From: Nanobdellota archaeon
Lineage (GTDB): Archaea > Nanobdellota > Nanobdellia > Pacearchaeales > GW2011-AR1
Length of the DNA stretch: 34,406 nt
NCBI GenBank assembly: GCA_022709585.1
Contig: JAKLIN010000001.1
Location: 1 to 34,406, forward strand
Direction of reading: 5' to 3'
Shown here: piece by piece, positions 1 through 34,406 of the stretch
Layout of the letters: every line of letters begins with the position of its first letter
Position numbering within the stretch: position 1 is the first letter of the stretch
Notes under the pieces: generated by a model
What the model was told of the DNA's origin: nothing
The model's input: the letters and a program-made list of their open reading frames with translations, nothing else
Databases searched by the model: none
Program-made: the position numbers and the translations under genes

Positions 1-163
1 AGGTTATCTCCTTCGCGCCATAAGGGAAGCTTAGTTGGTACAGGTTTCGTAGGGAGAGTTATAGTCCCTTCTCCGTATTGATAGCTGAATACCAATCAGA
101 GGCTTTTATGGTCACATCCTTTCCAGGACAACCGGTAAAAAGTATAGGAATAACCTCTTTTTA
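1..163 (+). ncRNA. Unclassified structured RNA candidate (may be truncated by the window edge)
   Basis: There is no ORF of 60 aa or more. G+C is about 43% by my count, above the AT-rich flanks. Complementarity is nested: 1-7 aggttat with 150-156 ataacct; a 9-bp stem 18-26 ccataaggg with 103-111 cttttatgg (2 G-U pairs); hairpin 51-55 aggga / 65-69 tccct; hairpin 117-120 tcct / 125-128 agga. T5 runs at 158-162 and 168-172 resemble archaeal oligo-T termination on the + strand. Confidence 0.3.
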
Positions 164-254
164 ATAGTTTTTAACGACTATAAAAGGACTACACAGCGAC
201 GATAAAAGTATAAACTATTTATTTTTATTTTCAAAATAGAAAAAACTCACAAAA

Positions 255-416
255 TTAAATTTGACCAGTTTCATTAAACTTAGCCATCAATTTCTCTACG
301 ATAACTTGAGGAGCAAATCCTTTTCTACTGCAGGCCTTTGCAAAATCATCGTAAATCTTTCTATCGATATTATAATCGATTTTCATCTTTTGTGGTCCAG
401 GTGGATATGATGCCAT
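255..416 (-). CDS. Small ribbon-helix-helix (CopG/Arc-like) protein, 53 aa, absent from the ORF track (<60 aa)
   Basis: My own translation is MASYPPGPQKMKIDYNIDRKIYDDFAKACSRKGFAPQVIVEKLMAKFNETGQI. It shows a strand (KIDYNID), helix, helix pattern. ATG is at 416-414 and TAA at 257-255. The palindromic box tttataaa (438-445) is centred about 26 nt upstream, like other genes here. Confidence 0.5.
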   Translation of the reverse strand: MASYPPGPQKMKIDYNIDRKIYDDFAKACSRKGFAPQVIVEKLMAKFNETGQI

Positions 417-499
417 AACAACCTCAAATTGATTTTATTTATAAATTTATTCAATTTCAAAGAACAAAGTATAAAAACTAAATTTAATAGATTTAACTT

Positions 500-751
500 A
501 TGTGGCAAGATAATCTGATTACGATTGTTAATTTAACAATGGTTTACGGGATGCTTATGCAAGTTGTAAAAGGTTTCAAGGATAAAAAAAGGCATATTAA
601 TTTTCAAACAGGATTAATCACATTTATAGGATTATATGCCACAGCAATTGCATTTTTTTCATTAAATCTAATTTTCTCAGCTGTAACTGTAGTTATTAGC
701 GGAACACTCTGGTTGATTCTTTTTATCCAAACTATTGTTTATAAAAAATAA
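500..751 (+). CDS. Three-TM small membrane protein, SemiSWEET/PQ-loop-like
   Basis: It is 83 aa with three hydrophobic helices. TM1 ends in MQVVKGFKDKK, at the position of the PQ-loop motif (P replaced by M). Size and topology match SemiSWEET-type half transporters. No stronger motif is visible. Confidence 0.4.
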   Translation: MWQDNLITIVNLTMVYGMLMQVVKGFKDKKRHINFQTGLITFIGLYATAIAFFSLNLIFSAVTVVISGTLWLILFIQTIVYKK

Positions 752-783
752 AGAAATAATTCTAACTACTGGCGTCTAAAAGA

Positions 784-1107
784 TTATCTTAACTTAACTG
801 CTGTTCCGTAAGCAAGGGTTTCTACTGTTCCTGACAAAAGAACTGCTGTGTTGAAATCTACTTCGATAATTGCATCAGCACCCATTTCTATTGCTTGATT
901 AATCATTCTGTTATAAGACTCGTCTCTTGCTTGATTAACCATCTCTGTGTAGGTTTTAACTTCCCCTCCAAGCATATGCTTCATTAATGCAGCAATATCT
1001 CTAACAAAATTCTTAGCTCTTACTGTACTGCCCATAACAATCCCCATTATTTTCACCACTTTCTTCCCAGGAACTTCTGAACCAGTTGTAACAATTATTT
1101 GTTTCAT
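784..1107 (-). CDS. ybjQ: YbjQ/UPF0145 family protein (putative heavy-metal-binding domain)
   Basis: It is 107 aa. The sequence IVTTGSEVPGKKVVKIMGIVMGSTVRAKNFVRDI...GADAIIEVDF...AYGTAVKL is typical of the YbjQ family. Confidence 0.85.
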   Translation of the reverse strand: MKQIIVTTGSEVPGKKVVKIMGIVMGSTVRAKNFVRDIAALMKHMLGGEVKTYTEMVNQARDESYNRMINQAIEMGADAIIEVDFNTAVLLSGTVETLAYGTAVKLR

Positions 1108-1316
1108 CTTCTCTTTTTCTTAGATTTAGTTGATTTTAATTTAACAGGCTTATTTTTTCTAACTTTTTCAATTTGTTCAATTTCATCTTCTTCTCTATTG
1201 AAAAAGATTATTATTCCGAATACAAAAAGAGCACCACCTAATATTTTTGATAACGAAAAAAACATCCATAATCCAACTAAGCTTACTAATCCTCCAATCA
1301 CCACTCGTATATGCAT
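1104..1316 (-). CDS. Small membrane protein with lysine-rich tail, translationally coupled to ybjQ
   Basis: It is 70 aa with two hydrophobic segments and a K/R-rich C-terminus. Its stop overlaps the ybjQ start as ATGA (1104-1107). Confidence 0.5.
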   Translation of the reverse strand: MHIRVVIGGLVSLVGLWMFFSLSKILGGALFVFGIIIFFNREEDEIEQIEKVRKNKPVKLKSTKSKKKRR

Positions 1317-1346
1317 AAATAAATTAAAAGAAATCTATTAATAAAT

Positions 1347-1898
1347 TTATTGTTCTATTCTTTCTGCTTTACCATCTTCAACAAGAATTTCTACAATCTG
1401 ACTCGGAAGATTCGCAATCTGCCCTTTTTTAAAACCGCCTAATTTTTCTCCATCTGGCCCGATGAACTCTTCAACATCTGTTTTAAATGAAACCATTTCA
1501 TTCTTGAAGGTGTCTGCTTTTCCATTAAGAAGCTCAATAAAATTTCTATCTGACTTTTCCAAGCATTTCATCAAATCTTCAAACAATTCTTTCTCAAAGT
1601 CAAGCATATTATCAAAATCTCGTTTGGAAATCCCGATTTCAGAAGCCACTAAAATCAAATTCAAAATTTTCTTTCTTCTTCTAAGCATAAGCTCTTTGAA
1701 AAGAGTAAGAGCGTTCTCCAGCTGTTTTTTAGTTTTTATATTTGAATCTGAAAAAGAATCTTCTTCTTTTGAAAACATCTCTTTTTTTTCTTTCATATAC
1801 TCTGAAAAGTCATAAATAAAATTCTTAGGTAATTCTTGTAACTGTTCAGAGTATTTCTCTTTCCTAGTTGCATCATAAATATCGCTATAAGTTATCAT
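1347..1898 (-). CDS. GINS complex subunit (Gins51/Gins15-like)
   Basis: It is 183 aa. The N-terminus ...RKEKYSEQLQELPKNFIYDFSEYMK resembles the archaeal GINS A-domain start. The C-terminal beta-rich part VSFKTDVEEFIGPDGEKLGGFKKGQIANLPSQIVEILVEDGKAE resembles the B-domain. Confidence 0.6.
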   Translation of the reverse strand: MITYSDIYDATRKEKYSEQLQELPKNFIYDFSEYMKEKKEMFSKEEDSFSDSNIKTKKQLENALTLFKELMLRRRKKILNLILVASEIGISKRDFDNMLDFEKELFEDLMKCLEKSDRNFIELLNGKADTFKNEMVSFKTDVEEFIGPDGEKLGGFKKGQIANLPSQIVEILVEDGKAERIEQ

Positions 1899-1967
1899 AA
1901 TTTCACCAAAGTATAAGCGTTTTTAATAATTGTTATTCTAAAAAAAGAAGAGTTCAAATGTATTAAA

Positions 1968-3272
1968 TTATCTGATAAACTTAGCTTTCTTTAACATTTC
2001 ACCCGCAACCATTCTTCCCAAATTTCCAGTTCTTGCTTCTCTTTCAGAGAATTTTCTTCCAATCACTCTTGGGCCTTCAACTTCTCCATCTTTGAAAACC
2101 GGCTTTTTCTTAACTTGAGGAATTGAACGATTGCTATCATAAAAAAGCACAGGCACAGGTTCAGCAGAATGAGCTTTTATTTTTGAAACAGTGGAATGAT
2201 CTGCTGTGACAACTAAGTTTATATTATTTGGAGGCAAAAATCTTTTTAAGAATTTGAACAAATTTGCATCAATATACTCAATCATATCTCTTTTTTCAAA
2301 AGGTTTATTATCATGCCCAGGCAAATCTGTTTCTTTTAAATGAATGTAAAAATAATCATACTTTTTATGATATTTTTTAATATATTTTATTGCATTTCTG
2401 CAAGCAAGCTTCAATCCATCATATAAATTTCTGTAAACATCGATATCTTTTATTCCAGGATAATTAAATCCGTAAATACCCATTCCAGAAACCTTTGCAA
2501 TTCCTTTTTCCAGAGGCATATAACCCAGTGCCATCCAATTTCTGTATAACTTTAATTTTGGTTTGTCAACACCTGCTCCTCTGAATAACATATAATTTGC
2601 AGGCATTAAACCTCTTCTTTTTCGTTCAATATTAATGGGATGATCTTTCAATGTTTCGTAAACTAAATCAAAAAATTCATTTACAACGTTGCAAGTGTAA
2701 GGACTAACTTCATCTTTTGTGTTCAAGGGTTTTGACCTTTGAATCTTCATTACTTCGGTTGCTTTTCCATCAACATAAGTCATATCGTTTCCAGAAATTG
2801 AAGAAGAAAATGTTCCTCTGAAAACTAAAACTCCTCTATAACCAACAGTATGCTTGAATTCAAACTTAATTGGGAAATTAATTGAATTAATTGCTTTTTC
2901 AAGTGCTTTTGCTTCTTTATCAAAAAGCATTCTCCCGGCTCTTCTATCAATAATATTTCCTTTTTCCAAACTATCAATTGTTGCAAAATTAACTCGCAAA
3001 GCTAAGTCTCCTTTAGACAAATCAATATCTGCTCCGCGAGCTTCAAGTTGCCCTCTGGAACTTAATGAAATATCATTATCAAAAATAGAAAGCACAGCTT
3101 CATCTGATGCAGGTGCATATCCAGGTTTAACAGGATACAAATAACCCAATTCCCCTCGTGTTGCAAAAAAATCCATATTAGGGGTTTTAGCTGCCTCTAA
3201 GGGTGTTTTTCCTTTAAGAACATCGCAAGGCATGTCTCCAAGCCCATCCATTATCACCAATATTCCTTTCAT
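1968..3272 (-). CDS. apgM: Cofactor-independent phosphoglycerate mutase, archaeal type
   Basis: It is 434 aa. It has MKGILVIMDGLGD at the N-terminus, the VVTADHS metal-site motif and ApgM-typical length. Confidence 0.9.
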   Translation of the reverse strand: MKGILVIMDGLGDMPCDVLKGKTPLEAAKTPNMDFFATRGELGYLYPVKPGYAPASDEAVLSIFDNDISLSSRGQLEARGADIDLSKGDLALRVNFATIDSLEKGNIIDRRAGRMLFDKEAKALEKAINSINFPIKFEFKHTVGYRGVLVFRGTFSSSISGNDMTYVDGKATEVMKIQRSKPLNTKDEVSPYTCNVVNEFFDLVYETLKDHPINIERKRRGLMPANYMLFRGAGVDKPKLKLYRNWMALGYMPLEKGIAKVSGMGIYGFNYPGIKDIDVYRNLYDGLKLACRNAIKYIKKYHKKYDYFYIHLKETDLPGHDNKPFEKRDMIEYIDANLFKFLKRFLPPNNINLVVTADHSTVSKIKAHSAEPVPVLFYDSNRSIPQVKKKPVFKDGEVEGPRVIGRKFSEREARTGNLGRMVAGEMLKKAKFIR

Positions 3273-3292
3273 ATTAAAAGCTACGAGTTTAA

Positions 3293-3302
3293 CTTTATAA
3301 AG
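3293..3302 (-). promoter_or_regulatory. TATA-like box for apgM
   Basis: The box ctttataaag is centred about 25.5 nt upstream of the apgM ATG (3272). Confidence 0.5.
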
Positions 3303-3321
3303 ATTTTTTCAATAGGATGAT

Positions 3322-3330
3322 ATTTATAAA
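3322..3330 (+). promoter_or_regulatory. TATA-like box for ftsY
   Basis: The box atttataaa is centred about 26 nt upstream of the ftsY ATG (3352). Confidence 0.5.
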
Positions 3331-3351
3331 TTATCCACGCCTAACAAAAAT

Positions 3352-4566
3352 ATGTTTAAATCATTAAAAGAAAGGCTTCAAAGTTGGGCAAAAAACTTCT
3401 CGAAAAAGAAGCAAGATGAAGAAGAGTTAGAAGAAACTGAAGAAAAACCAGCAAAGCAATCAAAAAAAGACAAGAAAGCTGAAAAATCCGCTAAGAAGCA
3501 AAAAACTAAGAAAGAAAGAAACAAACCAGACAACAGGAAAGGCAAAAAAGACAAGAAATCCAAAGGCAGAAAACAAGAACAAAAAATTGAAGAAGAACAA
3601 CAAGAAATAGAAGGATCGCCTGGAGAACAAGAAGCAGAAAATATTGAAGAAAAAGAAACCGAGCAAACAGAAGCTCCAAAAAGATTAGGATTTTTCCAAA
3701 GGTTTCGTGAAAAGATTGGAAAAGTAAAAATATCTGAAAAAGACTTTGAAGAGTACAAAGATGACTTGGAAATGCTTCTTTTAGAAAATAATGTTGCGTT
3801 AGAAGTCACTGAAAAAATAATTGAAACACTCAAAGAAAAATTAATTGACAAAGAATTTCCAAAAAAAGATCTATTAAAAGAGATACAAAATGTGCTAAGA
3901 GAAATTATTGAAGAAGTTTTAGTTGAACCTTTTGATATTCTTCAAGCAATCAAAGACAAAAGAAAAACAGGGAAGCCTTATGTTATTCTTTTCTGCGGAA
4001 TAAATGGAAGCGGAAAAACAACAACAATAGCGAAAGTTGCTGAAATGCTGAAAAAGCAAAAAATTTCCTGCATTCTTGCAGCAGGCGACACATTCCGAGC
4101 AGCTTCAATTGAACAATTAAAAAAGCATGGAGAAAGACTAAATATAGAAGTTGTTGCAAATGAATACGGTTCTGATCCTGCTTCTGTTGGATTTGATGCG
4201 ATAAAAGCTGCAACTAAAAATAAAATTGATTGCGTTTTAATTGATACCGCAGGAAGAATGCACACTGCTAAAAATTTATTAAAAGAAATTGAAAAAATTG
4301 CGAGAGTTTGCGCTCCAGACACAAAAATCTTTGTTGGAGAATCTATAACTGGAAATGACGCTTTAGAACAAGTAAAAGGATTTGACGAATCAATTGGAAT
4401 AGACGGAATAATTCTTACAAAAGCGGACATTGATGAAAAAGGCGGAACAGCTCTTTCTGTAGGTTATGTTACAAAAAAGCCGATTTTGTTTTTAGGAACA
4501 GGACAAGAGTATCATGAGATTGAACTCTTCAACAAAAAGAAGTTTACAGACAGTTTGGGAATTTAA
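3352..4566 (+). CDS. ftsY: Signal recognition particle receptor FtsY with a long K/E-rich N-terminal extension
   Basis: The NG domain shows GINGSGKTTT (G1), DTAGR (G3) and TKADID (G4). Residues 1 to about 112 are low-complexity Lys/Glu. Confidence 0.95.
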   Translation: MFKSLKERLQSWAKNFSKKKQDEEELEETEEKPAKQSKKDKKAEKSAKKQKTKKERNKPDNRKGKKDKKSKGRKQEQKIEEEQQEIEGSPGEQEAENIEEKETEQTEAPKRLGFFQRFREKIGKVKISEKDFEEYKDDLEMLLLENNVALEVTEKIIETLKEKLIDKEFPKKDLLKEIQNVLREIIEEVLVEPFDILQAIKDKRKTGKPYVILFCGINGSGKTTTIAKVAEMLKKQKISCILAAGDTFRAASIEQLKKHGERLNIEVVANEYGSDPASVGFDAIKAATKNKIDCVLIDTAGRMHTAKNLLKEIEKIARVCAPDTKIFVGESITGNDALEQVKGFDESIGIDGIILTKADIDEKGGTALSVGYVTKKPILFLGTGQEYHEIELFNKKKFTDSLGI

Positions 4567-4638
4567 CTGAATCCCCTAAAAAGCTTCTAATTCTAATAAA
4601 ACGCAAAACTTAATAATCCTTTAAAAGCTCTTAAAAAC

Positions 4639-6024
4639 ATGCTAGAAAAACTCGGACAAGCATTAAAGAAAGCCACAGATAAGATAGCTAATGCTATATT
4701 TCTTGACAAAAATTTAGTGGATACTATTGTCAGAGAGCTTCAAAGAGCACTTATAGAAGCAGATGTTAACATTGCGCTTGTAAAAGAGTTAACAGACACA
4801 ATCAAAAAAGCAGCTTTTGATGAAAGAATAAAGGGAATTGAAAAAAAAGAGCACTTAATCAAGGTTCTTCATGATGAGCTTGTGAAGATTCTTGGGGGTT
4901 ATCATCAGATTACTTTGAAAAAAGAGCAAAACAGAATCATGCTGCTCGGACTTTATGGTTCAGGAAAAACAACAACAATCGCGAAACTTGGAAATTATTA
5001 TGCCAAACGTGGAAAAAAAGTTGCTTTGATTGGATTAGATGTTCATCGTCCAGCAGCTTTTGAACAGCTACAACAGCTTGCTGAAAAAAATAATCTTAAT
5101 TGCTTTGTAAAAAAAGATGAAAAAGACCCTGTTAAGTGCTATAAATTATTATACAAAGAAAATAAGCTTGCAGAATATGATGTTTTACTTGTAGACACAG
5201 CAGGAAGACACACTTTAGATGACGATTTAATCAAAGAGATAAAAGCATTAGACAAAGAAGTGAAACCAACTGAAAGCATTTTAGTTATTCCAGCAGATAT
5301 TGGACAAGCAGCTAAAAAACAAGCTAAAGAGTTTCGTGATGCTGTAAAAATTTCCGGAATAATCATAACTCGTATGGATTCAAGTGCAAGAGGAGGAGGC
5401 GCATTGACAGCTTGCGCAGAAGTGAAAGACGGAGCAGGTGTTTATTTCATAACAACAGGTGAAAAAATCAATGATCTTGAAGAGTTTAATCCGGAATCAT
5501 TCTTATCAAGACTTTTAGGGATGGGCGATTTGCAAGCGCTTGTTGAAAAAGTTAAATCAGTTACAGATGAAGGCAAGCAAAAAGAGATCCTTGCCAGAGT
5601 CGAGCAAGGAAAATTAACTTTAGATGATGTTGTTGAGCAAGTGAAATCGATGAATTCTCTTGGAGGATTTGAAAAAATAAAATCAATGCTTCCTGGATTT
5701 GGAAAAGTTGATGTTCCAGATGAGCTTATGCAAAATCAGCAAGGAAAAATTGCAAAATGGGAGCATATCATCAAGTCTATGACTAAAGAGGAAAAAGAAA
5801 ATCCAGAACTATTGCAAAAACAAACTTCCAGAATAAACAGAATTGCAAAAGGAGCAGGAGTTACAAACAGTGAAATTCGAGCACTTCTCAAGCAGTATGA
5901 TTTGCTTAATTCTATGGTAAAAGAAGGTATTGGAACAGGTGCTGGAGCAGGAGAAGGAGCAATGTTCAGCCAAAAACAGCTTCAAAAGATGATGAAGAAA
6001 TTTGGCAAAAAAATGAAGTTTTAA
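4639..6024 (+). CDS. srp54: Signal recognition particle protein SRP54
   Basis: It has GLYGSGKTTT, DTAGRH, TRMDSSARGG and a C-terminal methionine-rich M domain. Confidence 0.95.
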   Translation: MLEKLGQALKKATDKIANAIFLDKNLVDTIVRELQRALIEADVNIALVKELTDTIKKAAFDERIKGIEKKEHLIKVLHDELVKILGGYHQITLKKEQNRIMLLGLYGSGKTTTIAKLGNYYAKRGKKVALIGLDVHRPAAFEQLQQLAEKNNLNCFVKKDEKDPVKCYKLLYKENKLAEYDVLLVDTAGRHTLDDDLIKEIKALDKEVKPTESILVIPADIGQAAKKQAKEFRDAVKISGIIITRMDSSARGGGALTACAEVKDGAGVYFITTGEKINDLEEFNPESFLSRLLGMGDLQALVEKVKSVTDEGKQKEILARVEQGKLTLDDVVEQVKSMNSLGGFEKIKSMLPGFGKVDVPDELMQNQQGKIAKWEHIIKSMTKEEKENPELLQKQTSRINRIAKGAGVTNSEIRALLKQYDLLNSMVKEGIGTGAGAGEGAMFSQKQLQKMMKKFGKKMKF

Positions 6025-6050
6025 TTATTCTCTAACAAGATAAAATTAAC

Positions 6051-6680
6051 ATGAAAAAAGAAAAAATAATTCAACAAGGAGCAGAAGCAGTTATAATCCA
6101 AAAAGAAAATGAAATCATCAAAAGAAGGATTCCCAAATCTTATAGAATAAAAGAGCTTGATGAAAAAATAAGGAAGCACAGAACCCGCTCTGAATCAAAA
6201 ATTCTTGAAAAAGCCAACAAAATAGGTTTTTCTCCAAGATTAATTTCCACAGATGAAAAAAATAAAGAAATAGTAATGGAATTTATTCAAGGAAAAAAGC
6301 TTTCTGAACAGCTTGAAAAATTTTCATTTGTTGAACAAAAACAGATTATGGAAACAATTGGAAAAAACATTGGAAAATTGCACTCTCAGAATATTATTCA
6401 CGGAGATTTGACTTTGGCAAACATGATTTTAAAGTCATTAAAAGACGTATTCTTTATTGATTTTGGACTAAGTTTCATAAGCCAAAAAATTGAAGATTGC
6501 GCTGTGGATTTGCATTTATTCAAAGAGTCATTAAAAGCAAGTTATCCTGAAAAATCCCAAGAGTTGTTTCATTCTGTAATTCAAGGTTACACTTCAATAC
6601 CTCCTGCCAACAAAAACAAAACACCTCTTGTTCTTCAACAGCTAGAAAAAGTCGAAAGGCGTGGAAGATATAAACACTGA
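6051..6680 (+). CDS. bud32: KEOPS-complex kinase Bud32 (PRPK-like small atypical kinase)
   Basis: It is 209 aa. It has GAEAVI, the catalytic loop IIHGDLTLANMIL, FIDFGLS, EDCAVDLH and the C-terminal ERRGRY typical of Bud32. Confidence 0.85.
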   Translation: MKKEKIIQQGAEAVIIQKENEIIKRRIPKSYRIKELDEKIRKHRTRSESKILEKANKIGFSPRLISTDEKNKEIVMEFIQGKKLSEQLEKFSFVEQKQIMETIGKNIGKLHSQNIIHGDLTLANMILKSLKDVFFIDFGLSFISQKIEDCAVDLHLFKESLKASYPEKSQELFHSVIQGYTSIPPANKNKTPLVLQQLEKVERRGRYKH

Positions 6681-6694
6681 AAAATTAATTCAGA

Positions 6695-6706
6695 ATATTT
6701 ATATAT
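6695..6706 (+). promoter_or_regulatory. TATA-like box for corA
   Basis: The box atatttatatat is centred about 26.5 nt upstream of the ATG at 6727. Confidence 0.45.
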
Positions 6707-6726
6707 CAAAAGTGCATTAAACTTTT

Positions 6727-7722
6727 ATGGTGACAGCTTTTGCTTATAGTGGTAAATCTTTAAAGAAAATAAAAGGTGAAGAAATTAAAGAGTATCTCAA
6801 GAAGAAACAAAATTCTGTTTGGCTTCCATTAACAGAACCTTCCAATGAAGTTTTTGTTTTATTAAAAGACGTTTTTAAAATTCACCCAACTACCATTGAA
6901 GATATGTTTTCTGAACAGACCCGAGTAAAGTATGAAGAATTTGAAGACTATAAAGTGGTCATTTTTAATGGAATAAAAGAAATTAAAAAAAGTTCTGTTG
7001 AAATTTACAACATTTCTTGGGTAATTGGAGAAAATTTTATTATCACAGTTCATTCTGAAAAAGAAGAAACAATAAAAGAACTATTAAAAAACGAAAGAAA
7101 AATAGAATCTCTTCTTGCAAGAGGCGAAGGCTCACTCGCTCATTATCTTTTAGATAAAGAAGTCGATAAATATCTTCAAATAAAATTAGAAGCAAACGAA
7201 GAATTAAAAAAACTTGAAAAAGAGTTTTTATCTTCACAAAACCGAGAAATCTTAACTCGCATTTATTCAAAAGAATTAATTTACCTTGAACTAAGACAGC
7301 TTTCCGAAGCAGTAACAGATATTTGTTCTAGTTTGATTAAACTTTCTGGAGACAGCCAATCAGATTTGCTCCGTCCCTACTTTATGGATGTTTATGATCA
7401 TGCTATAAAAACCACTCAGGGTTATGAGTCTATGTTAAAAAGAATTGATGGAATGACAAACATGTATGCTACAATTGCAAACATGAAAACTAATGAAGCA
7501 ATGCGTTCTTTAACAGTCATAACTGCAATTATGATGCCTTTAACAGTCATAACAGGATTTTATGGAATGAACATAAAACTGCCGATTCAAGAGCATCCTT
7601 TTGCATCAGCTGCGGTTTCTGGAGGAATGTTTTTTATTATTGTCTTGATGATGATAATCTCAAAGAAAATGGGGTGGATTTCTCCAAAGAAAAATAAAGA
7701 TATTCTTGACAAGTTTTCTTAA
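6727..7722 (+). CDS. corA: CorA-family magnesium/cobalt transporter
   Basis: It has the YGMNIKLP (GMN) signature between two C-terminal TM helices and is 331 aa. Confidence 0.9.
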   Translation: MVTAFAYSGKSLKKIKGEEIKEYLKKKQNSVWLPLTEPSNEVFVLLKDVFKIHPTTIEDMFSEQTRVKYEEFEDYKVVIFNGIKEIKKSSVEIYNISWVIGENFIITVHSEKEETIKELLKNERKIESLLARGEGSLAHYLLDKEVDKYLQIKLEANEELKKLEKEFLSSQNREILTRIYSKELIYLELRQLSEAVTDICSSLIKLSGDSQSDLLRPYFMDVYDHAIKTTQGYESMLKRIDGMTNMYATIANMKTNEAMRSLTVITAIMMPLTVITGFYGMNIKLPIQEHPFASAAVSGGMFFIIVLMMIISKKMGWISPKKNKDILDKFS

Positions 7723-8993
7723 TCCATCAAAGGATCTTTAATTAATAAAAAGTATCTTCCATTATCTTTGTTTGGAAGATAATTCCTTGAAGCTTCTTGA
7801 ACCTGTTGCGAAGTTAATTGATTATATCCTTCTAAATACTGCTCAGGAGTAAGACCAGAATCTAATAAAATTTTAATCGCTTTTAGATGCCCCTCGCTTG
7901 AATCAAATGTGCTCGCAAGAGCATACCGCGTATTTTTTCTTATAGAATTCAAAGAATCTTCAGAAATTCCTTCTTTTTTTAAAGATTCAAATGCTTGGAA
8001 GAGAGTGTCCACTCCTTCATCAATTCTTTTCGCTGGAACAGCTGCAGTTACTTCAAAGATTCCCGTGTTATATGAACTTGCGTAGTTACAACTAGTACAA
8101 TAGGAAAGCCCGGATTCAAGCCCAAATTTTTTGTAGAACTGAGAAAATGGGCCTTTTCCCAAAAAGGTGGCTATAGTGTGCAAAGCACATCTATCTGGAT
8201 GCTCTTCTGGAGGAACTACCACAGAGAGTAAAATATCTGCTGCACTTTCTTCAGGGGAAAAATTATTCAAAAGCTCTTTTGCAGGAGCACGGATAACTGT
8301 TTTAAAAGGAAGTTCTGACAGAGGAGGAAATGTTCTTCTTGTATTTTCTCCCGGTTTTTCATTTCCGAAGTAATGATTAATTAATTCTGAATCATTTTTT
8401 GGTAAATTTCCTGCTAAAATTAAATCAAAGTTATTTGGATGGAACCCTCTTTGATAAAAATTTTGAAGTGCCTCGACATTTGCATTTTTTATTACATCTT
8501 CCTTACCCAAAACAAATTTTCCAAGAGGATGCTCTCGATAAATGACTCGGCTATATTCTCTTGCTAAAGGTCCGTGGTGATTAGTTCCCATTTCCACTAA
8601 TTCCCTTAAGACTCTTTTTCGTTCTCCCTCGACTCTTTCTTGATCAAAAGTTGGATGGAATGCTTGTTGGGATACTAAACTAAGCCAGTTCTCAAAATCT
8701 TCAGGAAGAAATCTCCCTAAAAAAGAGATTCTACCAATATTTGTTTGGGCATTATAATATCCTAAAGAAGGTATAATTCTTTCTAAGTCTGAAGAAGAAT
8801 GCTTTTCGGTTCCAGCTGTGACTAAACAATGCTCTAAATAATGAGCTAATCCTTCTTCACCTTCCTTTTCATTGCAAGCCCCATAATTAGCTCTTAATTC
8901 TGCGTTGATTAATCCTGAAGGAATTCTTTGCTTAGCTACAACTAATCCATTTTCTAAGGAATATTTTTCAAATCCGTCATCATGCCTTTCCAT
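7719..8993 (-). CDS. M16 (pitrilysin/insulinase) family zinc peptidase
   Basis: It has the inverted zincin motif HYLEH (HxxEH) near the N-terminus, is 424 aa and has a two-lobed M16 architecture. Confidence 0.8.
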   Translation of the reverse strand: MERHDDGFEKYSLENGLVVAKQRIPSGLINAELRANYGACNEKEGEEGLAHYLEHCLVTAGTEKHSSSDLERIIPSLGYYNAQTNIGRISFLGRFLPEDFENWLSLVSQQAFHPTFDQERVEGERKRVLRELVEMGTNHHGPLAREYSRVIYREHPLGKFVLGKEDVIKNANVEALQNFYQRGFHPNNFDLILAGNLPKNDSELINHYFGNEKPGENTRRTFPPLSELPFKTVIRAPAKELLNNFSPEESAADILLSVVVPPEEHPDRCALHTIATFLGKGPFSQFYKKFGLESGLSYCTSCNYASSYNTGIFEVTAAVPAKRIDEGVDTLFQAFESLKKEGISEDSLNSIRKNTRYALASTFDSSEGHLKAIKILLDSGLTPEQYLEGYNQLTSQQVQEASRNYLPNKDNGRYFLLIKDPLMD

Positions 8994-9106
8994 AAAAAAG
9001 CGCGGTAATGAAGCTATTTAAATCTTATTATAGTTACTACTCAGGAGTTAGAATAATTAAATAGTTTTCTTATTTTCAAAAAAACAGAATAAGATTAATT
9101 TATAAA

Positions 9107-9179
9107 TAGCCCTACCAGGATTCGAACCTGGGTCTTGGCCTCCAAAGGGCCACATTCTTGACCACTGAACTATAGGGCT
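9107..9179 (-). tRNA. tRNA-Gln(UUG): tRNA-Gln (anticodon UUG)
   Basis: Hand-folded from the reverse complement: AGCCCTA TA GTTC AGTGGTCAA GAAT G TGGCC CTTTGGA GGCCA AGACC CAGGT TCGAATC CTGG... TAGGGCT A. It has the A1-U72 pair typical of archaeal tRNA-Gln. No CCA is encoded. Confidence 0.9.
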
Positions 9180-9219
9180 TTCACAAGCTACTCAAAACTG
9201 CAAAAATAAAACCTAATCT

Positions 9220-10035
9220 TTATTTAAAAACTCTTTCATAGAATAATTCTCGGTTAACCTCTTCTTTTCCTAAGTCTAAACCTAAAAGTCTTTTCAAGCT
9301 AAATGGGCGATATTTTTCGCCGATTAAAACAGCTGCGAGTTTCTTGTATTCTTCAGCTCCTTTTGAATGGGGCTTGTGCTTGGAAAAAGGAGTGAACTTG
9401 GAAATAGAATTAACAACTTCTTCATCTTCTGGAATAACTGCTAAAACAGGCACATCCAATGTGTCTTCAATCTCTTTTATTGTTAATTCAAAAGACTTGC
9501 CATAAACTTTATTCAAAATTAAGCCATCAATTTTTACACCTCTTCTTCGAGCATGAACAATTGCTTTTAACGTTGAACTAAGAGTCGGATAATCGGGAGT
9601 TGTAACCACAATCAGCCTATCTGAAGCCATCATCACTGCAAGAGTTTCATCGTTAAGAGCCGGAGAAGAATCGATTATAATAAAATCATAATCTTGCTTC
9701 AATGGTTTTAATTTATTCTTTAATCTAAGAGGATTTATTTGTTTATCAAAAAAGATTGAAGCAGGAATCAAATCAAAATAATCTAAATGTTGAATTGCAG
9801 ATTTCGCAGTTTTAGAACCTTCAAGAACATGATGCAAACTCACTTTAGGATCAACAACTTTCAAGTGCATTCCCAGATTTGGAGCAGAGAGATTAGCATC
9901 CACTAAAAGCACTTTTCTTTGGAAATCACTTATTGCAGCCCCCAAAGAACTGACAACAGAAGTTTTACCAACTCCTCCTTTTAAGCTAAGAATTCCCAGA
10001 ATATCACCCTCTTTTCCCTTCCCCTCTTTTTCCAT
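9220..10035 (-). CDS. minD: MinD/ParA-family P-loop ATPase
   Basis: It has the deviant Walker A LKGGVGKTS, Walker B-like FIIIDSSP, and is 271 aa. Confidence 0.8.
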   Translation of the reverse strand: MEKEGKGKEGDILGILSLKGGVGKTSVVSSLGAAISDFQRKVLLVDANLSAPNLGMHLKVVDPKVSLHHVLEGSKTAKSAIQHLDYFDLIPASIFFDKQINPLRLKNKLKPLKQDYDFIIIDSSPALNDETLAVMMASDRLIVVTTPDYPTLSSTLKAIVHARRRGVKIDGLILNKVYGKSFELTIKEIEDTLDVPVLAVIPEDEEVVNSISKFTPFSKHKPHSKGAEEYKKLAAVLIGEKYRPFSLKRLLGLDLGKEEVNRELFYERVFK

Positions 10036-10054
10036 AATAGAATCATATAGAGAG

Positions 10055-10066
10055 AATTTAAATATT
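10055..10066 (-). promoter_or_regulatory. TATA-like box for the MinD-like gene
   Basis: The box aatttaaatatt is centred about 25.5 nt upstream of the ATG at 10035. Confidence 0.45.
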
Positions 10067-10080
10067 TTTCATACAGCAAG

Positions 10081-10090
10081 ATTTAAAAAA
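10081..10090 (+). promoter_or_regulatory. TATA-like box for rps15
   Basis: The box atttaaaaaa is centred about 25.5 nt upstream of the ATG at 10111. Confidence 0.45.
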
Positions 10091-10110
10091 GCATTTCGCA
10101 ATCTACTACC

Positions 10111-10491
10111 ATGCCAAAAAAAGCAAGCTCAAAAAAAGCAAAGAAAGCTGAAAAAACAGAAGAAAAAGCTGAAAAAGTGAAGCTTTCTGCAGAAGAATTT
10201 GAAAAGAAAGTTATAGAATTAGCTAAAGAAGGTTTAACCTCTGAAAAAATTGGGGAAAAGCTTAGAAAGCAAGGAATTCACTCAAAAGAATACAACAAAA
10301 AGATTTCTAAAATACTTAAAGAAAAGAACCTTTACAAAAACCCTGATTTAAAGAATATTGAAGAAAAATTAGGAAGAATTGATAATCACTACGCAAGAAA
10401 TAAGCAAGACAAAAAAACGTTGAAATCTAGAGAAAGAATACAGGGAAAGTTAAGACAGTTGAAGAATTATTTTTCACGCCAATCAAATTAA
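10111..10491 (+). CDS. rps15: Ribosomal protein uS15 (archaeal S15P/S13e type) with K-rich N-terminus
   Basis: The sequence GLTSEKIGEKLRKQGI...NPDLKNIEEKLGRIDNHYARNKQDKKTLKSRERIQGKLRQLKNYF matches the archaeal S15 layout. Confidence 0.85.
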   Translation: MPKKASSKKAKKAEKTEEKAEKVKLSAEEFEKKVIELAKEGLTSEKIGEKLRKQGIHSKEYNKKISKILKEKNLYKNPDLKNIEEKLGRIDNHYARNKQDKKTLKSRERIQGKLRQLKNYFSRQSN

Positions 10492-10517
10492 TATTAAATT
10501 AGTTTCTTTAATTTAAA

Positions 10518-11930
10518 ATGGAAGAAGAGGTATCAATTGGCAAAAGTGAAAGCACTGATTTTGTAAGTCTTAAAGAAGCAATAAATTATCTTGCTGAAAG
10601 GTTTCAAAAGCAGTCTGAAAAATCTCCGGTCCATGTTGTAAGCCATTTTGACACAGATGGAATAACTTCTGCTTCAATCATCACTAAATGTTTACAGAGA
10701 GATGATGTGGAATTTGATTTGACAATTTTAAAAAGTTTAACACCTGAAATAATTTCCACGCTTCCAAAAGAGGGAATTTTATTTTTCTTGGATTTAGCTT
10801 CAAACTCTTTGGATATCTTAGCAACACTTAACCAGCAAGTGTTCATATTGGACCATCACGAAGTAAGCCAAGAAATTCCAGAAAATGTGACTATTGCAAA
10901 TCCTAGACTCCAAGAATCCAATGAAGAAATAAGCAGTGCGGGATTATGTTATCTTTTTGCAAAAAAAATAAGTTCAGAAAATAAAGATTTAGCGCCTCTT
11001 GCAATTGTTGGAATGGTTGGAGACTCAATTGAAACAATCAGTTTGAACAATAGCGAAATCGCCCGTGATTCTGAAGTTATTATTAAAAAAGGATTAAAGA
11101 TTTACCCATCCACTCGCCCAATTAATCGTGCTTTGGAGTTCAGTTCAAGCCCTTATATTCCTGGAGTTACTGGAGATAGAGAAGGAGTTGTACAATTATT
11201 ACGGGATGCAAAAATTGAAAGAGACGATGGAAAATACAAAAATTTAATTGAATTAAGCGAAGAAGAAATGACAAGAATTGTTACTGCAATTATGCTTAAA
11301 ACAATGAAAAAAAGCGAAGAAGGAATTATTGGAAATATTTTCTTGATTAAGCAATTCAATCAATTAGAAGACGCAAGAGAATTAAGTGCTAAAATAAATG
11401 CAACAAGCAGATTAGGCGAGCCTTACAAAGCAGTGCTTTATTGTTTGGGACAAGCGGATGCAAAAAAGAGTGTTGAAAACATGTATGCTAAATACAAACA
11501 ATTCATAATCTCAGGTTTAAAGAAAGTTGAAAAATTGGAAAAAGCAGAAGGAAAAGGATATTTGATAATCAATGCAAAAAATGAAATAAGCGATGCAATC
11601 ATAGGAGTTATTGCAAGCATTCTTTCTCATTCTTCTGTTTACGAAGAAGGAACCATTATTGTGGCAATGTCTTATTCTGAGGAAAAAAAGATAAAAGTTT
11701 CTGGAAGAGCTGTCGGAAAAACGAATAGAAATTTAAGGGAAATCTTTGAAAGAGTCACCTTAAATATTGGCGGAGAATTTGGAGGGCACCCTCAAGCAGC
11801 AGGGTGCATCATTGATTCCATGAGAGAACAAGAATTTATTGAAACAATTAAAAAAAGTTTAGAAATTGAATTAGTTAAAATAAATCCTAGTCCAGTTAAT
11901 CCTCAAGAAAATCAATCTCAAAACCTTTAA
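10518..11930 (+). CDS. RecJ-like DHH/DHHA1 phosphoesterase (GAN/Cdc45-like candidate)
   Basis: It has DHH motifs HFDTDG and ILDHHE, plus the DHHA1 motif GGHPQAAG near the C-terminus. It is 470 aa and lies immediately downstream of rps15. Confidence 0.75.
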   Translation: MEEEVSIGKSESTDFVSLKEAINYLAERFQKQSEKSPVHVVSHFDTDGITSASIITKCLQRDDVEFDLTILKSLTPEIISTLPKEGILFFLDLASNSLDILATLNQQVFILDHHEVSQEIPENVTIANPRLQESNEEISSAGLCYLFAKKISSENKDLAPLAIVGMVGDSIETISLNNSEIARDSEVIIKKGLKIYPSTRPINRALEFSSSPYIPGVTGDREGVVQLLRDAKIERDDGKYKNLIELSEEEMTRIVTAIMLKTMKKSEEGIIGNIFLIKQFNQLEDARELSAKINATSRLGEPYKAVLYCLGQADAKKSVENMYAKYKQFIISGLKKVEKLEKAEGKGYLIINAKNEISDAIIGVIASILSHSSVYEEGTIIVAMSYSEEKKIKVSGRAVGKTNRNLREIFERVTLNIGGEFGGHPQAAGCIIDSMREQEFIETIKKSLEIELVKINPSPVNPQENQSQNL

Positions 11931-11954
11931 AACCCCTTATTCTATCCTTAATTT

Positions 11955-12653
11955 ATGGAACTTGAAGAAGGAAACAATGTGCTCTGCACTGTTGATAAAA
12001 TAATAGGAACAACTGTATTTGTAAAGATAGAAAACAATGGAGAAGGAACAATAATCACGAGTGAAATTGCTCCAGGAAGAATAAGAAACATCAGGGATTA
12101 TGTTGTCCCAAAAAAGAAAATTGTTTGCAAAATTTTAAGAATTTCTGGAGACAGAATTGATTTATCTTTAAGAAGAGTCACTCCAAAAGAAAGAAAAGAA
12201 GTTTTAGAAGAATACAGTGAAGAAAAAAGCTATGAAAGCATAATCAGAAGATTCTTGGAAAACAAAGCTGAAGAAGTTTTAACTAAGATTAAGCAAAAAG
12301 GGAGAATTTATGATTTCATTGAAGAAGCCAAAGAGGATGCAAAAGAGTTTGAAGCTTTAGCGGGAAAAGAACTAGCTAAAAAAATCTTAGATATTGTCAA
12401 AACTGAAAAGAAAAAATCAATTGTTGTAAAAAAAGAGATTTGTTTAAGAACAACAAATCCAGAAGGACTGAATGAAATAAAAAAACTTTTTGAAGGAATC
12501 AAAGATGCAGAAATAAATTATATCTGCGCAGGCAAGTATTCCTTGAAAATAGAGTCAAGCGATGCTAAAAAAGCAGACACTAGACTAAGAGAAATCATCT
12601 CTGAGATTGAAAAGAAAACAAAAAAACACGATTTCGAATTCTCTGCTCTTTAA
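11955..12653 (+). CDS. eif2a: Translation initiation factor aIF2 alpha subunit
   Basis: It has an N-terminal S1/OB domain (GNNVLCTVDKIIGTTVFVKI...GRIRNIRDYV...IDLSLRRVTPKERKE) followed by helical and alpha-beta domains. It is 232 aa. Confidence 0.75.
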   Translation: MELEEGNNVLCTVDKIIGTTVFVKIENNGEGTIITSEIAPGRIRNIRDYVVPKKKIVCKILRISGDRIDLSLRRVTPKERKEVLEEYSEEKSYESIIRRFLENKAEEVLTKIKQKGRIYDFIEEAKEDAKEFEALAGKELAKKILDIVKTEKKKSIVVKKEICLRTTNPEGLNEIKKLFEGIKDAEINYICAGKYSLKIESSDAKKADTRLREIISEIEKKTKKHDFEFSAL

Positions 12654-12755
12654 TCTAAACCGAATAATTAGTGAGTATTATAAAATGGTAATTTCCGAGG
12701 ATGTTTTAAGATTTAGTATCATAAAGCTTAAAAACCAGAACAGGCATCTGAGTAT

Positions 12756-13187
12756 ATGAAAAAGATAAAACTATTCCGCCCAGTGGATCCAATAAAAAAA
12801 GCAGACATATTCAGAGTAAGATTAATTGGAATTATATTCAATCCAAGAACCAGAAAAATCCTTCTTGAGAAGAACACCGGGGAAAAAGAGTTTAGTTTTC
12901 TTGATGGAGGATTAAGGCACAATGAGGAATTAGACAAAGCATTGAAAAGGATGATTCTTGAAAAAACAGGATTCAAGGTGCACAACTTAGGGGCAGTTTA
13001 TGCAGAGAATATGCTTCCTGAAAGGCACAAATTGAAATTGTATTTCTTGTGCGAAGCAACAGAGGGAACTCAAAAGATAGGCCCAGGAGTAGATGCATTA
13101 AAATGGATTTCCCCAAAAGACACAGAAAAAACAATAAAAGAAAAGATTTCTCCAAGATTAAAAGAATATCTTTCTAACTTAGCTTAA
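12756..13187 (+). CDS. Nudix-fold hydrolase homologue with a degenerate Nudix box
   Basis: The sequence GGLRHNEELDKALKRMILEKTGF fits Gx5Ex7R..I.E..GF, but the REUxEE core reads RMILEK. Confidence 0.55.
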   Translation: MKKIKLFRPVDPIKKADIFRVRLIGIIFNPRTRKILLEKNTGEKEFSFLDGGLRHNEELDKALKRMILEKTGFKVHNLGAVYAENMLPERHKLKLYFLCEATEGTQKIGPGVDALKWISPKDTEKTIKEKISPRLKEYLSNLA

Positions 13188-13227
13188 TTCTCTGAGCAAG
13201 TTTAAAGTAAGATTTACGAATATTAAA

Positions 13228-13380
13228 ATGAAACTCAAATTTTTTATTGATTCCAAGAAAAAGAAAGTTTACACTCTTCAAGAAGAGAAAGAAAACAAAA
13301 AAACTCAGGATGCTCATTACAAGTTTATTAAGTTCAAAGACAGAGCTGAACAAGAAGACAATTTGCAAGAGTCAGATTAA
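13228..13380 (+). CDS. nop10: Nop10-like H/ACA RNP protein lacking zinc-ribbon cysteines, 50 aa, absent from the ORF track
   Basis: My translation is MKLKFFIDSKKKKVYTLQEEKENKKTQDAHYKFIKFKDRAEQEDNLQESD. The VYTL and AH..F..(K)D spacing resembles eukaryote-like Cys-less Nop10 (compare ...RVYTLKK...SAHPARFSPDD). An A/T box lies about 24 nt upstream. The stop shares TTAA with the convergent gene, as at two other sites. It lies close to aIF2-alpha, a known archaeal neighbourhood. Confidence 0.4.
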   Translation: MKLKFFIDSKKKKVYTLQEEKENKKTQDAHYKFIKFKDRAEQEDNLQESD

Positions 13381-14606
13381 GTTAATGTTGCTTGCTTTTC
13401 ATCAATCAAAGCTTGCCCGTATTCTCCATCATAACCCGGGATAACTTTTATTTTTCCTTCGCGATTTTTCAAAATAAGCTCAACAAGTTTTTCACTGCAT
13501 TTCACAAGAAGTTTTTCTTTAGGGATTTTCAATAAAACGTCTAATTCATTTTTAAACTCGGAGATGACTTGATCGTAAACACTCCAAGATTTTTTACTTT
13601 CCAAAGGGCTGCTTTCTGCAAGAGAGATTAATTCTTGCAAAGGAACAATCTTGAAATATTCTTTTGCACTGCCCGGTTTAAATCCTTTAGGATGAGCTGC
13701 AATTTCTTCAACTCTGTACTCCACTCCAATAGTCATTTGCTTTCCGCAAACAGGACATTTTCCATTAAGTTGCTTGGTTTTTTCAGGAGAGCAGGAAAAA
13801 TTACAATTTCTATGTCCATCCCAGTGATATTTTCCGTATTCTGGAGGTGTTTCAATTGTGCCTGCTAATCCTCTGCCTGTGCGAATTGCGCGAACAATAT
13901 TTTCATAGCTTAATTCAGGAATATCAAATATTGTCGCTTCTCTTCCAATTCTAAAAGGCCAAAAGCTGTGAGCATCTGAAAAGCTGACAACTTTAACTTT
14001 GCCTGAAGCAATCTCAGGGAATCTCCAAAGCATTTCAGGGTCAGCACTCATTCCTGATTCAACAGCATAAATTTTATCTGTCTGATTTCCAAAACATTCT
14101 TTTAAAGAATTAAACCCAGACTTGCTTCCGAATATTCCAAAATAAGGAGTCATGCAATGTGCAGGAATAATCTCAATTAAATCGTCAATTTTTTTCAAAT
14201 CTTCAACAAATTGTTCTGCATCAATTCCAAAAATAGGCCTACCATCATAATCAATTCTTCCTTTAGAAGAAACGTATTCTGTAAATTTATCTGCAATTTT
14301 TTCATTTGGAACAAGAACAACGAGATGAACAGCTCTTCCTTTTCCTCCTCTGCTGTACATTAAACTAATTTCAGTTTGCCATAAAAAAGCAACTTTTCTA
14401 TTTTTAGTCCAAAGAATTCCTTTATCATCCTCAGTTAGTTTTTCTGCGATTTCTTTTCTGTAAATTGGATGTTGAAAATCACCTGTTCCAATTAAATTAA
14501 GCCCTTTTGTTTTTCCATAATTTTCAAGGTTTTCTATACTTAAATTTTTAGAAGTCGCACGAGAATGACGAGAATGCACATGCAGGTCTGCAATTATTTC
14601 AGCCAT
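13377..14606 (-). CDS. endoQ: PHP-domain nuclease with Zn ribbon, Endonuclease Q-like (COG1379-type)
   Basis: It has the N-terminal PHP motif DLHVHSRHSRATS...GTGDFQHP and the C-terminal HWDGHRNCNFSC...CPVCGKQMTIGVEYRVEE zinc-ribbon segment. It is 409 aa. Confidence 0.65.
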   Translation of the reverse strand: MAEIIADLHVHSRHSRATSKNLSIENLENYGKTKGLNLIGTGDFQHPIYRKEIAEKLTEDDKGILWTKNRKVAFLWQTEISLMYSRGGKGRAVHLVVLVPNEKIADKFTEYVSSKGRIDYDGRPIFGIDAEQFVEDLKKIDDLIEIIPAHCMTPYFGIFGSKSGFNSLKECFGNQTDKIYAVESGMSADPEMLWRFPEIASGKVKVVSFSDAHSFWPFRIGREATIFDIPELSYENIVRAIRTGRGLAGTIETPPEYGKYHWDGHRNCNFSCSPEKTKQLNGKCPVCGKQMTIGVEYRVEEIAAHPKGFKPGSAKEYFKIVPLQELISLAESSPLESKKSWSVYDQVISEFKNELDVLLKIPKEKLLVKCSEKLVELILKNREGKIKVIPGYDGEYGQALIDEKQATLT

Positions 14607-14702
14607 AAAATATTGAAAAGATTTGCTTTTAATAATTTAACTTTTCTTGTAAAATTTTACTACTTAACCGAACCAAATAAGTATGTTCAACACAAAACAA
14701 AA

Positions 14703-14712
14703 CTTTATAAAA
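14703..14712 (+). promoter_or_regulatory. TATA-like box for ndk
   Basis: The box ctttataaaa is centred about 26.5 nt upstream of the ATG at 14734. Confidence 0.5.
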
Positions 14713-14733
14713 TCTAAAAGGTAGCTTTAAACA

Positions 14734-15324
14734 ATGACTGAAAAAACTCTTGTATTAATCAAACCAGATGCAGTTAAAAAAAGCATTTGCGGAAAGATTC
14801 TTTCTAAGTTTGAAGATGCTGGATTGAAAATTGTTGGAATAAAGATGGTTTGGGCAGATGAGAATCTTGCAAGAAATCATTATTATTTAGATGAAACCTG
14901 GGCAAGAAGCGTTTACGAGAAAAAAAAGAAAAGTTGCGAGGAACAAGGTAAAGACTTTCCTTGCAAAGACCCCTTGGAAGTTGGAAAACAGATTCAATCT
15001 TGGAATGTGGAATATTTAATGGAAGGCCCAGTAATAGCAATGGTGCTCGAAGGAAATTATGCTGTTGAAATTGTAAGAAAACTCGTTGGTTCAACAGAAC
15101 CGAAATCATCTGCTCCTGGAACAATTAGGGGAGATTTTGCTTCAACAGAATCATATGGACTTGCAGATTATGAAAAAAGAGTTTTAAGAACATTAGTTCA
15201 TGCTTCAGACTCCCCAGAAAATGCAAAAAGAGAAATTGCTTTGTGGTTTAATATTGATGAATTGCATTCCAATTACAAAACAATTCATGATTTCCTTTTA
15301 AGAGAATACCACCCAGAAGACTAA
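14734..15324 (+). CDS. ndk: Nucleoside diphosphate kinase with two insertions
   Basis: It has LVLIKPDAV, GTIRGDFA and the catalytic His in LVHASDS. It is 196 aa versus about 140-150 aa for canonical NDK. Confidence 0.85.
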   Translation: MTEKTLVLIKPDAVKKSICGKILSKFEDAGLKIVGIKMVWADENLARNHYYLDETWARSVYEKKKKSCEEQGKDFPCKDPLEVGKQIQSWNVEYLMEGPVIAMVLEGNYAVEIVRKLVGSTEPKSSAPGTIRGDFASTESYGLADYEKRVLRTLVHASDSPENAKREIALWFNIDELHSNYKTIHDFLLREYHPED

Positions 15325-15402
15325 ATTCCGATTAAGTTAAGTTTTTAATACAACCGAATTCTGATAATATGGAGTTAGCATAAAAATAACTAACTTAAAC
15401 AA

Positions 15403-15474
15403 GCCCCTATAGTTAAGTGGATATAATGACTCCTTGCGGAGGAGTTGTCCGAGGTTCGAATCCTCGTAGGGGCG
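15403..15474 (+). tRNA. tRNA-Arg(GCG): tRNA-Arg (anticodon GCG)
   Basis: Hand-folded: GCCCCTA TA GTTA AGTGGATA TAAT G ACTCC TTGCGGA GGAGT TGTC CGAGG TTCGAAT CCTCG TAGGGGC G. Confidence 0.9.
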
Positions 15475-15512
15475 TGTAAAAAATTCTGAATAAATTGGCG
15501 TGAAATAAAAAA

Positions 15513-16400
15513 ATGAAAATTGGATATCCTTGCATAAACAACACTTTGAAGTGCACTACAAACAGCACATTTAGGCTTGCCTCTTATTCTGAGGAAAATT
15601 TAAAATTGAAAATAGAAAACAATTTAAAATGTTTGAAAAAAGTTTTAGAGTTTAATAAAGAGAATAATATTGAATTTTTTAGAATAAGCTCAGATTTAAT
15701 TCCGTTTGCTTCTCATGAAATAAACCAATTTAATTGGCAAGAGCATTTCAAAAAAGAACTTCAAGAAATAGGAGATTTCATCAAAGAAAATAACTTCAGA
15801 ATTTCCATGCATCCAGACCAATTCGTGCTTATCAACAGTCCAAACAAAGAAATTGTAAAAAGAAGCATAGATGAATTAAACTACCATTGCGAGGTTTTAG
15901 AGGCAATGCATTTAGACAATTCTGCTAAAGTCCAAATTCATGTTGGAGGCATTTACAACAACAAACCAGAAGCTATGCAAAGATTCATCGAAAATTACAA
16001 TAAGCTTCCAGAGAAAATCAAAAAAAGGCTTTGCATTGAGAATGATGACAGACTTTTCAGCTTGAAAGATTGTTTGCAAATTCATAAAACAACGCAAATT
16101 CCAATTATTTTTGATTTCTTTCATCATGAATGCTTAAACAATAAAGAACCAACCAGCGAGGCGGTTAAACTGGCTTCACAAACCTGGAAAAAACAAGATG
16201 GAATTTTAATGGCAGATTACAGCAGCCAAGAAAAAGATGAAAGAAAAGGCAAGCATGCTGAAACAATAGACTTAAAAGATTTTCAAGAAAAAATAAATCA
16301 AGCTAAACAAAATAAAAATTTAGACTTTGACGTGATGCTTGAAATAAAAGACAAAGAAAAAAGCGCAATCAAAGTTATTAAAGAATTAATAAATCATTAA
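15513..16400 (+). CDS. uvsE: UV damage endonuclease (UvdE/UvsE family)
   Basis: It starts MKIGYPCIN and has FRISSDLIPFASH, MHPDQF, IHVGG and CIENDD. It is 295 aa. Confidence 0.85.
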   Translation: MKIGYPCINNTLKCTTNSTFRLASYSEENLKLKIENNLKCLKKVLEFNKENNIEFFRISSDLIPFASHEINQFNWQEHFKKELQEIGDFIKENNFRISMHPDQFVLINSPNKEIVKRSIDELNYHCEVLEAMHLDNSAKVQIHVGGIYNNKPEAMQRFIENYNKLPEKIKKRLCIENDDRLFSLKDCLQIHKTTQIPIIFDFFHHECLNNKEPTSEAVKLASQTWKKQDGILMADYSSQEKDERKGKHAETIDLKDFQEKINQAKQNKNLDFDVMLEIKDKEKSAIKVIKELINH

Positions 16401-17137
16401 ATTCCTAATTTGTCTGCGATAGTGTCTGCAGCAACAATCTCAGGAACAATAACCACTTTTGCCCCTGCTCTTTTGAGTTTAGAAACAAGAGACTGGCTTT
16501 CGCATCTTGAATGTATTTCAATTTTAGAATTCAATTCTTTTGCGGTGAGGGTAATCAAAATATTTTGTTCTGTTTTAGGAAGGGTGAGTATTATTTTTGA
16601 AGCTTTTTCAATTCCAGCTCGTTTAAGAACATCTTCATTCAAAGCATCACCCTCAATGAAAACATATTTGCTTTTTCTTAAGCAGGCAGTAGCTTTAGGG
16701 TCAGACTCAATTATAATAAAATCTTTTTTCTTTTTAGCGAGATTTTGCGCAATTTCTTCACCGACTCTTCCCCCTCCAACAATGATAATATGATTCTTCA
16801 TACTTTCCATTTTAGCAGAATAGAATCTTGTTTTTAAATACTTTTTCAGGCTGCCTTCAAGAACCATGTCTGCAAAGCTCCATAGCACCCACCAAATTAA
16901 AAAAACACCAACAAGAGCTAGGAAAATTTCTAATATTCTTTCAGGAGTTGTGCTATCTGGATGAAACATAACCGCAAGAGTTTGAAAAGTTCTAATAAAA
17001 GCATCTTTGAAAGTTTTTTCTGAAATTAATCTAAAACTGATTGTTCCAAAAAGAATTAACAAGATGATAATCCAAACGAATGATTTTAATCTTCTAGGAA
17101 ATTCTTCTACTTCTTTAGGAATTTTTGAACGAGACAT
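16397..17137 (-). CDS. Two-TM channel-like protein with C-terminal RCK/TrkA-N domain and a degenerate selectivity filter
   Basis: It has the Rossmann motif IIIVGGGRVGEE. The pore-region position reads TLAVMFHPD instead of T(V/L)GYGD. Confidence 0.7.
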   Translation of the reverse strand: MSRSKIPKEVEEFPRRLKSFVWIIILLILFGTISFRLISEKTFKDAFIRTFQTLAVMFHPDSTTPERILEIFLALVGVFLIWWVLWSFADMVLEGSLKKYLKTRFYSAKMESMKNHIIIVGGGRVGEEIAQNLAKKKKDFIIIESDPKATACLRKSKYVFIEGDALNEDVLKRAGIEKASKIILTLPKTEQNILITLTAKELNSKIEIHSRCESQSLVSKLKRAGAKVVIVPEIVAADTIADKLGI

Positions 17138-17182
17138 TTTTTCACCTCTTTGTTATCTTAATTGATTTAATTTTTATTTTTA

Positions 17183-17623
17183 TTATCTTAAATTTATTTT
17201 AATCATATCTGCCCAGGCTTTTGCTTTTTCAATTTCTCCTGGAAAAAGAGGGCCGCTTTGTCCTTTAACATAAAATGCTTGAGGTTTTATCACAATATCT
17301 GCACCAACTTCTTCAAGTTTTTTTGAAATTTTAGCTGCCGCATCACCATGAATAAAAAGTTTAACACGAGTATCAAAACTCGCAGCTTTAACCCCTTTTA
17401 ATTCTCCAGGTTTAAGGCTATTTAAAAAAGTTTGAATTTTTTCATAAGGCATCCATCCTAAAATCGGGCTTCCAACAATCAAAAGTTTAACACCCTTAAG
17501 ATAGCTCATGTCAAAAGAATCAATTGAAATTGCTTTTGATTCTTCCCCTAGCTGTCTTGCAATTCTTTCAGCAATAACTCGAGTGTTTCCAAAATGCGAA
17601 TAGTATATTACCAAAGATTTCAT
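17183..17623 (-). CDS. Flavodoxin-like protein
   Basis: It is 146 aa. The N-terminal MKSLVIYYSHFGNTRVIAERIA is an FMN phosphate-binding-loop pattern. Confidence 0.75.
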   Translation of the reverse strand: MKSLVIYYSHFGNTRVIAERIARQLGEESKAISIDSFDMSYLKGVKLLIVGSPILGWMPYEKIQTFLNSLKPGELKGVKAASFDTRVKLFIHGDAAAKISKKLEEVGADIVIKPQAFYVKGQSGPLFPGEIEKAKAWADMIKINLR

Positions 17624-17680
17624 ATAATAAGAATATGCAAAAGAGATTATAAAATTATCTTAATGCTAAGAAATCAAGAA

Positions 17681-18844
17681 TTAATTAGCTAACCCTGCTT
17701 TTCTTCTCAACTCTCCAGCTTTGTCGGTTTTTTCCCATGAAAATCCCGCTCTTCCGAAATGCCCATAGCTAGCTGTTTTTTCATAAATTGGTTTTTTCAA
17801 ATCTAAATATTGTATAATTGCTTTTGGGCGCAAATCAAATGTTTCTAAAACAACTTGTCTGATTTTTTCTTCTGGAACTTTGTTAGTATTAAAACAGTCT
17901 ATATGAACTGAAACAGGCCTAGCAACTCCAATGGCATAACTAATTTGAATTTCGCATTTATCTGCGAGTTTTGCGGCAACAATATTTTTAGCGATATGCC
18001 TTGCAATATATGCCCCGCTTCTGTCCACTTTTGAAGGATCTTTTCCACTGAAACAACCACCGCCCACTCTTCCAACTCCACCATAACTGTCTACGATTAT
18101 TTTTCTTCCAGTTAATCCAGTATCTCCCTCAGGCCCACCAATAACAAATCTTCCTGTTGCATTAATATGAATCTTAGTTTGTTTGTCAATTAATTTTCCG
18201 CAAGTAGGTACAATAACTTTTTTGTAAATTTCTTTTCTTAGTTTATTTTCACTAACTTGTTTTTTATGCTGCTGTGCAATAACAACTGTATCAATTCTTT
18301 TTGGTTTTCCATTTTCATACTCCACGGTAACTTGAGTTTTTCCATCTGGTCCAAGTCCGTGATTAAATGCTCCGGATTTTCTAAAATCCGCAAGTGCTTT
18401 TGCAAGTTTATGAGCAAAAATAATTGGCATGGGCATTAATTCAGGTGTTTCATTGCAAGCAAAACCATACATCATTCCCTGGTCTCCTGCACCTTGCTCT
18501 TTTTCATCGCCATTTGTTTTTTCATCCACTCCTCGAGAAATATCTGGGCTTTGCGAGTGAATACTTACCCAAACACCTGCATCTTCGTAATCCATTCCAA
18601 ATTCAGGGTCATTATAACCAATCCTTTTCAAAGTCTCTCTTACAGTTTGGTGAATGTCCACAAAACCCTCAGTTGTAACCTCTCCTGCAACATGAACACT
18701 TCCAGTTGTTACAAGAGTCTCGACTGCAACTCTAGAATTAGGATCTTGTGCAATTAATTTATCTAAAATTGCGTCAGAAATTTGGTCGCAGATTTTATCT
18801 GGATGTCCTTCGGTTACAGACTCTGAAGTTATGTAAGTTTTCAT
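17681..18844 (-). CDS. metK: S-adenosylmethionine synthetase, bacterial/eukaryotic MetK type
   Basis: It has [32 protein letters not shown] and [19 protein letters not shown]. It is 387 aa. Confidence 0.95.
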
Positions 18845-18899
18845 TTGAAGATTAAAATTTGAAGGTTTATAAAAATTTATTTTTTTAGATTTAATTGAT

Positions 18900-19955
18900 T
18901 TAGTCTTTTTCTTTGGAATCGTCTTTCAACCCACCTTCACTGAGATAAAAGATTGTTTCATTGTCTGGCAAATTAGGACTATCAATCAACTTTGCAACTC
19001 TTGAGTCTTTTTTACCTCTTCTTAAATAAATTCTATAAGTTGAGGCATGTGCAACAATGTTTCCTCCGACAGCTACAGTTGGATCTCCAAACATTTGTGC
19101 TGGATTTGCCATAACCTGGTTTGTAACATAAATTGCTAAGTTGAATTGCTCTGCAAGCTTCATTAAATTGTGAATATACTGATTAAGTTTTTGCTGTCTG
19201 TCTGCTAATTGACCTCTTCCAGAGAATTCAGCTCTGAAGTGTGCTGTTAAAGAATCTACAATAATCAATTTAATTGGCTCTCCTTCTTTAATCATCTCCG
19301 CAATTCTATCTAAAAGCAAAATCTGATGATCTGAATTGAAAGCACGAGCAACAAGTATGTTTTTCAATACTTTTTCAGGATTTGCTCCAAGAGCTTCAGA
19401 AATCTGTTTTATTCTTGAAGGTCTGAATGTTCCTTCTGTATCAATGAAAACACATTTTCCTTCTGCTCCCCCTTTTTCTACAGGCAACTGAACATTAACA
19501 GCAAGTGATAATCCTAATTGAGTCTTACCACTACCATATGCTCCAAAAGCTTCTGTTATTGCTCTGCTTTCAACACCTCTCCCACCCAAGAGCTCATCGA
19601 GATTTTTACTTCCAGTTGTAATAAAATGAACAGATTCACGCTTTTTAGCATATTCAGTACCATCAACAAAACCCAAGTCCATCATCTTTCTAGCTGCTTG
19701 AATTGCTTTTCTTGCAACAGCAGGGCTAACACCAGCAACATCGCCTAATTCTGCAGGGCTCATTACTGCAAGAGACATTAAATCAAAAACTCCAGCAGAT
19801 TCAAGTTTAGCTGCAACAGCAGGCCCAACGCCAGGCAAATCAGTTAAAGTAGGCTCTTTGTCTTTACCTTTTTCCTTGCTAGACTTAGATTTCTTTTCAG
19901 ATTTCTCCTCTTTTTCTTCAATTTCCTCTTCAAATTCTTCGTCTTCTTCAGCCAT
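18900..19955 (-). CDS. radA: DNA repair and recombination protein RadA with acidic/K-rich N-terminal tail
   Basis: It has the Hh[17 protein letters not shown], Walker [10 protein letters not shown] and Walker B LIIVDS. It is 351 aa. Confidence 0.95.
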
Positions 19956-19975
19956 ACCTTTCTTATCTTTAGTCT

Positions 19976-19985
19976 GTTTATAAAG
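19976..19985 (-). promoter_or_regulatory. TATA-like box for radA
   Basis: The box gtttataaag is centred about 25.5 nt upstream of the ATG at 19955. Confidence 0.5.
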
Positions 19986-20068
19986 ATTGTTCGGATTGGG
20001 ATATATATTTCAAAAAGCAATTATCGAGGAATTTTTAGTTAATTTTTCAGGTTAATTTATCAAAGAAG

Positions 20069-20533
20069 TTACAAATTAAAAATAAAAGGCAGCCTAAAAA
20101 CCAACAAAGCTATATCTGCTAAAATCAAAATCATGAAAATAATTGCTTCGCTCCATCCACCTGTTTTAATTACTCCTTTCCATTTTTTAGAAATTGGATA
20201 AAAAGGAGTTATTCCCATAACAGTTAAGCTATCTGCTAGCAGATGCAATCCATAACCAAAAAAGAATGCTATTGAAGCTTCTTGTGAAAAAAAGAAAACC
20301 AACACACTAATCATTAAAGCAAATGTAAAACTGTGCAGAATTCCCCTATGCCCAAAAAAGAATTGCAAAGGGCGCAACAAAAAGTTTTTTCCAAGCTTAG
20401 AATGCGAACTGTCTATATCTGGAAGCAAAGTGGAAACAATCATAACTCCGCAAAAGACAATCTTATTGTCAAATAAGGGGAAAAACAATAAAATAAAAAA
20501 TATTGAAATAGCTAAATGTGTACGGGTTAACAT
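20069..20533 (-). CDS. Membrane-bound metal-dependent hydrolase, YdjM/DUF457 family
   Basis: It starts MLTRTHLAIS and has LLPDIDSSHSK, RGILHS and HLLADSLT motifs within a 4-TM protein. It is 154 aa. Confidence 0.75.
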   Translation of the reverse strand: MLTRTHLAISIFFILLFFPLFDNKIVFCGVMIVSTLLPDIDSSHSKLGKNFLLRPLQFFFGHRGILHSFTFALMISVLVFFFSQEASIAFFFGYGLHLLADSLTVMGITPFYPISKKWKGVIKTGGWSEAIIFMILILADIALLVFRLPFIFNL

Positions 20534-20540
20534 TCTTAAT

Positions 20541-21482
20541 TTACTTTTTTTCTAATTCTGAAAGCAGTTTATCAACATCAACTGGTTCAATTGTTTCAAT
20601 ATTCAATTCATTGTTATTGAAAAACTTGTTCACACGAATTTCTCCAGAGAAAAACATTTCTTTCCCTAAAAGTTCTTCTTTTTGAACAGCTGTTTTATCA
20701 ATATCTTCTAAATCCGTTAATCCTAATTTAGGGAAACTGTCTGAGAATAAAACAGCTCGAATTGTTTCTGTTCCATCATCTAAAACAAGATTTACAAGAG
20801 CTCTTTTATCAGCGATAACTTTTCCGTGTTCTGCACAGATAAATCCATCAGATTCTTTCTGCACTTTTTTTCTGCATTCAGGGCAAGTCTCAAAAAATCT
20901 TGGCCCAAGCACGCTTACGATAAATGCTCGCAACTTAACACTTTCAGAAGCAACACTTTCCAAAATCTTTTTCTCATGAACAGATTTTTGTGTTACAACT
21001 GCATTGATTTCTTCTGCAGAACGTTTAATATTTGAAAAACTGCCCAAGTGAATTTCATTGTCTCTCATTGTTCCATTGGAAATTTCAATGACATCACCTA
21101 ATTTCAAATCACCTGTTTCAACAAGAGCAATATGATTCATATCCCAAAGCACAACTTTAATGTTTGCAGTTTCATCTGCTAAAGTTAAATTAACAACTTT
21201 TCCTTCTTGTCCTTTTCTTACAAAACTTCTAACAGGAGAAAGATTAATCACTTTTCCAATAGCATTGACTTTTTTCATTCCAGGCAAAAGTTCATTTATT
21301 TTCAGAAGTTCATTATCAAAAGAAATTCCCAATTCTGAAGCAACAATCTGAGCAGCTCCTTCTTTGCTAATTAACCCAGAAAGCTTTGCTCTTTTAGCTT
21401 CAACTCTTCTGTCCAGTTCCTCTTTATTGATTCCAGAATGCCTGGAAATCCTCTCTAAAAGTTTGGAATAATTTTCTAACAT
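20541..21482 (-). CDS. rpa: Replication protein A (ssDNA-binding, OB folds plus zinc ribbon)
   Basis: It has an N-terminal helical segment ...KLSGLISKEGAAQIVASELGI, two OB-like segments, and CPECRKKV...CAEHGKV. It is 313 aa. Confidence 0.8.
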   Translation of the reverse strand: MLENYSKLLERISRHSGINKEELDRRVEAKRAKLSGLISKEGAAQIVASELGISFDNELLKINELLPGMKKVNAIGKVINLSPVRSFVRKGQEGKVVNLTLADETANIKVVLWDMNHIALVETGDLKLGDVIEISNGTMRDNEIHLGSFSNIKRSAEEINAVVTQKSVHEKKILESVASESVKLRAFIVSVLGPRFFETCPECRKKVQKESDGFICAEHGKVIADKRALVNLVLDDGTETIRAVLFSDSFPKLGLTDLEDIDKTAVQKEELLGKEMFFSGEIRVNKFFNNNELNIETIEPVDVDKLLSELEKK

Positions 21483-21548
21483 ACCAAGAAAAACAGAAGC
21501 TATTTTTTAAGTATTGCTATAGTTTGCAGAGTACTAATTTTTCAAAAC

Positions 21549-21558
21549 ATTTATAAAA
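21549..21558 (+). promoter_or_regulatory. TATA-like box for the aEF-1beta gene
   Basis: The box atttataaaa is centred about 25.5 nt upstream of the ATG at 21579. Confidence 0.5.
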
Positions 21559-21578
21559 GAAATCTCATAAAAAACTCC

Positions 21579-21851
21579 ATGGGAACAGCTTTAGTTAAAA
21601 TAAAAATAATGCCAGTAGCACCAGGCGTAGACTTAGACAAAATAACCGAGGACGCTAAAAAGATTATTAAGTCTAAAAAAGTTCTTAATCCTGTTTTTGA
21701 ACAACAGCCAATTGCATTTGGATTAATTGCAGTCATAGCAGGTTTTGCCTGGCCTGAAGAAAATGAACTTGAAGATTTGGAACAAGAATTAAGAACAATC
21801 CAAGATGTTAATTCTGTGGAAGTTATTGATTTAAGAAGAGCTATTGGATGA
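21579..21851 (+). CDS. ef1b: Elongation factor aEF-1 beta
   Basis: It is 90 aa. The sequence VKIKIMPVAPGVDLDKI...QPIAFGLIAVI...VNSVEVIDLRRAI is typical of aEF-1beta. Confidence 0.9.
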   Translation: MGTALVKIKIMPVAPGVDLDKITEDAKKIIKSKKVLNPVFEQQPIAFGLIAVIAGFAWPEENELEDLEQELRTIQDVNSVEVIDLRRAIG

Positions 21852-21905
21852 ATAGATAAACAGATATTGGATAAGTTTTAATATTCTTTAATCTAAGATA
21901 AGTCA

Positions 21906-22481
21906 ATGTCACAAGAATCTGAAAATCAAAATTGTGTTTTCTGTCTTATTGCTTCAGAAAAGCTAGAAAGTTATAAGATTTCTGAAATTCAAGAAGCAAT
22001 AGCTGTTCTTGAACTTAACCCTGTTTCAAAAGGGCATACAATGGTTTTGCCAAAAGAGCATCTTCAACTGAAAGAAATGAAAAGCAAGATTGTTCTCTTC
22101 GCACAAAAACTCGCTGCACAACTCAAGGAAAAATTAAATTCCAAAGACATTGAAATTGCAACTGTTGATTTTCAAGGGCATGGAATAATCAATTTAATTC
22201 CAGTTTACAACGAAGAAAACATTGAATCAAAAAGATACAAAGCAACACTCGAAGAGCTTCAAGAAGTTCAAAGTTTGTTTGTTGACAAACCAGAAGTGAA
22301 AAACGAGATTGAGAAACCTGCAGAAAAAGAAGTTAAAAAAGTTCCGGAAAAAGATGAAGATAAAAAAGAAAAAGAAAGCAAATTAGAAAAGCAGGAAGAA
22401 ACAGATAAAAAACAGCAAGAGCCTGCAGAAAAACATTCTGAACCTGAGAAAAAGATCTGGTTTCCAAGAAGAATTCCTTAA
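21906..22481 (+). CDS. HIT-like fold protein lacking the histidine triad, with a K/E-rich C-terminal tail
   Basis: CVFCLIASEK and GHTMVLPKEH match the HIT N-terminal half. Where HxHxHxx is expected, the sequence reads GHGIINLIPVY. The last 70 or so residues are Lys/Glu low complexity. Confidence 0.55.
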   Translation: MSQESENQNCVFCLIASEKLESYKISEIQEAIAVLELNPVSKGHTMVLPKEHLQLKEMKSKIVLFAQKLAAQLKEKLNSKDIEIATVDFQGHGIINLIPVYNEENIESKRYKATLEELQEVQSLFVDKPEVKNEIEKPAEKEVKKVPEKDEDKKEKESKLEKQEETDKKQQEPAEKHSEPEKKIWFPRRIP

Positions 22482-22597
22482 TATTGTAAATAAAAAAGCT
22501 TTAAATACTCTCAAAAATAACCAAAAATATGGACACAACAGAATCAATTGCGATTCCTAAAAACTACTAAATATAGTTGTGACCCTTTTCTTCTAAA

Positions 22598-23326
22598 ATG
22601 CTATTAATTGAAATTTCTGGTAAGAATGGTCTCGGAAAGACTCATGGCGTAGAGCTAGCTCCAAAAGAATTACTTAAAGGAAGTTCGTATTCTTTTTATA
22701 AAAAAATAAATCCAAATAATGGAGATATTGAAGAGCAAGAAAATCAAATTCTAGAGCAATCTAAAGATTTAATGACAAAAAAACCTTTTTTTATCGGAGG
22801 AGATCATTCCATAAGCTACCCGTTAGTAAAAAATTTCATTAAAACTCACAAAAACGCAGGAATTGTCGTTTTAGATGCCCATCCAGATTTAATGCCTCCG
22901 ATGGAAAATCCAACGCATGAAGAATGGTTAGCAGCGGTTATTGAACTCGGATTTAATCCTAAGAATATTTTGTTAATTGGAGCGAGAAACATTGATCCTG
23001 AAGAAGAAAAACACTCTGTTAATAAGATTAAAATATCAGAGTTAAACAATTGTCAAGAAAAATTAAACACTTTTTTAAAAGACAAACAGATTTATTTATC
23101 AATGGATATAGATTTTTTTGATTCTTCAATCGCTTCTGCTACAGGTTATCCAGAAAAAGATGGTGCAACTGAATCTCAAGGATTAACCTTAATCAAACAA
23201 ATAATTCAAAATGGAAATGTTTGCGCAGCAGATTTAGTTGAAGTTAATCCAACAAAACAGAATCCAGAAAAAACAATCGCACTTGCTAAAAAAATAATAA
23301 ATTTAGTTTTAAAGGAAAATAAATAA
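22598..23326 (+). CDS. speB: Ureohydrolase (agmatinase/arginase family), short form
   Basis: It has the Mn-ligand motifs GGDHS, DAHPDL and SMDIDFFD. It is 242 aa. Confidence 0.75.
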   Translation: MLLIEISGKNGLGKTHGVELAPKELLKGSSYSFYKKINPNNGDIEEQENQILEQSKDLMTKKPFFIGGDHSISYPLVKNFIKTHKNAGIVVLDAHPDLMPPMENPTHEEWLAAVIELGFNPKNILLIGARNIDPEEEKHSVNKIKISELNNCQEKLNTFLKDKQIYLSMDIDFFDSSIASATGYPEKDGATESQGLTLIKQIIQNGNVCAADLVEVNPTKQNPEKTIALAKKIINLVLKENK

Positions 23327-23368
23327 AAAATAACAGGAAAAATAAATAAAAACAACAAGGAAAATAAA

Positions 23369-24304
23369 ATGAGAAAAATTAAAGATTTTCAATGGAAACC
23401 AAACTTGACTGTGAAAGAGCTAGTTGACAGCTTCGCAGGATTAGGATATCAATCAATTGAACTTAATGCAGCTAAAGAAGTAGTTGTGAAAATGAAGCGA
23501 GCAGGAGCAAAAATATTCCTTACTTTCACTTCAAATATGACAACTTCAGGATTAAGAGGCTTTTTTGCGCAGCTTTGCGAACTTAAAATTCCAGATGTTA
23601 TTGTTACAACTTCAGGCTCAATTGAAGAAGATATAATGAAATCGCTTGGCGAAAACTTTGAAGTTTCCAGTTTTTATGCTGATGACACTCAGCTTCATGA
23701 AAATGGAGAAAATAGAGTTGGGAATATTTTAATAAGAACAGAAAGCTACATGAAATTTGAAGACAAAATGTTGGAATTGCTGGAAAATATTTACAAAAAA
23801 ACTCCAAGAATCTCTTCCTCAGAATTATTGAAAGAAATTGGGTTACTGATTAAAGATAAAAATTCCCTACTGTATCAAGCAGCAAAAAATAATATCCCAA
23901 TTTATTGCCCTGGAATTGCGGATTCTTCTTTAGGATTCCATTTGTTCATGTTCCAACAAAAACACAAGGATTTTATTGTGGACACAATTTGGGATATGCA
24001 AAGGGTTGTCACAGACTTAGGATTTGATGAAAAGAAAGGCTTAATCTCTCTCGGAGGGGGAATTTCCAAGCATTATGCAATATTCTCTGCGCTTCTTTCA
24101 GGAGGATTTGATTATGCTGTTTATTTAACAACATCTCATGCTTCCTCCGGCTCAATTTCCGGAGCAACAACTCAAGAAGCAAAATCTTGGGGAAAACTTA
24201 AAGATAATGCAGAAGCAGCAACAGTAAATGGAGACGTTACAATAATTTTCCCTCTTTTGATGTGCGCGGTTTTAGATGAATTAAAATCTCAAAAAATTAT
24301 TTAA
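23369..24304 (+). CDS. dhs: Deoxyhypusine synthase
   Basis: It is 311 aa. It has GGGISKH and the catalytic-lysine context QEAKSWGKL. Confidence 0.9.
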   Translation: MRKIKDFQWKPNLTVKELVDSFAGLGYQSIELNAAKEVVVKMKRAGAKIFLTFTSNMTTSGLRGFFAQLCELKIPDVIVTTSGSIEEDIMKSLGENFEVSSFYADDTQLHENGENRVGNILIRTESYMKFEDKMLELLENIYKKTPRISSSELLKEIGLLIKDKNSLLYQAAKNNIPIYCPGIADSSLGFHLFMFQQKHKDFIVDTIWDMQRVVTDLGFDEKKGLISLGGGISKHYAIFSALLSGGFDYAVYLTTSHASSGSISGATTQEAKSWGKLKDNAEAATVNGDVTIIFPLLMCAVLDELKSQKII

Positions 24305-24307
24305 TCA

Positions 24308-25357
24308 ATGCACATGGCAGAAGCAAAATTCATTCTCTCAAAGTCTAAGTTAATTGAACAATTAAATGTTTTAGAAAAACTGAAATTAAAAATTTCATAC
24401 AGTTACAAAACCAATCGAGAAGTTGGAGATATTCTTCAAGATGTTTCTAATTGCGATTTTTCTATTCATGCTAAAGAAGAGATTGAAAAAATAAAAAATA
24501 AAAATAAAATCTGGTTTTTTAGCCAGGCAGAATCAGTAGATGAACTTGAGAACATCCTTAAAAAAGGTGTAAGAAACTTCGTAGTTGACAATGAAATAGA
24601 TTTTCAAAGAATTCTCGAGGCAATAAAAAAAACAAAGATAAAAATAAATCTCTCTTTAAGAATGAAACTTCAAGAGCACAGAATTGGAAGCGAAAAATAC
24701 TTTGTTTATGGAATGCCCTCGAAAAAAGTGAATGATTTAATTAAAGAAATAAAAGACAACAAACTAATTGAAATATTAGGCATTCATTTGCACAGAAAAT
24801 CTCAAAACACAAGTGAATGGGAGATAAAAAAAGAGCTTGAAGATTCCATAGACTCTGAAAATTTCAAAAGAATAGATTTAGTGAACATTGGGGGCGGGCT
24901 TCCAGTGGAATATCGCTCTTTTACCTCAAAAGTAATGCCTTATATCTTTGAAAAAATAATTGAAGCGCGAGATTTTCTAAAAAAATACAACATAGAAACT
25001 TACATTGAGCCTGGAAGATTTTTAGCTGCACCTTGCATTAAACTTGAAACAGAAATAATTCAAATTCAAGAAAAGAATATAATAATTAATACCACAATTT
25101 ACAACTGCGCATTAGATACGATTCTTACAGGAACAAAAATGCTTGTTGAACAAGAAATTTCCGAGGATAAACCGGGAGATTTTTATCTTATAAAAGGGAA
25201 TTCTCCTGCCAGAGATGACATATTCAGATACAAAGTAAAGCTAAGCAATCCAAAAGTCGGCGATAAAATCACATTCATGAACGCAGGAGCATATAATTAT
25301 ACCACAGATTTCTTTGGTTATAAAAAACTTAAAACTGAGACTGTAGAAAAGTTTTAA
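24308..25357 (+). CDS. PLP-dependent Orn/Arg/Lys/DAP-type decarboxylase (group IV, alanine-racemase fold)
   Basis: It has the PLP lysine context YSYKTN, NIGGGLPVEY and EPGRFLAAP. It is 349 aa. The start may be the ATG at 24314. It lies 3 nt downstream of dhs. Confidence 0.75.
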   Translation: MHMAEAKFILSKSKLIEQLNVLEKLKLKISYSYKTNREVGDILQDVSNCDFSIHAKEEIEKIKNKNKIWFFSQAESVDELENILKKGVRNFVVDNEIDFQRILEAIKKTKIKINLSLRMKLQEHRIGSEKYFVYGMPSKKVNDLIKEIKDNKLIEILGIHLHRKSQNTSEWEIKKELEDSIDSENFKRIDLVNIGGGLPVEYRSFTSKVMPYIFEKIIEARDFLKKYNIETYIEPGRFLAAPCIKLETEIIQIQEKNIIINTTIYNCALDTILTGTKMLVEQEISEDKPGDFYLIKGNSPARDDIFRYKVKLSNPKVGDKITFMNAGAYNYTTDFFGYKKLKTETVEKF

Positions 25358-25358
25358 G

Positions 25359-26222
25359 TTAAAAAGGAAATATTTGAAATAAGACGTCTGAGATTGGAAA
25401 AACAAAGAAGTAAACCAGAATAAGAAATACAAAACTTACTAAGAATACAGGTACAAAAGGTATTCCTTTTTTAATTTTAACAAACTTTTTATTTTGCTGA
25501 ATCAGCTTAATCTCTTTTTGAGTTAATCCTTCCCATTTTGCGAGTATCTTTTTGTTTCCAATTAAAATAGGTTTATACAACCAGTCTCCTTCCCTGAGAG
25601 ATTTAACATCTACTACTCGAACCATACAAGATTCATCTATTGCTTTTACAATTAAGTAAGTAAAAGGACTGAAGAAAACAAAAATTCCTGAATAAATAAT
25701 AATTTCTTGACTAAAAAGCCCAAGCAACATGATTAAAACTCCAAGTGCCATAACCAATAAGATTTCTTTTTTATTTTTAGAAAATAACTTTGAAAATTCT
25801 TTTTTAACTTCGATTTTATTTTTTATAGCAAAATAACTGCTAGTAAATATTCCAAAAAAAGCTCCTGAAATTAAAAAAAGTGCTAGAAATGCGAGGAATA
25901 GTTTTATATTTTCAACAAAATTAAAAGAGAAGGGAAGAATTGTTCCTAAAGCAATCATAAGCTTTGCGTCTCCTCCAGCAAACATCTTGGAGTAATAAAA
26001 AACATTTCCTAAAACAAAGAAGATTCCTAATCCAATAAGTCCTTGAAAAAAGAAACTGAAATTTCCTAAAGCAAATAAACTATAAAAAAATCTGAATCCC
26101 AAAGCAAAAGCGATAAGTGAAAAGTTAAGCCAGTCGGGAACTTCTGTTGTTTTTACGTCGTGGATTGAAGCAAAAGTCAACCAAATTAGTGCAAGTGCCA
26201 TTAAGAAAATCACTTCAATCAT
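25359..26222 (-). CDS. Class III signal peptidase (A24 family prepilin/preflagellin peptidase, FlaK/PibD-like)
   Basis: It is polytopic. The first catalytic Asp lies in ASIHDVKTTEVPD and the second in FAGGDAKLMIALG. A soluble insert precedes the last TM, which has GIPFVPVFL. It is 287 aa. Confidence 0.85.
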   Translation of the reverse strand: MIEVIFLMALALIWLTFASIHDVKTTEVPDWLNFSLIAFALGFRFFYSLFALGNFSFFFQGLIGLGIFFVLGNVFYYSKMFAGGDAKLMIALGTILPFSFNFVENIKLFLAFLALFLISGAFFGIFTSSYFAIKNKIEVKKEFSKLFSKNKKEILLVMALGVLIMLLGLFSQEIIIYSGIFVFFSPFTYLIVKAIDESCMVRVVDVKSLREGDWLYKPILIGNKKILAKWEGLTQKEIKLIQQNKKFVKIKKGIPFVPVFLVSFVFLILVYFFVFPISDVLFQIFPF

Positions 26223-26296
26223 TATTCAAAAAGGCGAATTTCGTTTAAATATCTATTTAAAATCTAAAAAAGCTAAACCCTGAGTATGACAAAAAA

Positions 26297-27457
26297 TTAT
26301 TTTTTAATGGCAATGAAAGTGCTCAATTTTCTTGCTCCTTCGCCAGATTTTAAAGGTTCAAAGATGAATATTTGATTATTGAAACTCATCTGACTGCTTC
26401 CCCCTCCATCAAGATTCATTGCTTCCACACAACCCAAAGATTGCATAAGATTAGAAAGCTCCCAGAGGTATAAATTTTTAGAATAAACTCCAACCAATTT
26501 TACCAGTCCTTCAGAGGTAATTCCTACTGCACTTTTCGCACGATTACTAAACAAGATATCATCAGGAAAATTTTCTGAGTTTGCCAAAATCAGTTTTTCT
26601 AAAGAAAAATCTTCCTGCCCTGGCTGAGCTTCCGGAAAAAGATTTGGACCTGCTCCGAGAAGATAATTATAACTATATCCTTGGTTATTTGCGCTTCTTT
26701 TGCATCTCGGAGTTAATTCACTAAGGTTATTTACCCCTTGAAGAATATCTGCCAAAACAAATAAAGAACCTTCTGGACTTATCTTGCCTTTTAATGCAAA
26801 CACAGCCCGAGCAAGAGGAATTCCTTGTTTTAACAAAACATTGGCTTTATTACATCCATCCATGAAAAGAATTCCCCCAACTTGTCTTGGATCGCTTAAA
26901 CAGAAATATCCTCCGTTTATTCCGTCCCGGTTAGTTTCTTTTAGCGACTTGCCAGGATTATAAATTATTTCTAATTGTTCTGGAAGAGCTGTGATAACTT
27001 CCCCTATTTTTATTTTAGCTTCCTTATCTTGGTAAATAGTATTTAGGTAAGGAAACTCGCTAATTCTTGGCTCCAAAAAAACAGGATTAGAAGAAGCATA
27101 CCCGATAAGGTTCAATTTGCCTTTTTCTAGATAAGTTAGCTCAACTAAATCTTTTTGAGAGGTCTCTTTCAATTCATAAACAGGGGGAGATTCACAAGAT
27201 TTTTCGTATTTAATCGTAGGGGTAGCTTGAGGATATTCTAATTTTTTTGGAGATAGCACACTTTCTAAAGAAGAATTTGAAACATATTCTGGAATTGTTT
27301 CTGCAGAACTTATTGGATTTCCAGAGGTTGCAAGACTTACGGAACTTGTCGAAAAAATGGGGGGATTAGGAATTAATGCTTCTGCATTGCTACAACGATT
27401 GCCTACGCTCATTGCAAGCAAAATACCTGCTAGAGCTTCCATCGCCCTCTTTTTCAT
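26297..27457 (-). CDS. Secreted phosphodiester glycosidase-like protein (NAGPA/DUF2233-like)
   Basis: It has the N-terminal signal-like MKKRAMEALAGILLAMSVG, a Ser/Pro-rich linker, and the C-terminal AMNLDGGGSSQM motif characteristic of the family. It is 386 aa. Confidence 0.6.
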   Translation of the reverse strand: MKKRAMEALAGILLAMSVGNRCSNAEALIPNPPIFSTSSVSLATSGNPISSAETIPEYVSNSSLESVLSPKKLEYPQATPTIKYEKSCESPPVYELKETSQKDLVELTYLEKGKLNLIGYASSNPVFLEPRISEFPYLNTIYQDKEAKIKIGEVITALPEQLEIIYNPGKSLKETNRDGINGGYFCLSDPRQVGGILFMDGCNKANVLLKQGIPLARAVFALKGKISPEGSLFVLADILQGVNNLSELTPRCKRSANNQGYSYNYLLGAGPNLFPEAQPGQEDFSLEKLILANSENFPDDILFSNRAKSAVGITSEGLVKLVGVYSKNLYLWELSNLMQSLGCVEAMNLDGGGSSQMSFNNQIFIFEPLKSGEGARKLSTFIAIKK

Positions 27458-27649
27458 TTATCCTAAAAACCAAAAAAGATTTTTAATCATTTCTACAGTC
27501 AAGAAGTATATTCCTCGAAGATAAATTCTTAGAACTAGATTTCTTCGTTTGTTCGTTGTTTTCCGCCATGTCGGTAAGGAAACTTCTTTCTATTCTTACG
27601 TTTATCTTTTCCCTTATTTCTTTTGTCCGGAACTGCATAGTCTGCCATT

Positions 27650-28717
27650 TTACGAACCACACTTCCCATCTTTGCAAGACTGATAAATATTATCTAATTC
27701 AAGGTATCTGAAAGAAACTTTTTCTACATAATCGGAATGATAATCTCCACAACCAACATATTTTCTTAGAATATGACTAAGAGGGGTGTATTTCTCATAA
27801 GGATGAGTATATTCAAAACCAGAAACCTGATCACAATTTGGGTAACTAGCTTTATTGTTTATAAAATAAACTCCCCTAAAGATCGCATATTCTGGGTCAA
27901 AAAGCGCACTATTGCTCCTACTACAAGATAAAGTTCTAGAAGTAATGCCTTTAAATTTATTCAAAAAAACGCCGCTATCACAAGCATTAGAGTTTATCTG
28001 CATTAATCCCAGATAATTATCCCCCAGAGAATCATCATCAAGGGGATGAGCAATACAACTAGACTCTTGCATTATAACAGATAAAACCAAGAGAGGATCT
28101 AATGAAGAACCTGTTTTTTCGCGAACAGAATCTGTAACAGTTTGATCTGTTTTAAGATATTCAATGTATTTAATTAAATACTCTGCATAATCATCACATC
28201 TTGTGCCGCAAGAACACGTTCTGTCTCCAACAGCATGATCCTTAAGGTAATTTAACAAAAATTTTAACGTTTCAAGGTCCCGCTTTTCACTAAACATATT
28301 TACATAAATATTGGTTCCAGCTCCGCTCCCCGTCCCACTCCCAGTTCCAGAGCCACCACCAGTTCCAGGATCACTGCCACCCGTAGAAGGATCTACTCCC
28401 GTGCAATCAATCCCCGGACATTTTTTAACAGTTCCAGAATATTTTTGAGAAGTCGAAAGGCTATAGCAGGTTTCTTTTTCAGGTGTTTCTTTTCCTTTGA
28501 TTATGACATTTCGTTCGCGAGTGCAAAATTCACTTTTAAGCTTTGCTAAGCAAACTAAAGAACAGTGATCCTTGATTATTGCGAGATTATTATCTAATTC
28601 AGTTTCTTCTCTAAAAAAACGCCAGTTAGTAGAAAATCCCAAAGCAAGAAAACCGATGATTAATAAAGAGATTATAATTGCCATTAAAAATCCGGAAGTA
28701 ATCCCTTTTTTATCCAT
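27650..28717 (-). CDS. Pilin-like leader + 6-Cys module + G/S/T linker + SLT (GH23) lytic transglycosylase domain
   Basis: MDKKG is followed by a hydrophobic helix. The module is C-x3-C-x8-C-x18-C-x15-C-x4-C. The linker is GVDPSTGGSDPGTGGGSGTGSGTGSGAG. SLT motifs are VIMQESSC (E codon at 28064-28066) and GLMQIN (27996-28010). Confidence 0.7.
   Translation of the reverse strand: MDKKGITSGFLMAIIISLLIIGFLALGFSTNWRFFREETELDNNLAIIKDHCSLVCLAKLKSEFCTRERNVIIKGKETPEKETCYSLSTSQKYSGTVKKCPGIDCTGVDPSTGGSDPGTGGGSGTGSGTGSGAGTNIYVNMFSEKRDLETLKFLLNYLKDHAVGDRTCSCGTRCDDYAEYLIKYIEYLKTDQTVTDSVREKTGSSLDPLLVLSVIMQESSCIAHPLDDDSLGDNYLGLMQINSNACDSGVFLNKFKGITSRTLSCSRSNSALFDPEYAIFRGVYFINNKASYPNCDQVSGFEYTHPYEKYTPLSHILRKYVGCGDYHSDYVEKVSFRYLELDNIYQSCKDGKCGS
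28455..28495. repeat. 41-nt near-identical segment shared with 31436-31476 (37/41 identical)
   Basis: The sequences are gaaaggctatagcaggtttctttttcaggtgtttcttttcc and gaaaggctataacaagtttctttttcaggcgtttcctttcc. On the minus strand both encode GKETPEKETCYSLS. Confidence 0.8.
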
Positions 28718-28738
28718 AAAAGGATAAGTTTAACTTAA

Positions 28739-28746
28739 TTTATAAG
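28739..28746 (-). promoter_or_regulatory. TATA-like box for the SLT gene
   Basis: The box tttataag is centred about 25.5 nt upstream of the ATG at 28717. The whole upstream block aaaggataa...aatttataa.tatta is shared with the next paralogue. Confidence 0.5.
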
Positions 28747-28779
28747 TATTATTAATTCAAAAAGAAATTAATCTTTTGT

Positions 28780-31707
28780 TTAATAAGGGGAACTTTTTGA
28801 AATTAACTCTATTTTATCTAAGAGTATTTTTTGGTTGATTGGCCCGTAAGATTCCGCGAGCCTATGATCTGACATCATGGAATTCATTGTTGCTCGAATG
28901 TTTAATGGATTATAACCACATCCCAGGAAGTAACATACAAACTCATCTTCAGTTAAATCAGGATTCTTAATTTTTTCTTCCTCAAATCTTTTTATGCAAG
29001 ATTCTCCATATGTTTCCAGAGGATTTGTCAAATCTTTAGGATAAGGAGAGTTTATAGAATTTGCTTTCCACCAGCTAGATCTATCTTCTTGTCCTGTTTC
29101 GGGATTTACATACTCAAGATATTCTGGATCTCTAGAGAGAGTTAATTCCCCTATTGGAGGTGCTAAGTCTTTCCAGACTCCTGCTCCATAAACGCTAGGA
29201 TTTGCTTGAATCAGTACATCACTTTCAACGCAAGTTTTTCCTTGAGGCCTATCATAAGCATAAAGAGAGGGGTTTGATTCTCCAGAAATTTCTTCTTTAA
29301 TTTCTTTCCAAGAATAATAATATTCATCTTCTAACTTTCCAAAAGAATGCCCAAATTCGTGAAGAATCATTCTCGCTCTGTCATTTCTATACCCGCAAGA
29401 TAAAGAAAGTGCAAAAGTACTTGCTGCTGCTGCAGAACGAAATCTTTCTTTTTTATAAAGAATTATAACACTGTCTGCATTTTTTAAATTCAATGATTGT
29501 GCAAGACTTTGAGAAATTGTCGAGTACTCCAAATTGTCGGGATGTTTTTCTTCAAAATAAGAAGAATCCCAGTACCAATCAAATAAAAATTGATTGCCTG
29601 CTCCCCCGAGGTACATTCTGCCACCAACTGTTGCAGAAGAATGGCAATTAGTCTTTGGAGGAAGCACTGTCGGAGTTTCTTTAACTAACTCTGCCCAGAT
29701 ATTGAACTGGTCTTGATGGGTTTTAAACGGTTCCATTTCAAAGAAACTTAGGTAATTCTCTTCATCATTTTCTTTAAACAAGTATTCAACTTCCTTTTTT
29801 AATTCTTCAAGTGCAGAATATCCTACTCCTCGGATTACAATATCAATTTTATCTTTGCGTAATTGATAAGGCTCGTCTGTACCAGAAGAAGGCAAAACAA
29901 GAATCCTATTAGAATAATATTTTTCAACGCACTTATTGAGATTTACGTTACAATCTAAATAAGGATAACAATCCCAATCGGTTTTGCAAAAGTCTCCTGC
30001 TTGAATTTCTTTAAAACTTTCTACATCGCTCCAGTGTAAAACTGGAACTGTTTGAGTCTCTGAAGGAGTTTTTTCTTTCAAATCTTTTAAATCTGGAGCT
30101 TCAATTATTCCATTGTAAAACAAATCTTGAACATTATCTTCGGAAAATTCATTCTCGGAGAGATACTCTTCAGATCTTATTTTTTTTAGGGTATTGTCAT
30201 ATAACCGGAATATTCCTCCGTAAAGAATAGCAACTTCTTCAACATAATAGATATGCGTGCTGCCTTGGGCAGGATCGTATTCAAAAGGACTTGCACCAGG
30301 AATATTTTCACAAAGCCCCTTTTTTCGCGTCTTGCTATCATAATCTCTTAAAGCAGCATTAAAAGAAAAATAATCTTCATATCTAGAAACTCCTTTTTCT
30401 GCACAACCTCGAATTTGTTCTTTTGTGAAGCCCATTCGATTTTTTTCATAAGAAGATTCTAATTCTTTAATTTCTCTTTCAAGATCTACCAGAGAATTAA
30501 TATTTTCACTTTCTTGAACCAAAAATGCTAAATATAAAAAAGGATCTTGATAACTTTTATCTAAGGTGTGCTCTGATAGTCTCAGAATTTTATCCGCATA
30601 CTTTACACAGCTAATGGGAGAATCTTCATTAGTAAAATCACAATTTAATTTTTTGTTTATATTTTTCCAAGTTTCTGTGGAATAATCGTAAATCATGCTA
30701 GGAAATCCTGTTCTACTAGAAGTTTTAACAAGAGCTTCAAATAAGTCTTTCTCTTGAGAAGAAGCTCTATCAATAGTCTTTATTCCCCTCATTAAGGTCA
30801 CTAAAGCGTTTTTAAATGCATACCATTTACCTTGAGAGTCCACTAAATAAAAGTAGTAAACTAAAAATCTGCCAGAATCTGAAGGCATTTCAACATCTAC
30901 TGAGATTAAGTTTCCTTTAATTTTAGCAAAGTTTTTGTCAAATACATTTCCTATTGAACTTACAGAAAATCCAAATTGGTCTGTGACAATTAAATTAAAC
31001 TCCCCCAGATTATTTTCTGCATGATCGACAGATTCATCTGCTACCCATCTTGAATTGAATTCGTTATTCTGATTTTGTTTATTTACTACCTTTAATTTAA
31101 TTCTTGCAAATTCTCTCGGTAAAGGCGTAGAATATTCTGTTGTGAAAGAATTAACTTCTCCTACTTCAAAAGAGTGCAATTCAAGTAGACTTTCTAAATC
31201 TGTTGCTTTTCCGGAAATAGGAGCAACCAAATTTTCTGGATCTGAAACCTTAAAATAATTGTTAAAAACGAAGGTGTTTTGCTTAGAAACTTTTTCGATT
31301 TGAGATGCTTGATAAGTTAATTCCTCTTGTAAAATCTTTTCTAAATCTATTTCTTCAGGCAAAAGAACCATTCCACTTCCTTCACAAATAATATTAGAAC
31401 AATAAGAAATAATATTGGAATATTCTGAAGATTTTGAAAGGCTATAACAAGTTTCTTTTTCAGGCGTTTCCTTTCCGTTTATTGTCACTTGGCGTTCTAA
31501 AGTACAAAAAAGCTGTTTTGAGTTGGTCAAACAAGCATTAGAACATTGAGATTTAATATCCCCTAAGTTATTCTGAGAACTGCTTTCTCCAAATGTATCT
31601 CTAAAAAAAGACCAATTTGTAGATATTCCGTATGAAACAAAAAGAATAACCACTAAAGAAGTTATAACTAAAAAAATAATTTTAGATCCTATTCCTCTTT
31701 TATTCAT
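28780..31707 (-). CDS. 975-aa mosaic secreted protein: pilin-like leader + 6-Cys module + beta-rich region + divergent lysozyme-like domain + Cys knot + M64-like zinc metallopeptidase
   Basis: It has the MNKRG leader. GKETPEKETCYSLS is identical to the SLT paralogue. YLAFLVQESE lies at 30505-30534. DFCKTDWDCYPYLDCNVNLNKC lies at 29929-29994. HEFGHSFGKLEDEY lies at 29320-29361. Confidence 0.65.
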   Translation of the reverse strand: MNKRGIGSKIIFLVITSLVVILFVSYGISTNWSFFRDTFGESSSQNNLGDIKSQCSNACLTNSKQLFCTLERQVTINGKETPEKETCYSLSKSSEYSNIISYCSNIICEGSGMVLLPEEIDLEKILQEELTYQASQIEKVSKQNTFVFNNYFKVSDPENLVAPISGKATDLESLLELHSFEVGEVNSFTTEYSTPLPREFARIKLKVVNKQNQNNEFNSRWVADESVDHAENNLGEFNLIVTDQFGFSVSSIGNVFDKNFAKIKGNLISVDVEMPSDSGRFLVYYFYLVDSQGKWYAFKNALVTLMRGIKTIDRASSQEKDLFEALVKTSSRTGFPSMIYDYSTETWKNINKKLNCDFTNEDSPISCVKYADKILRLSEHTLDKSYQDPFLYLAFLVQESENINSLVDLEREIKELESSYEKNRMGFTKEQIRGCAEKGVSRYEDYFSFNAALRDYDSKTRKKGLCENIPGASPFEYDPAQGSTHIYYVEEVAILYGGIFRLYDNTLKKIRSEEYLSENEFSEDNVQDLFYNGIIEAPDLKDLKEKTPSETQTVPVLHWSDVESFKEIQAGDFCKTDWDCYPYLDCNVNLNKCVEKYYSNRILVLPSSGTDEPYQLRKDKIDIVIRGVGYSALEELKKEVEYLFKENDEENYLSFFEMEPFKTHQDQFNIWAELVKETPTVLPPKTNCHSSATVGGRMYLGGAGNQFLFDWYWDSSYFEEKHPDNLEYSTISQSLAQSLNLKNADSVIILYKKERFRSAAAASTFALSLSCGYRNDRARMILHEFGHSFGKLEDEYYYSWKEIKEEISGESNPSLYAYDRPQGKTCVESDVLIQANPSVYGAGVWKDLAPPIGELTLSRDPEYLEYVNPETGQEDRSSWWKANSINSPYPKDLTNPLETYGESCIKRFEEEKIKNPDLTEDEFVCYFLGCGYNPLNIRATMNSMMSDHRLAESYGPINQKILLDKIELISKSSPY
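31436..31476. repeat. Partner copy of the 28455-28495 segment
   Basis: See the partner entry. The four mismatches are all transitions. Confidence 0.8.
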
Positions 31708-31728
31708 AAAAGGATAAACAAATTCGAA

Positions 31729-31737
31729 TTTATAAAT
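31729..31737 (-). promoter_or_regulatory. TATA-like box for the 975-aa gene
   Basis: The box tttataaat is centred about 26 nt upstream of the ATG at 31707. Confidence 0.5.
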
Positions 31738-31767
31738 ATTAGGAGGATTAATCCAATTTTTTAGAAT

Positions 31768-32934
31768 TTATTTAAGTTTTTGATCATATAAATCTGAAAG
31801 TCTTCCATAAAGATACATTACTTCTTCTACATAAAAAGTGCTTCTACCAGAACAATATGCTTCAGTCTGAGCCCAAGAGGCCCTCAATGCAGAGTTATAT
31901 TCTTTATAATAAGTATATCTTCGATTTCCAATACTCCAACAAGATTCAAGAAAATCTTTATTTAAACCATTTTTGTAAGAATTATATTTTTCCTGAGTCG
32001 TTTTTGCCAGAGGTCCGATAGTCTCGGGGAAATCCTTGTTACATCCTCCTCGAATTGCCCTAGCTAATAAAAGAAGAGGGTCTTCAATTCCATAGGTTGA
32101 TGCAGCCTCAACTGTTTTCTCAGCGTAAAGCCCGCAATCGTTGCCACATTCACATTTTTTGTACTTAAACTGCCATCGACTCAAGTCGTGGTCATATTCT
32201 ATAACACTTATTCCGTTCGTGGAAGAAGAAATATTTTTCAATACTTCTGCGATAATTATTGGATTATTTCTTAGATTATCCTCGCTCTCAGAAGGTTTAT
32301 TCCATAAAGTAATCAAACTGTTATTAACCCTGCTAAAATGATAATTTTTATCCAGAATAACAAAATAAAATTTTATCCATTCTCCGATTTTATTAGGGAG
32401 TACGGCGGTGACCTTTGCAACCGAATTAGTTTTTGAATCATATTCCAAGGAGTAAATCTCTTTTTGAATTGCTCCTTCTGAAGAATCTTCTAAAACAAAA
32501 ACAATTTTTTCCCAGTTAGACTCATTGAATCTCTCTTCTAAGTTCTTTAAATAAAAAGTGGTTTCTTCTCCTGCAACAGAATTTTCATACCAGGATTCAA
32601 ATAGACGATTTTCAGGGCAAAGATCTGGACATTGGTCAATTTTTCCTGCAAAATCTCCTGCAATTATCCAAGAATAGTATTCGCAAGTATTGTACAACTG
32701 TTTTCTTCTTCCCAAGCTTAATTCTCTTTTTTCTTGACAAAAGTCATAAGACTGCTCTTGTTCGCAAAAATGAGCACATCTTTCTTTCACTTCTGCAACA
32801 TTATTTTTTTTAAACCAACTAGAAAAATTTAATGCTAAGAAAACAAAACCAGAAATAATTAATCCCGTTGCAAGAAGAATCAAAACTAATCTAACAGTTT
32901 CGTCTTGAACCAACTCTCCTTTTTTGTTCATCAT
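31768..32934 (-). CDS. Pilin-like leader + 6-Cys module + beta-rich region + lysozyme-like domain lacking the catalytic Glu (paralogue of the 975-aa protein N-terminal half)
   Basis: It has an (M)MNKKG leader. It aligns with the 975-aa protein through WIKFYFVILD / FLVYYFYLVD and STFYVEEVMYLYG / THIYYVEEVAILYG. It reads ARAIRGGC (32041-32064) where the paralogues have QES. The start may be the second ATG at 32931. Confidence 0.55.
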   Translation of the reverse strand: MMNKKGELVQDETVRLVLILLATGLIISGFVFLALNFSSWFKKNNVAEVKERCAHFCEQEQSYDFCQEKRELSLGRRKQLYNTCEYYSWIIAGDFAGKIDQCPDLCPENRLFESWYENSVAGEETTFYLKNLEERFNESNWEKIVFVLEDSSEGAIQKEIYSLEYDSKTNSVAKVTAVLPNKIGEWIKFYFVILDKNYHFSRVNNSLITLWNKPSESEDNLRNNPIIIAEVLKNISSSTNGISVIEYDHDLSRWQFKYKKCECGNDCGLYAEKTVEAASTYGIEDPLLLLARAIRGGCNKDFPETIGPLAKTTQEKYNSYKNGLNKDFLESCWSIGNRRYTYYKEYNSALRASWAQTEAYCSGRSTFYVEEVMYLYGRLSDLYDQKLK

Positions 32935-32951
32935 TCATCAAAGTAAAAAGG

Positions 32952-32960
32952 ATTTATAAT
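32952..32960 (-). promoter_or_regulatory. TATA-like box for the 388-aa gene
   Basis: The box atttataat is centred 25 nt upstream of the ATG at 32931 and 22 nt upstream of the ATG at 32934. Confidence 0.45.
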
Positions 32961-32978
32961 CTTTTTTAGTAAATTTAA

Positions 32979-33995
32979 TCATTTAGGCAAGAGATATTCT
33001 TCAGCATAACTATCGATTCCTTTAGCAATCCCTTCAGCTATTGCTTCTTGATATCCGACTGTAGCTAATCTTTTCCCTTCTGCGTCATTTGTTATAAAAC
33101 CAATTTCAACTAAAGAAGAGGCATAAGGACTTTTGCAGTTTAAAACAGCTAAAGGATCTTTACCAATTTCTTTGTCGCTTTTTACTTTTCTGTCTAAAAC
33201 CAAACTCGACACAACCGAAAGAGATTTAAGATATTCATTTGCAGAAGAGATTACTTTAGGATGAACAGAGTTAGCTAAGTTTTTTGATGCGATTCTTAAA
33301 TCATTTGTTCTGTAAATGGTTTCTATTCCATTTGCAGCGGCGTCCTGAGCGGCATTACAATGAACAGATACAAGAATATCTGCTTGAAGTGCTACGGCTT
33401 GTGCACATCGAGATTCCAATGAAACAGACTTATCAATTATTCTCGTGAAATCAATATTATTCTTATTATAACCTAAGGCTACCAATTTTTGCTTGACTTT
33501 CAAAGCAACATCTAAATTAATACTTTTTTCATAGATTCCCCCAACACCAATAGCTCCAGGGTCAGTTCCGCCGTGGCCCGGATCAAGAACGATAAAAACA
33601 TCGGATTTTGAGTATATCTCTCCTCTTAACATTCTTTGAGCAAGCTTATCTTTTTCGTTAACTACAGGGACACAATCTCCGAAATCAGGACATTTATCAA
33701 TTAATCCCTTGTATCCTTCTTCATCTGTTTGAGAAAAATAATAACAAGTTTCGTATATTTTCTCTCGCATACTAAGAATTATCTCTCTTTTTTGATTACA
33801 GAAATCATATTCTCCAGAATTTCCTTGACTACAAAAACGAGAACACTGGTCTTGAATTGTTTTCACATTGTTGCTTGGGAACCAACTAGAAAATCCAAAC
33901 CATTGCGTGGTAAAACCTGCTACTAAAAAAGCTAAGAACAAAAGAGCTGCAATAAGACCCACCGTAGCTTCCAAAGTCATTCCTCTTTGATTCAT
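32979..33995 (-). CDS. Pilin-like leader + 6-Cys module + N-acetylmuramoyl-L-alanine amidase (Amidase_3)
   Basis: I place the start at the ATG at 33995 (MNQRG...), not the TTG at 34010 used by the ORF track. Amidase_3 motifs are VLDPGHGGTDPGA, YEKSINL, VSVHCNAA and LVEIGFITN. Confidence 0.85.
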   Translation of the reverse strand: MNQRGMTLEATVGLIAALLFLAFLVAGFTTQWFGFSSWFPSNNVKTIQDQCSRFCSQGNSGEYDFCNQKREIILSMREKIYETCYYFSQTDEEGYKGLIDKCPDFGDCVPVVNEKDKLAQRMLRGEIYSKSDVFIVLDPGHGGTDPGAIGVGGIYEKSINLDVALKVKQKLVALGYNKNNIDFTRIIDKSVSLESRCAQAVALQADILVSVHCNAAQDAAANGIETIYRTNDLRIASKNLANSVHPKVISSANEYLKSLSVVSSLVLDRKVKSDKEIGKDPLAVLNCKSPYASSLVEIGFITNDAEGKRLATVGYQEAIAEGIAKGIDSYAEEYLLPK

Positions 33996-34015
33996 GAAAA
34001 CAACAAACAAAAATA

Positions 34016-34025
34016 GTTTATAATC
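34016..34025 (-). promoter_or_regulatory. TATA-like box for the amidase gene
   Basis: The box gtttataatc is centred about 25.5 nt upstream of the ATG at 33995, and only about 10 nt from the TTG at 34010. Confidence 0.45.
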
Positions 34026-34097
34026 TTTATGTAAATTTCAATAAATTTTATAATGTAATATACAACCCTGAAAGAATTATAGAATTAAAAAGCAAAA

Positions 34098-34388
34098 TTA
34101 AGCAACAGTATATCCCCATAGTTCAGGGTTTGCTCTTTCTACAAATGCCCCTTTCAATTCACCTTCTTCATCACAGAAATCAACTACAGAAGTACATTTG
34201 TAATCAAACACTTTTGACCAAATAGGGTGTTCTGTAAGTTGTTGACAGGTATAATCAGTTACAGATGTCCCTGTTTTGATTGTAATAAATCCTAAGATTT
34301 TCTTCCCCATATAACCTTCTTTAATTATTTCATACTCTTGATATCTTAAATAAAGATTCATAACATTTTCGAAGTCATCTGCACTCAT
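34098..34388 (-). CDS. Hypothetical protein, 96 aa
   Basis: It is an intact ORF with an ATG start and typical codon bias. No motif was recognised. It contains 3 Cys. Confidence 0.4.
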   Translation of the reverse strand: MSADDFENVMNLYLRYQEYEIIKEGYMGKKILGFITIKTGTSVTDYTCQQLTEHPIWSKVFDYKCTSVVDFCDEEGELKGAFVERANPELWGYTVA

Positions 34389-34406
34389 TGTTGTTTCTTT
34401 ACTGAA

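What the first reader, a model, noticed from the sequence alone, without database searches (positions are those of the whole stretch)
25359..33995. Cassette of pilin-leader-fused murein hydrolases next to a class III signal peptidase in an archaeon
Seen: there are six co-directional minus-strand genes, each with its own TATA-like box. In transcription order they are: (1) leader + 6-Cys module + Amidase_3; (2) leader + module + degenerate lysozyme-like domain; (3) leader + module + lysozyme-like (QES) domain + HEFGH zinc peptidase; (4) leader + module + canonical SLT domain (QES...GLMQI); (5) a signal-peptide phosphodiester-glycosidase-like protein; (6) an A24 prepilin/preflagellin peptidase with both catalytic Asp motifs. 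Genes 1-4 start with M-[ND]-[KQ]-[KR]-G followed (directly in three; after 9 polar/charged residues in the 388-aa protein) by a 20-25-residue hydrophobic helix. That is the format cleaved by archaeal class III signal peptidases after the Gly. Established: Amidase_3 and SLT/GH23 act on bacterial peptidoglycan (the MurNAc-L-Ala bond and the MurNAc-GlcNAc glycan). Archaea do not make murein. Archaea route some non-pilin surface proteins through class III signal peptides, for example the Sulfolobus sugar-binding proteins. Horizontally acquired lysozymes used against bacteria have been reported in archaea. Inference: this is a dedicated system that anchors or displays a complementary set of murein-cleaving enzymes on the cell surface or on a pilus-like fibre. 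The enzymes cover the glycan, the stem-peptide link, the peptide and the polymer linkage. Its role would be breaching, adhering to or scavenging bacterial cell walls, which would point to a bacterial partner or prey for a DPANN-like archaeon. I am not aware of this leader + Cys-module + hydrolase architecture having been described.
Basis: partly seen in the sequence, partly recalled or inferred. Interest (0 to 1): 0.9.

Follow-up and report, generated by a model that had tools for sequence, protein, structure and literature searches.

The report
Pilin-fused cell-wall hydrolases in Pacearchaeota
A tiny DPANN archaeon has turned the pilin gene that normally sits beside its prepilin peptidase into four pilin-enzyme fusions carrying bacterial cell-wall-cutting domains, and related archaea do the same inside complete type IV pilus operons, which suggests these archaea use a pilus to attack or hold on to bacteria.

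Summary
Six co-directional minus-strand genes (25359-33995) encode four proteins with an M-[ND]-[KQ]-[KR]-G leader, a hydrophobic helix and a shared 6-Cys module. These are fused to Amidase_3, to an inactive-looking SLT-derived domain, to an SLT-derived domain plus an M64 metallopeptidase, and to an SLT domain. A Sec-type NAGPA protein and an A24 prepilin peptidase follow.

New here:
- The 6-Cys module is a large family of small (100-200 aa) pilin-like proteins restricted to Woese-/Pace-/Nanoarchaeota.
- In 67 of 73 species-representative loci its gene lies next to an orthologue of this peptidase, in all but one immediately upstream on the same strand.
- In all five loci inspected in detail it sits at the end of an operon of ATPase, 9-TM platform and 6-8 pilins.
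- Four different pilin paralogues of that operon have been fused to SLT or Amidase_2 domains in other genomes.

The cassette is therefore an elaborated end of a type IV pilus locus built from "modular pilins".

Cleavage, assembly and peptidoglycan activity remain inferred. Any peptidoglycan role for the M64 and NAGPA proteins is speculative. Peptidoglycan hydrolases in these archaea and modular pilins in bacteria are both published. I found no report of the combination. It is a new variant of a known kind, with interest about 0.68.

The parts
32979..33995 (-). g1: modular pilin of 338 aa. It has a class III-type leader (MNQRG|M), a 6-Cys pilin module (aa 1-110 = 33666-33995) and an Amidase_3 domain (aa 135-328 = 33012-33593).
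   Evidence: Pfam Amidase_3 at 143 bits. PDB 4rn7 at 5e-20 and CwlV 1jwq, with the GHGG, E, SVHCNA and VEIGF motifs aligned. Module profile hit at 5e-30. An 80% identical orthologue, P0002, exists in another sample.
31768..32934 (-). g2: modular pilin of 388 aa. It has a leader (MNKKG|E), a 6-Cys module (32605-32934), a beta-rich middle domain and an SLT-derived domain in which Gly replaces the catalytic Glu (RGG). It is probably non-catalytic.
   Evidence: Alignments. SLT-family profile at E=3e-10. hhalign against the pilin-SLT family gives probability 98.8%, E=5e-17. The orthologues P0208 and P0265 keep a Glu at that position.
28780..31707 (-). g3: modular pilin of 975 aa. It has a leader (MNKRG|I), a 6-Cys module (31375-31707), a beta-rich domain plus an SLT-derived domain with QES (aa 111-560 = 30028-31377), a Cys-knot motif and an M64-like zinc peptidase (Pfam hit aa 618-803 = 29299-29856; HEFGHSFG).
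   Evidence: Pfam Peptidase_M64 at 35.9 bits. PDB 4df9 and 3p1v. Alignment A8 and hhalign. No full-length homologue other than itself.
27650..28717 (-). g4: modular pilin of 355 aa. It has a leader (MDKKG|I), a 6-Cys module (28394-28717), a disordered Gly/Ser/Thr linker (aa 108-139) and an SLT/GH23-like domain with QES, GLMQIN and YVEKV motifs (Pfam stretch aa 204-290 = 27848-28108).
   Evidence: Pfam SLT at 17.8 bits, below the cut-off. Archaeal pilin-SLT profile at 5e-11. Aligns with 6-Cys+SLT proteins of L075, L152 and L154, which pass the Pfam cut-off. AF2 model and Foldseek were inconclusive.
26297..27457 (-). g5: secreted protein of 386 aa with a Sec-type signal peptide and a NAGPA / phosphodiester-glycosidase-like C-terminal domain (aa 297-384 = 26306-26569; NLDGGGS motif). 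It is found only in this lineage's cassette.
   Evidence: Pfam NAGPA at 61.4 bits. PDB 6u11, 5h3k and 6pku. Absent from the other 150+ loci.
25359..26222 (-). g6: A24 prepilin/preflagellin peptidase of 287 aa. It has about 7-8 TM segments and catalytic D22 and D85 (GGD).
   Evidence: Pfam Peptidase_A24 at 46.9 bits. TM and motif scan. Orthologues at E=1e-45 to 1e-94 lie next to the 6-Cys pilin gene in 67 of 73 GTDB loci, directly downstream on the same strand in all but one.
34017..34024 (-). TATA-like box ATTATAAA starting 29 nt upstream of the g1 start codon. Equivalent boxes lie at 32953-32960 (g2), 31729-31736 (g3), 28738-28745 (g4), 27480-27487 (g5) and 26254-26261 (g6).
   Evidence: The position is consistent (motif start 26-30 nt upstream of the start codons of g1-g5, 39 nt for g6). 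The genome is AT-rich, so the evidence is weak.
34098..34406 (-). 3' end of an upstream gene that runs off the window. It is not a pilin. It is homologous to the protein of at least 232 aa upstream of the g1 orthologue in L078.
   Evidence: phmmer 2e-22. It marks the upstream limit of the cassette in this lineage.

Best explanation
The six genes are the distal end of a Pacearchaeota type IV pilus (T4P) locus. In relatives, one small 6-Cys pilin gene sits directly upstream of the prepilin peptidase gene. Here that position holds four diverged paralogues of the pilin (30-53% identical to one another). Each is fused to an effector module, most of bacterial cell-wall-hydrolase ancestry.

Proposed mechanism:
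1. The precursors insert into the membrane by their hydrophobic helix.
2. The adjacent A24 peptidase cuts after the leader Gly.
3. The mature N-terminal helix acts as the pilin assembly interface. The pilus ATPase and platform, encoded elsewhere in this genome, place the fusions at the tip of, or along, a pilus, or hold them at the cell surface.
4. The displayed Amidase_3 and SLT modules cleave the MurNAc-L-Ala bond and the glycan strand of a bacterium's murein. The catalytically dead g2, the beta-rich domains, the M64 peptidase and the NAGPA enzyme act as binding or accessory factors.

The purpose would be to adhere to, breach or feed on bacterial cells.

Shown: the domain identities, the homology of the module to a pilin-like family, its conserved linkage to the peptidase and the pilus machinery, and recurrent independent pilin-hydrolase fusions.

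Inferred: cleavage, incorporation into a filament, activity on peptidoglycan and the ecological role.
For: (1) Module family. A module profile finds 816 cluster representatives among 1.8 billion, 228 of them at E<=1e-10. Nearly all are 100-200 aa proteins with the pattern M..KRG|QGLST + about 22 hydrophobic residues + 6 Cys. Leaders end in RG or KG, and +1 is Gln in 94 of 116. This matches the KG|Q processing sites of Methanococcus Epd pilins, and KG|IS of Sulfolobus UpsB resembles g3 and g4 (PMC4371748).

(2) Module structure. With 143 sequences the AF2 model reaches pLDDT 87. It shows a 31-residue N-terminal helix and a small head.

(3) Distribution and linkage. All 73 GTDB loci come from Woese-/Pace-/Nanoarchaeota MAGs, except one labelled Bacillota. 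In 67 of the 73 an A24 orthologue lies next to the pilin gene, in all but one (L045) directly downstream on the same strand, followed by the same HIT-aEF1beta-RPA-YdjM-RadA genes as in the window.

(4) Pilus machinery. In all five loci inspected in detail, the genes upstream are a 9-TM platform-like protein of about 720 aa and 6-8 small proteins with class III leaders. A T2SSE ATPase precedes them in the three loci checked by Pfam. L152, from a 683-kb contig, has the whole operon ending in two small 6-Cys pilins, a 6-Cys+SLT fusion and A24.

(5) Recurrent fusions. 6-Cys+SLT occurs in L074, L075, L152 and L154. g2-like fusions occur in L074 and L075. The 'KRG|DIPITILVIG' pilin is fused to SLT in L070 and in at least 30 protein clusters, all with QES and GLMQ. 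The 'KKG|DKIISVYWF' pilin is fused to Amidase_2 in L008, L010, L012, L024, L095 and L097, and to SLT in L018. The 'KRG|NIL..' pilin is fused to SLT in L095 and L097. In loci that hold both genes, the SLT gene is always upstream of A24 on the same strand.

(6) Peptidase specificity. The operon's other pilins carry D, E, N, A or F at +1 with a single peptidase gene in the locus, so a relaxed +1 specificity is plausible.

(7) No wall synthesis seen. The window has no mur genes. Murein is reported to be absent from these archaea (PMC8204110).
Against: - No pilus ATPase, platform protein or unfused 6-Cys pilin lies in the 34-kb window. The gene upstream of g1 is an unrelated protein.
- The four fusions lack the family's usual +1 Gln. 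If the peptidase were EppA-like and strict for Gln, they would stay uncleaved.
- The module head matches no solved pilin (best Foldseek E=6.9).
- g4 is below the Pfam SLT cut-off, and its model gave only non-significant endolysin and SLT matches.
- g2 lacks the catalytic Glu. The g2 and g3 domains lack the GLMQ segment.
- No recognisable peptidoglycan-binding domain is present.
- Cargo of up to 860 residues may not fit into a filament.
- All cultivated DPANN have archaeal hosts (my own knowledge).
- Only about 6-8 of the 73 representative loci carry any pilin-hydrolase fusion, so it is a minority trait.
Confidence: 0.55

Rival explanations
1. Surface-anchored ectoenzymes, similar to the bindosome. 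The class III leader is cleaved, but the proteins stay as membrane-anchored or short pseudopilus-like arrays at the cell surface, like the Sulfolobus sugar-binding proteins. They digest murein fragments or bacterial walls on contact rather than being carried on an extended fibre.
For: Archaeal non-pilin proteins with class III leaders are assembled this way (PMC4371748). The cargo is large, up to 975 aa. No unfused major pilin or ATPase lies in the window.
Against: The carrier is not just a leader. It is a complete copy of a conserved pilin (helix plus 6-Cys head), whose unfused form lies in pilus operons. Other pilin paralogues of the same operon carry the same kinds of enzyme. Bacterial modular pilins with bulky modules do enter filaments (PMC8179133).
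Confidence: 0.25
2. Secreted soluble enzymes. The pilin module only serves for export. The catalytic domains are released by proteolysis in the flexible linker, or by a type II-secretion-like piston, and diffuse to target bacteria as bacteriolytic weapons.
For: g4 has a disordered Gly/Ser/Thr linker of about 30 residues. Secreted archaeal peptidoglycan hydrolases that kill bacteria are known (PMC12352652).
Against: No release mechanism is evident. g1 has only a short linker. Conservation of the whole disulfide-rich head in every fusion argues that the carrier has a structural role.
Confidence: 0.1
3. Uncleaved type II signal anchors. The N-termini are ordinary membrane anchors, and the neighbouring peptidase serves other pilins or archaellins. 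The adjacency is only a leftover of descent from a pilin gene.
For: +1 is M, E, I and I instead of the family's Gln. EppA-type peptidases require +1 Gln (PMC4371748).
Against: The [KR]G motif is kept in all four proteins and in the fusions of other lineages (+1 Asp in L074 and L075). Pilins with many different +1 residues share the single peptidase of the locus. UpsB is cut at KG|IS by PibD.
Confidence: 0.07
4. Housekeeping autolysins. The archaeon makes its own murein-like wall and uses these enzymes to remodel it or to let its pilus pass through. This would parallel the specialised lytic transglycosylases of bacterial pilus and secretion systems.
For: Bacterial T4P, T3SS and T4SS loci often include a dedicated SLT enzyme (my own knowledge).
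Against: There are no mur genes in the window. The literature reports murein as absent from these lineages (PMC8204110; PMC12352652). The enzymes are fused to the exported subunit, not kept at the base.
Confidence: 0.03

Closest known systems
Modular type IV pilins of bacteria (e.g. Streptococcus sanguinis PilB with a vWA module and PilC with a lectin module; Raynaud et al. 2021, PMC8179133)
   Same: A small N-terminal pilin module with a class III signal peptide carries a bulky functional module attached through a linker. The gene lies in the pilus locus with the prepilin peptidase. Many different modules are grafted onto pilins.
   Different: The organism is an archaeon. The carrier is a 6-Cys head with no solved counterpart. 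The cargo is catalytic and wall-degrading (Amidase_3, SLT, Amidase_2 in relatives, M64) rather than adhesive. Four such fusions are arrayed in tandem. The passages of the 2021 survey that I read mention neither archaea nor murein hydrolases.
Archaeal class III signal peptide proteins that are not pilins (Sulfolobus sugar-binding proteins / the bindosome; PibD substrates)
   Same: Large functional proteins carry a prepilin-type leader, are processed by an A24 peptidase and are positioned by T4P-like machinery.
   Different: In Sulfolobus only the leader and helix are pilin-like, and the proteins are thought not to derive from pilins. Here a whole pilin paralogue is retained. The cargo is hydrolytic, not solute-binding.
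Peptidoglycan hydrolases of archaea, including the large extracellular SLT proteins of Pace-/Woesearchaeota (PMC8204110, PMC9723730) and the bactericidal Halogranum enzymes (PMC12352652)
   Same: Bacterial-type murein hydrolase domains occur in archaea that lack murein. They have been interpreted as tools for attaching to, killing or feeding on bacteria, and are prominent in Nanoarchaeota.
   Different: Those studies considered Sec/Tat signals or no signal, and (Strock et al.) required a wall-binding domain. None reported fusion to pilins or placement in the T4P operon. The window's proteins would have been missed by both criteria.
Specialised lytic transglycosylases of bacterial pilus and secretion loci (VirB1, BfpH, EtgA type; my own knowledge)
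   Same: An SLT-family enzyme is encoded inside a filament or secretion operon.
   Different: The bacterial enzymes are separate periplasmic proteins that open the producer's own sacculus. Here the domain is part of the exported subunit, and the producer has no sacculus.

Membership tests
Archaeal type IV pilin / class III signal peptide protein (g1-g4 N-termini) | A short basic leader ending in Gly/Ala, followed by about 20 hydrophobic residues | tested here: met
   The leaders are MNQRG|, MNKKG|, MNKRG| and MDKKG|, each followed by a hydrophobic stretch. They resemble the known sites KG|Q and KG|IS. The FlaFind program itself was not run.
Archaeal type IV pilin / class III signal peptide protein (g1-g4 N-termini) | An extended N-terminal alpha-helix carrying a globular head | tested here: met
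   The AF2 model of the g1 module has pLDDT 87, a helix at 8-38 and a small alpha/beta head. The same layout appears in the g4 model. The head matches no solved pilin.
Archaeal type IV pilin / class III signal peptide protein (g1-g4 N-termini) | Encoded together with the prepilin peptidase, assembly ATPase and platform protein | tested here: inconclusive
   The peptidase is adjacent in the window. The ATPase and platform are absent from the 34 kb window. They are present upstream of the homologous pilin in relatives: L016, L041, L068 and L152.
Archaeal type IV pilin / class III signal peptide protein (g1-g4 N-termini) | Cleaved by an A24 peptidase and polymerised into a filament | not testable with these tools
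   This needs N-terminal mass spectrometry and pilus preparations.
Modular type IV pilin | A complete pilin module joined by a linker to an independently folding module found elsewhere without a pilin | tested here: met
   The module is homologous to stand-alone pilins of 100-200 aa. The Amidase_3, SLT and M64 domains occur widely without it. The linker is disordered in the g4 model.
Amidase_3 N-acetylmuramoyl-L-alanine amidase (g1) | Pfam PF01520 above the gathering score, with the zinc ligands and catalytic Glu | tested here: met
   The score is 143 bits against a cut-off of 27. GHGG, E(K), SVHCNA and VEIGF align with 4rn7 and CwlV. Enzyme activity was not tested.
SLT / GH23 lytic transglycosylase (g4) | Pfam PF01464 above the gathering score | tested here: not met
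   g4 scores 17.8 bits against 21.3. Orthologous 6-Cys+SLT proteins pass: L075 at 31.5, L154 at 26.4 and L152 at 23.9 bits.
SLT / GH23 lytic transglycosylase (g4) | A catalytic Glu in an E-S motif plus the GLMQ and Y..V motifs, and a lysozyme-like fold | tested here: inconclusive
   The QES, GLMQIN and YVEKV motifs are present and aligned with family members. The fold search gave endolysin and SLT hits only at E>0.6, on a model with pLDDT 68.
SLT / GH23 lytic transglycosylase (g2 and g3 domains) | Homology to SLT with the catalytic machinery intact | tested here: not met
   The homology is real: hhalign probability 98.8%, E=5e-17. However, the GLMQ segment is deleted in both. g2 has Gly at the catalytic Glu position, while g3 keeps QES.
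Peptidase M64 (g3 C-terminus) | Pfam PF09471 above the gathering score, with the HExxH zinc site | tested here: met
   The score is 35.9 bits against 26. HEFGHSFG aligns to 4df9 and 3p1v. The substrate is unknown, and no link to peptidoglycan was shown.
NAGPA / phosphodiester glycosidase (g5) | Pfam PF09992 above the gathering score | tested here: met
   The score is 61.4 bits against 25, but only profile positions 87-168 are covered. The NLDGGGS motif aligns with 6u11 and 6pku. A role on wall-polymer linkages was not tested.
Peptidase A24 prepilin peptidase (g6) | Pfam PF01478 above the gathering score, two catalytic Asp (the second in GxGD) and a polytopic membrane protein | tested here: met
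   The score is 46.9 bits against 26.5. D22 and D85 (GGD) are present, with about 7-8 TM segments.

The most novel reading that the evidence does not exclude
Pace-/Woesearchaeota use a type IV pilus whose subunits carry murein amidase and lytic transglycosylase modules as an enzymatic grappling hook or drill. The pilus binds a bacterium and locally dissolves its sacculus, giving the archaeon access to the bacterial cytoplasm or wall material. That would be a molecular mechanism for cross-domain (archaeon-on-bacterium) episymbiosis or predation. The fused pilins would also serve as a genomic marker for finding which DPANN lineages have bacterial rather than archaeal hosts.
Probability: 0.35. 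Interest if true: 0.85.

Novelty: new variant of a known kind. Interest (0 to 1): 0.68.

Why it matters
The hosts and lifestyle of Pace- and Woesearchaeota, which are among the most abundant uncultured archaea, are an open question. Murein hydrolase genes have been the main hint that some of them interact with bacteria. How such enzymes would leave the cell and reach a target was unknown. In the recent survey of archaeal peptidoglycan hydrolases, about two thirds had no recognised signal peptide.

Some of these enzymes are built onto pilins of a conserved type IV pilus operon, next to the processing peptidase. This provides a concrete, testable delivery route. It gives a searchable signature (pilin leader plus hydrolase, upstream of A24) for predicting lineages that target bacteria. 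It extends the 'modular pilin' principle to archaea and to catalytic cargo. It also defines a large, unannotated family of 6-Cys pilins specific to Woese-/Pace-/Nanoarchaeota, with a head fold that has no solved relative.

Tried and rejected
- A homologue search with g3 minus its module returned only g3 itself.
- A metagenome scan with the g2/g3-type alignment found no relatives.
- Foldseek on the full g4 model (pLDDT 68) gave only non-significant endolysin and SLT matches.
- Foldseek on the confident module model gave no match at all. Structure therefore neither proves nor disproves a pilin fold for the head.
- A composite alignment intended for a full-length g1 model misaligned the bacterial amidases and was dropped.
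- NCBIfam gave nothing for g2-g6 or for the small pilin.
- Pfam gave nothing for the platform-like protein of about 720 aa. It is called a platform only from its nine predicted TM segments and its position after the ATPase gene.
- The sigma-70 promoter and terminator scans were at or below shuffle expectation and do not apply to an archaeon.
- My first phmmer count of 'Amidase_2' loci was inflated by hits to the pilin part of the query. Only proteins of at least 329 aa were kept, and the Pfam-confirmed ones are cited.
- I considered prophage or mobile-element origin and rejected it. G+C is even across the window, there are no integrase or phage genes, and core-gene synteny is conserved on the downstream side.

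Full report
**Observation.**
The window is a chromosomal fragment of a low-G+C (about 32%) archaeon. It encodes RadA, aIF2-alpha, RPA, GINS, deoxyhypusine synthase and an SRP54/FtsY pair. NCBI labels it Candidatus Pacearchaeota.

Pfam gives the following:
- g1: Amidase_3, 143 bits.
- g2: nothing.
- g3: Peptidase_M64, 35.9 bits.
- g4: SLT at 17.8 bits, below the 21.3 cut-off.
- g5: NAGPA, 61.4 bits.
- g6: Peptidase_A24, 46.9 bits.

g1-g4 begin with M-[ND]-[KQ]-[KR]-G and a hydrophobic helix. In g2 the helix comes after nine polar residues. All four share a module of about 108 residues with six aligned Cys. g6 has D22 and a GGD motif at D85. Each gene is preceded by a TATA-like box, starting 26-30 nt upstream of the start codons of g1-g5 and 39 nt upstream of g6. 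This is suggestive only, because the DNA is AT-rich. The same cassette was assembled independently from three samples.

**What the module is.**
A profile of the four modules was searched against 1.8 billion cluster representatives. It found 816 proteins, 228 of them at E<=1e-10. Almost all are stand-alone proteins of 100-200 aa with the pattern M..KRG-QGLST, about 22 hydrophobic residues, then NNVD.I...C...C......Y.FC...R.L...TC......YGI..C..I.C. They have no Pfam or NCBIfam family.

In the loci collected, the leaders end in RG or KG, and +1 is Gln in 94 of 116. That is the processing motif of the Methanococcus Epd pilins. KG|IS of Sulfolobus UpsB resembles g3 and g4 (PMC4371748).

With 143 sequences, AlphaFold gives pLDDT 87. 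The model has a 31-residue N-terminal helix and a small disulfide-rich head. This is the pilin 'lollipop' outline, but the head has no solved structural relative.

**Genomic setting of the family.**
A scan of one genome per GTDB species returned 73 loci. All are from Woese-/Pace-/Nanoarchaeota MAGs, except one labelled Bacillota.

In 67 of the 73, an orthologue of g6 (E=1e-45 to 1e-94) lies next to the small 6-Cys pilin gene. In all but one (L045) it lies directly downstream on the same strand. The same HIT, aEF-1beta, RPA, YdjM and RadA genes that lie downstream in the window then follow.

I inspected five loci in detail. In all five the upstream genes are a protein of about 720 aa with nine predicted TM segments (platform-like) and six to eight small proteins with class III-type leaders. 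A T2SSE-family ATPase precedes them in the three loci that I checked by Pfam. This is a type IV pilus operon whose last two genes are the 6-Cys pilin and the prepilin peptidase.

The window therefore carries, at the position of that last pilin, four diverged paralogues (30-53% identical) that are all fused to large domains, plus an extra NAGPA gene. Compared with relatives, an agmatinase / deoxyhypusine synthase / decarboxylase trio is also inserted downstream of the peptidase.

**Recurrence.**
The fusions are not unique to this contig.
- L075 carries a g2-like protein (P0265), a 6-Cys+SLT protein and the A24 peptidase, with the same downstream synteny. L074 carries the g2-like P0208 and a 6-Cys+SLT protein before the contig ends. 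In both, a small 6-Cys pilin precedes the fusions.
- L078 has an 80% identical g1.
- L152, from a 683-kb contig, shows the whole operon: ATPase, platform, minor pilins, an SLT-bearing pilin, two small 6-Cys pilins, a 6-Cys+SLT fusion and A24.
- Three other pilin paralogues of the operon have also captured wall hydrolases:
  - 'KRG|DIPITILVIG' is fused to SLT in L070 and in at least 30 protein clusters, all with QES and GLMQ.
  - 'KKG|DKIISVYWF' is fused to Amidase_2 in L008, L010, L012, L024, L095 and L097, and to SLT in L018.
  - 'KRG|NIL...' is fused to SLT in L095 and L097.
- In the loci that hold both an SLT protein and the peptidase, the SLT gene always lies upstream on the same strand. 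Its product nearly always has a class III-type N-terminus.
- In the unbiased GTDB set, 6 of 73 loci have a Pfam-confirmed fusion and two more have weak ones. It is a recurrent minority trait.

**The effector domains.**
- g1's amidase keeps the zinc ligands and the catalytic Glu. It aligns best with short, stand-alone amidases (4rn7, CwlV). Its nearest relatives are bacterial, at 38-41% identity.
- g4 aligns over QES, GLMQIN and YVEKV with the SLT fusions that pass Pfam. Its model was too weak for a decisive fold match.
- g2 and g3 share a beta-rich domain and an SLT-derived domain (hhalign probability 98.8%, E=5e-17) that lacks the GLMQ segment. g2 has also lost the catalytic Glu, whereas g3, P0208 and P0265 keep it.
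- g3's M64 domain has HEFGHSFG. A Sec-type M64-like protein follows the peptidase gene in L016.
- Nothing ties M64 or the NAGPA protein to peptidoglycan.

**Mechanism.**
The best-supported reading is that these are modular pilins. The A24 peptidase removes the leader. The pilin helix then lets the T4P machinery present the enzyme modules on a pilus or at the cell surface. There the amidase and the lytic transglycosylase act on the murein of a bacterium.

The linkage and homology steps are shown. Processing, assembly, activity and target are inferred.

Caveats:
- There is no ATPase, platform or unfused pilin in the window.
- The fusions do not have Gln at +1.
- The cargo is large.
- No wall-binding domain is recognisable.

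Rivals:
- A bindosome-like surface array (0.25).
- Release as soluble enzymes (0.10).
- Uncleaved signal anchors (0.07).
- Housekeeping autolysins (0.03).

**Comparison and novelty.**
Murein hydrolases in Pace-/Woesearchaeota, and the idea that they indicate bacterial hosts or prey, are published (PMC8204110; PMC9723730; PMC12352652). The last of these looked only for Sec/Tat signals, found none in 68% of the proteins, and required a wall-binding domain.

Modular pilins are established in bacteria, with adhesive modules (PMC8179133). Class III leaders on non-pilin proteins are known in Sulfolobus. The 2016 census of archaeal T4P could not identify cognate pilins for one ATPase clade found in nanoarchaea, and the words DPANN, Woesearchae- and hydrolase do not occur in its text (PMC4858521).

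Seven literature searches found no description of pilin-fused murein hydrolases in archaea. I rate this a new variant of a known kind, of clear interest to specialists in DPANN biology and type IV filaments.

Noticed in passing
window 33666-33995 and homologues (P0124-P0269; L001-L073 around position 8001): The 6-Cys small pilin is a large unannotated family specific to Woese-/Pace-/Nanoarchaeota: 816 cluster representatives with no Pfam or NCBIfam model. Its confidently predicted head (pLDDT 87) has no structural match in the PDB.
   Followed up: yes
window 34098-34406; L159 1-309; L160 2-295: Three independent assemblies of this cassette all break 300-400 bp upstream of g1, inside the same unknown gene. 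That gene's homologue in L078 is at least 232 aa. This suggests a repeat or a strain-variable region just upstream.
   Followed up: partly
window 22598-25357: An agmatinase-like gene, deoxyhypusine synthase and a PLP-dependent Orn/Arg decarboxylase form a polyamine/hypusine trio. It is inserted between the A24 peptidase and the HIT gene, which are adjacent in related genomes (L075 and many GTDB loci).
   Followed up: partly
window 17681-18844: The S-adenosylmethionine synthetase is of the bacterial/eukaryotic MetK type (S-AdoMet_synt N/M/C domains) in an archaeal genome. It is probably another bacterial acquisition.
   Followed up: no
window 13377-14606: This 409-aa protein has no Pfam family but is conserved in at least 11 related loci at a syntenic position.
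   Followed up: no
L016 9508-11598: A 696-aa Sec-signal protein with many Cys-rich repeats and an M64-like HEFGHSFG site lies directly after the A24 peptidase in a Woesearchaeota MAG. It echoes the M64 module of g3. A similar Cys-knot motif (C..D.DC.....C....CV) occurs in g3, P0208 and P0265.
   Followed up: partly
L019 3309-4361: A 350-aa protein with an N-terminal hydrophobic helix and a Laminin_G_3 (ConA-like lectin) domain lies inside the same pilus operon. It is a possible adhesive modular pilin.
   Followed up: no
L054 (DATKUW010000085.1): This contig is labelled 'Bacillota bacterium' but carries the archaeal 6-Cys pilin, the A24 orthologue and the usual archaeal synteny. It is probably a mis-binned contig.
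   Followed up: no
P0189 / L077 66-1769: A 567-aa protein joins the 6-Cys module to a helical domain with an HEGLH motif (weak DUF6782 metallopeptidase hit). This is another cargo type on the same carrier.
   Followed up: partly

What the first reader, a model, noticed from the sequence alone, without database searches (positions are those of the whole stretch)
28403..28717. A conserved N-terminal delivery module: leader, helix, W-x-F motif and a six-cysteine domain shared by four otherwise different enzymes
Seen by manual alignment of the four N-termini (coordinates 28403-28717, about 31378-31707, about 32611-32934, about 33672-33995). After the helix comes (S/T)(T/S)xW.(F)F or SSWF, then [IV]K..C-x3-C-x(8,10)-(F)C-x(17,18)-(T)C-x(15,17)-C-x(3,5)-C. 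The cysteine spacing is nearly invariant while the surrounding sequence has diverged, which suggests three disulfides in a compact extracellular domain of about 55 residues. Inference: it is a stalk or adaptor domain (analogous to a pilin head, or a dock to the S-layer or a fibre) that has been recombined with different catalytic cargos. I recognise no known family.
Basis: partly seen in the sequence, partly recalled or inferred. Interest (0 to 1): 0.7.

Follow-up and report, generated by a model that had tools for sequence, protein, structure and literature searches.

The report
Pilin-fused cell-wall-degrading enzymes in a Pacearchaeote
Four neighbouring genes of a tiny symbiotic-type archaeon (Pacearchaeota) start with the same pilus-subunit (pilin) module, an undescribed six-cysteine pilin family, and end in different enzymes that cut bacterial cell walls, which suggests the archaeon presents these enzymes on or through its pilus machinery.

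Summary
The four minus-strand genes share a ~105-110-residue N-terminal module with six invariant cysteines, at the stated coordinates and spacings.

The module is not an orphan stalk domain. It is the whole body of a small type IV pilin-like protein family:
- It has 1086 cluster representatives (463 at E<=1e-10), nearly all 100-215 aa stand-alone proteins of Woese-/Pace-/Nanoarchaeota.
- The family consensus is M-x-N-K-R-G|Q-G-L-S-T-N-A-I-I-L-I..., then a hydrophobic helix, G-F-T-x-G-W, and the six-Cys head.
- In all 76 related loci where a peptidase homologue was found, the gene sits just upstream of an A24 prepilin peptidase. A T2SSE ATPase and a polytopic membrane protein lie further upstream.
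- The window keeps this position: D-C-B-A-NAGPA-A24 peptidase.

No Pfam, NCBIfam, PDB or Foldseek match exists for the module. An even cysteine count in 242 of 245 members supports disulfides.

The cargos are Amidase_3 (D), M64 metallopeptidase (B), a GH23/SLT-like domain (A), and a degenerate SLT-like domain (C, also in B).

In about 10 of the 80 related loci, other pilin-like genes of the same operon carry inserted Amidase_2 or SLT domains.

Best reading: these are archaeal modular pilins carrying peptidoglycan hydrolases. This is a new variant of a known kind. Processing, filament incorporation and the target are inferred, not shown.

The parts
27650..28717 (-). Gene A (355 aa): pilin module + Gly/Ser/Thr linker + GH23/SLT-like domain. 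Publicly annotated 'hypothetical protein'.
   Evidence: ORF. Pfam SLT hit is below threshold (E=0.0024, 17.8 bits against a 21.3 cutoff, residues 204-290). The sequence shows the motifs QES-S and G-L-M-Q-I-N. It is homologous to SLT inserts in pilin-like genes of related loci. Annotation.
28703..28717 (-). A residues 1-5 (MDKKG): short basic leader ending in Gly, the predicted prepilin-peptidase cleavage site (after G5).
   Evidence: G5 is invariant. The family consensus is K-R-G|Q. Cleavage itself is inferred.
28601..28702 (-). A residues 6-39: hydrophobic alpha-1 helix ending in the G-F-S-T-N-W motif.
   Evidence: AF2 predicts a helix over residues 8-39. G27 is invariant; F28, G31 and W32 are >=90% conserved.
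28403..28591 (-). A residues 43-105: six-cysteine head domain (N-N-[LV] ... C52, C56, C65, C84, C100, C105).
   Evidence: invariant Cys. AF2 of the head alone gives pLDDT 84.4 and pTM 0.73. No PDB or BFVD fold match.
28313..28396 (-). A residues 108-135: low-complexity Gly/Ser/Thr/Pro linker between the pilin module and the SLT-like domain.
   Evidence: Sequence. It matches only artificial GS linkers in the PDB.
27671..28225 (-). A residues ~165-349: GH23/SLT-like lytic transglycosylase domain.
   Evidence: iterated HMM together with the SLT inserts of L030, L016, L018, L002 and L022.
28780..31707 (-). Gene B (975 aa): pilin module (residues 1-110, nt 31378-31707), a domain shared with C (270-508), and M64 metallopeptidase (618-803, HEFGH).
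   Evidence: Peptidase_M64, E=6.2e-9, 35.9 bits against a 26 cutoff; 4df9 and 3p1v; annotated 'M64 family metallopeptidase'.
31378..31707 (-). B pilin module (MNKRG | IGSKIIFLVITSLVVILFVSYGISTNW ... six Cys).
   Evidence: P0004, E=7.4e-37 against the module profile.
30184..30900 (-). B residues 270-508: domain shared with C. Its second half is a degenerate SLT-like region that retains Q-E-S.
   Evidence: E=4e-14. One search gives a weak colinear match to the SLT-insert HMM (8.4 bits).
29299..29856 (-). B residues 618-803: Peptidase_M64 core.
31768..32934 (-). Gene C (388 aa): pilin module (nt 32611-32934) + domain homologous to B 270-508 (nt 31771-32412). No Pfam hit; the catalytic Glu is not evident.
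32979..33995 (-). Gene D (338 aa): pilin module (nt 33672-33995) + N-acetylmuramoyl-L-alanine amidase (Amidase_3, nt 33012-33593).
   Evidence: E=1e-41; endolysin PHROGs, E=1.2e-34.
26297..27457 (-). Phosphodiester glycosidase (NAGPA) protein with a Sec-type N-terminus and no pilin module, lying between gene A and the peptidase.
   Evidence: E=1.6e-16. No counterpart in the related loci L001-L081.
25359..26222 (-). A24 prepilin peptidase (287 aa), last gene of the same-strand cluster. Presumed processing enzyme for A-D.
   Evidence: PF01478, E=4e-12. One search gives a faint Arc_PepC hit. Orthologues lie downstream of the module gene in all 76 related loci where one was found. Annotated 'prepilin peptidase'.
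34098..34406 (-). 3' part of an upstream same-strand ORF that runs off the contig end. Identity unknown.
   Evidence: Every independent assembly breaks about 190-410 bp upstream of gene D, in or just upstream of this ORF.

Best explanation
A-D are archaeal modular type IV pilin-like proteins.

**The module**
- Each begins with a class III (prepilin-type) signal: a 5-6-residue basic leader ending in Gly.
- A hydrophobic helix of about 22 residues follows, ending in G-F-[ST]-x-x-W.
- Then comes a roughly 60-residue alpha+beta head, probably locked by three disulfides.
- This module is the complete body of a small, previously undescribed pilin family of Woese-/Pace-/Nanoarchaeota. Its gene normally sits directly upstream of the A24 prepilin peptidase, at the end of an operon of ATPase, polytopic membrane protein and minor pilins.

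**What happened in this Pacearchaeote**
- That gene was duplicated in tandem into two pairs, A/B and C/D.
- Each copy acquired a C-terminal cargo by domain shuffling: Amidase_3 (D), M64 metallopeptidase plus a degenerate SLT-like domain (B), a degenerate SLT-like domain alone (C), and a GH23/SLT-like lytic transglycosylase behind a flexible G/S/T linker (A).

**Proposed mechanism**
1. The proteins insert in the membrane by the helix.
2. The neighbouring A24 peptidase removes the leader.
3. The T4P-like machinery then extracts the helix into a filament, probably at low stoichiometry or at the tip. Failing that, the helix keeps the proteins on the cell surface.
4. The peptidoglycan-cleaving domains are thereby held at the contact zone with a bacterial partner or prey, whose wall they open or harvest. 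The archaeon itself has no murein.

**Shown versus inferred**
- Shown: module homology, family size and taxonomy, synteny with the peptidase and ATPase, cargo domain identities for D and B, and recurrence of PG-hydrolase grafts on other pilin-like genes.
- Inferred: cleavage, disulfide formation, filament incorporation, the bacterial target, and activity of A, B and C.
For: **1. Pilin nature of the module**
- The family N-terminal consensus is M-x-N-K-R-G-Q-G-L-S-T-N-A-I-I-L-I-L-G-V-V-V-L-V-x-L-I-x-G-F-T-x-G-W.
- Residue +1 is Gln in 228 of 245 members. Gln at +1 is reported to be probably essential for EppA processing of Methanococcus Epd pilins (PMC4390842).
- AF2 gives a 'lollipop': a helix over residues 8-39 plus a small head, pLDDT 83.9.

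**2. Genomic context**
- P0001, a stand-alone module protein, lies after a T2SSE ATPase, a 723-aa polytopic membrane protein and six to seven other K-[KR]-G-leader small proteins, and directly before Peptidase_A24.
- Of the 80 GTDB species-representative loci plus L001, all 76 where an A24 homologue was found have it downstream of the module gene. The median gap is 192 bp and 74 are on the same strand. The other five contigs end before reaching it.
- The membrane protein is upstream in 57 of these loci and the ATPase in 33, within 8 kb flanks.
- The window has the same end structure, with the A24 peptidase at 25359-26222.

**3. Disulfides**
- Six Cys are invariant across 108-147 homologues.
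- The Cys count after the leader is even in 242 of 245 members: 6, 8, 10, 12, 14 or 16.

**4. Cargo identities**
- Amidase_3, E=1e-41, and M64, E=6e-9. Endolysin PHROGs for D. SLT motifs in A.

**5. Recurrence of the principle**
- A different pilin-like gene of the same operon (the 'SVYWFAIL' family) carries inserted Amidase_2 in 5 loci and SLT in 4 loci.
- A third pilin-like family carries SLT in L022. Pfam confirms Amidase_2 at E=4.7e-24 and 2.5e-17, and SLT at 1.8e-8.
- P0144 is the Cys module fused to an HExxH protein.

**6. In-situ duplication and shuffling**
- Each window module's best hit is another window module: A-B 52%, C-D 41%. Cargo similarity instead links B-C and, weakly, A.

**7. 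Genes are real**
- Identical fused ORFs occur in at least four other independent assemblies.

**8. Background**
- Pace-/Woesearchaeota are already suspected to attack bacterial murein (PMC8204110; PMC9723730).
- Archaeal PG hydrolases have been shown to kill bacteria (PMC12352652).
Against: - No pilin sequence model (Pfam Pilin_N, Class_IIIsignal or any other) matches the family. The only hint is a non-significant helix match to a solved archaeal pilin (8fjs, E=0.45).
- The head resembles no solved pilin head or any PDB fold.
- The four window copies depart from the family leader consensus. Their +1 residues are I, I, E and M rather than Q, and they lack G-L-S-T-N-A-I-I-L-I. Processing by an EppA-like peptidase is therefore less certain for them than for the canonical members.
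- No ATPase or platform gene is visible in the window, because the contig ends 400 bp upstream of D.
- The 723-aa membrane protein of the related loci has no T2SSF/FlaJ Pfam hit, so calling it the 'platform' is an inference.
- A 975-aa subunit is hard to fit into a filament body.
- The SLT assignment of A is below Pfam threshold. C has no assignable activity.
- M64 is a protease family, not a known PG hydrolase.
- No expression, localisation or activity data exist.
Confidence: 0.6

Rival explanations
1. Surface anchoring without a filament, in the manner of the Sulfolobus bindosome. The class III signal is cleaved by the A24 peptidase, but the helix simply keeps the enzymes in the membrane or in a short pseudopilus-like surface assembly. 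The Cys head acts as a spacer through the S-layer.
For: - Sulfolobus sugar-binding proteins carry class III signal peptides and are surface-assembled by a T4P-like Bas system (PMC3047682; PMC4858521).
- Cargos of 230-865 residues are bulky for a filament body.
- The window copies have non-consensus leaders.
- Four fused paralogues and no stand-alone small copy are visible in the contig.
Against: - The carrier is itself the conserved small protein of a T4P-like operon with an ATPase.
- Bacterial modular pilins with bulky modules are incorporated into filaments, probably at the tip (PMC8179133).
- This rival differs from the main explanation only in the last step.
Confidence: 0.25
2. Generic secretion leader plus stalk or adaptor. 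The N-terminus would be a Sec-type signal or signal-anchor. The Cys domain would be a docking or stalk module unrelated to pili, and the neighbouring prepilin peptidase would be coincidental.
For: - No pilin HMM or pilin fold matches.
- The adjacent NAGPA protein uses an ordinary Sec-like N-terminus.
Against: - The leader is only 5 residues, ends in an invariant Gly, and is followed at once by the hydrophobic stretch, with no n-h-c architecture.
- Linkage to the A24 peptidase holds in all 76 loci where a homologue was found, and to the ATPase in 33, which is far beyond coincidence.
- All other small genes of these operons have the same K-[KR]-G leader.
Confidence: 0.07
3. The six cysteines form a metal-binding (Zn or Fe-S-like) cluster rather than three disulfides, so the head would be a metal-stabilised or redox-sensing knot.
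For: - C-x3-C and C-x3-5-C pairs could chelate metal.
- The organisms probably live in anoxic habitats where extracellular disulfides are less favoured. This is my inference and was not tested.
Against: - The Cys count is even in 242 of 245 members, rising in steps of two up to 16, which is typical of disulfide-rich extracellular domains.
- No His or Asp co-ligands are conserved.
- The domain is predicted to be extracytoplasmic.
Confidence: 0.1
4. The enzymes serve the archaeon's own envelope or pilus biogenesis, or scavenge free muropeptides as nutrients, rather than attacking a living bacterial partner.
For: - Bacterial trans-envelope machines commonly carry dedicated lytic transglycosylases (established knowledge, not tested here).
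- DPANN archaea are auxotrophic scavengers (PMC8204110).
- The NAGPA and M64 genes suggest broader polymer degradation.
Against: - Pacearchaeota are not known to have murein.
- Amidase_3 and GH23 act on MurNAc-containing peptidoglycan, not on pseudomurein or S-layers (established enzymology).
- Tethering the enzymes to a pilin is not needed for scavenging soluble fragments.
Confidence: 0.15

Closest known systems
Modular type IV pilins of bacteria (e.g. Streptococcus sanguinis PilB with vWA and PilC with lectin; Raynaud et al. 2021, PMC8179133)
   Same: [quoted passage not shown] The architecture is widespread and diverse, includes a peptidase-type module, and is proposed to sit at the filament tip.
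   Different: - That census was built on the bacterial IPR012902 motif and covered bacteria only.
- Here the carrier is an archaeal, Pfam-less six-Cys pilin with a fold that matches nothing solved.
- The cargos are peptidoglycan hydrolases and a metallopeptidase.
- Four paralogous fusions sit in tandem at the pilin slot of the operon.
Epd pilins / EppA prepilin peptidase system of Methanococcus maripaludis (archaeal T4P 'clade/system 1', also reported in DPANN)
   Same: A short leader ends in Gly and Gln is at +1 (228 of 245 family members). Gln +1 is reported as probably essential for EppA. A dedicated A24 peptidase is encoded in the pilus locus.
   Different: - There is no sequence-model match to known Epd/DUF361-type pilins.
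- The window's four fused copies lack Gln +1.
- The head is a small disulfide-rich alpha+beta domain.
- The peptidase subtype was not resolved; only PF01478 plus a faint Arc_PepC hit were found.
Sulfolobus bindosome: sugar-binding proteins with class III signal peptides (PMC3047682)
   Same: Functional non-filament proteins use a prepilin-type signal, an A24 peptidase (PibD) and a T4P-like assembly system to be placed at the cell surface.
   Different: The cargo there is solute-binding proteins for uptake, and no separate pilin head domain is present. Here a complete pilin body is retained and the cargos are lytic enzymes.
Large extracellular murein lytic-transglycosylase-domain proteins of Pace-/Woesearchaeota (Castelle et al. 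2021, PMC8204110; Vigneron et al. 2022, PMC9723730) and archaeal PG hydrolases that kill bacteria (PMC12352652)
   Same: PG-degrading domains occur in murein-less DPANN and other archaea, and are interpreted as tools against bacterial walls.
   Different: - Those reports mention neither pilin-type leaders nor pilus operons. 'Pili' and 'pilin' have no occurrences in PMC8204110, PMC9723730 or PMC12352652.
- PMC12352652 counted only Sec and Tat signals.
- The proteins here are smaller and are built on a pilin scaffold next to the prepilin peptidase.

Membership tests
Type IV pilin-like proteins (type 4 filament subunits; class III signal peptide substrates) | Short positively charged leader ending in Gly/Ala, immediately followed by about 20 hydrophobic residues. 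| tested here: met
   - A: MDKKG|ITSGFLMAIIISLLIIGFLALG.
- B: MNKRG|IGSK...
- C: MMNKKG|ELVQDETVRLVLILLATGLIISG.
- D: MNQRG|MTLEATVGLIAALLFLAFLVAG.
- G5 is invariant and the family consensus is K-R-G|Q.
Type IV pilin-like proteins (type 4 filament subunits; class III signal peptide substrates) | Genetic association with an A24 prepilin peptidase. | tested here: met
   In the window, PF01478 lies at 25359-26222 on the same strand. Among related loci, all 76 where a homologue was found have the peptidase downstream of the module gene.
Type IV pilin-like proteins (type 4 filament subunits; class III signal peptide substrates) | Genetic association with a T4F assembly ATPase and platform protein. 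| tested here: inconclusive
   - Met for the family: a T2SSE ATPase is upstream in 33 related loci (E=6.3e-15 in L001) and a 723-aa polytopic membrane protein in 57.
- That membrane protein has no T2SSF Pfam hit.
- The window contig ends 400 bp upstream of D, so the machinery of this organism is unseen.
Type IV pilin-like proteins (type 4 filament subunits; class III signal peptide substrates) | Extended N-terminal alpha-helix carrying a globular head ('lollipop'). | tested here: met
   AF2 with a 108-sequence alignment predicts a helix over residues 8-39 followed by H45-57, H61-66, a hairpin at 69-82 and H84-89, with pLDDT 83.9. This is a prediction, not a solved structure.
Type IV pilin-like proteins (type 4 filament subunits; class III signal peptide substrates) | Match to curated pilin sequence models or to solved pilin head folds. 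| tested here: not met
   - No Pfam or NCBIfam pilin model hit for the window proteins or for 108 plus 12 family members.
- The PDB profile search gives only 8fjs 'Pilin_N' at E=0.45, on the helix.
- Foldseek against the PDB gives nothing better than E>5.
Type IV pilin-like proteins (type 4 filament subunits; class III signal peptide substrates) | Leader removal by the prepilin peptidase and polymerisation into a filament. | not testable with these tools
   Needs biochemistry or imaging.
Modular pilins (pilin module + grafted non-pilus domain) | An N-terminal pilin module followed by an independently recognisable functional domain. | tested here: met
   - D: Amidase_3, E=1e-41.
- B: Peptidase_M64, E=6e-9.
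- A: SLT-like domain after a G/S/T linker.
- Homology between the paralogues stops at about residue 110.
Modular pilins (pilin module + grafted non-pilus domain) | Bacterial N-terminal methylation motif (IPR012902, G|FTLIE type), used to define the published set. | tested here: not met
   There is no such motif in the sequence and no Pfam N_methyl hit. The proteins are archaeal.
EppA-type (Epd) archaeal pilins | Gln at +1 of the cleavage site. | tested here: not met
   The family as a whole meets this, with Q at +1 in 228 of 245 members. The four window proteins have I, I, E and M at +1.
GH23 / SLT lytic transglycosylase (cargo of A) | SLT domain model match, catalytic Glu-Ser, and G-L-M-Q motif. 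| tested here: inconclusive
   - Pfam SLT scores 17.8 bits, below the 21.3 cutoff.
- The motifs Q-E-S-S and G-L-M-Q-I-N are present in the sequence.
- A is homologous to inserts that do pass Pfam SLT (L030, E=1.8e-8).
Amidase_3 N-acetylmuramoyl-L-alanine amidase (cargo of D) | Full-length match to PF01520 above threshold. | tested here: met
   E=1e-41, 143 bits, covering profile positions 1-173 of 174. NCBIfam CwlD/AmiA-like hits and endolysin PHROGs agree.
Peptidase M64 (cargo of B) | PF09471 match above threshold and an HExxH zinc site. | tested here: met
   35.9 bits against a 26 cutoff. HEFGH is in the sequence. The PDB relatives are 4df9 and 3p1v. Only part of the profile (positions 10-168 of 302) is covered.

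The most novel reading that the evidence does not exclude
The T4P-like apparatus of Pace-/Woesearchaeota is an enzymatically armed contact organelle. Its pilin-like subunits carry amidase, lytic-transglycosylase and protease modules: the six-Cys pilin in this window, and the 'SVYWFAIL' and 'KRGDIPV' pilin-like families in other species. The filament or surface assembly would then cut into the murein of a bacterial host. This would be a dedicated archaeon-against-bacterium attachment, feeding or predation device with no described counterpart, built around a pilin head fold that is new to structural databases.
Probability: 0.35. Interest if true: 0.85.

Novelty: new variant of a known kind. Interest (0 to 1): 0.62.

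Why it matters
**The open question.** Pace- and Woesearchaeota are abundant, uncultured, genome-reduced archaea whose partners are unknown. Published work notes murein-degrading domains in them and speculates that their hosts are bacteria.

**What this locus adds.** It gives a concrete, testable physical mechanism. The wall-cutting enzymes are built onto pilin scaffolds and encoded at the pilin position of the pilus operon, next to the prepilin peptidase. The same design recurs on other pilin-like genes in about one in eight of the 80 related loci examined.

**Further consequences:**
- It defines a large family with no Pfam or NCBIfam model: more than 1000 clusters at 50% identity, made of a six-cysteine pilin with no structural relative.
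- It extends the 'modular pilin' concept from bacteria to archaea and to lytic enzymes.
- Surveys of archaeal PG hydrolases that counted only Sec and Tat signals would have scored such proteins as lacking a secretion signal.

Tried and rejected
- **Family libraries.** Pfam, NCBIfam and PHROGs scans of the module and of up to 108 family members gave only scattered transmembrane-type noise.
- **Structure searches.** The PDB sequence-profile search gave nothing significant. Foldseek of the whole-module model against the PDB and BFVD, and of the head-only model against the PDB, gave no hit better than E>3.
- **First homologue search.** The word-indexed search with only the four window modules found a single hit. 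The full HMM scan and a 147-sequence profile were needed to reveal the family.
- **The search for related loci.** A 12-sequence sub-alignment worked. Its N-terminal patterns favour canonical small members, so the absence of fusions among those 80 loci does not measure how rare fusions really are.
- **Relatives of protein B.** Searching metagenome contigs and the protein collection found none but itself.
- **Extending the contig upstream.** This failed. Every independent assembly breaks about 190-410 bp upstream of gene D, so this organism's ATPase and platform were not seen.
- **Promoter/terminator scan.** It uses bacterial consensus and is uninformative for an archaeon.
- **Disulfide geometry.** It could not be measured because model coordinates are not exposed. 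I used cysteine-count parity instead.
- **Assembly or frameshift artefact.** I considered and rejected this, because identical intact ORFs occur in at least four other assemblies and there are four independent in-frame junctions.
- **Bacterial contamination.** I considered and rejected this. The flanking genes are archaeal (RadA, aIF2-alpha, EF-1beta, deoxyhypusine synthase, GINS, RPA). The public record is Candidatus Pacearchaeota.
Full report
**Setting**

The 34.4-kb window is a complete contig of a Candidatus Pacearchaeota MAG.
- Its GC content is about 32%.
- It carries archaeal housekeeping genes: SRP54/FtsY, RadA, aIF2-alpha, EF-1beta, deoxyhypusine synthase, Gins51 and RPA.

The last 9 kb is one same-strand (minus) gene cluster with short intergenic gaps:
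- D, 32979-33995.
- C, 31768-32934.
- B, 28780-31707.
- A, 27650-28717.
- A NAGPA phosphodiester glycosidase, 26297-27457.
- An A24 prepilin peptidase, 25359-26222.

**Checking the observation**

The four N-termini align over 105-110 residues.

Pairwise BLAST shows the similarity is highly significant and stops at about residue 110:
- A-B: 52% identity, E = 3e-31.
- A-D: E = 4e-15.
- C-D: 41% identity, E = 5e-27.
- B-C: E = 8e-7.

The same intact ORFs occur in at least four other independently assembled metagenome contigs. The fusions are therefore not assembly artefacts.

One is G-F-[ST]-x-G-W at the helix end. The other is a later [PS]-W.

**What the module is**

*First searches.* A profile of the four copies found one hit in the word-indexed collection. 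That hit, P0001, is a 151-aa stand-alone protein. Its contig shows a T2SSE ATPase, a 723-aa polytopic membrane protein and a run of small proteins. Each small protein starts with K-[KR]-G followed by a hydrophobic helix. P0001 comes next, and then Peptidase_A24.

*Exhaustive scan.* An HMM scan of 1.84 billion representatives found 1086 proteins at E<=1e-3 and 463 at E<=1e-10.
- Of the best 151 sequences, 146 are 99-234 aa.
- The exceptions are the four window proteins and P0144, which is 567 aa with an HEGLH motif.

*Family features.*
- The consensus is M-x-N-K-R-G-Q-G-L-S-T-N-A-I-I-L-I-I-L-G-V-V-V-L-V-x-L-I-x-G-F-T-x-G-W-...-N-N-V-D-...-C-x3-C-...-C-...-C-...-C-...-C.
- The six cysteines are invariant or >=90% conserved in 147- and 108-sequence alignments.
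- Source names, where present, are Nanoarchaeota, Pacearchaeota or 'archaeon', and all are 'hypothetical protein'.

**Genomic context**

A scan of GTDB species representatives returned 80 loci. All are Woese-, Pace- or Nanoarchaeota, apart from one record labelled Bacillota, which is probably mis-binned. I analysed stop-to-stop ORFs in these loci plus L001.
- Every module-bearing ORF there is 196 aa or shorter.
- An orthologue of the window's A24 peptidase lies downstream of the module gene in all 76 loci where one was found. The median gap is 192 bp, and 74 are on the same strand. The other five contigs end first.
- The polytopic membrane protein is upstream in 57 of these loci and the ATPase in 33, within the 8-kb flanks.
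- The loci contain a median of five genes with a K/R-G leader plus helix.

The window's D-C-B-A array therefore occupies the slot of a single small gene at the end of a T4P-like operon. The contig breaks just where the upstream machinery would be expected.

**Structure and cysteines**

AlphaFold2 with the family alignment gave two confident models.
- The whole module has pLDDT 83.9. It shows a helix over residues 8-39, then two short helices, a beta-hairpin, a short helix and an ordered C-terminal loop.
- The head alone has pLDDT 84.4 and pTM 0.73.

Foldseek found no relative in the PDB or BFVD. The PDB sequence profile gave only a non-significant match of the helix to an archaeal 'Pilin_N' chain (8fjs, E = 0.45).

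After the predicted cleavage site, 242 of 245 family members have an even number of cysteines: 6, 8, 10, 12, 14 or 16. This strongly favours disulfide pairing over free or metal-binding thiols. I could not measure S-S distances.

Residue +1 is Gln in 228 of 245 members. Work on Methanococcus EppA substrates suggests Gln +1 is essential for processing (PMC4390842). The four window proteins have I, I, E and M at that position, which is a caveat for their processing.

**The cargos**
- D is a clear Amidase_3 (E = 1e-41; endolysin PHROGs).
- B has a Peptidase_M64 core with HEFGH.
- A has a sub-threshold SLT hit, but it carries the Q-E-S and G-L-M-Q-I-N motifs behind a G/S/T linker.
- B (residues 270-508) and C (residues 175-388) share a domain (E = 4e-14).
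- The second half of that shared domain aligns weakly but colinearly with an SLT-insert profile. B keeps Q-E-S and C does not.

So the cargos are only partly 'otherwise different', and C may be a non-catalytic binding module.

Module similarity pairs A with B and C with D. Cargo similarity links B with C, and weakly with A. This means tandem duplication followed by domain shuffling.

**A recurring design**

While surveying the related loci I found that other pilin-like genes of the same operon also carry peptidoglycan hydrolases.
- The 'K-[KR]-G-D-K-I-x-S-V-Y-W-F-A-I-L' family is 165-207 aa in most loci where it occurs and about 370-407 aa in nine.
- Five of those nine have an inserted Amidase_2 domain. 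Pfam gives E = 4.7e-24 and 2.5e-17 for the two tested.
- Four have an inserted SLT domain. Pfam gives E = 1.8e-8 and 2e-4.
- A third family (K-R-G-D-I-P-V...) has a C-terminal SLT-like domain in L022.
- These SLT inserts are homologous to the cargo of A.
- P0144 is a second example of the six-Cys module fused to a putative metalloprotease.

Grafting wall-degrading domains onto pilin-like subunits is thus a repeated invention in this clade. The window is the only case seen where the six-Cys pilin is the carrier, and where four such fusions sit together.

**Comparison with the literature**
- Bacterial 'modular pilins' are a described and widespread design, including a peptidase module, with probable tip location (PMC8179133). 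That census used a bacterial motif.
- Class III signals on non-pilin proteins are known from the Sulfolobus bindosome (PMC3047682; PMC4858521).
- Murein-degrading domains in Pace-/Woesearchaeota, and a possible bacterial host, have been discussed (PMC8204110; PMC9723730). Archaeal PG hydrolases have been shown to kill bacteria (PMC12352652). None of these papers links the enzymes to pilins or pilus operons.
- A 2026 preprint on archaeal type-4-filament diversity mentions neither this family nor such fusions.
- Searches combining pilin, amidase or lytic transglycosylase with DPANN terms found nothing describing this arrangement. That covers only the held open-access library.

**Verdict**

The 'delivery module' is a complete, previously undescribed six-cysteine type IV pilin-like protein that has been co-opted as a carrier for peptidoglycan-active enzymes.

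My confidence by step:
- About 0.85-0.9 that the module belongs to a T4P-operon-linked pilin-like family.
- About 0.75 that the cysteines form three disulfides.
- About 0.5 that the fused proteins enter a filament rather than staying membrane-anchored.
- About 0.6 that the biological target is bacterial murein.

I rate the novelty as a new variant of a known kind: an archaeal modular pilin with a new head and lytic cargos.

Noticed in passing
L017 5926-7086, L037 5946-7166, L012 5996-7126, L010 5906-7096, L051 4828-6048 (Amidase_2); L030 5987-7129, L016 5567-6676, L018 5845-6993, L002 6002-7189 (SLT); L022 452-1390 (SLT-like): Other pilin-like genes of the same Woese-/Pacearchaeota T4P-like operon carry peptidoglycan hydrolase domains in about 10 of the 80 related loci. 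These are the 'SVYWFAIL' family, normally about 170-200 aa, and the 'KRGDIPV' family. In the 'SVYWFAIL' genes the domain is inserted in the middle of the protein; in L022 it is C-terminal.
   Followed up: partly
window 34098-34406 (-); L082-L085 5' ends: Independent assemblies of this locus from four other metagenome records (L082-L085) all end about 190-410 bp upstream of gene D, in or just upstream of a same-strand ORF of unknown identity. This suggests a repeat or strain-variable region just upstream, where the pilus machinery or another paralogue would be expected.
   Followed up: partly
window 26297-27457 (-): A NAGPA-family phosphodiester glycosidase with a Sec-like N-terminus and no pilin module is wedged between gene A and the prepilin peptidase. 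It has no counterpart in the related loci L001-L081. It might act on phosphodiester-linked wall glycopolymers, but this was not tested.
   Followed up: no
P0149 (206 aa), P0147 (234 aa), P0049 (178 aa): Variants of the family exist. P0149 seems to contain two six-Cys heads in tandem. P0147 has a roughly 70-residue insertion between Cys3 and Cys4 plus a Cys-rich tail. P0049 ends in a DUF4215 Cys-rich repeat (E=2e-5).
   Followed up: no
P0144 (567 aa; contig of 2.2 kb, Logan): This is a second enzyme-type fusion of the six-Cys pilin module outside the window, this time to a protein with an HEGLH motif. It has a faint hit to DUF6782, a putative metallopeptidase (E=0.014). It keeps Gln at +1.
   Followed up: partly
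L074 (DATKUW010000085.1): A record titled 'Bacillota bacterium' carries the complete archaeal-type operon (ATPase, module gene, A24 peptidase). It is probably a mis-binned or mislabelled DPANN contig.
   Followed up: no
window 22598-25357 (+): Directly beyond the peptidase lies a compact polyamine/hypusine gene set: an arginase-family protein, deoxyhypusine synthase and an Orn/Arg decarboxylase-like PLP enzyme.
   Followed up: no
window 17681-18844 (-): The S-adenosylmethionine synthetase is of the bacterial/eukaryotic MetK type (PF00438, PF02772, PF02773) rather than the usual archaeal type. This is another bacterial-like gene in this archaeon.
   Followed up: no
window 13377-14606 (-): A 409-aa ORF has no Pfam match at E<=0.001.
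   Followed up: no
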